In this document: positions 1-64,000 of the stretch, in pieces | Layout: each line of letters opens with the position of its first letter | Position numbering within the stretch: the stretch's first letter is position 1 | Source: Mytilus edulis | Lineage: Eukaryota | Length of the DNA stretch: 64,000 bases | NCBI RefSeq assembly: GCF_963676685.1 | Contig: NC_092352.1 | Location: 2,542,001 to 2,606,000, forward strand | Direction: 5' to 3' | Made by a program: the position numbers and the translations under genes | Notes under the pieces: model-generated | Databases searched by the model: none | The model's input: the letters and a program-made list of their open reading frames with translations, nothing else | What the model was told of the DNA's origin: nothing

Positions 1-1589
1 CTAAGGAAACGACCATCTAACTGCAAGCGGGGCTTGGGGATTATGTTTTCTTCTTCTAACAAGCAGATGATCAAATAAAATATTCTGAATTCAGATTTTC
101 CCCATACAAAGTGTAAAATTTGAAAAAAATAATTTAATTCATAGCGTCGAAAAACTAAAAAAAAAAAAAGAAGACTTGTTAGCGCTTTGTGCGAAAAAAC
201 AAATCTGACTCCGACAAAAAAAATATTACTTTCACTTTTATTACTTTTTAATGTTAAATGTCAATTTTGCAATAGATCTAGTTCACACGTTTATTATATG
301 ATAGCCCTACCTGATACAGCTTCACTGTTTTGATGATAAACTGAAAGTGATTTAAAGTAAAATGTAGACTGAAAGTGGTTAAAGGAAAATAAATTGAAAT
401 TATTTGCTCTAGATTTTCTAGTATATAATTAGGATAATTAAGTCTTTTATGCGAACTTGAGAAAATTAAACATTGAACATAAAAGAATTCACTTACCTAC
501 CTTTCTTCATGTTTACTTTTTGATTTACACTAATTTGTACCTTACGTGTGTAACAGGTGCCCGTTCTAAAGATCACAATTAAATTACTACCCGTGAGTCT
601 GCAATTCACATGCATCACTCAAAAAATAACCAACACATGTAATAAAGAAATGTTTGCATCTAACAAATCAATTAATTGTTGATGTGTGATGTGTAGAAAT
701 ATTTAACACATGAAGTTCGTCCCTGTGGACCAAACCTATAGATGGTATATACATTCACAGTCAATATATCATACAGGACCTAATCAAACGGTCTAATGGA
801 TCTATTCACTCTGACAACTTGTTGCTGTAGACACTATACATTTGTCATCAAATATTTGGTGCTTATTTTTATTGCGATAATGCAGAGTTATAAAACCTGC
901 AAGTTATCCATAAATCAAAACTAGATTAAATTAGCATCACGAATATGGCCTTGTGTTGTTTTCTAATGTAATATGCTGCTCTTTGAGTCTGGTGTAATCA
1001 TTTTACCTACATTTTATATTTTATATAAAGTTAATTGATGATATTAAATTACAGTTTTTGAAGTACTTTGCGAAAAATTTAACCGTTTGGGAAGGGACAT
1101 AAAGCGGATTCGACACAAGACGTTAGACAAAATTAACATATTACCATAACTCGATATCTGCGTCAATTATTTACATCTGAATTTCAAAATCTCAACGGAA
1201 ATAAACCTTTGATCTTTTACTGAATACAGCTGTACCAGAAACACGTGTCTTGCACACAGAAATTCGTTAAAATAAGTAAAAGATATAGAACGATCATACA
1301 GTAAAAACAATATTGTTCCTGTACAGAAGCGCATTCTCATCTTGGACTCTCGGGGTAGAGTGTACTTGTAGTTATTTGTCTCAAAAGTTAAGCCGTAGAC
1401 TCGCACGTCATCGTGATATCGAAAATATCACTTATTAATAAATAGACAAAGATTATTCAATACTCCGGTTAACCCGAAATGCATCTTTTAGTACATAACA
1501 TTATATCACCATGTCACTTTATATTCAGAAGAACCAGTACTCCTATGAAGTTCAATTAAAAGACTTTCGGCTTTGAAGAGTAAAAAATG

Positions 1590-1965
1590 AAAACAGGCTT
1601 AACAGCATTTTATAAATTTCATGCTTCTACAGCGCTTTTATTGGTATACCATCATCACGGACTCTCCAAGTCGAATTTGTGAAAGCCAATGTTGTATAAA
1701 AACCGAAAACAGTTGACAAAACGCACATACCAATAATAGCCTAATTTAATCTATGTTTGACGGAGTTAAAGTCTTAGTTTCTTACTAAAAACTCAAATAT
1801 TAACGGACAATTTTATAAAAGTTTGTTATTGGTCATGTCAGTACTGAAGTATTAACTACTGTCTGAACTGATGAAAATTACCGGAGAGAGCGGCAGTCTA
1901 CCAGTAGCGGTATAGGACACAGTGATGCAAACAGAGAAAACAACATTTTATAAATTTTATGCAGT
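1590..1965 (-). mobile_element. Highly degenerate retrozyme-like monomer (about 340 bp)
   Basis: CATTTTATAAATTT(C/T)ATGC recurs at about 1606 and 1944. A decayed hammerhead-like core (GTGATGATGGTATACCAATAAAAGCGCTG on minus) lies at about 1629-1658. Confidence 0.35.
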
Positions 1966-3215
1966 CAACAATATAATTTGAAAACTTTAACAGATGTCTT
2001 ATAAAATGTATAACACGTTAAATTTCACAAAAGCCTTTAAATGCATATATAGTACTTCACTTATGCCAATTTATATTCTTTAAAGTCGCTTGCTTTAAAC
2101 GTTGCTATTTAAGTTTTCCTTTTGTGCCACACATTGAGATAAGTGTTGTTTTTACACAGGTGATTTATAGCGTTTCCTAAACTTTAAAAAATCTTTTAAA
2201 TCTTTTCAAATAACTACATGACACGTTGATCTTACGGATTCACAGAATAGACAAAGAGTTTAGGGAACAAACATTTAGCACGAGGGGAAGTTGTTAAATT
2301 TAACTAACAGTTGTGGTATATTCAAATTTATTTAATCTTTAAATCAGGTACATTCATTTAAACAAGTGTGAAAACTTAATAAACATAAACCAAATAGTAT
2401 CAAAGAGATCAAGTAACCTTTTTATATCTGTGCAGGTAATTAACAACCATTAAAGAGTAACATCTACCGCCGTAAAATCTCAAGTGTTCACTTAACAATC
2501 ATGTTCTCATCTATTTATAGGAGAGGAGTCATCTTCAACACAATGTATTTACAAAACATCTGAAAGTACAATGAAAACATAGCACTTATTAATTCAATTC
2601 CAGCGCACTGCGAACGATTTATGTAGATATATAACGGTGTTCCATTGAACTACAAAACATGCTCTTCAATAATTAAAAATCGGCAAACAGTTGGTGTAAT
2701 GTTATCACAGCGACCTACTACAAGTATGTACGTGACTTATAAAAAGGTCAACGTCATTTCAAGTTTTGTTAACCCCATTTGTTTGATTCAATATTACATA
2801 AATACCTTTAATGATATAAGCAACTTAGTGCACAGTAAGAATGACTTTAACACACTAAAGATAAACACTTTACTGGAAAGACTTGAAATACATACTATCA
2901 ATAAAAAAAAATGTCACCATTTTCATAGTTATATCATGAACAGTAAAAAGTTGAGTTCTCTCGAGTTAAGCCAATTTGAAATAGAAAATACTAAAATACG
3001 ATTATATATTAAAAAAGAATAGTAAATGTACAATTAAGACAACAAAAACAAACCAGAAAATAAACATACCCATGATTTTAATTTCAACAAAACACAGCAA
3101 ACGAATGGTTGCAATCTAAATACAAAAGAACAATAACCATTTGTTGTTATTTTCTCGACAAGACTTTCTATTGAACCCCCTTCATTTTTAAATGTTTCCG
3201 TTATTCCGTAAAAGA

Positions 3216-3530
3216 ATAAAATTGAGAATGAAAATGGGGAATGTGTCAAAAAGACAACAGCCAAACCACAAAACAGACAACAGCAGGAGGTCACCAATAG
3301 GTCTCCAATGCAGCGAGAAACTCCCGCACCCGGAGGCGTCACTAAGCTGGCCTCCTAACACATATATGTACTAGTTCAGTGATAATATACGTCGTACTAA
3401 ACTCCGAATTATACACAAGAACTAAAATCAAAATTCATACAAGACTCAAAGGCCAGAGGCTCCTGACTTGGGACAGGCGCAAAAATGCGGCGGGGTTAAA
3501 CACGTTTTTTGAGATCTTAACCCTCCCTTG
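3216..3530 (-). mobile_element. Family A repeat (3'-end fragment of the Naiad-like element)
   Basis: Reverse complement of 9520-10234 without the family B insert. Other copies at about 6085-6375, 17423-17580, 27864-28012, 38370-38602 and 39862-39995; most keep the ATAAAATTGAGAATGGAAATGGGG end and are variably truncated at the other. Confidence 0.8.
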
Positions 3531-3563
3531 TATTTTCATTTTCTCATTGCTCTTTACGTGTTG

Positions 3564-3933
3564 GGGCACCATGCATCCATTCCAACAAGATACTTGATTC
3601 CTCCATTATATTAACACCTCATTATATCAGTAGGGGGAGGGCACCATGCATCCATTCCAATAAGATACTTGATTCCTCCATTATATTAACACCTCATTAT
3701 ATCAGTAGGGGGAGGGCACCATGCATCCATTCCAATAAGATACTTGATTCCTCCATTATATTAACACCTCATTATATCAGTAGGGGGGAGGGCACCATGC
3801 ATCCATTCCAACAAGATACTTGATTCCTCCATTATATCAACACCTCATTATATCAGTAGGGGGAGGGCACCATGCATCCATTCCAACAAGATACTTGATT
3901 CCTACATTATAAAACACCTCATTATATCAGTAG
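3564..3933. repeat. Tandem repeat, about 5 x 75 bp
   Basis: GCACCATGCATCC starts at 3566, 3641, 3716, 3792 and 3867. A 2 x 35-bp duplication follows at 3935-4004. Confidence 0.95.
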
Positions 3934-6900
3934 TTGCCACTTATATATACGTAACTTTATATTACATGCTGCCACTTATATATACGTAACTTTATTTTAC
4001 ATGCATGGCGACAGAAATAAGAAGGTCAATGGAAAATCAGAACAATTATTTGAAAATGAGGATGTGTTCATTTCATGTTATGAATTCACTTAAGCACTAA
4101 TAATTGAAGATTAATGGGGAAATTTGGCATAAATATAATTCAAAGCTCATCTATGGAGTATTGATTGGTAGATGATGTAGACAGGAAACTGATTTCTGAA
4201 CAGGAATAGATTATTTCATCTAAATGACTACTCAGCTTTTACAGACTCGCTCTATTCTAAATCAAATCTAAACGGGAAATTAAATTCCAGAAAATTGGCC
4301 TTAATTTGACATTTTTTAACGACGCCTATATCTTGAACAAATTAATAATCTTGATGAATGCAAGGCGAACGAGTTTTATTTAGAGTCAAGGGTGTACTGC
4401 TTGTCATAAAGATGTTGACGTTAATGAAATGGCACCGTCGTTTATGACTGACGTAAATGACTGCTTGGGAAGAAATGAAAACGAAAATAAGTTTGCAAGT
4501 AGTGTAATCGCAAACAAATAAATCAATAGAATATTCTATAAATATCTCAAACTAAAAAGGGGGTTTACGCAGTTTGTAAAGGGAACGGTAATTAGCAAAA
4601 TGTTAATGTTAATAAGTTAAAAAATTAAGGACTCAGGATATTTCTAATAATTCTGCGCCGTCTAGCTGAACGTACTTATTTTGTATTTTTGTGATATTTG
4701 ATAGTTTATGCTGATATATATTACGTTCATGGGGAATTTTACGTCTTACCAGGTCGAAATTCTCACAGAACTTTATGAAGGGCATTTTGAGTGACACTTT
4801 GGAAGATGAACATTGCATATCTAAAATGAGGTTTTTTCAGTTGCTATCTTTGTGCTTTCTTTATCCCCAGTAACACACGAAGGGTGAACTATCTTAACAA
4901 CTTATTTGGGATAATTTTTCATGAAACCCTTTAACAAACGTTATATGTTGCTGAACACAATCAATATTGTTGTTCTCTTTTCGTTTAATCTTTATATTTA
5001 GAGTATTTGTAAGAAGATATATTCAGAAATCTCAGCTGATTTATATATTTTGAATTATGAGATTAAAAAACATTGATCTATGATAAAAGAGATAGTTTGT
5101 AATAAAAAAAATAAGAAATAGGAAACTTCTTTAACAACCTTACAGTAGAAGTTGGATGCTGAATGTATATAAAGTTTCCAAACTAAATTAGGAAGAAATG
5201 TTTGTAATTAGACTATAACTTAACCATATACAACATGGCAGTTTTACACGTCAGGACGCTGTAATTCTACTTTCTAATTTCATCCTTTGATTTATGATTC
5301 GCCATCATCGCGATAAAAATCTTTGCTGGAAAATTATTTATTGTTTTTGGATGGCGAATATCCCTACAGAACGCTGATTACGTAATGCTTAGATAAAAAA
5401 TCATTAACAACGTACGTTATATCTGATCATACATCAAACGCTGGTACAATGCACTACCATTTTATAATTCAATAATTTGAGAGAAAATACAAATGAAATT
5501 TAAATTGATTTCATCTATCTACGTAAGACAAACATCACGTGACCAATATGTACCTTTGTAATTTGTGAAAATTGCTTTCTCTGACTTACAACTTGTTACA
5601 AGGACAATAATGTCAGATAGGTAGTATATAAGAGGAATATAAAAAATATAAATAATTCATTTGAAAAATATATAGAAGGAAATCAGTTTTAAAAAGATGA
5701 AATACTCCGGCAACCAGGGATTATTCGATATCTTGAATTGAGAGATGTCATTTTTATATTTATCACTTCATGACCATCCCAATAGTGGTGACTTTTTTGT
5801 ATATGCAACTATAGCTGTCTTTGATATTTTGACCAATCAGAATTGTGAAAGACATTTACAAAAAGGTCAGAAAGCTGGGATGGTTTTTTAAAAGTCAGCA
5901 CCACCTTTCAAACATGTTTTCGAGCCCTTTCTGATCTTTTCTGTTATGATTGTAGAATATGTTCAGACGTCTTAGATTTCAATGAATATGAAGCTTCCGT
6001 TACTTAAACATCTGATGGCTTTATATCATTATCATTTTTTTTTTACATTATACCAAACTTTTCGTAAATTTAAAACATTTACAACAACCCTAACAAAGAG
6101 CAGACAGCATTCGAAGGCCCAGAATGGGTCTTCAACGCAGCGAGAAAATCCCGCACCTGGAGGTGGTCCCCAGCTGGCCCCTAAATGAAATGTTTACTAG
6201 GTCAGTGAAAATGGACGTCACACTAAACTCCAAAACATATAAATGAACTTAAATTTAAAAAAATATATACAAACTAACAAATGACAGAGGCGGGGTTAAA
6301 CATGTGTTGTGAGATCTAAACCCTCCCCCTATACCTCTAGATCTAAACCCTCCCCCTATACCTCTAGCCATTGTAGAATAAACAAACACATAATGATATA
6401 GCATAGGTTACTATATAAAAAAAACAGCACTTTTACAGTGTACATGTACATACGCAATGTGATGGTACCATTCACAACAAACATGTACCACGTTCTATAT
6501 GTGTCTTATAATTGAAAAAAAAGATTGTGTACCCATTTGGTCGTCGTCCATCATAATGTTTTTTTGGTTATGTTATGTCAGTTTTAAATCAGACTGTTAG
6601 TTTTCTCATTTGCTTTTGTATTATGAATTGTTATACCGGGGTCAGGTAAACCTTAAATTACTTAATGGTCTGAGACTTTCTCATTGTTGAAGGTCTTACA
6701 GTGACCTTTAGTTGTATAGTTTATCTATCTTTGATCTTTGGTTGCTGTTGTCTCAGGAGAATCATACTAGTTAGATCTCCGTATTTTTATACTACAATTA
6801 TATACATATGAAGTGTCATAGTGGAAATAACATCTAACGAAATTTAATTTGCGTTCTTCTGTTACGGGACAAGTTAAGTAAAGGCTTGACGAACCGACCC

Positions 6901-7352
6901 TATGAAATGTTCCACGTTGTCATTTCAAGTTAAGGCTGAGTAAGCAACACATTTGTATGTAAAGTACGATACCGGAAATTCTCTTGGTGTTTGTGCTGAT
7001 CTGTTGGCTTTAACACTGTAAATGTTTCCAAGCCGTATAAATAATTAGTAGAGACTTAGAACATTGCTATTGTCGAATCCCCCGGGACGACATTACAATC
7101 GACGTAAAACACCAATACACTAGTAATTGCTTTCTTCTCAAAAAATGTTTCCTATGCTAAAGTGGGTTATATATTTGGTGTATTCTTCTAAAAGTGCATT
7201 CGTTAATGGAAAATTTACAAAATCACATTACGATTGGAATGCCATTATGAATTTGACACCAAAGTTTGAACATTACGTAGTTTATAATTCTTTTTCAGTT
7301 GAAAGCGGTTACAAATGGACTGACCACAGATAACAGGAATAAAATTGTATAT

Positions 7353-7390
7353 GTTAGAAGCACGTTTCGTCTACAAGAGACTCAGTGTCA
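7353..7390 (-). ncRNA. Degenerate minimal type I hammerhead ribozyme relic
   Basis: Minus strand CTGA-GTCT-cttgt-AGAC-GAAA-CGTGC-TTC; 3 nt missing from the CUGAUGA core. Confidence 0.6.
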
Positions 7391-9223
7391 CTCGATTCAA
7401 AAACAATTAAAAGACAAAATAAACAGCGAGATTGAAGAGCATTGAGGATCAAAATTCCGAAAGGTTTCACCTAATACAGCTTAAGATACAGACAAAAAAA
7501 TGATATTAAATGGCTTGGTAATTTTTTATCACGCAAGGGCTGACAATTCAAAACATTCCAGAAGCACCATGTGTACAAAAGCTGTCATAACTGTGCCCAA
7601 ATTTCAATTGGCTTCACCAATAACGTTCTTCCACATCCAATGGAAGCACTAAGTATTGTAAATATATTATAAGGGCCCAAAAGATTTCGTCCTGAAACCA
7701 AACTTTTTGACTTTTTTCAGTAAAAATCATTTCAAGATTAACGTTTATTCCAAAGATCTTGTTTATCTGGGACTGTATTTTTAAGAAAACATTGTATTTC
7801 AGGTTAATATAAGTTTTTCAATAGTCGACAAACCCACATAAAAAAACAGAACTGGTAGAATATCAACCTGCGTTTACCAAGTTAACATCATATTAGTCAT
7901 ACCTTGGCTTACCCTTGTCGATTCCCTAACTTATCAATAATAACCTGCGTTTACCAAGGCAATATCTTATGTTTAGTTATATATGTTTGTAAAAACCTAG
8001 GTATAATATTATTCAACATATATATCTTACTGTCAGTACTTTATATATAATCACATATGACCGTCTTGTGAGACATAATATCAACCATTATATATGCAGC
8101 AGTTAAAACTAATGGATACCAATATTGCTTTGATAAGATTTCATTGTTTTAATTCATCAAAAGAGAGCTTAGTACTTGACTATAAATGTCTGCATTACTA
8201 AACTGATAAATGTAGTAAGAGATCTGTCGTATTTAACTTTTTCTCCAGTTTTTAAGAGTTGTCTTCTCTTATGAATATAATATATATACGGGAGAACGAC
8301 TGCAAAGTGTAGAGAATCAGAGGGCATTAGTACAAGGGACAATTTTGTTACAATTGACAGTAAGTAAACAATGCTTTGAAAACAAGAAAGAAACAAACAA
8401 CGAATTGTATTTAAGTTGTAATTATTGGTCAAAATATTGATGCTCCGACAAAAGACAGATGTTTACACAAAAACACGTCAAGCTCTTAAATACCCCAAGA
8501 GTTTTATAATAAAATTAACAGATATTATCAAAGTTCGCATCGACATAAAATTCCCAAAACTGAATCATTCAAATATAAATACAGGCAGCCACAAGGGACA
8601 AACATAGCCATGTGGCGAGGTTAAATAACTGCTTTAAGTCTTCAACCCTCGCCCTTTACATGTACTAAAAACTGAAATAACAAAAAGCAACAATAAGTAA
8701 TAAACAAAACATAATCATAATAATTAAGACAATGATTCAAAATTTTCTAATGAATAAATGTATTTTAGCAAGACGGTGTTTATATACATATGTATCTCAA
8801 CTTGTACGATTCGCTCGTGTATGTGACAATGTTTTAGATTTTAACGAGAGAAATTTATGTATTACTGAAAAATTATTACACCAGGGTTTTCGATATCACA
8901 AACTAGTCAAAACATTTACTAAATTTTATCATCGGTATAAGGACATCATTCGTAAATATAGCTCAACATGCAGACTTCTTATACGTTCAGGTATTTCACA
9001 TCCAATTTTTTATGGAAATATTCTTTATAAAGCACAAAGGTGTCAGTATTCACCTCAAAAACTAACAAAACCTTTGAATAGACTTATTAAGAAGGGATAT
9101 AGTTACGATACTGTTGTCAGGTCATTAAAGATTGCATATTTTGGCGTTAATATTGATTATATTATAGGGTCTTTGCATCGGAACTAAACACATTTATTCA
9201 AAAACCAGTTGTTGGCATGACAC

Positions 9224-9318
9224 GGGTTATGTTCTTCTCATATATGTTATGATGGTATGATACTAAACCCCTAACGGGAGGGATTGTGGCTGATGTTCAT
9301 ATGATGAAATCATAATCT
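9224..9318 (+). promoter_or_regulatory. SECIS-like element (type II) in the 3' UTR of the Penelope-like element
   Basis: Hand fold: helix I GGTTATG..TTC..TCATAT / ATATGA..GAA..CATAATC; core ATGAT (9249-9253) / TGAT (9291-9294); 11-position helix II GGTATGATACT / GGGATTGTGGC; AAA 12 nt after ATGA, then a CCC/GGG mini-stem. Confidence 0.7.
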
Positions 9319-9545
9319 TTTAGTCAGTTTAATTGAAGTCTGGAGCTGGCATGTCAGTTAACTGCTAGTTGTCTGTTGTTATTTATGTATTATTGTCATT
9401 TTGTTTATTTTCTTTGGTTACATCTTCTGACATCAGACTCGGACTTCTCTGGAACTGAATTTTAATGTGCGTATTGTTATGCGTTTACTTTTCTACATTG
9501 GCTAGAGGTATAGGGGGAGGGTTGAGATCTCACAAACATGTTTAG

Positions 9546-9950
9546 TTAAGTCTGCCAATTGATATTTTATCGTATGTTTTTCTTTGTTGTGATGTTATGC
9601 TATTGTTTCAGAAAAAGGGAGAAGGTTTGGATCCATTAAAACGTTTAATCCCGCTGCAAATGTTTGCACCTGTCCTAAGTCAGGAATCTGATGTACAGTA
9701 GTTGTCGTTTGTTTATGTAATATATACGTGTTTCTCGTTTCTCGTTTTGTTTATATAGATTAGACCGTTGGTTTTCCCGTTTGAATGGTTTTACACTAGT
9801 AATTTTGGGGCCCTTTATAGCTTGTTGTTCGGTGTGAGCTAAGGCTCCGTGTTGAAGGCCGTACTTTAACCTATAATGGTTTACTTTTTAAATTGTTATT
9901 TGTATGGAGAGTTGTCTCATTGGCACTCACACCACATCTTCCTATATCTA
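9546..9950 (+). mobile_element. Family B dispersed repeat (probable PLE 3'-end derivative) inserted into family A
   Basis: Splits the family A motif CATGTTTAACCCCGC with an apparent TTA duplication. Very similar to 47555-47940. Confidence 0.8.
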
Positions 9951-10522
9951 TTAACCCCGCCGCATTTTTGCGCCTGTCCCAAGTCAGGAGCCTCTGGCCT
10001 TTGTTAGTCTTGTATTATTTTTATTTTAGTTTCTTGTGTACAATTTGGAAATTAGTATGGCGTTCATTATCACTGAACTAGTATATATTTGTTTAGGGGC
10101 CAGTTGAAGGACGCCTCCGGGTGCGGGAATTTCTCGCTACATTGAAGACCTGTTGGTGACCTTCTGCTGTTGTTTTTTCCTATGGTCGGGTTGTTGTCTC
10201 TTTGGCACATTCCCCATTTCCATTCTCAATTTTATGTCGAAAAACTAAAAAAATAGTTTAGTAACGTATAAAATACATCTGTTTTTATAAAATACTTCCA
10301 GAATACGCCGTTTTGTGTTCGACACACATAATATAAACCTAATGCAAAGACTTGAATATGTATTCAGCTGGATACCGCATGTATAGCTAAAAATATTTTA
10401 AAACTCAAAAAGAAAAGTTAGCGGTTTGATGTTATCGGAAACATAGCCCATAGCAAATCATGGACACAGGATCTATATTTTAATGTATTTTGAAGAAGGG
10501 TATTTTTCTAAAGTATAATAAA

Positions 10523-10725
10523 AAATAAAATCACAAAAATACTGAACTCTGAAAATTCAAAACGAAAAGTCCCTAATCAAATAGCAAAATCAAATAATAA
10601 AACACATCAAACGAATGGACAACAAGTGTCATTTTCCTGACTTGGTACAGGTATTTTCAACTGTAGAAAATAGTTGATTAAACCTGGTTTTAAAGCGCTA
10701 AACCTCTCACTTGTATGACAGTCGA
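10523..10725 (-). mobile_element. Family D dispersed repeat (probable PLE 3'-end derivative)
   Basis: Homologous to 40790-41375, 42642-42885, 50308-50465 and inverted 51615-51905. Carries the CCTG-TACCAAGT-CAGG motif. Confidence 0.75.
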
Positions 10726-10734
10726 GTGATATAC

Positions 10735-11025
10735 CTCCAAACGTAGTGACCAGCTAGAGTAAGCAAAATCTGTTCTAACCAAATATATAGGATAATATGC
10801 ACTCTAAACGTAGTGACCAGCTTGAGTGATTAAAATCTGTTCTAACCAAATATATTGGATATGCACTCTAAACGTAGTGACCAGCTTGAGTGAGTAAAAT
10901 CTGTTCTAACCAAATATATAGGATGATATGCATTATAAACGTAGTGACCAGCTCGAGTGAGTAAAATCTGTTCTAACCAAATATATAGGATAATATGCAT
11001 TCTAAACGTAGTGACCAGCTAGGAT
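10735..11025. repeat. Tandem repeat, about 4.3 x 65-68 bp
   Basis: AAACGTAGTGACCAGCT...AAAATCTGTTCTAACCAAATATAT repeated. Confidence 0.95.
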
Positions 11026-12468
11026 GAGTGCAAAACATTAAAATGCAATTATTCAATTACTGTTCAGACATTATGAAATATTAAGTTGATGTCAAAAGTA
11101 ATTTGTGACAAACTACTCTTATTAAAAAAGACATAATATAATTACCTCTGTAATGTCAGCTTGTATTCAACATTTTATGAGACAAATGATTTGATTTAAA
11201 TTGCCAGGGTAAACATGGGGCTTCCAATGTCATCTATACACTTTATTGTGAAGTTAGGAAATACGAAATTTACTTTTAATTTTACTAAGTGAAACGTCTA
11301 TTTCAAAACATCAATAATCTTGCTTTAAATACTTGAAACGATTTCAAAGGGAACAGCTTTTGATTTATTGTCATAGTTCCAAATTAACACAATTACTTTC
11401 GATTAAAAATGTGAGTTAAACCTGGTTTTACAGTACATCCAACCTCCCATGTAATAAATATCTATCTTTAACAAAAATACGGACAAGTTCGTGATCATGT
11501 CAATTTGCGGGAAGGTTTGGTATATAAAATCATAAAATCCACCGTAAACTCTAATGAGGAAGGTACAACATCTCTTGTCACACATACATGTATTTGCCAC
11601 CTATGTCTCAGACAATATTTTTGAGCCTCTACCGTACATGTATCTAGATCATGTTTTTCTCAATAATAAGTGGTTCATAATGGTTTATTCTAAACTGACA
11701 TTAGCCATCTCAGACCCACATAATGGGCTTCAACAGTAGTATAGTAGGCATAAACAGATAGAAAAGGAACACACGAGAGTTTGAATTTACAAATATTAAT
11801 TACTTTACATAAATACTGATGTTTGTTTTTAATTCTGTGGTGAGGTCTTTGTCCTCTTTTTATTATTGCATGAACTAACTATGACTGAAAAACATATAAT
11901 TAACTCAATGAAATTATATGTGTTTCGATATCGCATGTCTCATTAAAATGTATCGTTATATTTGCGATGAATCAAAGCATATGCTTTAAAGATTATCAAA
12001 GACAAATGAAAACATATAGCTTCAAAGATATTAGTAATGATTCTTCCTAAAAAGAAAACAAAATACGAAATATATAGAACAAACTTTAAAACAACAATTC
12101 TAGTTCAGCACATTGTAACGCAATATGTTTCGTCATGTATGTTGCTCTAATATACCTCAATTTACATTATTTTTTTTTCCCCATTTATTAAGTCTTAACA
12201 TTTTAGGTTGTTTTCTAGTGCCCATTGTGTACAAGGGACTAAGCAGTATATTTTTTATATTAGTTTTTTTTTCTTCTACATTCAGTGGAAAATGTGTCAT
12301 GAGAATACGGATAATCAAATTACAATACATCATATAGGTCCTTCAACTTCCCCCAAACAGTTATTGCCAAATAACACAGTCTCTACACGAGTCAGTGAAT
12401 GGTAGTAAGAAGACCAGTCATTCTGTTTTGTATTGTGAATTGTTTATTTTTAAGGTACCATACTTACT

Positions 12469-12511
12469 ACACAAGATGCGCATTTCGACAGTTAACATGT
12501 CTTCAGTGGTG
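12469..12511 (-). ncRNA. Degenerate minimal type I hammerhead ribozyme (second family)
   Basis: Minus strand CACCA-CTGAA-GACA-tgttaac-TGTC-GAAA-TGCGCA-TC-TTGTG; palindromic loop III; core lacks one GA. Confidence 0.65.
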
Positions 12512-14160
12512 ATCGGGCAAAATATTTGAAAATTAAAAGACTAAATAAAAACGTTGAAGAACAGACTGACTAATCCTAGAACTAATCAACACAACAGGGA
12601 ATTCTTAACTTGTGCCATACTGACATGTACTGGAATATTGAATATTTCAAAAAAGTTGTTTATCATTTCTGCTTGGAATTAATGGGAATTGTGTTTCATT
12701 GTGCAAGGATGATATATTTATTTTGACTGAAATCTGATAAGAAGTTATTAGGAGTTTATTATGAGTCACGTGATATCAGAAAGAGAAGTATGTCCTTGGC
12801 AGTTACATAGTTATAAGTATAGTTAAAAATAATATTCCCATTGGAAGAGCCTGCCAATTATTTTTTTTATATCGATAAAGAAATTGATTACCAAAGCAAA
12901 CTTTCAAGTTCATTTGTACCTTTCAACTGAATGTCTTTCATCGTTATAGATAAGGCTGTGTTTTGTGTTTCATGCAATGATTGGCAAATATAATCTGTAA
13001 GGTTGAACTGGCAAATACGAAATGAAAGTGCAATGAACCATCGAAGACCTTATTAGACTACAATACTTATATTCTCAAAACATGTTGCAGTTGTATACAA
13101 AAAGTATCATGCTTAATTTAATATGGAATAGAAATGTAACCAGCACATTCAATGTGTATATATAAACATATATAGTCATTATGTTGTTCAGTAGTTGTCT
13201 TTTTTGATGCGGTTCATAAGTGTTTCTCGTCTCTCGTATTTGTTATATAGATTATACCGTTGGTGTTCTTGTTGAAATGGTTTTATACTAGTAATTTTTG
13301 GTATTTGATGGGCATTTTTTTTCCTTTTTGCAGAAGGTGCAAAAATAAACAAACACCTGAATTACTTTGATACTGTCCACTCACTGACTCTGATAAACTC
13401 TTTAACTTACCTATAGTTCTGAAGATACCTGGTGTCCATGTCAATTAACGACAATGAAAACAATACAAACCGGTTTTTTTACCTGAGGGAGCATCTCATA
13501 GTTGTACCACAACTTAGTCAATTTTCACACCTTTTGCATGAAGGAAAAAAAAAATGCCCATCAAAATCCAAAAGAGATTTTATCTTTCTGAAACACAAAA
13601 TGCATTTAACTGTATTATATCTAGTGGATGCTAGGCATTAAAACTTTTCCAACTTAACAGGTAAGTCTGTACTCAGAGTAATTTTTGGCATGTAAATACA
13701 TCCATATTTGTCCGTTTGTTATGATGAACCTTAACACCCTTTTTTTTGGAGGTTGACTTGAACATGTACACATGTAGCAAGAGGTAGAATCTATATATAA
13801 GGGGGTGCTATGCCAGTGCTTTGTGGGAAAACTTTAGTTGATTTATTGAGGGAAACAGTACTGAAGCGTCCATCTCTAAAGAAGTAATGCAGTGCCCTCC
13901 CTATCTCATCCCCCTTATGAAACTTCTGGATATTCATGTCTTATTCTTGCAACTTTTAGGGAATCAACTTTCCCAGGTAAAAAAAGGGGGAAGCTGAGCG
14001 CTCACATGTTAAAATCAGCCACACCATATAGTCTTTATATGCCTTTCCCAAGTCAGGAGCCTGACTGTTGAAGTTGTCATTGGTTCATATTTTTCCGGTT
14101 TTTCTTTTTCGTAAATTGTTTTGCTATACATTATTATTTCTTATTTTTCATGTTGGGTCC

Positions 14161-14284
14161 CATAGGCGGATACAAAAGGTACCTGTCCCCCTTTTGTGGG
14201 AAAAATTTGGTTGATTATATAGGAATTACTGAACTTTGGCTGGAACCCCCTCCCCCTTTATGAAAATATCTTAATCCGCCACTA
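14161..14284. mobile_element. Degenerate small MITE (GGCGGAT...ATCCGCC termini)
   Basis: Termini resemble 57382-57512. A more decayed relative lies at about 13777-13932. Confidence 0.55.
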
Positions 14285-16014
14285 TACTGTTTAAATAAAT
14301 ACTGTAACAGGGTAATTTATGAAGATCTTTTTTTAAGATACTTCAGATACTTTTATTTCACTAATACATAGGCGTAGCAGGCCCATAAATAATGGTACGT
14401 TTTTTGGCAAATTAGACATATGGGACACGGAAGTGTTCCGCCAGCGTCTTACTGCAGAGGGTATGGGAGCCGCTCAAGGCCCCCAGAAGCTCTGGGGTTC
14501 ATAGCGTTAAAATCCTGCATTCTAGTCGTTTCCTGCCACTAAAAATCGTTTCTGAAAAGCAGCATTTTTTACTCTACAATTTGAAAAAAATCAAGTATAT
14601 TAATGTCTGTGTCTTGCAGGTTTTGTAGTTTGTTTCCATTTTTGTGTCATTTACAAAGCATGCAATTATTGCGCAAAATTCATTATAAGAAAAATAAAAG
14701 GCCAGAGGTTCCTTGCTACAAGTTAGGACAGGCGCAAAATTGCTGCAATGTAAACTTTTAAGATAACCACTTCGTCAGTAGGGGGTCGTCTTGGCCTTGT
14801 AAGTTATTTTTTTGAAAATCATGCAGCGACTGTCAAGATGAAGTACTTAAATAAATCACTATGTTCTTGCAATAATTTGCATCTTGTCTATTTGTCAAGA
14901 GTGTTCAAATTGGAAAAATGAATGTTACTAGTACTAAGGAAATGACATATTTCATTGATCTTCAATCAATCACATGCATGGCGACAATTTGTTTTTCAAG
15001 GGAACGAGTTCAATTCAACCACTATAAAGAACCCTTAGTTCATATAAACTTTAAAATCAGTAATTGTGATATAAATGTAACGCTAAACGGGTCTTTGTTC
15101 TGTGTATTTTGGACAGTCATTATTTTGGATATATGTATCTGGGATCTAATCCTTCTTGCCCGTTTACATAAGGAAATAGCTATTAAATATTTCACCATAT
15201 ATATATATAGACTCACTATACCGTCTATATACTAGTAACGAAGTCTGTTTAATGTTCACATGTTTAATCATATAAAAGTACATGTATATATGATATATTT
15301 AAAAGGTTTACAGCCCAGGTTCACAGTTATAAATTCCAATACAAAACGTTACTTAGTTCCAACTCTATAAAACAACATGTTACTTCATTATAATCTATAT
15401 CGCAACTTAATTGTTACTTCAAGCTACTACACCAATATAAGTGATCAATGCAAAGTTTCTTACAAAATCGTGCTATGAACCGCTGTCCTTAAATTACATT
15501 AAACCTTGCTTTGATAAACGTCCAAATGTTATTACAATTCTACTGTGCAACTAATGTACTGTACATGCAAACTGTCACATTTAATAATCAAGATGAAAGA
15601 TCATTCAACAAATTAAGTATAATTGACCATCAAATCTTTGATGTAGTTGACCACGCCATATCAATGTTAAATTTGTGAAGTGTAAAATATTTACTCGCAT
15701 ATGTATATGTATATAATATGTAGTTTCCATTTCTCGTTTCAGCATTTTATTTTTCAAACATTGGCTATACCTTTCATGTACCTATTTATGTGTTGCTTAT
15801 GAATTTAATTGTAACACTTCTTAGTGACTGGTTAGGTTAAACCAATGCCTCCTAGAAAACTATGACACCAATGAACAACACCAGTCTTTTTGCTGTTCCT
15901 GCTAATAATGTATGCATGGCTTCACTAGAAAAGGCATCAATTCTTTGGCTTTCCTGGTTGAAGGATTTGTTTTTACAACTCCAGTGTATACACAATTGTT
16001 ACCATAGTATATAG

Positions 16015-16382
16015 TTGGTTGACCGTTATGGAATAACCGTTTCACAGATGATATGGGATATGTTTCTCACGTCATAACTACAATCCTCTTCCCTTTTCAT
16101 GAATTTGACTTACTGTATAAAGCTAGTTAAATCGGGTTTGTAAAAACATGAGCAACCCGACGGTGCCACTGTTGGACATTTGGAGCAGTATCTGCTTACC
16201 CTTCTGGAGCACCTGAGATCATCCCCAGTTTTTGGTTAGGGTTCGTGTTAATTGCTCAGACTGTGTTTGTTTTCTATGCTGTTTCTTGTGAACTTTAATT
16301 TGTATATTTCATGTCATGGTGTTATCAGTTTATTTTCGATTTATGAGTTTGCCTGTTCCTCTGGTATCTTTCGCCCCTCTTG
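16015..16382 (+). mobile_element. Family C repeat: 3' end of another Naiad-like PLE subfamily
   Basis: Begins with a coding tail LVDRYGITVSQM and contains the structured GCTTACCCTTC(C/T)GGAGCACCTG block also seen at 36012-36105. Other copies at 27135-27352, 29469-29640, 36438-36530, 38620-38732, 40183-40390 and 42148-42310. Confidence 0.75.
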
Positions 16383-17039
16383 AAGTCTATAACTTAGAGA
16401 ATGATGAAAAATGATAGTTTTGCAATTCAAAATATGAATACAATATAAGGCTGGTTAGAATGCAAACCATTCAGCTTGCTTAATATCTAATAAGTGCCAC
16501 CAAATATGCAGACATTTAAGACTGGGGCAAACCATACACAATAACACAAGCTTACTAAACACCAGCTTGGTTTGACAATACTAGAATGTATGTAAAACTG
16601 CAATTCAATAAAACATAGATTGGTATACAAGCAATTAAAGCTTGTATGTATCCATGCAAGAAAAATAAGCTTTCACCGTACACCAGTGTTGCATGCAAGA
16701 ATACCGTGAACTGAAAATGTCAAACAAATATGCAAACTTTTATGTTCCAAAGGGTATAGGATTATACGTTGGTATACCGACAATCAAACCCATGAATTCC
16801 ATTGTTTTACAAGGGTTTATTGAAAAGCGGGTTAGTATACGGGAATTAAACCCTGAGTGTTGCAGTTAAGAATTAAGAGCTTTCTTTCAAATTCAAATGA
16901 AGTTGAAGGCTATACATAAGTAATTCCTTACATCCATGTAATTCAACCTTTTCATTTCACAATCATACACATCTCCTTATTTTCTAAGGGAGGTATGCAA
17001 ACATAATTAGATAAGAAATGTTACTACTCAGTAAATACT

Positions 17040-18140
17040 TAGCATTCAGGCATACAGACTTGCCAATACAAACATGAATCCAGAATAAAATTTTAGAATC
17101 CATCCAGGCATACAAGTACCTAGCAGAAAAAAAAGCCAAAATAAATTTAAAAATAAATCGGTTTACATATCCCAGGTTCGTATACAGGCATACAGACCTT
17201 AACTATGCCAAAATAAATATATTAAAGGTTCTAAATACACCAAATTTGTATGCAGGAATACAGACCTGACAAATACTTATATACGCAGAAAGTGAGAGTT
17301 TAACATACACCAGGTCGGTATGCAAGCATACAGACCTGACAAATACTTGTATGTACATAGAGTGAGTTTTTAACATACACCAGGTCAGTATGCTAGCATA
17401 CAGACCTGACAAATATTAATATATAAAATTGAGAATGGAAATGGGGAACGTGTCAAAGAGACAACAACCCGCCCAAATAAAAAACAACAGCAGAGGGTCA
17501 CCAACAGGTCTTCAATGTAGCGAGAAATTCCCGCACCCGGAGGCGTCCTTCAGCTGGCCCCTAAACAAATATATACTAGTAGTATGCATAGAGTGAGAGT
17601 TTAACATACACCAGGTCGGTATGATAGCATACAGACCTGACAAATACTAGGATGTGCATAGAGTGAGAGTTTTGCATTAACCAGGTCGGTATGCTAGAAT
17701 ACAGACCTGAAAAATGCTAGTATATGCATAGAGTGAAAGTTTAGCATTAACCAGGTCGGTATGCTAGCATACAGACCTGAAAAATACTAGTATATGCATA
17801 GAGTGAGAGTTTAACATACACCAGGTCGGTATGCTAGCATACAGACCTGACAAATACTAGGATGTGCATAGAGTGAGAGTTAAGAATTAACCAGGTCGGT
17901 ATGCTAGCATACAGACATGAAAAATGCTAGTATATATGCATAGAGTGAGAGTTTAGCATTAACCAGGTCGGTATGCTAGCATACAGACCTGAAAAATACT
18001 TGTATATGCATAGAGTGAGAGTTTAGCATTAACCAGGTCGGTATGCTGGCATACAGACCTGACAAATTCTACTATACACATACAGTGAGGTTTTAGCATA
18101 CACCAGGGTGGTATGCAGGCATACAGACCTGACAAATACA
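17040..18140. repeat. Satellite array, 70-bp unit, interrupted by family A (17423-17580)
   Basis: ACCAGGTCGGTATGCTAGCATACAGACCTGA at about 70-bp spacing (17610, 17680, 17750, 17820, 17890, 17962, 18032), decaying leftwards. Confidence 0.95.
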
Positions 18141-21100
18141 AGTAAGAGAAAAAAGACTTAATTTAGCATTCTTTTCATTGAAACATCTGAAATAAAGATG
18201 GGTAAATGCTATGTTATGTATATATTTCAAAAATGACATAAAAGTATAACAAATATGCAGAATGAGTATCTTTTTAAGGTTTATTTACTTGAACTATTTC
18301 CTTGGTGTTAAAATAGTTCATTCTAGCATCCTATGAAAAAGGTTTATGATAAAATGATGAAATTTTGGTTCGCATTTACAAAGAAAGATCACAAATCTTG
18401 CCAAAAGATGACAAACAAATATTGTTAATGCTATACAGTGAGTTTTTAACGCGAAATATATCAATAATCCCAAATGTTGTAGCCTTTTCACACAAAAATA
18501 AGAGAATTTCTAATTTTAGATGAGAACGTGTTGGAGATATGATATGATGTCCAATGAGACAACTACCTACTAAAGTTGTAAGGAAGTGGATGTAGCAATG
18601 TAAAGGCAACCTTCAACAATGAAGAAAACCCATACCGTTTAGTCGAATACAAAGGCACCGACAAGTAAATGTGAAATGAATAACACTAACGGCCTAATTT
18701 ATAACAAACATCAAAATGTAAAGTATAGAACTACGATTGGTCCAAAAATAGTTAAAGGACTGACACTTTTGAGAAGGCATTTGTCAAGTTAACCTTACCC
18801 TTCTGTTCGAATTCATGCATTAAATTACTAAGTATGCACATTTTGTTGACGTTAAAATGTTAGTATATAATCTCCGATGCATTTATTTTACATTAAAGAA
18901 TAATACAAAGCACAGAATAAAGATCATTGTCTATTGAGCTACTTTATGTATAGCATTAAACGTCTTCAACCACTTCAAACGAACGTCAGATCTTATAAAT
19001 TACATACAACTATTAATTGTCCAAATGACAAGAATAAATTAGATGATAAGAATCCATTATCATCTATAGAAAAGCGGGACAAACAAGACTATAGTTTGGG
19101 AGATTTTTTTTAATCATTTCATGTATTCTTCTTTTCAAACAATTTGATCTTTTAAATGACTAGCAAAACTACAACCGATGAAATCAAAGAATGGGATAGC
19201 TTGATCCTGCTGACTTCTCCTTATGTTCTTTCAAATTGAATTTGGACAGAAAACATAATTTACAAGGCAAAGTTAAACATCAAACGCCGTGGAAAGTTTA
19301 TAAATCGACTGGTATTTTTGACTACAGTACAATCTCATTCATCTTACTTTGTTTTAAGATGCGAAAAAACTAAACTAATTATCAGACATATATATATTTA
19401 TTTTGTTATTAAGAGTAAATAAGATATATGCTATTGACTACCTAGGAAACAGTTGGTACCAGTCATCAATCATAAATATAGTAATTGACAAAACCAGCTA
19501 AAATGTGCTATCTCATATTGATTTCATATATACATGCACAAAACAAAGACAAAGTTCAGCCAATTGCCTTCATAAATCTCCAGACAAGTAGTGAACTTTG
19601 CTGAAATCTTATCTGCCTTCTCTCTATGTAGTCAGTCAACCATTATGACCCCTGACCTTACCGGAAGTAAGCCACACTTAGAAAGGCAGTGTTGATAGAA
19701 TGTAAGAATGACAAACATTGATAGAATTTCTCGTGATATCAGAATATTGGTACATGACGTATGTGCGTCCATCACATCAATCATAGAATTTATCTTAATA
19801 TATCATTTCCTTAGAGTGTTCAACCGTTAGTTCTCAGTTCTAGATAACTTTGTAATATAGAATATGGTCTGATTATTCTCTAAATAAGTATAGACGGCGT
19901 TGTTATACCAAATCAAGTCTGTTATTCTGATATTTCCAAAACTATTTAAATAGGATTTGAGACATGTAGTATATTATTAATACTTAATTGTTTTTTGGAG
20001 GTGTAACTAGATAAGATAAACAAAAATCCAACATCTTACAGCAATATCTCGGTACGCCCGGTGTGTATAACAGATTAATTTCACATCTGAAGATGTAGCA
20101 TACAGATTGTATATATTTCATTTCTTCTAGATTAAGTTTGTATATATATTGAACGCGGCTTGTTTGAGCCATTATGTTTTACTTTGCGGATATTCCTAAG
20201 ATTTTGTATTTGGTTATAGGTATAGTTCTTGCTGTCATTTGACAAGGGTCATTTGATCTCAAACTATTGTTTCGAGGTTATTCTGTTTTTATCAGGTATT
20301 TGGTCTTACATTACCACATATATTTATGAGGACTCTGACTATATGATTAAAACGAAGAATTTGTATAGAAATGAGTAGATGAGGTATGATTGCCAATGAG
20401 AAAAATAACTTGGATGCGAGCAACCATATATATAGTCCCCACACGGCAGTCGGTTTTACTTGTACCACTGTAGATGAAGTGATAGTCCTCCGCGGGTACA
20501 ATCTGCCAGCTAGTCATTGCTCTGGCATTTACAATGATTTATCTCCTGTTAACAAGTACATGATATATCGAACAGGTTGCTGCTTGTCTCAGTGTTGTAT
20601 ATTTATGCATGAGTGTAATGTGTATTCAGGTGTAAAGCTATAAAAGTTTATAAAAATCAATGCAAAAACCATTTATTTGATTAAAGACGATAGATATAAA
20701 GGTCTACTATGGATGAATATAATTGTGCATATCTTGGGGAAAAATAAGATATAAGTTCTGTAATTTTCCTTAACTTTGATCTGATCTTAAAAAGAGACAT
20801 GTAAAAGAAGTACAAGAAATAATTTTGCAATATTGCAGAAATGAATCAGAATTCTCGTAAATGAGATTAACAAAAATAATAAAAATTTAAGAATAATGTT
20901 GCGTAAATGAATTATGTCTGTTTAAACCAGAGTAAATTAATTAAGTCTGGGTCTTACATTAGTAAAATGTAAATATCATACATAGATATTTCTCTTATAT
21001 AATACTTGCACTTATTATGAACTGACATTTTAAATAAGCAAAAATAGCACAGTTCGAATTGTTACTATCAATTAAGACGTGATAATTTGTACCAGAGGCA

Positions 21101-22378
21101 TTGAGAAAACAAACTAAAGCAGATGAAAACATTTAGCCAATGTAGCGCAAATTCTTCTTATTTACGTTTAGTGAAACTAACAAATTTGATCCACATGTCG
21201 GCATAATAAACATAATTGTATAATTGTAGAAGGTGTCGCAGAAATGTCGTGGAAATTCGTTTATAGTACCAACGAAAAGTATTTTAAATAGTTGACACTG
21301 CTATTATGTGCTTAAATTGTTGAAGTAGTCTGTTATTGACATCCAATTTTTGGTTAGGTCTGTTGGAAAATTTAGAAAACAGAAATGAAATATATAACAT
21401 AAGAAAAACAAATCGCATGTACATGTAAACACTGGCAAATTGATACGTTTTGGGTGCCTATTTGGATATAGCCAGCTTCAAACCCAAACCACAAATTAAA
21501 CCAAGACCCTTTCCGACTCTCGAGGTAAATACAAATGTATAGGCATGCCATGTGTGAGCTGACTGGCAAATGAAGTAAATTGAACGAAAGGATATTCTTC
21601 CTGTTTACCAAGAGCAGAACATGGGTTAATCATATTAAACATCAGCCCCTCTAAGATCATTTTATATGTGTTAATTTGAAGATCGATCTATAAAAATACT
21701 TAGTAAAACGATAATGATAAGTCAGCATTTATTCATGACAGTCAAATATATATCAAATCTAGTACAGTCAAATCAAGCACAAAAAAAAAAATAAGTGATA
21801 TGATCATAAAATATAAATTGAAGGTTTTCGTTTCTGTCGATTTATATTCTCATTTTTATTTCTTAATACTTTTGTTTACAACTTTGCCACAACTTTTAGT
21901 AAGTTTAATGAAACGGACAAACTATCAAAGAACCCTTGTAAACATGGCTTACAACAAAGGCGAGTCAATAATATCGAATTCACTGTACTTATTTTATAAA
22001 GGAACATAGCGACGTTATTATTTCTATTCAATTAAACTGTCTGTATTAAAGGAATCTGTATGGAGTGCTATTTGATGTAAAATTAAATTGACCAAATATA
22101 AAATCATTACCAATGTGTCAGTGTATGCTATTTAATTATCTGAAGTGAGAAAAGAAGGTGTAGAATGGCGTCAGGGTGTATCGTAGTTTTTATTCAACTC
22201 CGATGCTTCATCTTGAAAACATTAAAAAAGGGATTGGGCATGCGTGAAACTGAATATTAAATTCAATATACGTTTAGTGTAAAGTGCTGCAGTTTAAAAA
22301 AAATATTCAAATGTGATTTGTCGATAAACTCTGCATATAGTACAAAATTTGTATTACAAGTAGCTATATATATATATA

Positions 22379-23430
22379 TGTTACAGGGAATTTGTGAAAT
22401 CAGGGATTTTGTAAAATCACTGAAATTTCAGGGAATTTGTAAAATCACTGAACTGATTAGTGATTTTATAAAATCCCTGATTTGAACTAGTGATTTTACA
22501 AAATCCCTAAAATAATTAAGATCTCAAGTTTTTTACAGATTCACTGATAAAATTCAGGGAATTTGTAAAATAAATTCATTCACTTTTATAAGAATTTCTG
22601 TAAAAAAATACATTTCAGAGCAAGAGCATCTTGTTGTTGCATGAACATTGATATATAAAAAGCAAACAAGTGTGGTATCATTAAACTTTGCTGTCTACAA
22701 AATAACAATTACATTCACAAAATATATTAAAATAAAAAGTCAATAGAAAATATAGGTAAGAATACTTTGTTTTGTACTGCAAGTTGATGAATAGGTTCTA
22801 ACCAAGCAAAAATGAAAATAGTTTTACTTACTTTGGTCATATATCAGTTACATGTATTCTACCACAAAGTGAAATATCTGTTAATAACAACTTTGACCAA
22901 CCGAGGTCCCAAAGTATCCATTCTAGTTTAAACTCAGCTCTGGGTACCAGAGATGTGTGTGAGAGGGTGATAATTACCCTTCTGATGTACTGATATTTTT
23001 AGCACCCCAAGTGAGAATCGAACTCGGGACCTTCAGCACTGTAGTCATCGGTCTTAACCACAAGACCACGAACTCACATGCATAAATAATTAAATTCACA
23101 GTGGTCTAAATATCTGCTTATATGCCTTTTAGTCATTATCATTATACACTAGTTCTAGCTCACAGTGTTTATTAAACAAACATATTTCAAAATAATAAGT
23201 GATCATTAGTCTATTTTTATATTAAGAAAAACACATTTCTAAAAGCAAGTTATACTTAATTGTAATCAGGGATTTTACAAAAACCCTAGCTCTATTTTCA
23301 GTGATTTTGTAAAATCTCTGACAATTTCAGGGATTCTACAACACCACTGAAACTGTTAGTGAGTTTACAAAATCACTAAAATGTCCAGTGATTTTTACAA
23401 AATCCCTGGTTTTACAAATTCCCTGTAACA
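22379..23430. mobile_element. Non-autonomous TIR (foldback-like) DNA transposon, 1052 bp, in a (TA)n site
   Basis: Termini TGTTACAGGGAATTTGT / ACAAATTCCCTGTAACA. About 200 bp of modular subterminal repeats (AGGGATTTTGTAAAATCACTGA) at each end. TATA on both flanks. Confidence 0.9.
22880..23075 (-). mobile_element. tRNA-derived SINE inside the TIR element
   Basis: Minus-strand head 23075-23004 has an A-box-like TGGTCTTGTGG, D-stem GTCT/AGAC and B-box GTTCGATTC. Acceptor and T stems are broken, so it is not a functional tRNA. Confidence 0.65.
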
Positions 23431-26034
23431 TATATACAATACTTTCCTTTACAGAAAAATTAGTAAAAAAAGGAAAGTAAGAGGTCTTGGGTTAAAACAT
23501 CATCTTTACACCTGGATGCAAGAGAGATTAAATTTACCTTTTTCATGAGGTTAACGCTTTTATATACTACTCATTTAGTTGTTTTTTAGTCTTTTATAGT
23601 CGATTAATCAATTGATGGTTGTTTAATGTCCAGTGGAAAACAGTTCATGCATGTTCAGCACAAATGAACCATATATATAAAAGATAGGTTCTGTAATGGG
23701 GGTATACCACCAAGAAGAGCAGTAAAATGAGACTGCCACTGGAAAATGAGAGTGAACTTGATAGGGACCGAAATTTAGCCATGTAACATGCTAACTACGG
23801 ACCCTCAAATAGTTAGAATGAGTGTTTAGTGCAATTCCCTTATGTTCTTAAGCTGATTTGGTCATTGAATGTGGCTTGTAAGTGATGTTTAGAATCTCTA
23901 GTACAGGAACAGTTTCCTACACAAACAGCTTTCTTTCAATAATTATATCTGAATGGTTTTTTTTTATTTAGAAACAATTCACCAGCCAGATAAAAAGTTC
24001 TGAATGTATTTTTTAATTTTATAATACATATTCAAGGATCGACAATTTAACCGTTTTCCCCTCTTTTTTTCTACGATCCATTTTTACAACAAAAATACTG
24101 CCATGAAAAGTAACATTTTATTTGGATAGACATTTTTGAAGATTTTGCTTTCTGCAATTTCTTAAATTAGCCTCATCATACATTAGTATCAACTAGTGGA
24201 TAAGATAACCCTGTAAATAGGTAATCCAGGCAACAAATATGAGCAGGTAATTGGCATCATCGCACACAAAGTGGCAAAGGTAACGGAATGTAATTATTAT
24301 TTTTTTGTAAGAAACGAACTGTAGTGATTGCTGAAGGCTGGAATTATAAACATAAACTTAAAAGATCTACCACTATACAAATGCATCATGATTCCAGCTG
24401 ATTTAATACTTAATTCCCCATTATACGGCTCATCAAATAAACAAAGCTTTGTACAAACTTAGACTCAGTATTTTACAGTCCGTCGGTTTGATAGTTATTA
24501 ATTGTGAAAAAAATAAATTGTAAAGTTTTCGGTTACTTTTATGTTCGCACAGATATAAATGTATTTAAATATCACTACAATAAAGGCATAAATGTTGGCA
24601 GGTTCGTTTATCTTTTCTTAGAAGAAACGTGGAAATTAAAATGTGTACGGTTTATTGAGTGTTCGGAAATTGGCATATTATCATACAAAATAACAATTAA
24701 AAAACCCAGAGTCAATACTGACTATAGATATACATATTCGATACACAGGTTTAGAAAGATCGACAAAAACTGTGTTTCTGCACCATTAAAATCTAAATCT
24801 ACGGTGCAATTAATTCTCCATCTAGACAGTGCAGTTGCTAGATTTGTCGTGCACTGCACGGCATTTCAGAACGGAATGCAGTTTAAATTGCAAATGCATT
24901 CTACTATTTAACGGTTATATGGTATTGTTCGAGTGTTTATAGAGTAAGAATCCTATTTTGAGTAAGACTATTACAATATATTCTTATTTATGAGTTGCAA
25001 TATCAACAAAATGTCAACATATGACTACAGGTTCTATCTCATACATTAAATAAACATCTAAGTATATCATATATGTATTTGTTTTCATATCAAAATGGTT
25101 AGCACTGTATATCACACGCTCATGGTATGTTCTTGATTGATTAGTAAGGCATAATCAATGAAACTATACACATTTTTCTATTTTGTAAATGAATAATTAT
25201 TTTTCGGCTTTAGTTTCGTTACAACATTCACAAGAAATATTCGAAAAATGAGTTAGTTCTGCAGTTTTACGATTCTTCATTTTACTCCAAATTCAACAAC
25301 TCTTTATTTGACACATGCAATGTTTGAAGGTACACTATGCCAAACTGTTTTGATTGCAATTCGTATTTATTTTATCAGTTAGTACAAAAATGTTTGTTTA
25401 AACATGCCTCGTCCAAATTGCCTCGTGACGTTCATCTGGTTTAAATCTTTCTGCATTAACTTGCTCTGAGGATAAGCCACAACAATTCTCTTTAAAAACG
25501 AATTTATTACATCATTGTTTGAGAATATCACAACAAACTGCTGAGTTACAAATAAGTAACAGGCAAGCGATTTATTTAGTATAAAAAGACAAAACCACAT
25601 GCACATGTACGTATTACATAGAAATCATAATAATCAAACAGAAATAGTATTTCTATCTTTGGCAAAAACATATTAAATCTTTTCCTTCATATAATTAAAA
25701 GCTTTAATAAAACAAAACCTTTTTGGATCACACGTTATATGTACATGTATTTATGTGAATACTCTCTTAGGACATTTAAGCTGAATAGTAGTAGGTAATA
25801 TGTAAACCCGTTAGTTAATGCGAGGGTATTATAAAGAAGGTAATGTTAACCTTTAACAAATTTGGCTGTTTTAGAGTTCTTTTAATCATAAAGGTCTTAT
25901 TAATCCTTGACTTTCAAATGAATTGAACGGAGCGTTCTTGATGACAGTGAATCCAGAATTGTTCTACGTACACCCAAACTTGATTAAGTGTTGTTGTTGG
26001 GGATTGCTTTTATAAATTAAAAAAAAAAACATAT

Positions 26035-26301
26035 ATAGTATAATCGCTATTTCTCGATATTTTCCTTTGGTCTTGCTGACTGATCATTTTATTTCTCAAC
26101 GGAGTCGAGTGATATGAAAAATTATCGCTAGAAACTAAGAGGCACTTGGCGTTTTCAATGAAATTGACAAGAAATTGACAACGTCGTCATAGGTAATATA
26201 GCGATAAACAGATTATCATTGGTCATCTAAACTCGTTTGCTTTTCTCACTTTCGCCGTACCGAGAAAATCAATCTCTTTGAGATGATCAACGATAATCTA
26301 T
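26035..26301. mobile_element. Crypton-like non-autonomous element with a terminal long hairpin
   Basis: Imperfect inverted repeat 26210-26299 (AGATTATCATTGGTCATCT...TTTTCTC / GAGAAAA...AGATGATCAACGATAATCT). Superfamily assignment is inference. Confidence 0.4.
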
Positions 26302-28361
26302 ACGTATACACATTAATGTACTTCAAATTTTATAGGTGAATACGATATACATTATCACACAATTTTACAAGACCTATTGGCCAATGATTGGAAGTTTCAG
26401 AAAAGAGAGAAATCCCCAAGTTATGCCAAGAGTGTCTATTTCCTGAGTCTGTATATCCACACTTGAGTTTTGGTTTAGTGTGTTGAAAGAAAGTAAAGAT
26501 TAAATACGATCAAAAGTTCAAAACCATCGAAGAATTCAAATGAAATGCAGCTTGGAAACTATTGCATGTTTAAAATCATCATGTATTCTGGTAGTTTGAC
26601 AGCGCAGGTTTAATTGGCCATATCTTATAACATTATCATCTTCATATCAATCATCGTCAAGCGCAAGTATTAAGGCCTGTTGTCATTTTTCAACTTTGTT
26701 TTCTGAAGAAAGCCATTAATTCATTAGTTACATCTTATCTAATACTGACACCGACATTTATCCGCTGTTTGGATATTCAATCAGGGTTCAATGATATATT
26801 CACAGAAAAATAGAACTAATTATAATTTGTAATGTCATTGCTTCTGTAATAACTATGTAATTTGTCTTAAAGAGTACCTGTCACCCCCGGAATATGAAAT
26901 ACAATATAATGTGTTATGAAGTAGAAAAACGATTCTTTTCTTTTTATAAACAGAGTGAATTTGTTTGGGGTAGTTACAAAGTTAAAATGCATACAGAATA
27001 GATCGTAGCAATCACCCCTGAATAAATGAAACTGAATGAAATAACAAGACAATATACAGATATTTTCATACTCCAATTGTAGACTACTTAATTTGATTCC
27101 TGATCGTATGCAAGATGACATCTATATATAATAACATGAGCAACACGACTGGTGCCACATGTGGAGCAGTATCTACATACCCTTCCGGAGCACCTGAGAT
27201 AACCCCCAGTTTTTGGTGGGTTTAGTGTTGCTCGTGTCTTGTCTACTATTATTTGTCTGTTTGTCTTTGTCTTTTTCTTTTTGAGCCATAGCGTTGTCAG
27301 TTTATTTCAAATCTATGAGTTTGACTGTCCCTCTGGTATCTTTCGACTCTCTTCTATAATGTTCATTACTCATAAATAAGAGACTGTAATATTAGTACCA
27401 ACGAGACAACTCTCCATCCAAATCACGATGTATTATATATCAAAGTACAGGCTTCAACACAGAGCGTAAGATCACACCGAAAAACAAGATATAAAGTGTA
27501 AATTATTTTTAAAAACAAGAATCCAAATGTTTGATCTATATTAAAAAAAACACTTGAAACAAGAAAAAAACGTATGAACCACACCAACAATTGCCATTCT
27601 CTGTTTGTGTTGTACATTTATTTTGCTTAAATTGCTCAACATAGATAATCTTTTTTTGCGTCCTAGTAATAGAGTTAAAGTCGTACCATTTGAAAGTGTT
27701 ACAACTGTAATCATTATTTGGTTGACCGTTCTGGACTATCTATGCCACTGACCATAACTATGTTTCAAAAGTCTAAGCCCTTCATCTCCATTTTAATTCT
27801 CGGACCCCCTGAGATCAATCTCGTTTTTCGGTTTGGTTCGTATGGCGAAGTGTTTTATAGACTAATAAAATTGAGAATGGAAATGGGGAATGTGTCAAAG
27901 AGACAACAACCCGACCAAATAAAAAACAACAGCAGAAGGTCACCAACAGGTCTTCAATGTAGCGAGAAATTCCAGCACCCGGAGGCGTCCTTCAGCTGGC
28001 CCCTAAACAAATATAATAATAATGTCTGTTATGGTTGTTCACCTCATTTTATCAATATAACGAAACACTAAACAACTGTTATACAAGTGGGTGGATTTGC
28101 TTTCTATTAAATCAGATTTAGCTAGTTTTTGCTTTGGAAAAGACTTGTACCAAGTTTGGAGTATGACAGTTTTTACTCACTCACACTCCGTTGACTGATA
28201 ACGTTTAAATTATATATGTGTTTATAGATGTTCTCTTTTTGATTTAAATTGGAATTCGGTAAAAAATTTCACACTCAGTCTGATAAAACACTTCAAAGTT
28301 TTGGTTTAAAGAAACTTTATCTTCGTATTTGATTTGACCTTTCAACGGTTTTTAATTTAAA

Positions 28362-28400
28362 CTTCACTCATGAGTCTCGTGTAGACGAAACGCACGTTTT
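28362..28400 (+). ncRNA. Degenerate minimal type I hammerhead ribozyme relic
   Basis: CTCATGA (core G>C)-GTCT-cgtgt-AGAC-GAAA-CGCACG-TT; same family as 45694-45737. Confidence 0.6.
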
Positions 28401-29468
28401 ACATTAAATATTGTAACCCTGTTTTTTTATGAGTGTTAATTACACAATAGGCGAAAACAAATCAGCTGAAGGGTCTTTAAGGGGACACTAGCTACGAGAT
28501 ATATAGTTAACTAGATGGCGTCAGTACTAAAATACACGTGAAACGAAGCTAAATATTATAGGGGCTATGCACTGTAAATAGTTTATTTTAGACTTTTTAT
28601 AATTTGGATAAATGTTTTACATTGTTATAAATCAAATTTGAGAATTTGAGTCAAATTAGTAAACATGAATTTAAATTTAAAAATTTGAAACTTAAAATAA
28701 CATTAATGTTATGTATTGATCCAGTTTTTTTCAAACATTACATATTGTCAAACTAGCGACCTTCAGAAACAATTCATTTATTTTTCACTAGGCACTTTAT
28801 TCAGCACCACCAATTCTTTCATGACAATATGTTGCGCCGTCATTGCACTAGTATGTTAAATCAAAGTGCATCATTAATTCACGTCGGTTTGCAGAAAATG
28901 TCTTTTTTCAGATAGAAAACGATTTTTTGGGTAGACAGATTGAATGCTAATCGATAACACCATGAACAGCATAACGAATTAAAGCAACAATAAAAAAAAT
29001 CCGTCATCAAGAACGCCTCTTCAACGGAGTCCCAAGAACTACAAATACGGGGCTCGTATTTATCAAGTATATTCACATATGTAAATTCCATGTTTTACCA
29101 ATTTCCAATAGCTGAAACTGTATTCCTAAAGTCTGACTTTTGTTTATTAAATTGATTGATTGTGTACTCATCACCAAAATTGATCTCTCTAGGAATTCTA
29201 ACTCTAGTGAGTTTATTTGAATCAAGATTTAGACTCAATGGATCTCTGGATTTGTCCACTATCATGTCATATTGAAAATTTTCAGAACACTGATGATGGT
29301 CAATTCGAACTGTGTATGTATAGGTAGAATATGACATCGTTCCATCTAAATTATATGTTGTTGCTGTACTAGTCCTCTGTTCATAGTGGAAGAACGTAAT
29401 CGTCATTTCAACAGTGGGCTTGACTTCATGAAGTATATTAAGATAATTTAAGCAAGATTGCTTTTGCT

Positions 29469-29640
29469 AAAAGAGGGACGAAAGATACCAAAGGGACAGT
29501 CAAACTCATAAATCTAAAACAAACTGACAACGCCATGGCTAAAAATGAAAAAGACAAACAGAAAAACAATAGTACACATGACACAACATAGAAAACTAAA
29601 GAATAAACAACACGAACCCCACCAAAAACTACGGGTGATG
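29469..29640 (-). mobile_element. Family C insertion inside the TMEM151-like coding sequence
   Basis: Reverse complement of the family C 3' part, between codons ENI and QKQSCLNYL. Confidence 0.85.
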
Positions 29641-30069
29641 TTTTCTAGATATTACATCTCCCATGAATAAATTGACTCAATCTGAGTCCAAATAACACAG
29701 AGAACGATTCCTGTGCTTGAACATGCAACCAGTATTACAGATACATCAGTTTCTTTCTCTTCCGCATTCTTCTTAGCGACAGTATATACTATTACTGGTA
29801 TGGGAATAGGGAGACAAATATAGCATTGTAACGATGTAATTCTAACGTATGATACTTCATCATATAAGTTGTCTTCTTTCGCGAGAGGATCGGTCTTTTC
29901 TGTGACAATGTTGTCTCCTTTCGCGAGAGGATCGGTCTTTTCTGTGACACTGTTGTCTTCTTTCGCGAGAGGATCGGTCTTTTCTGTGACAATTTGTGCA
30001 GTTCTTTCCGCCATGTTATGTTGGTCATTATCAAATACTGTCGTGTCAAATGAGGCACTAGAACTTTCT

Positions 30070-31305
30070 GTCGTGTCATGCTGGTTATGAGTAACCGCTG
30101 CCGTGTTATGCTGGTTATCAGTAATCGCTGCTGTGTTATGCTGGCTATCAGTAATCGCTGTCGTGTTATGTTGGTTATCAGGAATCGCTGCCGTGTCATG
30201 TTGGTTATCAGTAATCGCTGTCGTGTCATGCTGGTTATAAGTAATTGCTGACGTGTTATGCTGGTTGTCAGTAATCGCTGCCGTGTTATGCTGGTTACCA
30301 GTAATCGCTGCCGTGTTATGCTGGTTATCAGTAATCGGTGTCGTTTTATGCTGGTTATCAGTAATCGCTGCTGTGTTATGCTGGCTATCAGTAATCGCTG
30401 CTGTGATATGGTGGTTATCGGGAATCGCTGCCGTGTCATGTTGGTTATCAGTAATCGCTGTCGTGTCATGCTGGTTATAAGTAATTGCTGACGTGTTATG
30501 CTGGTTATCAGGAATCGATGCCGTGTCATGTTGGTTATCAGTAATCGCTGCCGTGTTATACTGATTATCAGTAATCGCTGCTGTGTTATGCTGGTTATCA
30601 GTAATCGCTGTCGTGTTATGCTGGTTATCAGGAATCGCTGCCGTGTCATGTTGGTTATAAGTAATCGCTGTCGTGTTATGCTGGTTGTCAGTAATCGCTG
30701 CCGTGTTATGCTGGTTATCAGTAATCGCTGTCGTTTTATGCTGGTTATCAGTAATCGCTGCCGTGTTATGCTGGTTGTCAGTAATCGCTGCCTTGTCATG
30801 TTGGTTATAAATAATCGCTGTCGTGTTATGCTGGTTTTCAGTAATCGCTGCCGTGTTATGCTGGTTATCAGTAATCGCTGTCGTTTTATGCTGGTTATCA
30901 GTAATCGCTGCCGTGTTATGCTGGTTATCAGGAATCGCTGCCGTGTCATGTTGGTTATAAATAATCGCTGCTGTGTTATGCTGGTTATCAGTAATCGCTG
31001 CCGTGTTATGCCGGTTATCAGTAATCGGTGTCGTTTTATGCTGATTATCAGTAATCGCTGCCGTGTTATGCTGGTTATCAGTAATCGCTGTCGTTTTATG
31101 TTGGTTATCAGTAATCGCTGCCGTGTTATTCTGGTTGTCAGTAATCGCTGCCGTGTTATGCTGGTTATCAGTAATCGCTGCCGTGTTATGCTGGTTATCA
31201 GTAATCGCTGCCGTGTTATGCCGGTTATCAGTAATCGGTGTCGTTTTATGCTGGTTATCAGTAATCACTGTCGTTTTATTCTGGTTGTTAGTGATCGCTG
31301 TCGTA
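30070..31305. repeat. Coding minisatellite, about 41 x 30 bp (TDNQHNTAAI), next to 3 x 39 bp (29870-29990, VTEKTDPLAKEDN)
   Basis: GTAATCGCTGCCGTGTTATGCTGGTTATCA in exact 30-bp register. Confidence 0.97.
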
Positions 31306-32139
31306 GTTGTATTACAGCTTTCCAAGACTATTCTATTTTGAGATGCATTAAATGTATCACGAATGCTCCTTCGTTTTTCATCATTGGTTCCAATTTCAAT
31401 CGAGGTTAGATCATCAGTATTCTGACTGTTTTCTGATCTTCGTATTTCTAATGCTAATGCAATGAAAAAATATTGGATACAAGGAAATACAAGATATTGT
31501 GAAAACATTGTTGCAAAGACAGATATTACATTTGCCGCGTCTCTATACATATTGATTAATAACGATATACATCAAGATATGTGTAATCCAGTTTTTAATT
31601 GCGATTTTTTTTTTTATTTACACCTATGTTTATATCATGTAATAGGAAGAACATGTGGTCTAATGTGTAATCAGTGGTTTCCTAGATGGCAAATATTGTG
31701 AACGTGTTTGATAACACGCAGTACACATCTACTATGTTAGTCTTTTTAAAGAAAACAACGCATTTCTAAACAAATAGACCTATATGGAAATTGCTTGAAA
31801 TGATTCCAATATATTTGGAACGGAAATATATTGTAATATATGGCATAAAACATGTTCTCTCGATTTATTACACTTTTGTAATATACAATTTACAATACAC
31901 ATACCTCAAATACTTTTTGAGATTGAATGAATAAAGGCAACATTATTTTACCGATGTATAAGTAAATCGATTAAGCTAAAACAAATCCGGGTAACAAAAT
32001 AAATCCGAGGGAAACACATCAACTATAAGAGAAAAACAAGACTCTCTTGTGGAGAGTTGTCTCATTGGCATTCATACGACATCTTCTTTTTTTATATTGG
32101 CACAGAACATTATTAGAAAAAAATGTTGGTTATTGTAAC

Positions 32140-32445
32140 TGATAAAAACTGCTAGGACTAATACGGGATAATTCCTCAAGACAAAAACTATATTGAATTG
32201 GGATTAGAAACTCTGAAGAATAGACGAAGTAAACATCAGATTACCCTATTTTATAAAATATTACATGGAATGACACCTGCATACTTATATGAGTTAGTCA
32301 AGTCATACATGTATGTTCCAAGACAAGCATCTTATACTTTGAGAAATGCAATTAAACTTTTCACCAGCCTCTAGTTAGAACTAGATTTTACTTTAATAGT
32401 TTCATTCCTTCCACCGTAAAGCTTTGGAAACATCTTTTTCTGAGT
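32140..32445 (+). mobile_element. Degraded CR1/L2-group LINE ORF2 C-terminal fragment
   Basis: Hand translation across frameshifts gives ELGLETLKNRRSKHQITLFYKILHGMTPAYL...YTLRN...YFNSFIPSTVKLW. Confidence 0.7.
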
Positions 32446-32842
32446 ATACAAAAATCCATGTGTATATTTAGAAGTAGACCGGACAAGTTTTATTGGACTA
32501 TTGTGACTGCCTGAATAACTTGATTTAATGGAAAAAGATAGTATTGCAAAATGTTCCAACATCATATCATTTGTATCATGCTTTATACAAAAATTATTTT
32601 GGGACACTTTATATCTTGCCATTCGATGTGAGCCAAGGATCGTGTCGAAGGACTTACTTTGACTTATAATGTAACTTTTTACAGATAGCGACTTCGACGG
32701 AGAGTTGCCTGATCATTCAATATTTACAAAAAACCACTGTAGTTTCTTTTTATTATGTCGGTTAGAAATGTTAATTTGATCAGTTAAATAATGAAGTGTT
32801 TCCCTTTAACGACATCATATAAATACACGAGAACTTTAAACT

Positions 32843-33925
32843 TTACATTTGTATGCTTTTATTACAAATGACATCTTTTTTAAGTATGAAATTTACTTTT
32901 GTTGTTGACAAATTAAAAGCCAACCGATAAACCCATGTACAACATAAGACATTAAATAAACAGAACCAATCTGCAGACATCCACCAAATCTTTTCCTCTG
33001 ATTCCCATCCACTACAAATACGGGATTCATGACCGGAGACAATCTTCTCATAGGAAAATTGAAATTCTTCATAATTCCCCATCCGAAATACTCTTTGAAT
33101 GAAATCTTCTTTTTGTTTGTTAAACTGCGTTTTCGTAAATTCGTTCCCAAAACTAATTTCAGCAGGAATTCGAACTCTCGTGAGTTTATTTCGATTTATA
33201 TTGAGACTTGTAGGATCTGTTGATTTATCTACCCAAGTGTCATATTTAAAATTTTCAGATGCCTGATGATCAATCACAATAACTTTTTCTTTATAGGTAG
33301 ATGAATATGTATAGGAAGATGCATCTGACCTTCCAGCTGATCTTGTAACAGTACGTTCTTCGTAATGGAAACATACGACAGTCATTTTAATGATAGGTTT
33401 AGATTGACGAAGTTCATTCAGATATTTCACGCATGACTCTTTATTATATATATTTTCTAAGTACTGCATCTCCCATGACAATAGAGATTCTGCTTGTGTC
33501 CATATAATACACAATACTATTCCAGTGCTTAAGCAGGTCATAAGTATAACAGATAGATGCTGGCCTTTTCCCTCTAGATTTGTCCTGTAAATCACAGTAT
33601 AAATCAAAGTAGGTATGTATACGAAAAGACATATATAACATTGGAACGACGTTACTCTGGCGTAGGAAACTTCATAAAAATGTTCCTTTTCTTCTTTTTC
33701 GATTGGCGTTCGTTCTGGTACAGTCGAAGTTTCTATACTATTTGTCTTTGTCCTGTCCCGGATTGTATGTAGTTCATCATACGTTCTTCCTAGTCTTTGA
33801 TCAACCGATGATTTCTTTATGCCGTAGATCATTTTCATTATACAATACTGAATTAAAGGCAACACAACATATTGTGCTGTCAGTGTCGTAAAGACAGAGA
33901 TGACAATTGCAACATCTCGATTCAT
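32843..33925 (-). CDS. TMEM151-family membrane protein, intact single-exon ORF (360 aa from ATG 33925)
   Basis: Three N-terminal hydrophobic segments, then KPIIKMTVVCFHYEERT...ENFKYDTWVDKS...TRVRI...WWMS...WVYRL...KK, matching the TMEM151A/B pattern as recalled. The track start at 33940 is TTG; the paralog supports ATG 33925. Confidence 0.8.
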   Translation of the reverse strand: MNRDVAIVISVFTTLTAQYVVLPLIQYCIMKMIYGIKKSSVDQRLGRTYDELHTIRDRTKTNSIETSTVPERTPIEKEEKEHFYEVSYARVTSFQCYICLFVYIPTLIYTVIYRTNLEGKGQHLSVILMTCLSTGIVLCIIWTQAESLLSWEMQYLENIYNKESCVKYLNELRQSKPIIKMTVVCFHYEERTVTRSAGRSDASSYTYSSTYKEKVIVIDHQASENFKYDTWVDKSTDPTSLNINRNKLTRVRIPAEISFGNEFTKTQFNKQKEDFIQRVFRMGNYEEFQFSYEKIVSGHESRICSGWESEEKIWWMSADWFCLFNVLCCTWVYRLAFNLSTTKVNFILKKDVICNKSIQM

Positions 33926-34153
33926 ATTTGCTTTTGACAAGTTTGAAAGACACGACTCAAGTGAACAAATATCAGCTACATGTACTTAGTCAACGGAAGT
34001 ACATTCATATACATACATTTTTTTTGTATGTGTGTAGTTTATTATATCCTGTTTTTACTAGGTGCAATTCAAGTCTAATCATTTTTTTTTATTTGGATAA
34101 CTTACAGAATTTATAATAATCTGTTTTAGATAAGATTACAGGTAGCTTTTTTG

Positions 34154-34398
34154 TAAATATAGACATATTTCCAACATTTATTTTGCATCTGGAAACTAAA
34201 AGGTAAAAAAAACGCAAAATCTGTGAATATTAAATATTTCCCAAAATAGGGCATGGTTTGTGAAATAGCTGTGTTTACCAATGTTTGTCCAAGGGTCAGA
34301 AATACAGAGAGCATTTCTTATAAATATAGACAAATTTCCAACATTTATTTTGCATCTGGAAACTAATAGGTAAAAAAACGCAAAATCTGTGAATATTG
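34154..34398. repeat. Direct duplication of about 78 bp (34154-34231 and 34321-34398)
   Basis: TAAATATAGACA(T/A)ATTTCC...GCAAAATCTGTGAATATT occurs twice; the second copy abuts the PLE 5' junction. Confidence 0.9.
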
Positions 34399-36110
34399 AA
34401 TATCAATTGGAAGCAGAACTTCAAACTACTAATAGATTCTGTTGAGGGTTATGCAAAAGACTGGACAAAAAGAGAAAAGGTTGAGGTTGACACTCTTTCG
34501 GAGTTGGTAAAATCAGTAAGGTCATTGATTCAGATAAGAGTAAGTAAGCTTAAAGGGTCAATGAGAACCAAAGCTCCTTCCATCTTTAAAGACCCTCAGG
34601 TCATAGAGGAGTTGTCTTGCCTCCATGACAAATATGTTGTCGTTCCAGCTGACAAAGCCTCAAACAATATTGTTTTTGTTTGCAAGAAACACTACATTGT
34701 CTGCCTGATTAAGGAACTCGGGATAAATAACACACTTGGAAATCCTACATATACACTAAGTACGCTTACTAAGCAGGAGATCCTGGAAAACCACAAATCG
34801 GTTCTAATCTCCTTTGCTGTTCATCCAAAGGATGAAGACCAAGATCTTTCATCCTTATATTGGATTCCTAAGCTTCACAAGAATCTTTATAAGGAAAGGT
34901 ATATTGCAGGTTCTTCCAAGTGTTCCACTAAACCCCTTTAAAGTGCTTACTGTCATACTCACTGCAGTCAAAGAAGGTTTCAGAAATATTCCGAAACGGC
35001 ATATTCAAGAAGTGGTGTTAATCAGATGTGAATACTGAAAAATTCAAAAGAGTTATTAGGGAATTTACTATTTCAATCATTAAAACATTGTACCAACATT
35101 AAAACCTTTGATTTTTCAACTCTTTATACCACTACTCCACAAACTAAACTTAAAGCTCGACTGAAAGAACTCGTCAGCTTATGTTTCTTTAACAAAAAAG
35201 GCACTAGACGTTTTAAATATCTAGTTGTGGGCAGATATTCAGCTTACTTTGTGAAAAATCATACAGAGTCAAAGAAAACATACACAGAAGAGGATATCAT
35301 TGCCATGCTGGACTTTTTAATTGACAACATATTTGTTGAATTTGAAGGTTTGGTCTTCCAACAGACTATTGGAATCCCAATGGGTACCAATTGAGCTCCT
35401 CTACTTGCAGATTTGTTTTTGTATTCCTATGAAGCAGAATGTATCCAAGGGCTTGTACAGAAAGGAGAAAAAAAATTAGCCCAGTCTTTTAATTTCACCT
35501 TTCGGTATATTGATGATGTACTGTCTCTTAATAATAATAGATTCAGTTATCACTTACATTTAATATATCCAAGTGAACTTGAAATTAAAGATAAATCTGC
35601 TTCATATTTAGACCTTTTCCTCGAAATGACTACTGATGGTAGGTTGAATACCAAAATTTATGACAAACGCGATGATTTTAATTTTCCTATAGTTACCTTT
35701 CCATTTCTGTGTAGCAACATCCCAGCGGCACCAGCATATGGAGTATATGTGTCTCATTTGATACGTTACTCTAGAGCTAGCTCAAAGTACGTTGATTTGT
35801 TGAACGAGGAATACTGCTTTCTCAAAAGTTGCTAAGACAGGGCTATGAATCAATCAAATTAGTCTATATATCTTGTAATGATGTATAATATTCATCCAAG
35901 AAATTTTACTGTCGCCATCATGAGCTGATTGGCCATTATGACATAGATCATATCTGATATTCTTCCTCAGTCACAAAAACCTTCCATCATTACCGAACTG
36001 AACAAAGAAAGAACACGACGGGTACCGTATATACGGTGCAGGAAATGCTTACCCTTCCGGAGCACCTGATTTCACTCCCGGGTTTTAGTGGAGTTCGCGT
36101 TGTTTCTTAT
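34399..36110 (+). pseudogene. Decayed 5'-truncated Penelope-like (Naiad-type) reverse transcriptase with structured 3' end
   Basis: Motifs VVVPADKASNN, LYWIPKLHK, TFDFSTLYT, GIPMGTN*APLLADL, FRYIDDVL, YDKRDDFNF and YGVYVSHLIRY, with frameshifts and stops. No C-terminal GIY-YIG. Confidence 0.88.
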
Positions 36111-36511
36111 TTATTATTTATAACTGTTGATGTAAATGTCCTTTGTTTTTTTTAGTCTTTGTTTACTACTTGGTTTTGATTGTTATTGTCTTGCAACCTC
36201 CCGTATAGTCACCCAATCTATAACTTTGCCGATTGGGACATGTTGCCTTAGTGTGGGTTAGCATAACGATTTAGTTCAGGTCTTGCTCCTGGATTCTTGC
36301 GAATGCATCATGTTATTTTTTTTCTACGTTGTTTGGTTTGTTTCTTTTTCGATTTGAACATTGGTAAACTACTATCGTTTTTATTACTTCATAACTTAAA
36401 AAATCAACGTTTTCATGTGTGTTATATTTGTAAAATAAAGACGAAAGATACTAACGGGATAGTCAAACTCATAAGTCGAAAACAAACTGACAATAACATG
36501 GCAAAAAACGA

Positions 36512-37900
36512 AAAGACAAACAACAGTACATACAACACAGCAGGCAAGACAAACAACAGTACATACAACACAGCAAGCAAGACAAACAACAGTACATACA
36601 ACACAGCAGACAAGACAAACAACAGTACATACAACACAGCAGACAAGACAAACAACAGTACATACAACACAGCAGGCAATACAAACAACAGTACATACAA
36701 CACAGCAGACAAGACAAACAACAGTACATACAACACAGCAGACAAGACAAACAACAGTACATACAACACAGCAGACAAGACAAACAACAGTACATACAAC
36801 ACAGCAGGCAAGACAGACATCAGTACATACAACACAGTAGGCAAGACAGACAACAGTACATACAACACAGCAGGAAAGACAGACAACAGTACATAAAACA
36901 CAGCAGGCAAGACAGCCAACAGTACATACAACACAGCAGGCAAGACAAACAACAGTACATACAACACAGCAGGTAAGACAGACAACAGTGCATACAACAC
37001 AGCAGGCAATACAGACAACAGTACATACAACACAGCAGGCAAGACAGACATCAGTACATACAACACAGTAGGCAAGACAGACAACAGTACATACAGCACA
37101 GCAGGCAAGACAAACAACAGTACATACAACACAGCAGGTAAGACAGACAACAGTACATACAACACAGCAGGCAATACAGACAACAGTACATACAACACAG
37201 CAGGCAAGACAAACAACAGTACATACAACACAGCAGACAAGACAGACAACAGTACATACAACACAGCAGGCAATACAAACAACAGTACATACAACACAGC
37301 AGACAAGACAGACATCAGTACATACAACACAGCAGACAAGACAAACAACAGTACATACAACACAGCAGACAAGACAGACAACAGTACATACAACACAGCA
37401 GGCAATACAAACAACAGTACATACAACACAGCAGGCAAGACAGACATCAGTACATACAACACAGTAGGCAAGACAGACAACAGTACATACAACACAGCAG
37501 GCAAGACAAACAACAGTACATACAACACAGCAGGTAAGACAAACAACAGTACATACAACACAGCAGACAAGACAGACAACAGTACATACAACACAGCAGG
37601 CAATACAAACAACAGTACATACAACACAGCAGGCAAGACAGACATCAGTACATACAACACAGTAGGCAAGACAGACAACAGTACATACAACACAGAAGGC
37701 AAGACAAACAACAGTACATACAACACAGCAGGTAAGACAGACAACAGTACATACAACACAGCAGGCAATACAGACAACAGTACATACAACACAGCAGGCA
37801 AGACAGACATCAGTACATACAACACAGTAGGCAAGACAGAAAACAGTACATACAACACAGCAGGCAAGACAAACAACAGTACATACAACACAGCAGTCAA
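36512..37900. repeat. Minisatellite, about 42 x 33 bp
   Basis: Unit AAGACA(A/G)ACAACAGTACATACAACACAGCAGGC, growing out of a family C fragment at 36438-36530. Confidence 0.97.
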
Positions 37901-40116
37901 GACATTACAGCATGTGCATTCTTCTTAATGTATAGTTATTTTACTTTTTGTTACAAAACTGGAATGCATTAGTGCCTTGAAGGCAATAGAAAGAACACCA
38001 CGAGTGACGTAACGTCCGTCTGGCGTACAAAATTTGAATCCTGGTATCTATATGAGTTTATGTATATGTGTTAGGCTTACGGAGAACGTTAATTCTATTC
38101 TGTGACTAGACAACATGCAATAATGTTAAAATAGAATGTCCGTTTTCCTACAGGAATATGACAGTTGTTTTTCATTTATTCATTCATTCATCGTTTGATC
38201 TGGCCGAGTTTTTGATTTTGTTAGGTTTAAAAACAAATGTTGACTTTCCACTTTTGGAATTAACATTGGAGTTTGGTAATTTTGTTTATACTTTTTTATA
38301 AAGCCAGTCGATTGTTTTTGCTCTTCAACTTAAACCTGAAAATAGCATTTTGATACATACCGGCCTTTGTAAGTCTTGTATGATATTTAATTTTAGTTTC
38401 TTGTGTATAATTCGGAGTTTAGTATGACATCCATTATCACTGTACTAGTATACATATTTTTAAGGGGTCAGCTGAAGGACGCCTACAGGTGCGGGAGTTT
38501 CTCGCTACATCGAAGACCCATTGGTGGCCTTCGGCTGTTGTCTGCTCTATGGTCGGGTTGTTGTCGCTTTGACACATTCCCCATTTCCTATCTCAATTTC
38601 AAATAATAAAACACAGGACAAAACATAGAAAACTAAAGCTGAGCAACACGAACCCCACCAAAATCTGGGGAGATCTCATGTGCTCCAAAAGGGTAAGCAG
38701 ATCCTGCTCAACATGTGGCACCCATCGTGTCATTAAAGGACAGGATGCATTCTAATTAACAGTGTATGCCTTTATATGTTCTAATTGAGTGATTCATTTC
38801 AATATTTTTTTCATTTATTTTTTTTCTATTTTTTTATGTGTTTGATATTTCTGTTTGTTGAGTTTAACGGCATATATTATATACTGGTAGCCAAATTCAT
38901 AAAATATCAGTAATTTCACTGTCCAAAGAATAAACAAGATTGCAACCATTGAAAACAACATAATGAAAAACATGCCGTTTATGTTAACTCTTATATTTGT
39001 TTTCAACGTTGTTCTGGTAAAAAGAGGCGGAAGATACACATGGGAGATTCGAATCCCATAAATCGATGAGAAACTTGCAGTCATGACATCAAATAGAAGA
39101 CGCCAAACAGATGAACATGCTTACAGAACACTACATAAAATGTAAAGACTGGCCAACACGAACTCACTAAGAATAAGGGGTGAGTTCATGCGCTCCATAA
39201 AGATAAAAACGCTCTACTAGTGCCACCCGTCATGTGTGTTTACAAATCGGTAATAAGTCTCAAAAGGTAAATAACACAATTAAAGAAATCAAGATGAGAT
39301 TATTGTAACAATAGAACATAGTAATGCTCGTATGAGTATGCGTATGCGTCCGTAAAACTTTCGAAGGATTATTTGAACTTTATAACCCATTGCTTAATAG
39401 CTTCCTTGTAGGCATCAACCCTCTATCAAGGGAACCATAATTGGAATACAAAATATACTTGATGTTCATGATACTCACCATTATAAGCATGACATATACA
39501 TTTTTTGAAATAAATAGATCATTAGTATACATGTATTCCTTTTTTATACTGTTAGTAAGCACGTATGCAGTTAAATGTAATACATTTTCAACACATCAAT
39601 CTACCAATAGAATATTTGAAAGAGTTACAGTTTCATGTCTATTTATTGTAGTTTATTACAGTTGAATTGAAAATGATACGTGCCTATTTATTGAAGAAGA
39701 ACGAAAAAGAAGAGCCATTGTGCCACCAAACATTAAGATGGTGTTAATAACTTTGAAAGAAAAGACGTTTTGTGTGTATATCTACTTTCACAAAACATTA
39801 AGGAAAGGAAAAAATATGAAGAAAAAAATAAAATTTTGTAGTTTCGTTTAAAACTATTTGTTAAATTGAGAAGGAAATTGGGAACGTGTGAAAGGAACAA
39901 CAGCCCGATCACAGAGCAGACAACAGTCCAATTTGTCTTCAATGCAGGGAGAAATGCAACCGGAGGCATGCTTCAGCTGGCCCCTAAACAAACATGTATA
40001 TTTGTTCCGTGTATGTTTTCCTAGAAAGGATACAAACAAGATCATGAGCAGTACAGACACAATCACTGTGTTAGTACATGTGTTTTACATCTCTACTAAC
40101 TAACTAACTTACATTC

Positions 40117-43100
40117 CCCAAAATAAAAATTGTTTTAATCACTTCTTTACATGTCTTGTTTCAAGTATTTTCTTTAATACAGAAGCGAAATATACCAAAG
40201 GGACATTCTAACTCAAAGTAAAAAATAAAATGACAACGCCATGGCTAAAAAGAAAACGATTATCAGACAAACAGTAGTACACAAATACAACATAAACAAA
40301 CTACAATATAAGCAACACAGACGCCATTAAAACTTGTGGTGATTTCATGTGCTTCGGAAGGGTAAGCAGATCCTGCTCCGTATGTGGCAATAGTCACATA
40401 ACGGTTCATATTACCTGACGCAAACATGTGTCAGTATATCACTTGTATCTATTTTACGCAAACATGTGTCAGTATATCACTTGTATCTATTTTACGCAAA
40501 CATGTGTCAGTATATCACTTGTATCTATTTCACTATTCTATATATAATAAGAAGAAAAGAAAAGTAAACATTTCATAAATGCTGATAAACAGTTACTGAT
40601 TCTCAAAAGACATAATTTTTCATTTTGAACAGCATCACCAGATTTATATATTAGTTCTGGGTTTTTAAGGCACAATCAAATTGCTATCGTTATTTCATCG
40701 GAATCCGAAGAACGTGTGCACCTGAAACAATATTCGGGAAATTCCTAGTGTATTTGGAATAAAATCGGCTAATTTGAAACTAATCACAAAAAATTAAATC
40801 ACAAAAATTATAAACTCCAACGAATATTCAAAACGGAGGTTCCCTAATCAAATAGAAATTCAATAGTTCAAACACATCAAACGAATGGAAAGCAACTGTC
40901 GTATTCTTGATTTGGTACATACAATGCCGTTTGTAGAAAATAATGTTTAAACCTGTTTTTTCCAGCAACCTAAATCTCTCATTCTAATGCAACAACGTTT
41001 GTAACTTTCATTTTGATTGGATAACGTCACTTTCTTACATGGCATCAACTGACAATTGATGCTATGGGACGTACGCGCAAGCGCAGACGGCATATGACAG
41101 ATTTTAAATACATGTTTAAATGTTGTTTTCTGTCAGTTTCATTAGAATGGAGATAACAACATTGTATTTTAAGCTCCGATGTCATCAATTTGGGATATGA
41201 TGGTCGCAAATACCCGTTTACTGTCTCCGCTAACGCGTCGCCAGTAAACTTAATTTGCGACCATCAAATCCCCAATTGATGCCGTCGGAGCTTAAAATAC
41301 AATACAGTTTTCTCCTAATTAGTATGACAGTCGCATAGAATTCCTTTTTATTAACAACAATGTGTGAGCAAGACGGATACAAAAAGTAAAGAGTAAAAGA
41401 AATTTGATACATCAAATATAGAAAGAACAATATTAAAGATGATGATTTCAAGTGTGGTCGTTGTATTGTATTAAATGTGTTCATTCAATGTTAAACTTTG
41501 TACAAAGAAAGCAGTAGTGTATTTTAAAAAGCTGCAACTGTTTGTGTAAAAATAAAAAGCATGAACCATATAATAAAAAAATCTAGAAATGTACGTGCAG
41601 AACACGCACAATGCGCTTCTCAGCATCTTATAAAGTCAGATTAGACTATTGGAACAAAACGAATTAACATTTCATGGGATTTAAACGAGTCTATTGGAAT
41701 AAAATATCCATTTACATATCACAAAGAATGCATACAAATGCAGTCTATATTCTTTTCTACAAACATGTTTGACTATCGAACAACTGCATAATAAACAAAA
41801 CACTGCTGCAGTATGTTTTAGAATTAAATATGTGAATACTGTAAAAGTTGGATAAACTGATTAAGTAAATATAATGATACTTATAATACAATGAATCAGG
41901 CCTTTTCACGAAATCAATTTATTTCAGCCAGACAAATAACATTTTGCAGTTTCGTTTTTAAAATATTAGTGCATTTTTTCCTAAAATGTATACCAACAAG
42001 ATTATGAAACGTTTAAGTACAAACACAATCATGGTGTGAGAACATGTGTTTTACATCGATTCGTAAATAACTACCTTGCAGTCCCCAAAATAATATGTGT
42101 TTTAACCACTCCTTCACATGTCTTGCTTCAAGTATTTTCTTAAATAGAGAAGTGAAATATACAAGAGGGACATTCAAACTCATAGTGAAAATAAAATGAC
42201 AACGTCAAGGCTAAAAAAACCGCATATAAGCAACACAAACGCCATTAAAATTGGGGTGATATCATATGCATTGGAAGGGTAAGCAGATCCTGCTCCATAT
42301 GTGGCACTAGTCATATAACGGGCGATTAAAACTGATGAAATAACTCACACACCTAATTTTACCCAAACACGTGTCAGTATATAAATTGTATGTATCTCAC
42401 TAGTATATGTATTAAAAGTAAAAAAGTAAAAAATATCATGAATGCTGATAACACTGTTTCTCAAAAGAAATAATTGATCATTTTGAATAGCATTACCAGA
42501 TTTATATATCAAATCTGTTTTTTAGGCATAAACAAACTGCTATCGTTTTATCACCGGAATCATAAGAACATGTGCACCTTAAAACAATTCTTAGTGTATT
42601 TTAAATAAAATCGGATGATTTGAAACTAGTCAGAAAAAAAGTAAAATCACAAAAATTACATACTCCAAAGAATATTCAAAACGGAAGTCCCCTATGTAAT
42701 CAAATAGAAATTCAATAGTTCAAACATACAAAACCAATGGGAAACAACTGTCATTTTCTTCATTTGGTATAGAAATTCAGTATGTAGAAAATTATGTTTT
42801 AAACCGGGTTTTCCAACAACCTCAACCTCTCATTTGTATGACAGTCGCATAAAATTCCATTTTATTGACAACAATGTGTGAGCTAGACAAATATAAAAAG
42901 TGAAAAGATTTGGATACAACATATATAGAAAGAACTATTGGTAAAGATATGATAGTGTGGTCGTTGTATTTTATTACATGTGTTCATTACATGTATAACT
43001 TTGTATTGGCAACGAAAGCAGTGATGTTTATTTTTGTTATTAAAAAAGCTGCCACTGCTTGTGTAAAGATACAAAGCATGAACCATATAATAATAAAATC

Positions 43101-43477
43101 TCGAAATGTACAAACAGAACACGTGAAATGCGCTTCTCAACATCTTATAAAGTTAGATTAGTCTATCGGAAAAATCGTATTAATATTTTATGGGATCTAA
43201 ACGAGTCTTTTGGAATTAAATATCCATTTGCATATCACAAAGAATGCAAACAAACATGACAAATGCAGTCTATATTCCTTTCTAAATACAAACATGTTTG
43301 ACTATCGAACTACTGCATAATAAACAAAACACTGCTGCAGTATGTTTTAGAACTTTTTTTAACAATATGTGAATACTGTAAAAGTTGGATAAACTGATTA
43401 AGTAAATATAATGATACTTATAATACAATGAATCAGGCCTTCTCACGAAATCAATTTATTTGAGCCAGACATATAAC
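40117..43477. repeat. Local tandem segmental duplication (40117-41940 vs 42083-43477)
   Basis: Colinear blocks with family C and D fragments. Copy 1 has an extra 3 x 38-bp repeat (about 40417-40530) and an insertion at 40984-41320. Confidence 0.88.
40984..41320. mobile_element. Crypton-like palindromic non-autonomous element
   Basis: Inverted arms of about 75 bp (41149-41224 and 41242-41315) around the loop TCTCCGCTAACGCGTCGC; GATTGG near the left end. Absent from the duplicate site (about 42830), no clear TSD. Confidence 0.6.
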
Positions 43478-45693
43478 TGTTTAACTACAGAAAATAAAGA
43501 CAATAATATTGAAATGTAAAGACTACAAGAGGGAAAAATAGAATTTATGATTGTGGATCACGATACAAAGGATAATTAAGAAAGGGCCATAATATTACAT
43601 CTCTACCACAAGACGGATGATAGAACTGATTAGACACAGAGACAACACGACTTCAAATATAACTCACCTGTAGCGCTCACTGTCAGCAACCCTTTAATCT
43701 TCTACTTCAAGTCAATCAACATACAGGTGTTATCTACTTCACCGGAAGTACTTGGCGAGTGTTAACGTCTGCCTTAGAAGAGGATGCTACGAGATCACAA
43801 GATGACATTACTCAAGAATACGGACCTTTTATGTTTCCATTTTTAAAGAACAAGGAATTTCCAGTTAAGAAATATAGATATCATTGTAAAGCTCTTTGAA
43901 AGATATTGTGTTTTAATTTACTGTAAATCGCACACTTAATCTAATAAACTGGTAACAAAGCTGACTGATGGCATCTTAAAAGTCAATGTGTCTGGCTTTT
44001 TACCAACTGAACGCTTCATAACGTTCCAATAGTTCCCCAAGTATCATTACATTTGTACGACGAGTAAAAAGCTTTCTCTGATGTGTTACCTGCAATACGT
44101 TGGGTAATTAATCCAGCACCTGCTGTGCTCGTTTTTGATCAAAACTGGCACGGCTTACAATAACTCAGAAATCTTATATCGTCTTTTATCATTTCATTTT
44201 CTTCTTAGTTTGAAGCAATCTAAATTAAATGTGCATTGGTATTTACATTGTGAAGTTGAAACATGAAGAAATTACTTCTGTGTTTCTGATTAAATAGAAT
44301 ATTGCGTTTCTTATCTAAGTATTGCTTTGACTGACATTTGATGTTCATCTTCTGATTAAAATCATACAAAGTTCTTCTGTAAAAAGAACAAAAGTCATAC
44401 TTTAATTCGAAACATTAACAAAATGTCGAGTTTGATTAACAATCAAATATTTGGCACTTTCAGCGTCGTAACCGATTTTCTGTATATGACCAATTTTAGA
44501 CAGTAAGCTTTAATTATTAATCGTATCTGTGTACATTGGTTTGTTTGGAAATATATCAGACAGTTATTTCACAGTTAACACACCTTTTAATGAAATTTTA
44601 CTCCCCTATGACGATTTTCTCACTGTGCCCGTCATTTTACATTAAATCCTTTAAAATATTTATGTAGGCCATCTTTAGTTATAGAAAAATTCATGGAGAC
44701 TATTAAAAAAACTCCAATACCTGTCAATACCGTTGTTTCCTGTGTGCCAGTCTTACACATGTTCATCGGATGAAGTTTTCTTTTTCGAATTGTTACATAT
44801 TTTGTCATACCGGGGATTGTCATTGAATTACTATTATTTAGTATGTCTTTTTAAATTATCTCATTTTTTTAAGGTCATTCGGTAACCAAATGCAATTGTT
44901 CACATGTACTCTTCAATAGCTATTTATTTCATTGGTATTCATACCATATCTCTTTACTTTTATATTTATTTAGAAAATAATATTGTTTTACAAGTTATGG
45001 AAGGAATTTAATTGTCAATTTCTTTTTCTAATTTTACATGGAATTTTGTTTTTTCTTTCACGAATCATGCTGTTGCTATCAATTCGAACTGTTACGGTAG
45101 TGTTACATTTGATCGTAACATATATTCTCACTTTTCATTTATAAATTCGAGAATACCTTTACAGCATCGAAAAAACATACTGTGTTTTCTATGAAGTATT
45201 CATATTTATCATGCAACTTTTGAGGATTGAAACTATTAACATTATTTCATGCTAAGATCGGTTTAATGTTCTGCGAAAAGTATTTTGTGTTTGTAGTTGT
45301 TATGATCGTAGGTTTGTTAACAAAATATGCGAGAATAAGAGTCATACTTTACCTATTTAAATGCAATCTAAAATTGATTACTCTCACATATGATCTTTTA
45401 ATAGCATCACTATCTATCGTTTATATAGGTTTAAGATAAATCTAAAGATTACCGCTTATATTTACACATAATGAAGCTTTTTACTTCATTTGTCTTAGCC
45501 TTTATGTGAAGTTTCAGTATGATTCCTTAATATATTAATATATAAGGTTACTTTCTATTTTTAGGATGACTTTTGTCGACTCCATGTTACATGTACATTG
45601 TTTAGATGAACTGATTTGTAGGAAGATTTTTCTAATATCATATCTCTTTTTTATATCTATAATCTCATCATAGATACTAGGAACAAATTGGGA

Positions 45694-45737
45694 ACGCCAG
45701 AAGCGCATTTCGTCTACAAAAGACTCATCAGTGACGT
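45694..45737 (-). ncRNA. Minimal type I hammerhead ribozyme, catalytic core intact
   Basis: Minus strand ACGTCA-CTGATGA-GTCT-tttgt-AGAC-GAAA-TGCGCT-TC^TGGCGT: 6-bp stem I, 4-bp stem II, palindromic GCGC loop III, one U.U mismatch in stem III. Confidence 0.8.
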
Positions 45738-46350
45738 GCAAATAAAATTAAGAATGAAAAAGTAAAGAAAGTATACGAAATAGAGGATTTGAATTTTAGA
45801 TTAAGTACATACATGTTTATAAGTAAAAAATTTCAAAGGCCAGCTGTATGTCTTGTGATTTTCAATTCTACCATGATCTCATGCTACCAAATTTCATGAG
45901 GCTCATATTGTAGTTCCTTGGGAAAATCATTTGAAATTGGCATGAGACGAACCCACAGATAATGATGTTTGTAGTGTACCCCTCCTTTGGGTCGGAAGTT
46001 TACCTTTTTTTATTCCATAGACTAAAACAGTCTTTTTTGTGTTAAATGCCATGGTTATTTATCTTTTACAACATTACTGAGATTTTGCTTCAATTTGAAA
46101 CTAGCTATCTTATATAGGTAGTAAGTTGTATTAATTGTAGCTCGGTCATCTTTAAAATATTTATTTAACATCAAATGTACCATCTTATCAACATCTATAA
46201 ATTTGGTCAACGGTGTTATCTGTTTTTACCGAATAGAAAATCGGAATCGATCGCAGCAAGTTTGACCATGATAACTTTCTAACATGATCATGTTAAATAT
46301 TGCTGAATATAATTGAAGAAAAATACATATACTTGATTAATTATTTATAA

Positions 46351-47118
46351 CTAGAACACACCCGTGATATCGCGGGTCCGTGACTGAATTCAAGTTTATT
46401 ACTATGCGTAAGCCTTATTTAAGTATTGGTATTGTCATCTGATAAAGTTATGCCGATTATAAGATGCACAGTTTTCTCTGCTTTCAAAATCTTTCTGGTT
46501 AAACCCGTCGACTTGGAACTTATCAATTATAGGTTATATTAATTATTTGGAAAACGAAAGGGCCTGGAATGGAGTATTTTTTAATCAACAGCATTGTCCT
46601 ATAATAGTTATAAATAAAGTTGAATTATTTGATTGGCTGTTTTACGTCATGCCGTCTTACAAATTGAAAACTGTACCTATACGCCTTATCTTAAGTCCAG
46701 TTTTTTAGTATTCGTATTGTCATCTTAGAAAGTCATACTGATTAAAATACTACAATAGGGAACAATGTGACAGTGATTGAATTTAGTAGTGTCAACTCTG
46801 TGATTATGACCCGTGTATATGATAGCAAAATCCTAAATACACCGTTGGTGGTGCGCCTGTCAGAAGCGAAACGTTCAGATAAGGTAATAAGTAACAGGTG
46901 AATATACTATTGGTATCGGTATCGGATTCGACCCGGAACTGGTAAATTATTGGCAATATTAATTATGTGGAAAACAAAAGGGTCTGGAGTGGTGTAATTT
47001 TTAATCAACACCATTGTCTTATATTAGCAAATGCCTATATAAAGTTGAATTCTTTGATTTGTCGTTTTTTTTTCCATGACGGCTGACAAATTGGATCTCG
47101 TTATTTTAGTATTATAGA
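46351..47118 (-). mobile_element. Non-autonomous Helitron (768 bp)
   Basis: Minus strand begins A|TCTATAATAC and ends CTAG|T, with hairpin ACCCGCGATATCACGGGT just upstream of CTAG. No TSD. Internal duplicated blocks at about 46510-46665 and 46935-47093. Confidence 0.88.
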
Positions 47119-47554
47119 TATGATTTTGTAACCTAGCACAACATAGAACTGACAGAAAGAAAAGTTACATCAATAATATTAAAGCGTAGTGTGATTTTGT
47201 AATTTATAATTTTTAAAATAAATTACGTTTCAAAAAGCGATCTTTTATAACATTTTGAATATTATGCGAGATGAATACTATAAAATGGAACTGCATGGAT
47301 TTCTTTGATGGTAATATATACATTGATCCTTATTCAACAGAAAAAACATGCGTGCTTCTTGCGCGGATTAATCATTTCAGAAATTTTAGGTTTGGGTGTT
47401 CAAGTTTATCCTAATAAACACAGGCAGTGAATTTTTAATTTAAGGTTGATCGAAAAAAACACAGTTAAAACAAAACAGATTTTTTTCTGAAATCGTCACA
47501 GTTTAGCATTGCACAGTGGTATCATAAATTTTACCCTTATTTTCATTAAATTTC

Positions 47555-47940
47555 AATTGATATTTTATAGTGTGTCTGTCTATGTTGTGATGTCATACTA
47601 GATAAGGGAGAAGGTTTGGTACCATTAAAACGTTTAATCCGGCTGCAATTGTTTGCACCTGTCCTGATTCAGGAATCTGATGTTCAGTAGTTGTTGTTTG
47701 TTTATGTGATTCATAAGCGTTTCTCGTTTCTCTTTTTTTATAAATAAATTAGACCGCTGGTTTTCCGTTTGAATGGTTTTACACTAGTAATTTTTGGGGC
47801 CCTTTATAGCTTGCTGTTCAGTGTGAGCCAATGCTCCGTGTTGAAGACCGAACCTTGACCTATAATGGTTTACTTTTATAAATTGTGAATTGGATGGAGA
47901 GTTGTCTCATTGGCACTCAAACCAAATCTTCTTATATCTA
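47555..47940 (+). mobile_element. Family B repeat copy
   Basis: Highly similar to 9555-9950. Related B' copies at 52498-52815, 48450-48730, 18540-18720, 55165-55450 and 58750-59040. Confidence 0.8.
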
Positions 47941-50721
47941 TTTTGTGTAATTTTAACCTTTTATCTTTTTAAATGCTTCACTACTACTACTCTTGTCTAA
48001 AATCTGTCAAAAACAATTCTTTAAAAATAGGAATAAAAGATAATGGTATTGATTTAAATCTTGTAAAAGCACTTAACATTTATAGGGTAGGAATTATTCG
48101 TCCATGATAACATTATCTGTGATAATATCTGTTTAATTCCAATAAAAACTTTGTACAATTGTTCAAATTCCCCAAATCCTCCCAAGAAATATTACTTTTA
48201 AATAGTTCTGAATCCAATATAATTGCTTATAACTTGTGTTTTCTTTACAGAACAAGCATGTAATCGTTTTTAACATTCGTGAAAAGAATAAGTTTACATA
48301 GAAATTAGTCCACGGCTTATTGTTAGCGTCAGGAGATATACTTTTAATTCAAATTTCTGAAAGTATGAATACACAAAGTAGAAATGTAAGCTATAGCCCT
48401 ACAGACGATGTTAATGGGAGAATCTAGAAACCTAGATTGAATTAACATATAAAAAAAGAAGATGTGGTATAATTGCCAATGAGATAACTCCTCACAAGAG
48501 ACAAAAATACACCAAAATTAAGAACTAAAGATCACAGTACAACCTTCAACAATAGAATAAAAAGCCATGAAATGACAAATGTAAACAATTTAAACGATAT
48601 AACTACCAGCTTAATTTAGGTACAAAAAAGTAAAAATAAAAATTGTAACACAAGTACAAAACAACAAACGACAAGCACAGAAATACAGGCTCCTGAGTTG
48701 GGAAAGGCACATTCAGAACAAGGCGTGGCATCATATTGTATGTCCAGATTCCGATCAAACTTAACAGTTAACATTCGTTTAATTTTGTTTATAAAAGTCT
48801 TCCTGCTTTCGTGTAATAAAATAATATATTGTTCAATCTTCGCGTTTTTAGTATAGTCTCGCCTCGTTGCTTAACACTACAATCATCCAATGAATCATAA
48901 CAAAAGCTTCTGTAACAATATGGCTACTTCGATGTTACTTGATTTCATCATTGCGTATTATTTTTATTTAATAATACAATTTTAATCTCTGTACAAATGT
49001 TATAGTTTTTCTTGTAAATTCTGATTGATTAATTTAAGGTTATATGTGTCAGATTTATCTAAAATATGATGGATTAAATTTCAGATACACCGAGTAACAA
49101 TTACACTCCATTACAACTAGTTAAAATTTTCTGATGGAAATGTTGTGAAAAGGAACATTAGTTAGTCTAAATCAGTCATGACAGCTAAAATTAACGATCA
49201 TTCGAAACACTCGGGTCATATCTAACTCGTGCGCACAACGTCATACATGTATATTTGGCTTGAAAACTAGTTGATTTTTAAAAAAATGAGATGGTCTGAT
49301 AAGTATAGTTACGCAAACTGTGTTCTTTAGGCACACATTGGAAGTACTCGTATATTTTAAAGTGTGTGTGGGACACTGTCCTTTCCGGACAATGAATGGA
49401 CAGTAATCCGATAATATTATACAGTGATGAATCGTTTGGTCGTCAGATTACCAAACTTTCAGACCAGCTTCTAGTCAAGATTTACAGTCTTACCTCGAAA
49501 ACTTAAAATTATCATCCTTCTTTTTCAGTAACAAAGAAAATAAATAAAACGCGTCAAAGCCAAATAAAAAAATATAGGTATTCCAATGAATTTATCATTC
49601 TACTTCTCAATTGTTCAAACTGAAACTTTTATACGTTGCTATAAAACTGAATTTCTACCAAAGAAGAGTTGAAGTGTAACGAATTCTGCGAAATAAACGA
49701 ACAGTCGGTAAATTGAACACCGTCTGAGAATAAAAGTTCCTGTAAATAGTTTAACGCGAACGAAATAATATTATTGAATTATGCATTGATCGTCACAGAG
49801 TCGACCTCTAGAAAGACTCCCAAAACAGTGATGATACAAATGCTACAAGTTAAGTACCTTACATTATCCAGACTTATTTTTTTTCATTATATTTTATCAG
49901 AGTTATAATCATAAGATGGTAATTTTCTATGCAATAAACCGTACACCATTACTCTAAAAACTCAGATAAAACTGCGCAAATCACCCGTAAAACTCCCATC
50001 ATAAAAATATTGATTAATTATTCAATGCAAAAGTCAGCATTCATTCATAACAAATCATTTTGATATGTCCACGTGATACGTCCACGTGGGAGGATGATTG
50101 AGATAATACAATAAGTACGGCGTCGCAGCATTTCTAAACAATGTTAATATCTTCTCTACCATAAAGAGTAATTTTGAATATTAGTAAAATAAATAATATA
50201 TTTCATTACGATTTCACTTTACTGTAAAATTGTTGAATCGGAAGATTAAAAAAATGAGTTCTCTGCTATAAATTTGTGTTTAGTCTGTTGAACACATACG
50301 GTGAAAAGCAAAATTACAAAAATACCGAATTTCCGAAAAAAATTCTAAACACAAAATCCGTAATCAAATGGCAAAATCAAACTCTCTAAAAACACATAAA
50401 ACGAATGGATAATAACTTTCATATTCTTGACATGATACAGGCATTTTCTTATGTAGAAATGGCTCTTACAGATATAATTGAAAAAAACATATACACACAT
50501 TTGTGGCGAAAATCTGACTTCATCACATGTATTGGTGGTAAAAGACAAACGTATGGAAAAAAATCTAGAAAAAGGAGAGATAAACTAAAAGTGCCGATCT
50601 ACATTTTATGATTGGAAATATACGTTAAATAAGAATAAAGATATTTTACATTTTGAGAACCAATGAACAAGTAATGTATCCAATGTTCCTCTGGGTATTT
50701 ATCAGATAAGAAAGCTAAAGA

Positions 50722-50938
50722 CGATGATTGATTGGTGGTTAACGTCACTTTCAGCAATAATGTGCTATTTTGTGGCGGTCATTTTGTTTGGAAAGAGGAA
50801 GGTGGAGCGCCCTGGAAAGAACCATTGCGCTTCAGTAGGAAACTGACAATTCTAGTCGATCCCACCTGCAAAGTGCGGGAATCGAGCTCAAAACTTCAAC
50901 GTTGATAGGCTAATAATACTGTAAATCAACCGAGGTCA
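50722..50938 (-). mobile_element. Degenerate tRNA-derived SINE, V-SINE-like, with (CAAT)n tail; duplicate at 56524-56797
   Basis: Minus strand has B-box-like G(C/T)TCGATTC and central GGTTCTTTCCAGGGCGCTCCACCTTCCTC resembling the V domain. Tail expanded to about 17 GATT units in copy 2. Confidence 0.55.
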
Positions 50939-51280
50939 TTTAAAAATTTAGAAAAAAAGATTTGAACAAAGTCCTTAACATAATTATGACATTTAACTTT
51001 CAACTTGTTACTGTATTGTATAATCGAGCTGAGATTCGCTTTATATCACCTTATCTGTTTGATAAAGCTCAAAACCATCGTGCATCTAATTAATTGTTTG
51101 TACAATGCAGCCGAGAAATGCATAAACATATTCTTTAACACTTACAGTCACTTCCCCTTTCGACAGACACATCTTATCATTAAGATTTGATATTTTACCA
51201 TGCAGTTTTCCCGTTTTGTTCGACACAACTGATTTTGTCTTATTTATATTTCTAAGTGGCCGATTCACTATCAGAATTCC

Positions 51281-53568
51281 CAGTCTATGGAAGAAGCGTA
51301 TCGATAAAAACTTTTCTTATATCACATAGCGATATTGTTTAATATCAATTGTAAATATGCAGACATTCCATGCGGGAAATGTTGTTTTCGGCAACGAAAA
51401 ATTAAGAAAATACTAATTTTAAAACTTATTGTTCAAATATAAACAACAATTGAGTTTAAATATACATGCAGAAGTTAGTTAGAAGCTTAAGTTTATGTCA
51501 GTGTAAAATTTGAAGTGCTGTGTTTTTCTTATATACATAAATAAATAATGCGATACTTTTAAAATATCATAGCGGTGTTTTTGTTATATCAATATTAGTA
51601 CCGACTAGTATTAATATTAGACTGTTGTACCCATATTTTGACAATTTTACCTATTATGTCTGTTTTGTTCACGCATCGTTGTAAATATGACAGAATTTGA
51701 TGAGACTATCATACACGTGAGAGGTGAAGTGCTATAAAACCAGGTTCAATCCACCATTTTCAAAATTTGAAAATGCCAGTACCAAGTCAGAAATATGACA
51801 GTTGTTATCCATTCGTTTGGTGTGTTTTATCATTTGATTATACCATTTGATAAGGGACTTTCTGATTTGAATTTTCCTCGGAGTTCAGTATTTTTTTAAA
51901 TTTTACTTCTTAGTAGTATTGTATGTAAATATTTATACGATCGGTTACTAGCCAAAAACGAAGGTCAAATCTATGTGGCAACAATACATCGGAATACCCT
52001 CACGGTCATCGCGATGTAAAAGAGCGTCCACGCGGCTAGCTGATTATGTTCATAGAGATATCGATTTACCAAAGGGGAAAAGTCTTTGATATTTAAAAAG
52101 AACTCTCTTCCTTCTCAATATCTTTTGCTATGTTAATAATAAATATATTTTTTGTTTGACAAGATTTTTGATTTTCGTTGTATCTGAAGTTGTCCAATTT
52201 ATAGTCTGAGGCTACTCAGTTGGTATCTTCAAAGAGCGGGACATCAGCATTTGTACATTTTAATTTATTTGGATTATTGATTTTACCATTTGAATATTCT
52301 TTGTAATTTGGAGCTGTATTGGATTGGATTGTTTGAATGAATATTTCTTTTAAGTAATGATATTTTTGTCTATTTCGATATTACCAAGGTGGGTAGACTA
52401 TAGCAGTGTGACCAGTAAATTAGAATCTAATAGGTCGGTAGACGTATTTGCAACCGCTTTTAAATTCCGCCATTGCATCATCACTTCAAATAGAATTATA
52501 AAAAAGAAGATGTGCTAGGATTGCCAATGAGACAACTGTCCACAAGAGACCAAAATAACGCAGACATTGACAATTATAGGTCGCCGTACGGCCTTCAACA
52601 ATGAGCAAAGCCCATACCGCATAGTCAGCTATAAAAGGCCCCGATAAGACAATGTAAAACAATTCAAACGAGAAAATAACGGCCTCATTATATAAATGAA
52701 AAATGAACGAAAAACAAATATGTAACACATAACCAAACGACAACCACTGAATTACAGGCTCCTGACTTGGGAAAGGCACATACATAAATAATGTGGCGGG
52801 GTTAAACATGTTAGTTAGTTGGTTAAACCATGTGATTGAAAACAATAGACTGAACAGGTTGTTAAAACTTTCAACTATCAATAGGGTCAAGCAACATTTC
52901 GGAATGATAAGTTCATGTAAGCGTTAATTGTGTTACAGTTACGAAATTTTAGTGATGTTGATCCTAAAACATTGAACTGGTCATGATCTAAGTTTGTGAA
53001 TTATGTTTGCAGTTTTTTTGACATGTATTGTGACGTGTCATCGTATTATTTCTATATTAGAAAACTATAGCAGTTATATTAGAAAAGTATCGCATTCAAA
53101 AATTTTTGATATTAAAAAATCCTCGCTATGATATAAGACAAATATCGCATTAAAATATAGCAGTATCGTTGACTTATAGGTGATTTTGGCGTAGCAAACA
53201 ATTGAATTCATCTCAATTGCATTCATCTGAATTTGCTACATGATATTTATAGAATGTGTACATCTACAATTGATAAATCGCGCATTTATGTTTCATTTAT
53301 TCAATAATTCAATTTTCTCATTTAAATACACCTTGCTTGTTATTACACTAAATAACTCATGAAAATTATACACCAGACGTATGTCATGTTAAATGTCACC
53401 ATTTTTTTTTTAAGAAAAGAGTCATTACTTTATACCGAGCAATATGCCTTTCTTCGTACAAATGCTAACATTCGTCTGAAATTTCCCACTATGCAACTCG
53501 TTGATATAAGACAATATCGCTCGTTGATATAAGAAAAGCTTTTATCGAATCGCTTCTTCCATAGACTG
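51281..53568. mobile_element. Non-autonomous TIR transposon, 2288 bp, 5-bp TSD ATTCC
   Basis: Termini CAGTCTATGGAAGAAGCG / CGCTTCTTCCATAGACTG, imperfect TIR about 65 bp. ATTCC at 51276-51280 and 53569-53573. Empty site with a single ATTCC at about 57130. Confidence 0.93.
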
Positions 53569-55880
53569 ATTCCTCTAATTTAAAAATAAAATTGAGATGG
53601 TATCACCAATCAAACGAGAGAACCAATGGCGGCCTTATATACCGACAAAAGAAATACTCGAATAACGAACATGACAGACATCAACAAACGACAACCTTAC
53701 GCTTTTCCATGCAAAGAAAGACAACTTACAACTAAAACTGTTTATGATCATATAATATATGAACAGTAGTTCACTATTTATAAAACAGGTGTTTTGATGG
53801 GATCAAAAATAAAGTGCAAGTCAGTGGCAGATCCAGGGGGGGCCGGGTTTTGGAACCCCCTTTTTTAGACGATAAATGCATTTGAATGGGAGCATGTAGT
53901 TGGAACCACCGTTTACTCTGGGTTGGGTATTATTTTCAGTAAAACAAAACACGTGCACATCAAACAACCTTTTTAACATTACGATAAAGACGAAGTAGAA
54001 ACATTTTTGTTTATTTTTGTCATTGAATTTCGCCTTAAAATCATATATATATATATTGGTCAGGAATAAAATATGTTATAAGGTCCGTACAAGAGAACTG
54101 ATTTCAAATAATGCATCCATTCATCAAGTATCCCATTAATAATGAATGAATATTGAACTAGCATTTGGAATGTAGGTATCAGACATTTTATAAGTTCTAA
54201 AGTACATACAATGTTTACGTAGAGTTATATCGCATTAAAGGAATGTTTTCTAACGTCTACCCTGTAATGACTGTGGGAGTTTGTTTACACCAGAGAAATA
54301 AAAATGCATGATACTTTTAATGTAAACATTATCTATACATCTATATGTCCATTATCCTGCTTTGTTGAATATAATACCTCTAGAAATGACCATTTATATT
54401 CTCTTTAAATCATAATTGAATGCAACATTAGGAAGTACAATTAGATATAAGTCACTAAGGTAAGATTTACACTTTATTAAGATTCCTCTAAAAAAAAAAA
54501 CATTTAATGTTAATGTTGAAATCATACAAATATTAATATTTTATATCATTCTGAGCACGGATAAAGTACATTGAGTCATACAGGAATCTTTAGGAGTATG
54601 CATCATTATAAACGAAGAAAATGTAAAACATTTTTTCTTGTATCAACTAATATTGGAATAAAAGCACAGAAAACACCAATCACTGAAGAGAAATACTATA
54701 CTATGTTATAGTTAAAATGGCAAAACATATATTATTGTCACAGGTAGTATAGATCACTAGAGACACTTTCCCCTCGTCTGGTTCGGTGTTTTATAGATTG
54801 TTTAGGTGAACAGAAACTGTTACATATTCCCTCACCTGTCCCGTTCTGTCACAGGATGTACACATCATTTTTTTTCCCATTTTCGCACTTTGACACATTT
54901 CCCATTTCCATTCTCTATGTTTTGTCATAGGAAAAATATTTCCCTCATTTGTATTATCCTGTCACAGATCTGAATACTTGTATATATGTCCCTCATCTGT
55001 CCCGCTTTGTATTATCAAGTCCCGATTTTTCAGAAGTCGTATAGTTTTACAAAGACTAATCATTCGGACAAAACATTAGTTACTCTAGGATTTACTAAAT
55101 AAATGCATCATAAAAACGCAGTTTGTTCATGCATTTCACAAAAAAATCATTCAATATAAAAAAAAAATAAGGAGTTATGGCATAATTGCCAATGAGACAA
55201 CTATCCATCAAATTTTAAATTGTGAGCTGTTATAGGCAAACATATGACCTTCATCAATGAGAAAGAGTTGTACAGTTTAGTCGGCTTTAAAGACTCCTAC
55301 ATTAAAAAGATGTGAAATTATTCAAACTGAGAAATCTAACAGCTTAATGTAAATCAAAAGTTTACGAAATATAAATTTGACAGATATGAACTAAGTTGAA
55401 ATGATAACATCCTGACTTGGAACAGGCAATAAAAGAATGAAGCAGGGTTACATGTGGTTGTTAGAGCCCAATCTTCATTTGACAAAAAATGTGAAACACA
55501 GTTGAACTTTATTTTGAAAGATCGCTACGAGACACAAATACTACAAACATCAAAACGTTATACAACAAAGCACTGAAATGAGTGTTCTAACAATAGACCA
55601 CTTTCGAGTGTATCCGTCACCGGAAAAAAAACTCTTCAATTAGGCGCGCCTTTGTGACGTCATTTACCAGAAAGAGGGGATCGCCTGTATCCCTGCACTA
55701 TCAACGTTCGTCAAGCGTCTTAGTGATCGTCATTGTTCAGGATAAACTAGAAATAATTTCGTAAGTACTTAAGCACAATTCCCTAATGACAGCAGTGCTG
55801 ATTGTCAAGTATGAGAATTTAGTCTGCCGATCAAATCGTGCAATATAGTATTATAATATTGACTCAAAATTGACTTGATT

Positions 55881-56358
55881 AAAATCTGACTTCATCACAT
55901 GTATCGGTGGTAAAAGACAAACGTATGGAAAATCTGACTTGATCACATGTATTGGTGGTAAAAGACAAACGTATGGAAAATCTGACTTCATCACATGTAT
56001 TGATGGTAAAAGACAAACGTATGGAAAATCTGACTTGATCACATGTATTGGTGGTAAAAGACAAACGTATGGAAATCTGACTTCATCACATGTATTGGTG
56101 GTAAAAGACAAACGTATGGAAAATCTGACTTCATCACATGTATTGGTGGTAAAAGACAAACGTATGGAAATCTGACTTCCTCACATTTATTGGTGGTAAA
56201 AGACAAACGTATGAAAATCTGACTTCATCACATGTATTGGTGGTAAAAGACAAACGTATGGAAATCTGACTTCCTCACATGTATTGGTGGTAAAAGACAA
56301 ACGTATGGAAAATCTGACTTCCTCACATGTATTGGTGGTAAAAGACAAACGTATGGAA
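55881..56358. repeat. Tandem repeat, about 10 x 47-48 bp
   Basis: Unit AAATCTGACTTCATCACATGTATTGGTGGTAAAAGACAAACGTATGGA; a single unit at 50509-50557. Confidence 0.96.
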
Positions 56359-56521
56359 AACATCTAGAAAAAGGAGAGATAGACATAAAGTGCCGATCTA
56401 CATTTTATGATTGGAAATAATACGTTAAATAAGAATAAAGATATTTTACATTTTGAGAACCAATGAACAAGTAATGTATCCAATGTTCCTCTGGGTATTT
56501 ATCAGATAAGAAAACTAAAGA

Positions 56522-56594
<73 letters not shown>

Positions 56595-57381
56595 GTGGTT
56601 AACGTCACTTTCAGCAATAATATGCTATTTTGTGGCGGTCATTTTGTTTGGAAAGAGGAAGGTGGAGCGCCCTGAAAAGAACCATTGAATTCAGTAGGAA
56701 ACTGACAATTCTAGTCGATCCCACCTACAAAGTGCGGGAATCGAACTCAAAACTTCAACGTTGATAGGCTAATAATACTGTGAATCGACCGAGGTCATTA
56801 AAAAGTTAGAAAAAAAGATTTGAACAAAGTCCTTAACATATGACATTTAACTTTCAACTTGTTACTGTATTGTATAATCGAGCTGTGATTCGCTTTATAT
56901 CACCTTATCTGTTTAATGATAAAGCTCAAAACCATCGTGCATCTAATTTGTTTGTACGATGCAGCCGAGAAATGCATAATCATATTCTTTAACATATACA
57001 GTCACTTCCCCTTTCGACAGACACATCTTTTCATTAAGATTTGATATTTTACCATGCAGTTTTCCCGTTTTGTTCGACACAACTGATTTTGTCTTATATA
57101 TATTTCAAAGTGGCCGATTCACTATCAAAATTCCTCTAATTTAAAAATAAAATTGAGATGGTATCACCAATCAAACGAGAGAACCAATGGCGGCCTGATA
57201 TACCGACAAAAGAAATACTCGAATAACGAACATGACGGACATCAACAAACGACAACCTTTCGCTTTTCCATGCAAAGAAAGACAACTTACAACTACAACT
57301 GTTTATGATCATATAATATATGAACAGTAGTTCACTATTTATAAAACAGGTGTTTTGATGTTTAAAAAAAAAAGTGCAAGT

Positions 57382-57512
57382 CAGTGGCAGAACCAGGGGA
57401 GGGGGTCCGGGTTTTGGAACCCCCTTTTTTTAGACGATCAATGCATTTGAATGGGAGCATGTAGTTGGGAACCCCATCCCCCCCCTTTTTAAAATGACTG
57501 GATCCGCCCCTG
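57382..57512. mobile_element. MITE, 131 bp, 5-bp TSD CAAGT
   Basis: Termini CAGTGGCAGAACCAG / CTGGATCCGCCCCTG; CAAGT at 57377-57381 and 57513-57517. The duplicate at 53822 has lost its right end. Confidence 0.8.
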
Positions 57513-60500
57513 CAAGTTTACGGGATTTATTTAGTATTTTCAGTTAAACAAAACACGTGCACATCAAACAACCTATTTTTGACATTACGATAAAGACGAA
57601 GTAGAAACATTTTTTGTTTATTTTTGTCATTAAGTTTCGCCTTAAAATCATATATTGTTCAGGAAAAAAAATATGTTATAAGGTCCGTACAAGAGAACTG
57701 ATTTCAAATAATGCAACAAATCACCAAGTATCCCACAAATAATGAATGAATATTGAACTAGCATTTGGAATGTAGGTATCAGACATTTTATAAGTTCTAA
57801 AGTACATACAATGTTTACGTAGAGTTATATCTAAGGAATGTTTTCTAACGTTTACGCTGTAATGACTGTTTCGTCGGAGTTTGTTTACACCAGAGAAATA
57901 AAAATGCATGATACTTTTAATGTAAACATTATCTATATATCTATATGTCCATTATTTTGCTTTGTTGAATATAATACCTCTAGAAATTACCCTTTATGTT
58001 CTCTCTAAAACATAATTGAATGCAACATTAGGAAGTACAATTAGATATAAGTCACTAAGGTAAGATTTACACTTTATTAAGATTCCTCTAAAAAAAAATA
58101 CATTTAATGTTAATGTTGAAATCATACAAATATTAATATTTTATATCATTCTGAGCACGGATACAGAATATTGAGTCATACAGGAATCTTTAGGATTATT
58201 CATTATTATAAACGAAGAAAATGTAAAACATTTTTTTCTAATATCAACTAATATTGGAATAAAAGCACAGAAAACACCAATCACTGAAGAGAAATACTAT
58301 ACTATGTTACTATATTATTGTCACAGGTAGTATAGATCACTAGAGACATTTTCCCCTCGTCTGGTTCGGTGTTTTATAGATTGTTTAGGTGAACAGAAAC
58401 TGTTACATATTCCCTCACCTGTCCCGTTCTGTCACAGGATGTACACATCATTTTTTTTCCCATTTTCCCACTTTGACACATTTCCCATTTCCATTCTCTA
58501 TGTGTTTTCATAGGAAAAATATTTCCCTCATTTGTATTATCCTGTCACAGATCTGAATACTTGTATATATGTCCCTCATCTGTTCCGCTTTGTATTATCA
58601 AGTCCCGATTTTTCAGAAGTCGTATAGTTTTACAAAGACTAATCATTCGGACAAAACATTAGTTACTCTAGGATTTACTAAATAAATGCATCATAAAAAC
58701 GCAATTTGTTCATGCATTTCATAAAAAAAAATCATTCAATATAAAAAAAAAAATAAGGAGTTATGGCATAATTGCCAATGAGACAACTATCCATCAAATT
58801 TTAAATTGTAAGCTGTTATAGGCAAACGTATGACCTTCATCAATGAGAAAGAGTTGTACAGTTTAGTCGGCTTTAAAGACTCCTACATTAAAAAGATGTG
58901 AAATTATTCAAACTGAGAAATCTAACAGCTTAAAGTAAAACAAAAGTTTACGAAATATAAATTTGACAGATATGAACTAAGTTGAAACGATAACATCCTG
59001 ACTTGGAACAGGCAATAAAAGAATGAAGCAGGGTTACATGTGGTTGTTAGAGCCCAATCTTCATTTGACAAAAAATGTGAAACACAGTTGAACTTTATTT
59101 TGAAAGATCGCTACGAGACACAAACACTACAAACATCAAAACGTTATACAACAAAGCACTGAAATGGGTGTTCTCACAATAGACCACTTTCGAGTGTATC
59201 CGTCACCGGAAAAAAAACTCTTCAATTAGGCGCGCCTTTGTGACGTCATTTACCAGAAAGAGGGGATCGCCTGTATCCCTGTACTATCAACGTTCGTCAA
59301 GCGTCTTAGTGGTCGTCATTGTTCAGGATAAACTAGAAATAATTTTTATTTCGTAAGTACTTAAGCACAATTCCCTAATGACAGCAGTGCTGATTGTCAA
59401 GTATGAGAATTTAGTCTGCCGAACAAATCGTGCAATATAGTATTATAATTTTTCAACCACTCGCTCAACAATGGAATGGAAGTGAGACGGCCCCTAAACG
59501 CACGAATGATGTTCCACGGTGGGTATGGTTGTCCTGCGAGAGAACGTTCTGTGCTGGTGATTCGGTCCTGACGGGTGCTGGTGATCAATGAAAACATGTA
59601 AACAAAGACAAAAATGATGATTTTTGACGTTTTCACTCATAAAAAATGGAAGAAAACAGTTGAGATTTTTCAATTTTGTTTCTTATGGGTTCATATGTAA
59701 ACCATTAAAAAGTTGACCCTCTAAACTGTTTCAGTAAGCGTAACACAAAAGTGCTCATTTTCAGAAAATCTAGAACTGAAAAAATAAAACAAAAATGTTC
59801 ATAGAGTCCGCTTTCCATACCGCAATCCACACGGCAAAACTATTTTGTGAAAAAACATTGCAATTTATTAAAATTTAGCATTTTCTCAATTTATTCCTGT
59901 CCTGATACTGTGCTGGTGGGTCCTGTCATTGTGCTGGTGGGTCCTGATACGGTGCGTGCTGGTGATTTTGGATAAGAAGTTGGTCATATTTGTAACAAAT
60001 GTTACAAAATCAATAAAATTGGGCAGATAATTGTTGTCAATAGGATCTATGACTCCTATTTTAGCTCTTGTGCATCCATTTGGCTGTTTAATATGTGTTT
60101 TCAAATGATCGTAACTTGTATTACATGATAACATAAAAGGGCAACATCTTTCATCCAATATCAGATAACAATATATAGTATCTAAAATAAGAATAGTTTT
60201 ATTAAGATATTAAATGACCCTTACATTGATGCTTCAACAATGATCAAAGCCCATGCCGCATAGACATGTTTGTTAGCGCTCCGCATACCCCTCCCGACTT
60301 CCACCCAACCAACCCTCCTCATTTCCTCCTTCATTGTTACAGTGGTGTACCAACACAACAATTTATCACATAAAATAATAACATAAAGACACACATTATT
60401 GAACAACGAATGCTCGCAGGTACTGAAATATATTTATGTACGTGGCGAAAGAATTTTATCGTATGATAATTCTATTAATATAACAATAGAATTGTAACAG

Positions 60501-60631
60501 GTTTTATGAACCCGAGTGTATTTAAATACGGTGGACTCGAATTGAAATTATCGATAAGGGCGTTGACCATTCGCATGTACACACGTAGTTTTTGTTAGTT
60601 AAACCTGTATTGCCGTAGACTTACGTTGACA

Positions 60632-61381
60632 ATGTCCGATATGGAGGAGGAAATCTTGGATTTACCGAGTGAACAAGGTACGTCTACTAGAAATCCGCAT
60701 GAAATGTCTAATGCAGACTTATTTTCACTTCTCAAGACGTATATGGATACTAGACTGTCGGGTATTGAAACATCTTTCACAGATACTACGCATACTTTGG
60801 AGAAAAAGGTTAAAAAGGCTGAAAATTCGTTCAAATTCAAGGGTCATCAGGTCCAGTACGAGCTGAACGTAGATTTACAGGATTTGGTACAGAGGGCGTT
60901 GGATTATCTAGGGAGAAACAAGTCGGATAAAGCGGTAACTATTCTGAATGAGGCTCTTAACACGCTAAAGAAAAGAAACAAGCTCATAAGAATTGCTGAC
61001 AAGTCGGAGGGAGGGTGGAAGACCGTACAAGAATATTTGTCCGATGATTTAGCCAGCGACTCCGAGGATGAAAAGAAGATAAGGGCAGCTGATACCCGGG
61101 CGGTGAAAAAGTTAAAGTCCGTTAAATCTGCAGACAAGAAGCAGAACGTTCGAAAAAGACCAGCCGAAGCATCCGGTTCTACATCGCAGACAGCGCATAA
61201 CGCAATTCCAGTTTCTGTCAGCATGCCGCCCTTTCGCGGGAGCAGACCTGGTTACGGAAACCAGGTCAAAAGGTCCAGGGAAGGAGATATGTGTTTCAGG
61301 TGTGGATTATTTGGACATTGGGCATCCGATTGCAAAAAAGACACCAAGACTGGATTTGGAGCTCCCAGAGGAAATTCATAA
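60632..61381 (+). CDS. Gag-like ORF1 with CCHC zinc knuckle
   Basis: KRNKLIRIADKSEGGWKTVQEYLSDDLASDSEDEKKI block and CFRCGLFGHWASDC. First ATG is at 60632. Confidence 0.88.
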   Translation: MSDMEEEILDLPSEQGTSTRNPHEMSNADLFSLLKTYMDTRLSGIETSFTDTTHTLEKKVKKAENSFKFKGHQVQYELNVDLQDLVQRALDYLGRNKSDKAVTILNEALNTLKKRNKLIRIADKSEGGWKTVQEYLSDDLASDSEDEKKIRAADTRAVKKLKSVKSADKKQNVRKRPAEASGSTSQTAHNAIPVSVSMPPFRGSRPGYGNQVKRSREGDMCFRCGLFGHWASDCKKDTKTGFGAPRGNS

Positions 61382-63356
61382 GGATTTCAGCGCTCATACG
61401 GACACTTTACAGGTACAAGATGTTTATGAAACTTATTTTGAATATGAAAAGGGTCGTTCAGATATTTTTGTTAAAGACAGGCTTAAAAATTCTGTAAACT
61501 TTTGGAAAAGTATTAACGCTTCTAGTTTTATTGTTGATATTATTGAAAATGGTTACAAAATACCTTTGTTAAAAGAGCCCGAAAATATGTTTTCTAAAAA
61601 TAATAAATCTGCGTTAGAGCATTCAGATTTTGTTTCAAGTGCAATTAAAGAGCTTGTGTCGGGCGGTTTAGTAAAACGTGTATCAATTATGCCACACGTT
61701 GTGAACCCTTTAACTGTTTCAGTTAACGGTAAAGGTAAACACAGATTGATTTTAGATTTAAGACATGTAAATAAACAAGTGATTGTAAACAAAGTCAAAT
61801 TCGAAGATTGGAAAACTTTAGCACAATATGTTACTTTGAATTGTTATGGATATGTCTTTGATTTGAAGTCGGGATATCACCACTTAAACATTTTTGAACA
61901 ACATCAAAAGTATTTAGGGTTTTCGTGGGAAGGAGAATTTTATGTTTTTACTGTGTTGCCATTTGGTTTAAGTTCAAGCGGGTATATATTTACTAAAACT
62001 GTGAGACAATTGGTAAAGCACTGGCGTAAATCTAGCATAAAGGTAGCTGTTTATTTAGACGACGGTTTTGGGGTCGAAGTTAGTTATGAACTATGTGAAA
62101 AGCACGCTCGAAGAATCAAAGCAGACTTGATTGCTTCTGGTTTTGTGCCAAACAAAGACAAGTGTGTATGGTTACCTGCACAGCACGTTGAGTGGTTAGG
62201 TTTTTCATGGAATTTAATTTCTTGCAAATTGCAAATTCCTCAAAGAAAAATAGATGATATATTGAATTTGGTAGCTTTTATACTAAATTCTAGTTACAGG
62301 GTAAAGGTACGACAGTTGGCCAAAATATGTGGTAAGTTAATTGCTTTAACACCAGCAGTAGGTAATGTTACCCAGATAATGACGAGAAACATTTTTTCAG
62401 TCATTAATATAAGAGACTATTGGGATCAATATGTAAACATCGGCAAGTATCCAGGTTGTATCAATGAGCTTATTTTCTGGAGAGATAATTTGCCTTTATT
62501 AAAGGCGGTTGATCTGGTAAAGAACATTTCAAATTTTCATGTTTTCACAGATGCTAGCGATACGGGTGCTGCTGGTTTCATACAAAATTCAACAAACATT
62601 TTGCACAAAATGTGGTTAGAAACTGAGCGAGGTAGGAGTTCTACTTGGCGAGAAGTAAAAGCAATTCAGTTATGTGTCAGTGCCTTTTCAAAACTCTTAC
62701 AAAATAGTATCGTGACTTTTCACACAGATAACAAGAATGCTGTTAGCATCATAAATAAAGGTAGCAAAGTACAAGAATTACAACAGTTGTCCTTAGAAAT
62801 TTATAGGTGTTGTTTACTTGAAAACATTACATTACACATTATATGGTTACCCAGAAAAGAGAACGAGCAGGCTGATTTTTTAAGTCGGATTATAGATATT
62901 GATGACTGGGGTATTTCTCCAGAGTACTTTCAGTTTTTAGACGACCTCTGGGGTCCTCATACCTTTGATAGGTTTGCTAATATGGACAATAACAAAGTAG
63001 ATAAATTTAGTTCGTTGTACTGGAACCCTGGTTCCTCGGCAGTAGACGCTTTCTCGTGCCACTGGGCACAAGAAAACAATCTATTAGTACCACCTGTGTC
63101 TTTAGTTTGTAAGTGCATAAACCACTTGGTTAAATGCAAAGCAGAAGGAACACTGATAGTTCCGAGTTGGCCGTCGTCTCCTTACTGGCCATTAATTTTT
63201 GATGAAAACACAGAACACAGATCTTACGTGTTAGATGTGCTCGAATTTAACGAGGTAGACAGAATTTTAGTTTCTGGAAACAATTTAAATTCTATTTTCG
63301 CGAACGGAAAATTCAAAGGTAGAATTTTAGCTGTTCGATTGAAAGCTTCTGATTGA
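61302..63356 (+). CDS. Reverse transcriptase - RNase H - DAM-like methyltransferase ORF
   Basis: RT: RLILDLR, FDLKSGYHH, VLPFGL, YLDDG. RNase H: FTDAS, SSTWRE, TDN, ENEQADFLSR. MT-like: DRFA...AVDAF...W...VPP...VPSWPSSPYWP. The true start is uncertain. Confidence 0.92.
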   Translation: MDYLDIGHPIAKKTPRLDLELPEEIHKDFSAHTDTLQVQDVYETYFEYEKGRSDIFVKDRLKNSVNFWKSINASSFIVDIIENGYKIPLLKEPENMFSKNNKSALEHSDFVSSAIKELVSGGLVKRVSIMPHVVNPLTVSVNGKGKHRLILDLRHVNKQVIVNKVKFEDWKTLAQYVTLNCYGYVFDLKSGYHHLNIFEQHQKYLGFSWEGEFYVFTVLPFGLSSSGYIFTKTVRQLVKHWRKSSIKVAVYLDDGFGVEVSYELCEKHARRIKADLIASGFVPNKDKCVWLPAQHVEWLGFSWNLISCKLQIPQRKIDDILNLVAFILNSSYRVKVRQLAKICGKLIALTPAVGNVTQIMTRNIFSVINIRDYWDQYVNIGKYPGCINELIFWRDNLPLLKAVDLVKNISNFHVFTDASDTGAAGFIQNSTNILHKMWLETERGRSSTWREVKAIQLCVSAFSKLLQNSIVTFHTDNKNAVSIINKGSKVQELQQLSLEIYRCCLLENITLHIIWLPRKENEQADFLSRIIDIDDWGISPEYFQFLDDLWGPHTFDRFANMDNNKVDKFSSLYWNPGSSAVDAFSCHWAQENNLLVPPVSLVCKCINHLVKCKAEGTLIVPSWPSSPYWPLIFDENTEHRSYVLDVLEFNEVDRILVSGNNLNSIFANGKFKGRILAVRLKASD

Positions 63357-63606
63357 TATTTGTGAAAATTTTTATTATTTTTTGCAGATTTTACTGACTG
63401 GAGGTTCTCTATTCAGAGATGTTGGCTTACAGAAGCTGATTAATGTGTATGTTGTGTCACTTGACGATATTTTTGGGGCCACATGGTCTGTAGATACCAC
63501 TGGGTATAGTTATGGTCACTGGACCTGTTTTTTTCTGTTTGTTGTAAGCTGAGCAGTTACGCATATTTCAAGGTAAATATTTATTTAATTTATAATTATT
63601 TTACAG

Positions 63607-64000
63607 AAAATATTTTCAACGGGATTTTGGAAAAATGACACACAAGTAAAGCACACAGAACTTAAGATTTTGTTCAGAAAGATGAAGAATTCAGTTATTG
63701 ACTCAAAAGCCAGAAATACAACTGTTAAATATGCATACAGTTTTAAGCGTTTTGTAGTGTGGTCTGAAAAGTATACAGAAATCAAGTCTGTCCTTCCTGC
63801 AGACGAAATCTATGTCAGTTTATATCTTCAATATTTAATGCAAAGTGCTAAACATTACAGTACTATAGAAGCTGCATGTTACGCTATAAAGTGGGCTCAC
63901 AGTTTAGCTGGGTTTGAAGACCCATGTGCCTCGGATATAGTTAAATGTATTGTTGAGGCATCTAAAAGAAAGCTTAATAGGCCTATTCAGAAAAAAGAAC
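63607..64000 (+). CDS. Tyrosine recombinase, N-terminal core-binding part (partial)
   Basis: Hand translation KIFSTGFWK...SKARNTTVKYAYSFKRFVVW...LPADEIYVSLYL...YAIKWAHSLAGFEDP...RPIQKKE, open to the window end. Catalytic residues would lie beyond the window. Confidence 0.8.

What the first reader, a model, noticed from the sequence alone, without database searches (positions are those of the whole stretch)
9187..9318. SECIS-like element directly downstream of a Penelope-like (Naiad) RT ORF: candidate selenoprotein-encoding retrotransposon
Seen: about 60 nt after the stop is ATGAT-GGTATGATACT-AAA-CCC-CTAAC-GGG-A-GGGATTGTGGC-TGAT, closed by a long lower helix. This has the UGAN/NGAN quartet, AAA 12 nt after AUGA and an apical mini-stem, i.e. 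type II SECIS geometry, with two mismatches in helix II. Known: some Naiad PLEs in spiders and clams encode multi-selenocysteine proteins. Inference: this family has in-frame UGA codons in its missing 5' part, which would tie retrotransposition to selenium supply. The surviving ~135 codons contain no UGA.
Basis: partly seen in the sequence, partly recalled or inferred. Interest (0 to 1): 0.9.

Follow-up and report, generated by a model that had tools for sequence, protein, structure and literature searches.

The report
Dead copy of selenocysteine-coding Naiad retrotransposon
This stretch is the broken-off tail of a very abundant jumping gene (a Naiad-type Penelope-like retrotransposon) whose longer sister copies need four UGA "stop" codons read as selenocysteine, helped by the SECIS hairpin seen here; such elements were first reported in clams and spiders in 2021, so this adds a family and host, not a new principle.

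Summary
AUGA (9249-9252), AAA (9265-9267), a 3-bp apical mini-stem and UGAU (9291-9294) lie 61 nt after the TAA stop (9185-9187). Rfam SECIS_1 aligns 9239-9303 end to end, but at only 22.5 bits (gathering score 35).

The window copy is a dead, 5'-truncated copy (8789-9544 plus 9951-10235, split by a nested insertion) of a young family with tens of thousands of copies. It has two private SECIS changes. One, C>G at 9289, breaks a helix II pair. The commonest family version scores 32.3 bits, and one natural variant scores 39.7.

Longer copies hold a 1,004-codon GIY-YIG + RT frame. Its only in-frame stops are four TGAs (codons 55, 86, 97, 522), present in 29-34 of 30-34 copies. They sit at zinc-finger, GIY-YIG and DKA+8 cysteine positions, and two align directly with Cys in relatives.

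Variants shared between copies are mostly synonymous (16 N : 36 S, against 599 : 217 for singletons, p = 7.5e-10), both before and after the fourth TGA. A second family keeps the SECIS core with four compensatory helix II pairs. The host has tRNA-Sec genes.

Sec insertion itself is untested. The kind is published (PMC8557442), and this scan has already reported the same family on other windows of this genome.

The parts
8789..9187 (+). Last 132 codons plus the TAA stop of the Naiad EN-RT ORF (C-terminal RT/thumb region). The 5'-truncation point of this copy is about 8775-8789.
   Evidence: blastn to 29 sister copies starts at 8789. The same tail gave 32,987 first-look candidates in the genome, and all 150 that were scored are 94-100% identical. 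It aligns to the end of the 1,004-codon frame of L035.
9188..9238 (+). Spacer between the stop codon and the SECIS.
9239..9303 (+). SECIS-like hairpin with type II geometry. AUGA 9249-9252; helix II 9254-9263 with 9281-9290; AAA 9265-9267; mini-stem 9269-9271 with 9276-9278; UGAU 9291-9294. Private changes are A>G at 9280 and C>G at 9289; the second breaks a G-C pair next to the quartet.
   Evidence: RF00031 scores 22.5 bits here, 32.3 for the commonest family version and 39.7 for the L030 variant. Copy table. Folds. Compensatory pairs against a second family.
9304..9544 (+). 3' UTR of the element, first part.
   Evidence: 96-98% identical to sister copies
9545..9950 (+). Nested insertion private to this copy, not part of the family unit. 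It is flanked by a 3-bp TTA duplication and looks like the truncated tail of a related repeat.
   Evidence: Absent from all 29 sister copies. Their alignments overlap by 3 nt at the junction.
9951..10235 (+). 3' UTR and tail of the element, second part, up to the 3' end of the unit. It begins with a twister-like core motif that the nested insertion splits from its first bases (9539-9544).
   Evidence: 95-98% identical to sister copies. Sub-threshold twister-P1 match on an uninterrupted copy, L031:5751-5810, 18.3 bits against a gathering score of 67.

Best explanation
Window 8789-10235 is a dead, 5'-truncated insertion of a young, very high-copy Naiad-clade Penelope-like retrotransposon, and it also carries a nested insertion.

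The full unit is about 4.03 kb. It consists of a roughly 0.37-kb 5' UTR, one 1,004-codon ORF (N-terminal zinc-finger/GIY-YIG endonuclease, linker, TERT-like RT) and a roughly 0.65-kb 3' UTR.

The ORF holds four in-frame UGA codons in place of conserved cysteines:
- codon 55, the second Cys of CX4CxxC;
- codon 86, the Cys before the GIY motif;
- codon 97, the first Cys of the CCHH finger;
- codon 522, the Cys 8 residues after DKA.

The inferred mechanism is as follows. The SECIS hairpin starts 52 nt after the stop. On the element's mRNA it recruits the host SBP2/eEFSec/tRNA-Sec machinery, so all four UGAs are read as selenocysteine and a full-length EN-RT protein is made. Without recoding, only a 54-residue peptide would result.

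Shown here: the element's anatomy, near-fixation of the TGAs, Cys homology for two sites, purifying selection on coding sequence on both sides of the fourth UGA, the SECIS core kept with compensatory changes across two families, and host tRNA-Sec genes.

Inferred, not shown: actual Sec insertion, and any dependence of transposition on selenium.

The copy in this window has lost all UGAs and its start codon, and one helix II pair of its SECIS is broken. It does nothing as a selenoprotein gene.
For: Family and anatomy:
- The window copy matches sister copies at 95-99% over 8789-9544 and 9951-10235.
- The 132-aa tail gave 32,987 first-look candidates.
- Head-to-tail pairs have a period of 4,031 bp.
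- The ATG (MKLRNGKIL) lies 27 nt upstream of L035's 5' end in 23 of 29 copies.
- The L035 frame shows C-HAKK-U-LT-C, DIT-U, IIYLLT-U-NKPAGCGIQYVGET, HLKKHNH, a KR-rich block, CNC, GPKY, ADKAANNIIVV-U, and the RT motifs FDFSTLYTTLPH, PMGTNCAP and RYLDDIL.
- The 17 best PDB fold matches of the RT piece are all telomerase RTs, though weak: best E 1e-3, TM 0.25-0.37.

TGA codons:
- They are TGA in 30/30, 29/30, 29/30 and 34/34 copies.
- 73 of 74 RT-region copies carry a TGA when aligned to the Cys-bearing relative P0155 (…NNIIVVCRKYYIEVL). In 56 of the 74 it is the only stop in 587 codons.
- In 95 of 98 matches that begin at Cys3 of P0162, the one stop is a TGA at that first codon.
- A 38%-identical copy in this same window has Cys at DKA+8.
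- Four of 29 sampled copies have no stop other than the four TGAs in their first 705 codons.

Selection:
- Variants shared by at least 3 copies are 16 nonsynonymous: 36 synonymous. Singletons are 599: 217. Fisher p = 7.5e-10.
- The effect holds separately before (p = 1.3e-5) and after (p = 2.4e-5) the fourth TGA.

SECIS:
- Scores are 32.3 bits for the commonest version and 39.7 (above the gathering score) for a one-substitution variant.
- The minimum-energy fold of the commonest version is the SECIS shape.
- A second family (47-54% identical tail) has a 26-27-bit SECIS about 100 nt after its stop. AUGA, AAA and UGAU are invariant, four helix II pairs changed on both sides, and 92% of cells pair against 33-45% when the partner is slid.
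- In about 370 kb scanned, SECIS hits occur only at these 3' UTR positions.

Host and literature:
- The host has five tRNA-Sec hits at 77-80 bits.
- The four published Sec-Naiads have UGA at the Cys before GIY-YIG and at DKA+8. The clam ones also have it at the first CCHH Cys (PMC8557442).
Against: - No experiment shows Sec insertion.
- The commonest SECIS scores 32.3 bits, just under Rfam's gathering score of 35, and has one A.G mismatch in helix II. SECISearch3 could not be run.
- Cys homology of the first two TGAs rests on reading motifs against the paper's description, not on an alignment made here.
- The compensatory evidence comes from only two families, and the second is known from two tail fragments whose ORF state is unknown.
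- RNA reads cover the element on both strands with depth following the copy-number gradient, so they do not show a dedicated transcript.
- Pfam finds no RVT or GIY-YIG domain in the pieces, and the endonuclease model was too poor to search (pLDDT 49).
- A Cys codon can become a stop only as TGA, so the codon type alone is not informative. The positions and the absence of other stops carry the weight.
Confidence: 0.8

Rival explanations
1. The TGAs are true nonsense mutations in a non-autonomous lineage that is copied in trans by a Cys-coding Naiad. On this view the SECIS-like hairpin is a chance look-alike.
For: PLEs and other retroelements can be mobilised in trans. Cys-coding relatives exist: P0155, P0156 and P0172, and a Cys-type fragment in this window. 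The SECIS score is under Rfam's gathering score. A Cys codon can become a stop only as TGA.
Against: All four stops fall on conserved zinc-finger, GIY-YIG and DKA+8 cysteines, and none falls elsewhere in 1,004 codons. The sites match those of published Sec-Naiads. Shared variants are strongly biased to synonymous on both sides of the fourth TGA, which a frame that is never translated would not show. The SECIS core is kept with compensatory changes in a second family. Predicted proteins from 12 of 22 related database clusters, down to 37% identity, end exactly at DKA+7. The best 74 genome matches to P0155 are all the TGA family at about 80% identity, so no closer Cys-type helper showed up.
Confidence: 0.07
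2. The UGAs are read through, but not as selenocysteine. Near-cognate Cys or Trp insertion, or programmed read-through, would do it, and the hairpin would have another role or none.
For: Selection on downstream coding sequence shows translation past the UGAs, not the residue that is inserted. Four database clusters show Trp at DKA+8.
Against: Four successive low-efficiency read-throughs would give very little full-length protein. A SECIS of the right geometry sits in the 3' UTR and is kept across families. Replacement of Cys by UGA is the usual signature of Sec. The host has the Sec machinery.
Confidence: 0.08
3. The hairpin in this window copy has been taken over by a neighbouring host gene as its SECIS.
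For: The 2021 paper raises this route for 5'-truncated Sec-Naiad copies. The genome holds tens of thousands of such tails.
Against: This copy has a broken helix II pair and scores 22.5 bits. No long ORF lies upstream on the + strand. A nested insertion follows it. Nothing here points to a host selenoprotein gene.
Confidence: 0.03

Closest known systems
Selenoprotein-coding Naiad PLEs of clams (Naiad_Scon, Naiad_Mmer; Craig et al. 2021, PMC8557442)
   Same: N-terminal GIY-YIG endonuclease plus RT in one ORF. UGA at the Cys before GIY-YIG, at the first Cys of the CCHH finger and at the Cys 8 residues after DKA. SECIS in the 3' UTR. Bivalve host, high copy number, partial tandems and 5' truncation.
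   Different: This family has a fourth UGA at the second Cys of the CX2-5CxxC finger, a site reported only in the spider family Naiad_Sdum, and none in RT6. Its SECIS has type II geometry (apical mini-stem) and starts 52 nt after the stop. The published ones are type I and lie 1-21 nt after the stop. The paper does not list a selenoprotein family from mussels. No sequence comparison with the published families was possible because no supplement is held.
Selenoprotein-coding Naiad PLEs of spiders (Naiad_Smim, Naiad_Sdum)
   Same: Three or four UGAs at conserved cysteines, including the CX2-5CxxC finger, the Cys before GIY-YIG and DKA+8.
   Different: The spider families lack the UGA at the first CCHH Cys. 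According to the paper, chelicerate Naiads lack the IFD. The host phylum differs.
Cys-coding Naiads (database proteins P0155, P0156, P0172; the fragment at window 34402-35817)
   Same: 70-80% (P0155, P0156) or 38% (window fragment) protein identity. Same DKA, RT and C-terminal tail motifs.
   Different: Cys, not UGA, at DKA+8. No SECIS hit was found downstream of the window's Cys-type fragment, but that is a single decayed copy.
Eukaryotic SECIS elements of cellular selenoprotein mRNAs (Rfam RF00031)
   Same: AUGA/UGAU quartet, 10-bp helix II, unpaired AAA 12 nt after AUGA, apical mini-stem, 3' UTR position.
   Different: It sits in a retrotransposon and is present in tens of thousands of genomic copies. 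It scores slightly under the curated threshold.

Membership tests
Naiad clade of Penelope-like elements | GIY-YIG endonuclease with CCHH and CX2-5CxxC fingers placed N-terminal to the RT | tested here: met
   Motifs read in the L035 frame: C-HAKK-U-LT-C; IIY…U…C…YVGET…R…H…E…N; HLKKHNH, all upstream of the RT. The structural test failed (model pLDDT 49) and Pfam was silent, so this rests on motifs.
Naiad clade of Penelope-like elements | Linker with a KR-rich block, CxC motif and GxKF/Y motif; DKG changed to DKA | tested here: met
   KTRSHGRRTNRNQRKFR, SCNCS, KGPKYR and VPADKAANN, in that order. DKA is seen in all 22 related clusters. The definition comes from PMC8557442.
Naiad clade of Penelope-like elements | RT related to telomerase RT | tested here: met
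   AlphaFold model of the 482-aa piece has pLDDT 68. The 17 best Foldseek PDB hits are all TERT, best E 1e-3, TM 0.25-0.37. Weak but consistent.
Naiad clade of Penelope-like elements | IFD insertion between RT3(A) and RT4(B) | not tested
   No alignment with canonical PLEs or TERT was made.
Naiad clade of Penelope-like elements | Frequent 5' truncation, partial tandems (pLTR), unit 3.4-4.4 kb, no canonical hammerhead | tested here: met
   The window copy is truncated at about 8789. Upstream partial copies precede full copies. Tandem period is 4,031 bp. No hammerhead hit lies inside the unit.
Eukaryotic SECIS (RF00031) | AUGA…GA quartet, AAR 11-12 nt downstream, helix II, apical loop or mini-stem | tested here: met
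   Full-length alignment to the model, positions 1-64. The window copy has two helix II mismatches and the commonest family version has one.
Eukaryotic SECIS (RF00031) | Score at or above the curated gathering threshold (35 bits) | tested here: not met
   Window copy 22.5 bits; commonest family version 32.3; L008 33.6; only the L030 variant reaches 39.7. The threshold is conservative and the family sits just under it. For the window copy alone the test clearly fails.
Eukaryotic SECIS (RF00031) | Structure kept by compensatory change in relatives | tested here: met
   Against a second family: four pairs changed on both sides, two on one side, 92% of cells paired against 33-45% in slid controls. 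Only two lineages were compared.
Eukaryotic SECIS (RF00031) | Binds SBP2 and directs Sec insertion | not testable with these tools
   Needs a reporter or binding assay.
Selenoprotein gene | In-frame UGA aligned with Cys in homologues | tested here: met
   Codon 522 aligns with Cys in P0155, P0156 and P0172 and in the window's Cys-type copy. Codon 97 aligns with Cys3 of P0162. Codons 55 and 86 are placed by motif position only.
Selenoprotein gene | Coding constraint continues downstream of the UGA | tested here: met
   Shared against singleton variants: N:S of 12:21 against 326:114 after the fourth TGA, p = 2.4e-5. Overall 16:36 against 599:217, p = 7.5e-10.
Selenoprotein gene | Host has the Sec machinery | tested here: met
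   Five tRNA-Sec hits at 77-80 bits. One cellular-type SECIS at 41.4 bits.
Selenoprotein gene | Sec detected in the protein | not testable with these tools
   Needs 75Se labelling or mass spectrometry.

The most novel reading that the evidence does not exclude
Selenocysteine coding may be the common state of a large branch of bivalve-type Naiads, not a rarity of four families. Predicted proteins from 12 of 22 related database clusters, down to 37% identity, stop exactly at DKA+7.

The tens of thousands of 5'-truncated tails would then scatter near-functional SECIS hairpins through the genome. Such hairpins could hand host genes a ready-made SECIS, and they would make the element's own spread depend on selenium supply and on the host's ranking of selenoprotein synthesis.
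Probability: 0.15. Interest if true: 0.75.

Novelty: new member of a known kind. Interest (0 to 1): 0.42.

Why it matters
Selenoprotein-coding transposons are known from only four families, described in one 2021 paper. This family adds another bivalve host lineage and a new combination of four Sec sites. It also adds a type II SECIS and a very high copy number.

It gives population-style evidence that the frame is under selection on both sides of a UGA. No such test appears in the parts of the paper read here.

In practice, ordinary gene and repeat annotation will cut this ORF into pieces at the TGAs. SECIS scans of this genome will be swamped by tens of thousands of transposon tails.

The local copy itself has no function.

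Tried and rejected
Searches that were silent or weak:
- Pfam on the ORF tail and on three longer pieces gave no RVT or GIY-YIG hit.
- A sequence search of the PDB with the RT piece gave nothing meaningful.
- The endonuclease structure model was too poor to search.
- The thermodynamic fold of the window hairpin alone is no better than shuffles.
- A genome-wide RF00031 search scored only 130 of about 47,000 candidates and reported one cellular-type hit, so it gave no census.

RNA evidence:
- Two RNA-seq runs and two metatranscriptome assemblies cover the element.
- Coverage is on both strands and depth follows the 3'-biased copy number, so this is no evidence for a dedicated mRNA.
- In the rows shown, no difference is listed at the TGA sites.

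Shared variants in the SECIS:
- None fall in its 65 nt, but only about one was expected, so the test has no power.

A misreading I corrected:
- I first took the common alignment start at 8789 to be a family-wide 5' end.
- It is only this copy's truncation point.

Tools that stopped:
I could not fetch 20 complete copies or more of the second family.
The stop codon type and 3' UTRs of the 12 database clusters that end at DKA+7 could not be checked.
- The search for homologous proteins timed out once.
- The paper's supplements are not held.

Steps not taken:
- SECISearch3 is not available here.

Full report
**What is at the coordinates**

The quoted letters are all present. The stop TAA is at 9185-9187 and AUGA follows at 9249-9252, 61 nt later. 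The other features are:
- helix II: 9254-9263 paired with 9281-9290;
- unpaired AAA: 9265-9267, 12 nt after AUGA;
- a 3-bp mini-stem: CCC 9269-9271 with GGG 9276-9278;
- UGAU: 9291-9294;
- a lower helix: 9239-9243 with 9299-9303, extendable.

Rfam's SECIS_1 model aligns 9239-9303 from its first to its last position. It marks two non-standard pairs in helix II.

The score is only 22.5 bits against a gathering score of 35. E is 0.14 in 1.1 kb. In a scan of the whole 64-kb window the hit does not reach E<=1. The stretch folds no better than shuffled sequence.

**What the stretch belongs to**

Window 8789-9544 plus 9951-10235 matches many places in the genome at 95-99%. The 132-codon tail alone gave 32,987 first-look candidates.

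The 406 bases at 9545-9950 are absent from all 29 sister copies examined. They are flanked by a 3-bp TTA duplication, so they are a nested insertion. The common alignment start at 8789 is the truncation point of this copy, not a family boundary.

**Longer copies**

Twelve longer copies and 29 copies sampled at the 5' end were fetched.

In L035 the frame that ends at the same TAA stays open for 1,012 codons apart from four TGAs. L035 lacks only the first nine codons. In 23 of 29 copies an ATG (MKLRNGKIL) lies 27 nt upstream of L035's 5' end. This gives a 1,004-codon ORF with TGA at codons 55, 86, 97 and 522.

The 5' UTR is about 0.37 kb and the 3' UTR about 0.65 kb. Head-to-tail pairs lie 4,031 bp apart. 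Partial copies often precede full ones.

**Identity of the protein**

Read directly, the frame shows these motifs in order:
- C-HAKK-U-LT-C;
- DIT-U;
- IIYLLT-U-NKPAGCGIQYVGET, with later R, H, E and N residues and HLKKHNH;
- a KR-rich block;
- CNC;
- GPKY;
- ADKAANNIIVV-U;
- RT motifs FDFSTLYTTLPH, PMGTNCAP and RYLDDIL.

This order and these motifs are the ones that Craig et al. 2021 give as diagnostic of the Naiad clade (PMC8557442).

Pfam is silent on the pieces. An AlphaFold model of the 482-residue piece after the fourth TGA has pLDDT 68. Its 17 best PDB matches are all telomerase RTs, with weak scores. The endonuclease model was too poor to use.

**Are the TGAs fixed, and do they stand for cysteine?**

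Across the copies in hand the four codons are TGA in 30/30, 29/30, 29/30 and 34/34.

For codon 522:
- Three database relatives at 70-80% identity read ADKAANNII(V/I)V-C-RK at the fourth site.
- Searching the genome with one of them (P0155) gave 74 scored copies. 73 carry a TGA, and in 56 it is the only stop in 587 codons.
- A 38%-identical Naiad fragment elsewhere in this window (34402-35817) has Cys at the same place.

For codon 97:
- The relative P0162 begins M-T-C-KAKNCGIQYVGQT.
- 95 of 98 genome matches that start at its Cys3 hold exactly one stop, a TGA, at that first codon.

For codons 55 and 86:
- These are placed by motif position only: the second Cys of CX4CxxC and the Cys before the GIY motif.

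The paper reports UGA at the Cys before GIY-YIG and at DKA+8 in all four Sec-Naiads. It reports the first CCHH Cys in the clam families and the CX2-5CxxC cysteines in the spider families. This family therefore has the clam set plus one spider-type site.

**Is the frame used beyond the TGAs?**

Copies decay neutrally after insertion. Differences shared by several copies mostly arose in the active lineages. I used L035, a real copy, as the coordinate frame and built no consensus.

| Variant class | Nonsynonymous | Synonymous |
|---|---|---|
| Singletons | 599 | 217 |
| Shared by >=3 copies and >=10% of copies | 16 | 36 |

Fisher's exact test gives p = 7.5e-10 (after removing a duplicated locus). 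The effect holds separately before the fourth TGA (6:17 against 267:103, p = 1.3e-5) and after it (12:21 against 326:114, p = 2.4e-5). The coding sequence downstream of in-frame TGAs has therefore been under purifying selection while the TGAs stayed fixed.

**The SECIS at family level**

- Of 47 sister copies, 20 share one sequence.
- That sequence scores 32.3 bits (E 0.009 in 33 kb).
- Its minimum-energy fold is the SECIS shape.
- It has one A.G mismatch in helix II. A natural G>U variant in L030 repairs it and scores 39.7, above the gathering score.
- The window copy differs by A>G at 9280 and C>G at 9289. The second change breaks the G-C pair next to the quartet and explains the drop to 22.5 bits.

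A second family is seen as two tail fragments. Its tail protein is 47-54% identical and resembles database protein P0003. It has a 26-27-bit SECIS about 100 nt after its stop. Aligned with the first family:
- UUAUGA, CUAAA and UGAU are invariant;
- four helix II pairs changed on both sides and two on one side;
- 92% of cells pair, against 33-45% when the 3' partner is slid by 1-3 columns.

Only two lineages are compared, so this is supportive and not conclusive.

In about 370 kb of window and loci scanned, SECIS hits occur only at these 3' UTR positions. No hit follows the window's Cys-type fragment.

**Host machinery and expression**

The genome has five tRNA-Sec hits at 77-80 bits. It also has a cellular-type SECIS at 41.4 bits.

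RNA reads from two RNA-seq runs and two metatranscriptome assemblies cover the element. They do so on both strands, with depth following the 3'-biased copy number. This does not show a dedicated transcript.

**Wider relatives**

Of 22 database clusters found with the region around DKA, at 37-98% identity:
- 12 predicted proteins end exactly at DKA+7;
- 6 have Cys at DKA+8;
- 4 have Trp at DKA+8.

The stop type in these clusters is therefore unknown.

**Verdict**

This is a Naiad Penelope-like retrotransposon whose ORF needs four UGAs recoded, and it carries its own SECIS.

The copy in the window is a fossil. It is 5'-truncated, has no UGA or start codon, has a damaged helix II, and is interrupted by a nested insertion.

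Actual Sec insertion, and any link between transposition and selenium, remain untested.

The kind was published in 2021 for clams and spiders. The held literature has no later report and none for mussels. Earlier notes of this scan describe the same family on other windows of this genome. I read them only after reaching these conclusions.

- One protein search timed out.
- No family consensus was built, because of the tools' standing bar on consensus sequences for proviral-like stretches. Counts on real copies were used instead.

Noticed in passing
window 9545-9950: Nested insertion private to this copy, flanked by a 3-bp TTA duplication (9542-9544 and 9951-9953). It resembles the truncated tail of a related repeat (72-84% to pieces in L030, L013, L022, L020). 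It carries its own twister-like motif at 9642-9704 (twister-P1, 14.4 bits, gathering score 67).
   Followed up: partly
L031:5751-5810; in the window split as 9539-9544 + 9954-~10007: The family's 3' tail holds a twister-ribozyme-like core (UGUUUAACCCCGCC…GCCUGUCCCAAGUCAGG). It scores only 18.3 bits against twister-P1 (gathering score 67.2, E 0.41 in 581 nt). Earlier notes of this scan call it a twister fold. Here it has only this weak Rfam support.
   Followed up: partly
window 34402-35817 (+): Decayed fragment of a distant Naiad family (38% identity over 480 residues, three in-frame stops). It has Cys, not TGA, 8 residues after DKA. No SECIS hit lies in 35500-37500.
   Followed up: partly
database proteins P0152-P0171: Of 22 related protein clusters, 12 end exactly at DKA+7, 6 have Cys and 4 have Trp at DKA+8. 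Sec-type Naiads may be much more common than the four published families. The Trp could be a TGA that the gene caller read under another genetic code.
   Followed up: partly
L019:440-483 and 791-834: Two type I hammerhead ribozyme matches (30.9 and 27.2 bits, gathering score 34), 351 bp apart, in the flank of a sister copy. They look like a tandem retrozyme- or Penelope-type repeat.
   Followed up: no
G000:C7:74815896-75374462 and C1:49149863; C10:14401393-14442259: Five tRNA-Sec genes over the cut-off, four of them scoring identically within 560 kb on one contig. Also a tandem array of at least 45 tRNA-like genes with an 895-bp period, just under the tRNA-Sec cut-off (45.9 bits).
   Followed up: no
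G000, e.g. C4:62934945/62938976; C6:88905078/88908168/88911258: Many head-to-tail pairs of the element with a 4,031-bp period, and one triple with a 3,090-bp period (an internally deleted unit?).
   Followed up: no
window 22393-22487: A near-perfect hairpin that matches a microRNA precursor model weakly on both strands (mir-384, 29-31 bits, gathering score 72). Probably a small inverted-repeat element.
   Followed up: no

Follow-up and report, generated by a model that had tools for sequence, protein, structure and literature searches.

A pseudoknotted RNA fold with two palindromes at the 3' ends of Naiad retrotransposons: a candidate dimer-dependent ribozyme

The closest described counterparts of the RNA motif analyzed here are the type I hammerheads of Penelope-like elements (PLEs), which have a palindromic helix III and are cut as dimers (PMC4209133). 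According to the sections of that work considered here, they lie in the pLTRs of their elements, carry a short palindrome that makes a poor hairpin but a strong duplex between copies, and occur as tens of thousands of lone truncated copies. Naiads, which are PLEs with an N-terminal GIY-YIG domain, CxC and DKA motifs and pLTR tandems, have been reported to be without a canonical hammerhead (Craig et al. 2021, PMC8557442). In the portions of that paper considered here a SECIS is the only conserved Naiad 3' RNA fold described, and the motif goes unremarked in 12 of the 54 published consensi. We have analyzed a window of 64,000 nucleotides from Mytilus edulis (contig NC_092352.1, positions 2,542,001 to 2,606,000; all positions below are those of the window). 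It contains a motif that shares the pLTR position, the short palindrome weak as a hairpin and strong between copies, and the lone truncated copies with the PLE hammerheads. The motif differs from them in having no hammerhead core, two palindromes in place of one and a pseudoknot.

The features of the locus are collected in Table 1. The decayed reverse transcriptase (RT) frame at 36 kb is the remnant of a Naiad Penelope-like retrotransposon, as its translation retains the DKA and RT motifs among stops and frameshifts. The motif begins 28 nt 3' of the stop position of this frame, in the 3' UTR or pLTR. The copy in the window is decayed: an A at position 36024 (G36024A) disrupts one P2 pair, further substitutions are found in P1 and P2, and its folding z-score is -1.49, compared with -3.42 for an intact relative. 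The motif had been read as shared between this 3' end and a repeat family C. The sharing holds, but family C is no outsider; it is a sister Naiad family with an RT C-terminus upstream of its copies, so that there too the motif lies in the 3' UTR. The near-intact family C element L533 has all of the hallmarks published for Naiads (N-terminal GIY-YIG, CxC, DKA and C-terminal RT). Partial head-to-tail tandems are also present: at 24 of the 30 loci that hold a family C element start (seven of the 30 belong to two arrays) a partial copy abuts the start, and at 20 of the 30 the upstream pLTR contains the entire motif. The family C unit is 3.37 kb long and arrays have a period of about 3,370 nt; young elements at L587-L590 and L606-L608 are arrayed head to tail with this period. 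The distance from the motif to the fixed end of the insertion is about 220 nt in family C and about 170 nt in family A, and many of the family C-like copies in 1.2 Mb are shorter than this and are without the motif.

The core word has four matches within the window and none in 100 shuffles of it. Scanning 1.054 Mb with a covariance model gives 30 cores, six in the window and 24 in evenly spaced stretches totalling 990 kb, which extrapolates to about 33,000 motif copies in the whole 1.37-Gb genome. The neighbourhood contains several unrelated features. One open frame of 380 aa (32843-33985, minus strand), which matches TMEM151 (E 3.9e-13), stands head to head with the Naiad remnant. Long tandem arrays with units of 33 nt and 30 nt occupy 36380-38000 and 29890-31500, respectively, and frames of an LTR-type retroelement (zinc knuckle, RT, RNase H) lie at 60599-63356 on the plus strand.

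Table 1. Features of the Naiad remnant and of further motif copies in the window.
Feature	Position	Strand	Basis or remark
Naiad RT ORF, family A, 5'-truncated, decayed	34393..35976	+	DKA and RT motifs translated; relatives end ...DILPQS*
Family A stop codon position	35974-76	+	relatives ending ...DILPQS*
P1 5' strand, outer stem, sequence variable	36005..36018	+	14 bp long in L199, an intact copy of family A; formed by unrelated sequences in other families
P2 5' strand, CGGGUG in intact copies, G36024A here	36019..36024	+	CGGGUG in 12/12 published consensi
Palindrome 1, predicted intermolecular helix	36025..36036	+	covariation; trans duplex energies
Invariant CAG	36039..36041	+	alignment; pattern-imposed in metagenome set
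Pseudoknot 5' strand	36042..36046	+	double-sided changes in 5/5 pairs
Conserved GCUYACYC, candidate catalytic strand (putative role)	36047..36054	+	alternative pairing with GGGUG possible
Palindrome 2, 6-8 nt, sequence variable, predicted intermolecular helix	36056..36061	+	sequence comparison and duplex energies
P2 3' strand, CACCYG	36063..36068	+	no variation in 5/6 pairs
Pseudoknot 3' strand, junction between P2 and last hairpin	36069..36073	+	covariation; strand-partner matching
Last hairpin (P5), length and sequence variable	36074..36094	+	closed hairpin in 10/20 representatives when searching P1 alone
P1 3' strand	36095..36108	+	pairing in intact copies
Rest of family A 3' UTR, to fixed 3' end of insertion	36109..36193	+	end common to family A loci
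Motif core, truncated family C copy	27137..27201	+	44.4 bits
Motif core, older family C-like copy	16149..16220	+	41.4 bits
Motif core, family C-like copy	38672..38736	-	45.9 bits
Motif core, decayed copy	40341..40405	-	33.7 bits
Motif core, decayed copy	42258..42322	-	40.2 bits

In the overall layout P2 and a last hairpin, P5, emerge from a junction that is closed off by the variable P1. Enclosed by P2 are, in order, palindrome 1 (12 nt in the window copy through a TA insertion, where the family has 10 nt), the trinucleotide CAG, a variable stretch of five nucleotides, the conserved GCUYACYC and palindrome 2. The variable stretch forms a 5-bp pseudoknot with the five nucleotides that directly follow P2; this pseudoknot was absent from the structure drawn in the sequence-only reading of this DNA. 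That structure is partly wrong. Its outer stem (36012-18/36095-101) is correct and extends to 14 bp in intact family copies, and its final stem is as described, ACTCC/GGAGT here and ACCCC/GGGGT in family C. The CGGGUG/CACCUG stem exists but has 6 bp rather than 7. A proposed GCA..UGC hairpin must be abandoned: its pairs hold in 85% of cells, the 20 rows contain no compensatory change in it, and its outer pair takes a pseudoknot base. The supposedly invariant TTACCCTTCCGGAG is not invariant either, since its last part is the second palindrome, which differs between families; the copy at 27143 also differs.

Covariation was measured in an alignment of 20 representatives with differing flanks, chosen because most of the metagenome loci come from one assembly; 101 of the 121 listed metagenome loci were left out, being near-duplicates from the families already represented or, in the case of L091, a bacterial chance match without palindromes. 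All 121 entered the counts of the chance control below. Double-sided changes occur in 5 of 5 pairs of palindrome 1, with 99% of cells paired, and likewise in 5 of 5 pairs of the pseudoknot; pairing is retained although palindrome 1 occurs in 18 different versions and the pseudoknot in 16. The number of cells with double-sided changes (75) was reached in none of 500 shuffles (mean 18.8), and controls in which the pairing was slid gave 3-12 such cells. The number of pairs with double-sided changes was 10, compared with 7.5 after shuffling (reached in 15 of 500). When the distinct pseudoknot strands are matched, 12 of 16 pair perfectly with their own partner and 13 of 240 combinations do so with the partner of another family.

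The shuffle ignores relatedness and an independent control was therefore added, consisting of chance matches to the same core. Both palindrome 1 and the pseudoknot have four or more of their five pairs in 102 of the 122 metagenome matches listed. The same holds for 1 of 36 matches in prokaryotes and for 3 of 121 in viruses, and the three viral ones all fail at one or both palindromes. A perfect palindrome 1 occurs in 79 of the 122 metagenome matches listed and in a single match each among the 36 from prokaryotes and the 121 from viruses; the pseudoknot has at least four of five pairs in 110 of the 122 listed, 2 of 36 and 9 of 121, respectively. A perfect 6-mer of palindrome 2 is present in 84 of the 122 metagenome matches listed and by chance in 13 of 36 prokaryote and 13 of 121 viral matches. 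The viral collection gave no match to the strict pattern, and the 121 to the loose pattern are chance-like. So are 35 of the 36 matches in prokaryote genomes; the remaining one (L384, RAYO01000111.1), alone among them in passing every test, lies on a contig of 407 nt in a bacterial assembly that also has the end of a Naiad RT. This contig is probably a contaminant, since it matches the 3' end of a pearl-oyster Naiad. The claim of a selected RNA structure is thus borne out by covariation far above what the two families first compared could yield: the structure is real, selected and larger than was drawn.

Other parts of the fold do not vary in this way. P2 has no covariation support because 5 of its 6 pairs never vary, and since P2 and the core letters were fixed by the search pattern in the metagenome set, their invariance rests on the 12 published consensi. 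In an alternative fold GGGUG pairs with YACYC, next to a 3-bp RRC/GCU stem; it is 97% paired and shows one-sided changes only, and in 14 of 14 loci P2 is the more stable of the two. The core fold therefore has two candidates, as P2 is without double-sided variation and GGGUG also pairs with YACYC. A further helix, GRR/CYC, was rejected (83% paired, zero double changes). Folding z-scores of the single sense strand are mixed (-0.79 to -3.65), as is expected of calculations in which the pseudoknot and the dimer are ignored.

The palindromes point to an RNA dimer, for they vary and yet remain self-complementary through the centre, with G-U pairs tolerated. The central four letters of palindrome 1 are self-complementary in 19 of 20 representatives despite letter changes; a hairpin loop requires no symmetry through its centre. 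The palindrome of the sequence-only reading is present, here and as CCACATGTGG at 27155, but as a hairpin in cis it is marginal (-2.6 to +2.0 kcal/mol over 14 of 14 loci), whereas a trans duplex of two copies gives -8.8 to -19.8 kcal/mol. The dimer energy is below twice that of the monomer in 14 of 14 loci. G-U pairs are present in palindromes of published Naiad consensi, and since such a pair is a mismatch in DNA or on the other strand, the pairing would be made by the sense RNA rather than by DNA. A transcript that runs from pLTR to pLTR would contain two copies, because at 20 of the 30 family C start loci the upstream pLTR holds the entire motif. A palindromic element suited to dimers is a trait of PLE hammerheads that is found in the motif as well, a likeness in this feature only. 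Locus L210 has two motif copies at a distance of 425 nt; their pseudoknot strands differ, but within each copy they match.

The fold was compared with the known self-cleaving classes and with SECIS. At the Rfam gathering score there is no match in the window, and over the motif there is none at E values up to 10 in 16 loci and the window. This result is weakened as evidence because Rfam also misses the twister-like Naiad cores discussed below. The hammerhead, defined by CUGANGA and GAAA at a three-way junction, was rejected, with no CUGANGA in the family A or C 3' UTR and no Rfam match, and so was twister-sister, a class with a conserved internal loop but without a pseudoknot, again with no Rfam match. 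The hallmark of HDV-like ribozymes is a nested double pseudoknot with P3/L3 and a J4/2 strand that carries the catalytic C; the motif has no strand between the P2 3' strand and the pseudoknot strand, and no HDV-like Rfam match. The architecture of hatchet, compared by description only (four stems, conserved P2/P3 bulges), differs, and Rfam gives no match to it. SECIS, known by a quartet stem (AUGA/GA) and an apical AA, was rejected too: SECIS_1 gives no match on the motif, although it gives 27-32 bits in family B UTRs. Twister, as presented in the parts of PMC5408937 and PMC6154101 considered here, is like the motif pseudoknotted with a conserved Y-A step. The cleavage step of twister adjoins P1. 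The motif differs from this class in having one covarying pseudoknot rather than two from terminal loop L4, no CCAAG loop in L4 and another junction order. Pistol (PMC6154101, in part) likewise has one pseudoknot strand within the junction between two stems. The motif has a knot of 5 bp rather than 6, its helices abut without unpaired bases opposite, where pistol has its G-U cleavage junction between P2 and P3, and it would require its palindromes. By these sequence comparisons the fold appears to match no family tested.

The 3' slot of other Naiads was examined in the supplement of Craig et al. 2021, where 53 consensi were covered over their final 420-490 nucleotides and the last record through a single passage. 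By eye, these 54 ends comprise 12 with the motif, 22 with hammerhead-like cores, 7 with twister-like cores and 13 with no kind assigned, so that ribozyme-like cores fill the same slot in 29 of the other 42. Clytia has all three kinds. What we take to be hammerhead-like or twister-like was recognized by eye, partly through the general consensus letters of these classes. In the Mytilus genome itself, the 3' UTRs of families A and C are without a twister or hammerhead core, and those of a third Naiad family, B, have a twister-like core and no motif. In the twister-like cores a loop triplet covaries with a triplet at GAG (CCC/GGG, ACC/GGU, CAC/GUG) and variable palindromes take the place of P1. 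They thus share with the motif the 3' UTR slot in one genome and the variable palindromes, and Rfam misses them. The family B cores with palindromes are seen at 9951-10003 (plus strand) and 3447-3499 (minus strand) of the window and at L352-L371 and L544-L548, with a SECIS-like hairpin upstream that scores 27-32 bits (cut-off 35). The twister-like loop has 61 matches in the window plus 1.2 Mb, in several families with different palindromes. Halves of the hammerhead core, permuted (GAAA before CUGANGA) or long-stemmed, can be seen within the examined ends of many Naiads published as hammerhead-free. A conserved signal at the start of the element, CTGCTGGTGG, is common to motif-bearing and twister-like Naiads, and its core, GCTGGTGG, is also found in hammerhead-like Acropora Naiads.

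The 12 motif-bearing ends are two from Clytia, five from bivalves, four from hemichordates and one probably from toadfish, an assignment based on the place of the record at the end of the file. By sequence comparison of these partial consensi the motif is accordingly found in three phyla (cnidarians, molluscs, hemichordates) and probably in a fourth (fish). The metagenome search, in which the pattern fixed core letters only, gave at least 121 loci, and at 39 of those listed a Naiad RT match lies within the available flank. At L097/L192, L112, L137 and L140 the motif is intact, and the 700 nt preceding it give no match to a Naiad RT; L112 starts directly after a microsatellite, and an extra enclosing stem is common to L112 and L140. 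A frame for ubiquitin C-terminal hydrolase (UCH, E 4.4e-9) ends about 130 nt before the motif at L193:3-146. Clytia Naiads of both the motif kind and the twister-like kind have a further conserved element upstream, GC-rich and with a CCGAACCGGG core, as seen at L206 and in Clytia consensi 1, 2 and 4. No tRNA heads were found in 10 metagenome loci. Sequence look-ups found no earlier record of the motif, and a literature search, with subscription journals mostly outside its scope, found no description of the fold.

We lean towards the reading that the motif is a candidate dimer-dependent self-cleaving ribozyme of a new class, which would process the pLTR-to-pLTR transcript. The wider proposition stands about evenly balanced: a new natural class whose obligate dimer would form through two palindromic helices, swapped freely with dimer-adapted twister and hammerhead ribozymes, and which may serve elements beyond Naiads. 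The ribozyme reading is favoured because hammerhead-like and twister-like cores occupy the same slot in other Naiads. One recorded exception counts against it: in the supplement sections considered, the motif-bearing Naiad-1_Chem is flagged 'HHR_core' somewhere in its sequence (PMC8557442). Three ribozyme classes were discovered through the same genomic-context argument (PMC6765202, PMC10085705), and some structured RNAs from ribozyme contexts failed to cleave (PMC6765202), as far as the portions considered of these papers report. As a first guess, the cut might fall at the Y-A step of GCUYA (36050-51).

By analogy with PLE hammerheads and retrozymes, a scheme of pairing, cutting, ligation and reverse transcription may be drawn. 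The transcript from the upstream pLTR to the 3' pLTR would carry two motif copies, which would pair through both palindromes; pairing would activate them and both would cut. Unit-length RNA (3.37 kb in family C) would be freed, and a host ligase could circularise it. RT, beginning at a fixed position about 220 nt beyond the 3' side of the motif, would then run through more than one unit. Cleavage would be largely absent from a motif that has no partner, be it in the circle or in a transcript of the host. If RT copies more than one unit from a fixed site, as proposed, fixed 3' ends, random 5' ends and tandem arrays would follow. These features, all of them observed (the arrays with a period of 3,370 nt), would also result if long tandem transcripts were copied without cutting.

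Evidence of activity was sought in four raw RNA runs from two studies, chosen by species label and with the library strand assumed, and in the ends of genomic insertions. Reads of both strands span the motif in the four runs, most of them from host RNAs that carry it as a passenger, and none of the runs has a pile-up of read ends inside the motif. The minus/plus ratio of first mates, read with the assumed library strand, is minimal at the bin of the motif start in 4 of 4 runs (0.53-0.78); it is 1.2-2.3 over the ORF end, about 1 behind the motif and 0.75-0.89 in one later bin. This dip is weak support for cleavage; RT stalling at a stable fold gives a similar dip. In 1.2 Mb of genome, 64 family C-like copies have scattered 5' ends with no shared base, and no common base emerged either from the 5' ends of the 16 pLTRs that could be measured. 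A twister-like control family of 47 copies has no 5'-end hot spot either, and an active lizard PLE hammerhead required protein for cleavage and left no read ends, in the sections considered of PMC11167929. The end-based tests accordingly have little power.

The sequence-only reading had offered an RT-binding or priming element and an undescribed ribozyme as functions, and on the sequence evidence the latter is likely the better of the two. A signal that sets the start of cDNA would agree with the fixed 3' ends a short distance downstream in families A and C and with the initiation of PLE RT at internal sites (PMC11167929, in part). We nevertheless hold it improbable, since the motif-to-end distance is unequal in the two families, many copies are too short to reach the motif, and a different conserved start signal is common to all three Naiad kinds. 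A non-catalytic dimerisation or protein-loading element, in which the palindromes would join pLTR copies or RNAs for an RT template jump and the core would bind Naiad protein, is a more substantial rival, to which we give a minor but appreciable probability. The dimer features are the best-supported part of the motif, no cleavage signature was found in genomic ends or RNA reads, and, according to the parts of PMC11167929 considered, the lizard PLE protein is a predicted dimer whose hammerhead is dispensable for insertion in vitro. Against such an element, other Naiads are without the motif and have ribozyme-like cores in its place. Moreover, the motif combines multistem junctions and a pseudoknot with some 20 positions that are fixed from phylum to phylum. 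Such traits mark riboswitch- and ribozyme-like RNAs in the sections considered of PMC5737381, and would be unneeded for simple pairing.

A known ribozyme, pistol- or HDV-like for example, could also have been so heavily rearranged that it is apparent solely in the dimer. Non-circular permutations exist among hammerheads (PMC10085705, in part), the pseudoknot strand in the junction between two helices is pistol-like, and Rfam overlooks even the twister-like Naiad cores. The absence from the motif of a CUGANGA core, of a CCAAG loop and of a pistol-type 2-nt junction beside the pseudoknot, together with a pseudoknot that is foreign to twister-sister, makes the chances of this explanation slim. 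Families A and C are related, with cores 83% identical, and the resemblance of their motifs might simply reflect the shared ancestry of young repeats with no selection on structure. Their flanks have only 50-61% aligned identity, pairing is kept across the many strings of both variable helices, and the same fold is found in several phyla; contradicted by the covariation and the chance controls alike, this last account is scarcely credible.

To our knowledge, the natural self-cleaving ribozymes so far described fall into only about ten classes. New classes came from the same argument as is made here, a conserved fold in a slot otherwise held by known ribozymes. A PLE with a paired ribozyme is a known kind of system; the RNA fold itself, a candidate about 100 nt long, matches no family tested. 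If it proves to be a ribozyme, the view of Naiads as multiplying without ribozymes would be overturned, as would the view of hammerheads as possibly mere parasites of PLEs, and dimer-gated cutting would have evolved three times within one element family. The dimer gate would also explain how the host tolerates the extrapolated 33,000 or so copies, many of them transcribed as passengers.

Follow-up and report, generated by a model that had tools for sequence, protein, structure and literature searches.

The locus and its surroundings

The window, by which we mean the whole stretch of 64,000 nucleotides of Mytilus edulis DNA analysed here, carries on its minus strand a type I hammerhead motif (45694..45737), which lies within a 5′-truncated fragment of a retrozyme (45659..45773). 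The window holds four further fragments of this retrozyme family, all decayed and more broken than this copy: two with a broken core (7304-7486 on the minus strand and 28315-28397 on the plus strand), one consisting of the 3′ part only (38006-38065, plus strand) and one derived from outside the hammerhead (1741-1801, minus strand). The plus strand also contains a frameshifted Naiad-like reverse transcriptase (RT) relic (34393-35835), with 68% DNA identity to the full-length element L102 discussed below, and a second, related RT C-terminal fragment (8681-9187).

Other features of the window include frames of the TMEM151 family at 32843-33985 and 29095-29466 (within 29095-33985, minus strand), which score above the Pfam cut-off, and a further frame at 29652-31571, which by eye resembles the start of the first TMEM151 frame and has a long tandem expansion of a 10-aa (30-bp) unit. 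Two overlapping frames on the plus strand (60599-63356), of 260 and 746 aa, are gag-like with a zinc knuckle and RT-RNase H, respectively, and look like part of a DIRS-type retrotransposon. Repeated DNA is present as a direct duplication with a spacing of about 3.58 kb and 96-98% identity (53569-59043), a 47-48 bp tandem array (55833-56360) and a tandem array of 33-bp repeats in which both strands have open frames (36381-37900).

A type I hammerhead with an intact core

Read along the minus strand, the motif is composed of the 5′ arm of helix I (45737-45732), the core sequence CUGAUGA (45725..45731), a 4-bp helix II with a 5-nt loop (45724-45712), the core sequence GAAA (45708..45711), a U-GCGC-U segment forming loop and helix III (45702..45707), UC (45701-45700) and the 3′ arm of helix I (45699-45694), which completes a helix of 6 bp including two G.U pairs. 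Helix III is reduced to A15.1-U16.1, and the adjoining positions 15.2 (45707) and 16.2 (45702) form a U.U mismatch with the GCGC palindrome between them. Cleavage is predicted 3′ of C17 (45699..45700), that is, between 45700 and 45699, in the established hammerhead numbering. All 13 of the 13 invariant core letters are intact, as are helices I and II, and helix I keeps its 6 pairs, with an A-U in place of a G.U of the family. The initial annotation of this DNA had listed the CUGAUGA, GAAA and UC elements, the paired stems I and II and the palindromic GCGC loop, and had put the predicted minus-strand cleavage between 45700 and 45699, all of which agrees with this reading of the motif.

The motif is real. 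Scanning both strands with a descriptor gave a single match in the window, at this site; when the window was simulated 200 times with an order-3 Markov model, 0 simulations had a strict match, and there was a mean of 0.04 relaxed matches per window. A covariance-model search, which had been suggested as a check, returned no hammerhead family match at E<=1 when run against Rfam. By thermodynamic folding, the 44-mer is no more stable than its shuffles (z -0.23); none of four intact family copies reaches the active form in ViennaRNA either, so folding energy does not discriminate here. The canonical metazoan type is described as having a 6-bp helix I, a 4-bp helix II, a helix III of 1-2 bp and a palindromic loop (Cervera and de la Pena 2014, PMC4209133). 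The window copy has the canonical core (CUGANGA/GAAA/UH), a helix I of about 6 bp and a helix II of 4 bp; in helix III, for which 1-2 bp and a palindromic loop of 2-4 nt are expected, the family has 2 bp and GCGC, and the window copy has 1 bp closing 6 nt with the U.U. The region 3′ of helix I differs from the family unit by a 4-nt deletion and substitutions, and mussel hammerhead families are reported, in the main text of PMC7229834, to do without most of the conserved loop 1-loop 2 contact bases.

The retrozyme family and its fixed 3′ end

A search of the 1.37-Gb genome with a 101-nt query gave 1,378 candidates, and among the 40 of these that were scored, the closest blast relatives of the window copy are 81-89% identical to it. 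The relatives read GAAA-C-GCGC-G-UC, with a 2-bp helix III (C-G at 15.2-16.2) and a GCGC tetraloop. Genome-wide, a 21-nt probe for the 3′ half of the core has 17,702 exact copies; a second subfamily, with a 355-bp unit that is 82% identical to the first, has 6,928. Intact family members, on whose existence the initial annotation had staked its reading, are present as 2,258 exact intact 42-mers, and its assignment to a type I hammerhead of a retrozyme family is right. In all eight pairs measured the tandem unit is 355-367 bp long, and it is non-coding, the longest stop-free frame in one unit (at L030) being 48 aa. The family has a type I hammerhead in each tandem unit, with unit lengths inside the 150-450 bp range of non-LTR retrozymes, and fits a non-LTR retrozyme of the kind already described in mussels, with which it is matched by description only. 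A hammerhead-like variant with a CUGAAGA core and a different helix II (L109:192-242 and L013 near 1629) perhaps represents a third related family.

The shape of insertions was followed in the first 40 exact-core loci on one contig (C1), which correspond to 41 listed hits, two of them sharing a locus; three of the 40 are duplicates of one insertion. Thirty of the 40 are shorter than one unit and 33 have one recognisable hammerhead. Their 5′ extents range from 44 to over 2,000 nt, and 35 of them have their 3′ end at +45 to +52 past a cut site (2 of these one unit later). The same fixed 3′ end emerged from a reference-free all-against-all check, and 23 of 25 loci of the second subfamily, some from shared arrays, end at +39 to +48. 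In being lone, clipped and ended at the fixed 3′ position, the window copy is typical of its family.

A fixed 3′ end together with 5′ truncation of varying extent typically marks target-primed reverse transcription. Target-site duplications (TSDs) are unsupported: in the 32 clear-ended loci of the 40, the longest word shared between the junctions is 4-7 nt, against 4-8 nt in controls, and it is 5 nt at the window locus. Since the window copy crosses the cut site, its template was likely circular or uncut. The probable route to such insertions begins with tandem master copies that would be transcribed, self-cleave as monomers and be ligated into circles, as reported in the literature on mussel retrozymes. 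The reverse transcriptase would be borrowed from another element, probably a Naiad PLE; it would begin about 45-52 nt downstream of the cut and copy back across the cut site, a step that needs a circular or uncut template. At the window locus, copying would have stopped after about 120 nt, and after insertion the copy would have acquired a CpG-type C>T change at 15.2 and a G>T change at 16.2.

A lone, truncated and decaying copy

The window fragment corresponds to positions -73 to +45 about the cut site of the 364-bp unit, to which it is 79% identical, and its 5′ edge may reach about 45790. Its 3′ end (45655..45660) falls at the fixed end of the family, and the hairpin that follows in a full unit is absent here. 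The copy does not have the make-up of an active retrozyme: it keeps one hammerhead and about 115 bp of the 364-bp unit, and the descriptor scan found no partner hammerhead on either strand of the window.

The pair at 15.2-16.2 reads C-G in 2,258 of the exact family 42-mers, U.G in 77, C.U in 25 and U.U in a single one, the window copy, where 0.85 double mutants are expected under independence. With the 21-nt probe, 13 U.U copies are found alongside the 17,702 C-G copies, and about 7 are predicted from young-copy ratios. Both subfamilies are represented among the other 12 U.U copies, which agree with the window copy at only 66-89 of 124 nt, so the U.U copies do not make up a subfamily. Because the mismatch recurs near the chance rate, in scattered copies without the flanks of the window copy, it represents recurrent decay in the family, and in the window copy it is a pair of private, derived mutations.

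A U.U next to A15.1-U16.1 would be expected to lower the cleavage rate, and our literature search found no paper on a mismatch at 15.2/16.2 of helix III. That a U.U in stem III may weaken the ribozyme had been pointed out in the initial annotation; the mismatch is present at 45707/45702, and the predicted self-duplex of the helix III segment shrinks from 8 bp (-13.3 kcal/mol) in the family to 4 bp (-7.5 kcal/mol) in the window copy. On these modelled energies, dimer rescue looks weaker in the window copy than in the family, and any dimer partner would have to come in trans because there is no neighbouring hammerhead. Against a dead ribozyme, amphibian hammerheads with a 1-bp helix III still cleave, slowly as monomers and well as dimers. 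A mussel retrozyme monomer cleaves at about 0.1/min, as given in the main text of PMC7229834. Dimer cleavage as the working mode, which the initial annotation had favoured, is thus at odds with the published cleavage of the mussel monomer as well as with the shortened dimer helix and the lone position of the motif. Its further suggestion of a circular RNA fails at this locus for a structural reason, namely that with one hammerhead, and only about a third of a unit, no monomer can be freed for ligation. The window copy is likely a poor cutter, as far as predictions from its pairing go.

Differences are unevenly spread along the fragment. The window copy differs from the family at 2 of 42 nt in the core and at 18-20 of 77 nt in the flanks, a contrast with a binomial P of 0.007 once variation within the family is taken into account. 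By comparison, when second-family copies are set aside, six further old copies met incidentally, each with at least 15 flank differences, have 6-11 core differences. This contrast, the 13 preserved core letters and the intact helices I and II are in line with the view that selection has retained the copy as a weak ribozyme acting in cis within a host transcript, where it might trim an intron or a 3′ end. Assembled contigs from other sequencing runs have a bearing on the age of the insertion. In contigs labelled with a second species, the 5′ part of the element is joined to the upstream flank (X5 45745-45998, X6 45769-46008); this is slight evidence for an old, shared insertion and counts in favour of selection. 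Contigs from two runs of one study have the same U.U joined to the downstream flank, and may come from the sequenced source material. One further run (X1, RNA by guess) matched the shared family core and not the adjoining flanks. An empty-site allele was looked for in 6 of 7 listed runs, all but X2, and no joint across the insertion was found, a result that the fragmented contigs make uninformative.

Against selection, both core changes strike the pair beside A15.1-U16.1 and the U.U recurs in the family about as often as chance predicts. Among the frames of at least 65 aa at 39-53 kb, of which only one reaches 120 aa, no recognisable host gene was seen by eye, and in a family of more than 17,000 copies chance alone leaves some old intact cores. 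The initial annotation singled out this copy for its intact core, and that choice could explain the core-flank contrast. We therefore regard maintenance by selection as improbable and favour, with a probability of roughly 85%, the reading that the window copy is a canonical-type hammerhead in a lone, truncated retrozyme fragment, a neutral insertion that was dead on arrival, is predicted to cleave weakly at best and would give no circle.

Is the hammerhead that of a PLE?

The initial annotation had called the motif 'minimal' and had allowed for an origin in a PLE. As defined in PMC4209133, minimal hammerheads (min-HHRs) lack helix III and loop 3 and are located in pLTRs beside an RT ORF. Had the window copy come from such a pseudo-LTR and cleaved as a dimer, its palindromic GCGC loop and its single helix III pair would be accounted for, and so would its truncation, as PLE insertions are 5′-truncated too. 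However, 6 nt separate A15.1 from U16.1 in the window copy, and the family pairs two of these within a 2-bp helix III and carries the hammerhead in a non-coding tandem unit; the term 'minimal' is therefore not appropriate here. There is no pLTR flanking an RT ORF at the locus, which leaves the PLE assignment without its context; no PLE ORF adjoins, and the nearest Naiad-like RT relic (34393-35835) lies ~10 kb away on the other strand. At three loci a PLE ORF does sit right beside a hammerhead, but these arose by segmental duplication: the fragment lies within an ORF that has decayed, and a second copy downstream is lacking. We consider a PLE origin very improbable. Equally hard to sustain is the idea of an older U.U subfamily that had flanks of its own and survives in the window copy alone. 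In its favour, the flanks of the copy differ by 26% from those of the closest among 33 young copies and the core is preserved, a pattern also seen between the two living subfamilies. Against it, the 21-mer at its 5′ junction is unique in the genome, its best relatives among the 40 scored candidates are as close as stated above, and its flanks are not common to the other 12 U.U copies.

Naiad elements as candidate helpers

Eight long-ORF relatives of the RT relic in the window were analysed (L102-L109). One of them, the full-length element L102 (contig C3), encodes 1,007 aa with an N-terminal GIY-YIG domain (at the Pfam cut-off), a C-terminal RT (RVT_1 weak, E 0.012) and, by eye, DKA and CxC motifs, and has a 394-bp pLTR. 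Its domain order, DKA/CxC motifs and pLTR, together with the lack of a canonical hammerhead, fit the Naiad elements as characterised in the main text of PMC8557442. Elsewhere in the genome, a candidate autonomous PLE with this hammerhead in its pLTR (L062/L063/L066) was rejected, as the lead proved to be a segmental duplication. Three loci on contig C1 (L072, L073, L074) are segmental duplicates, 94-98% identical, with a retrozyme fragment in a decayed PLE with C-terminal GIY-YIG.

Two regions of the Naiads resemble the retrozyme unit. The first is the junction of pLTR end and 5′ region (L102:2808-2900), which aligns in register with the fixed end of the retrozyme and the hairpin that follows it (70% over 93 nt); local scores reach 26 and 31, where shuffling gives at most 18 and 16 for the whole element. 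The alignment is seen in L102, L103 and L107, the other 5 copies being 5′-truncated relative to L102. In a 13-row alignment of the shared hairpin, whose structure was drawn from the same sequences and in which two Naiad rows count as one event, 96% of cells are paired and 6 of 18 pairs are changed on both sides; five of these six double-sided changes separate Naiads from retrozymes, and slid controls give 1-2 cells against 11. The second region is a ~290-nt segment in the 3′ UTR of all eight copies, which matches unit positions +105 to +41 at 69-71% identity (scores of 74 and 105 against shuffle maxima of 22 and 20; E 1e-39 to 1e-43). In L102 (6526-7055), and likewise in L103-L109, helices I and II of the segment are kept and a partial duplicate precedes it, and the catalytic core has been altered in three different ways among the copies. 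Because it ends at the fixed end, the segment may have entered this Naiad family through an old insertion of a retrozyme; alternatively, it may share a common origin with the retrozyme unit.

Taken with the window copy, which ends just short of the hairpin as the Naiad model predicts for an insertion, these likenesses lead us to propose, at what we would call even odds, that hammerhead-free Naiads have a non-autonomous partner in the mussel retrozyme. The shared hairpin would set where the Naiad reverse transcriptase starts on the circle, and with it the 3′ end of every insertion, ~48 nt past the cut, and the unit might be a deletion derivative of a Naiad ancestor, joining its 5′ hairpin to its 3′ UTR, with the Naiads keeping the scaffold with a silenced core.

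Comparison with known systems

The closest counterparts by description are the retrozymes of Mytilus galloprovincialis (Cervera and de la Pena 2020, PMC7229834), which share with the family a type I hammerhead, two related subfamilies, non-coding units of 350-390 bp, thousands of copies and low GC, and for which abundant circular RNAs are reported. The window copy differs from them in being single, in covering about a third of a unit at 79% identity and in its U.U helix III. That paper proposes mobilization of retrozymes by PLEs; its main text does not describe 5′ truncation, and the parts of it consulted here give no fixed 3′ end or named helper family. The min-HHRs of PLEs (PMC4209133) share the type I topology with the window copy, whose weak helix III likewise suggests dimer rescue, and differ from the family, whose helix III of 2 bp lies in a tandem unit without coding capacity.

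In Xenopus, homology of retrozymes to PLE termini (pLTRs) has been shown, along with scattered solo copies, so that a preprint has already connected retrozymes with PLEs in general, using frogs (Li, Clavereau, Pollet, bioRxiv 10.64898/2026.07.22.740005). The mussel family resembles these elements in its homology to PLE termini; in the frog, 8 of 9 tested dimers remained uncleaved. The main text of the preprint includes no molluscs, mentions Naiad only in coral and untied to retrozymes, and describes neither a fixed end nor a shared hairpin, and a literature search, which covered most papers by their listing and a few by parts of their text, found no Naiad-retrozyme link.

The locus itself is ordinary, one among many thousand clipped copies. 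At the level of the family, the pattern bears on the question of the retrozyme helper, left open in the main text of PMC7761336, according to which animal retrozymes have no conserved motif pointing to a helper retrotransposon. Naiads (PMC8557442, main text) share with the retrozyme the junction hairpin, the 3′ UTR segment, 5′ truncation and partial tandems; unlike it, they are autonomous and without a canonical hammerhead, the core of their 3′ UTR homologue being altered. The fixed 3′ end, the covarying hairpin and this core-altered Naiad hammerhead together point to one candidate for the enzyme that copies the mussel retrozyme and another for its priming signal.
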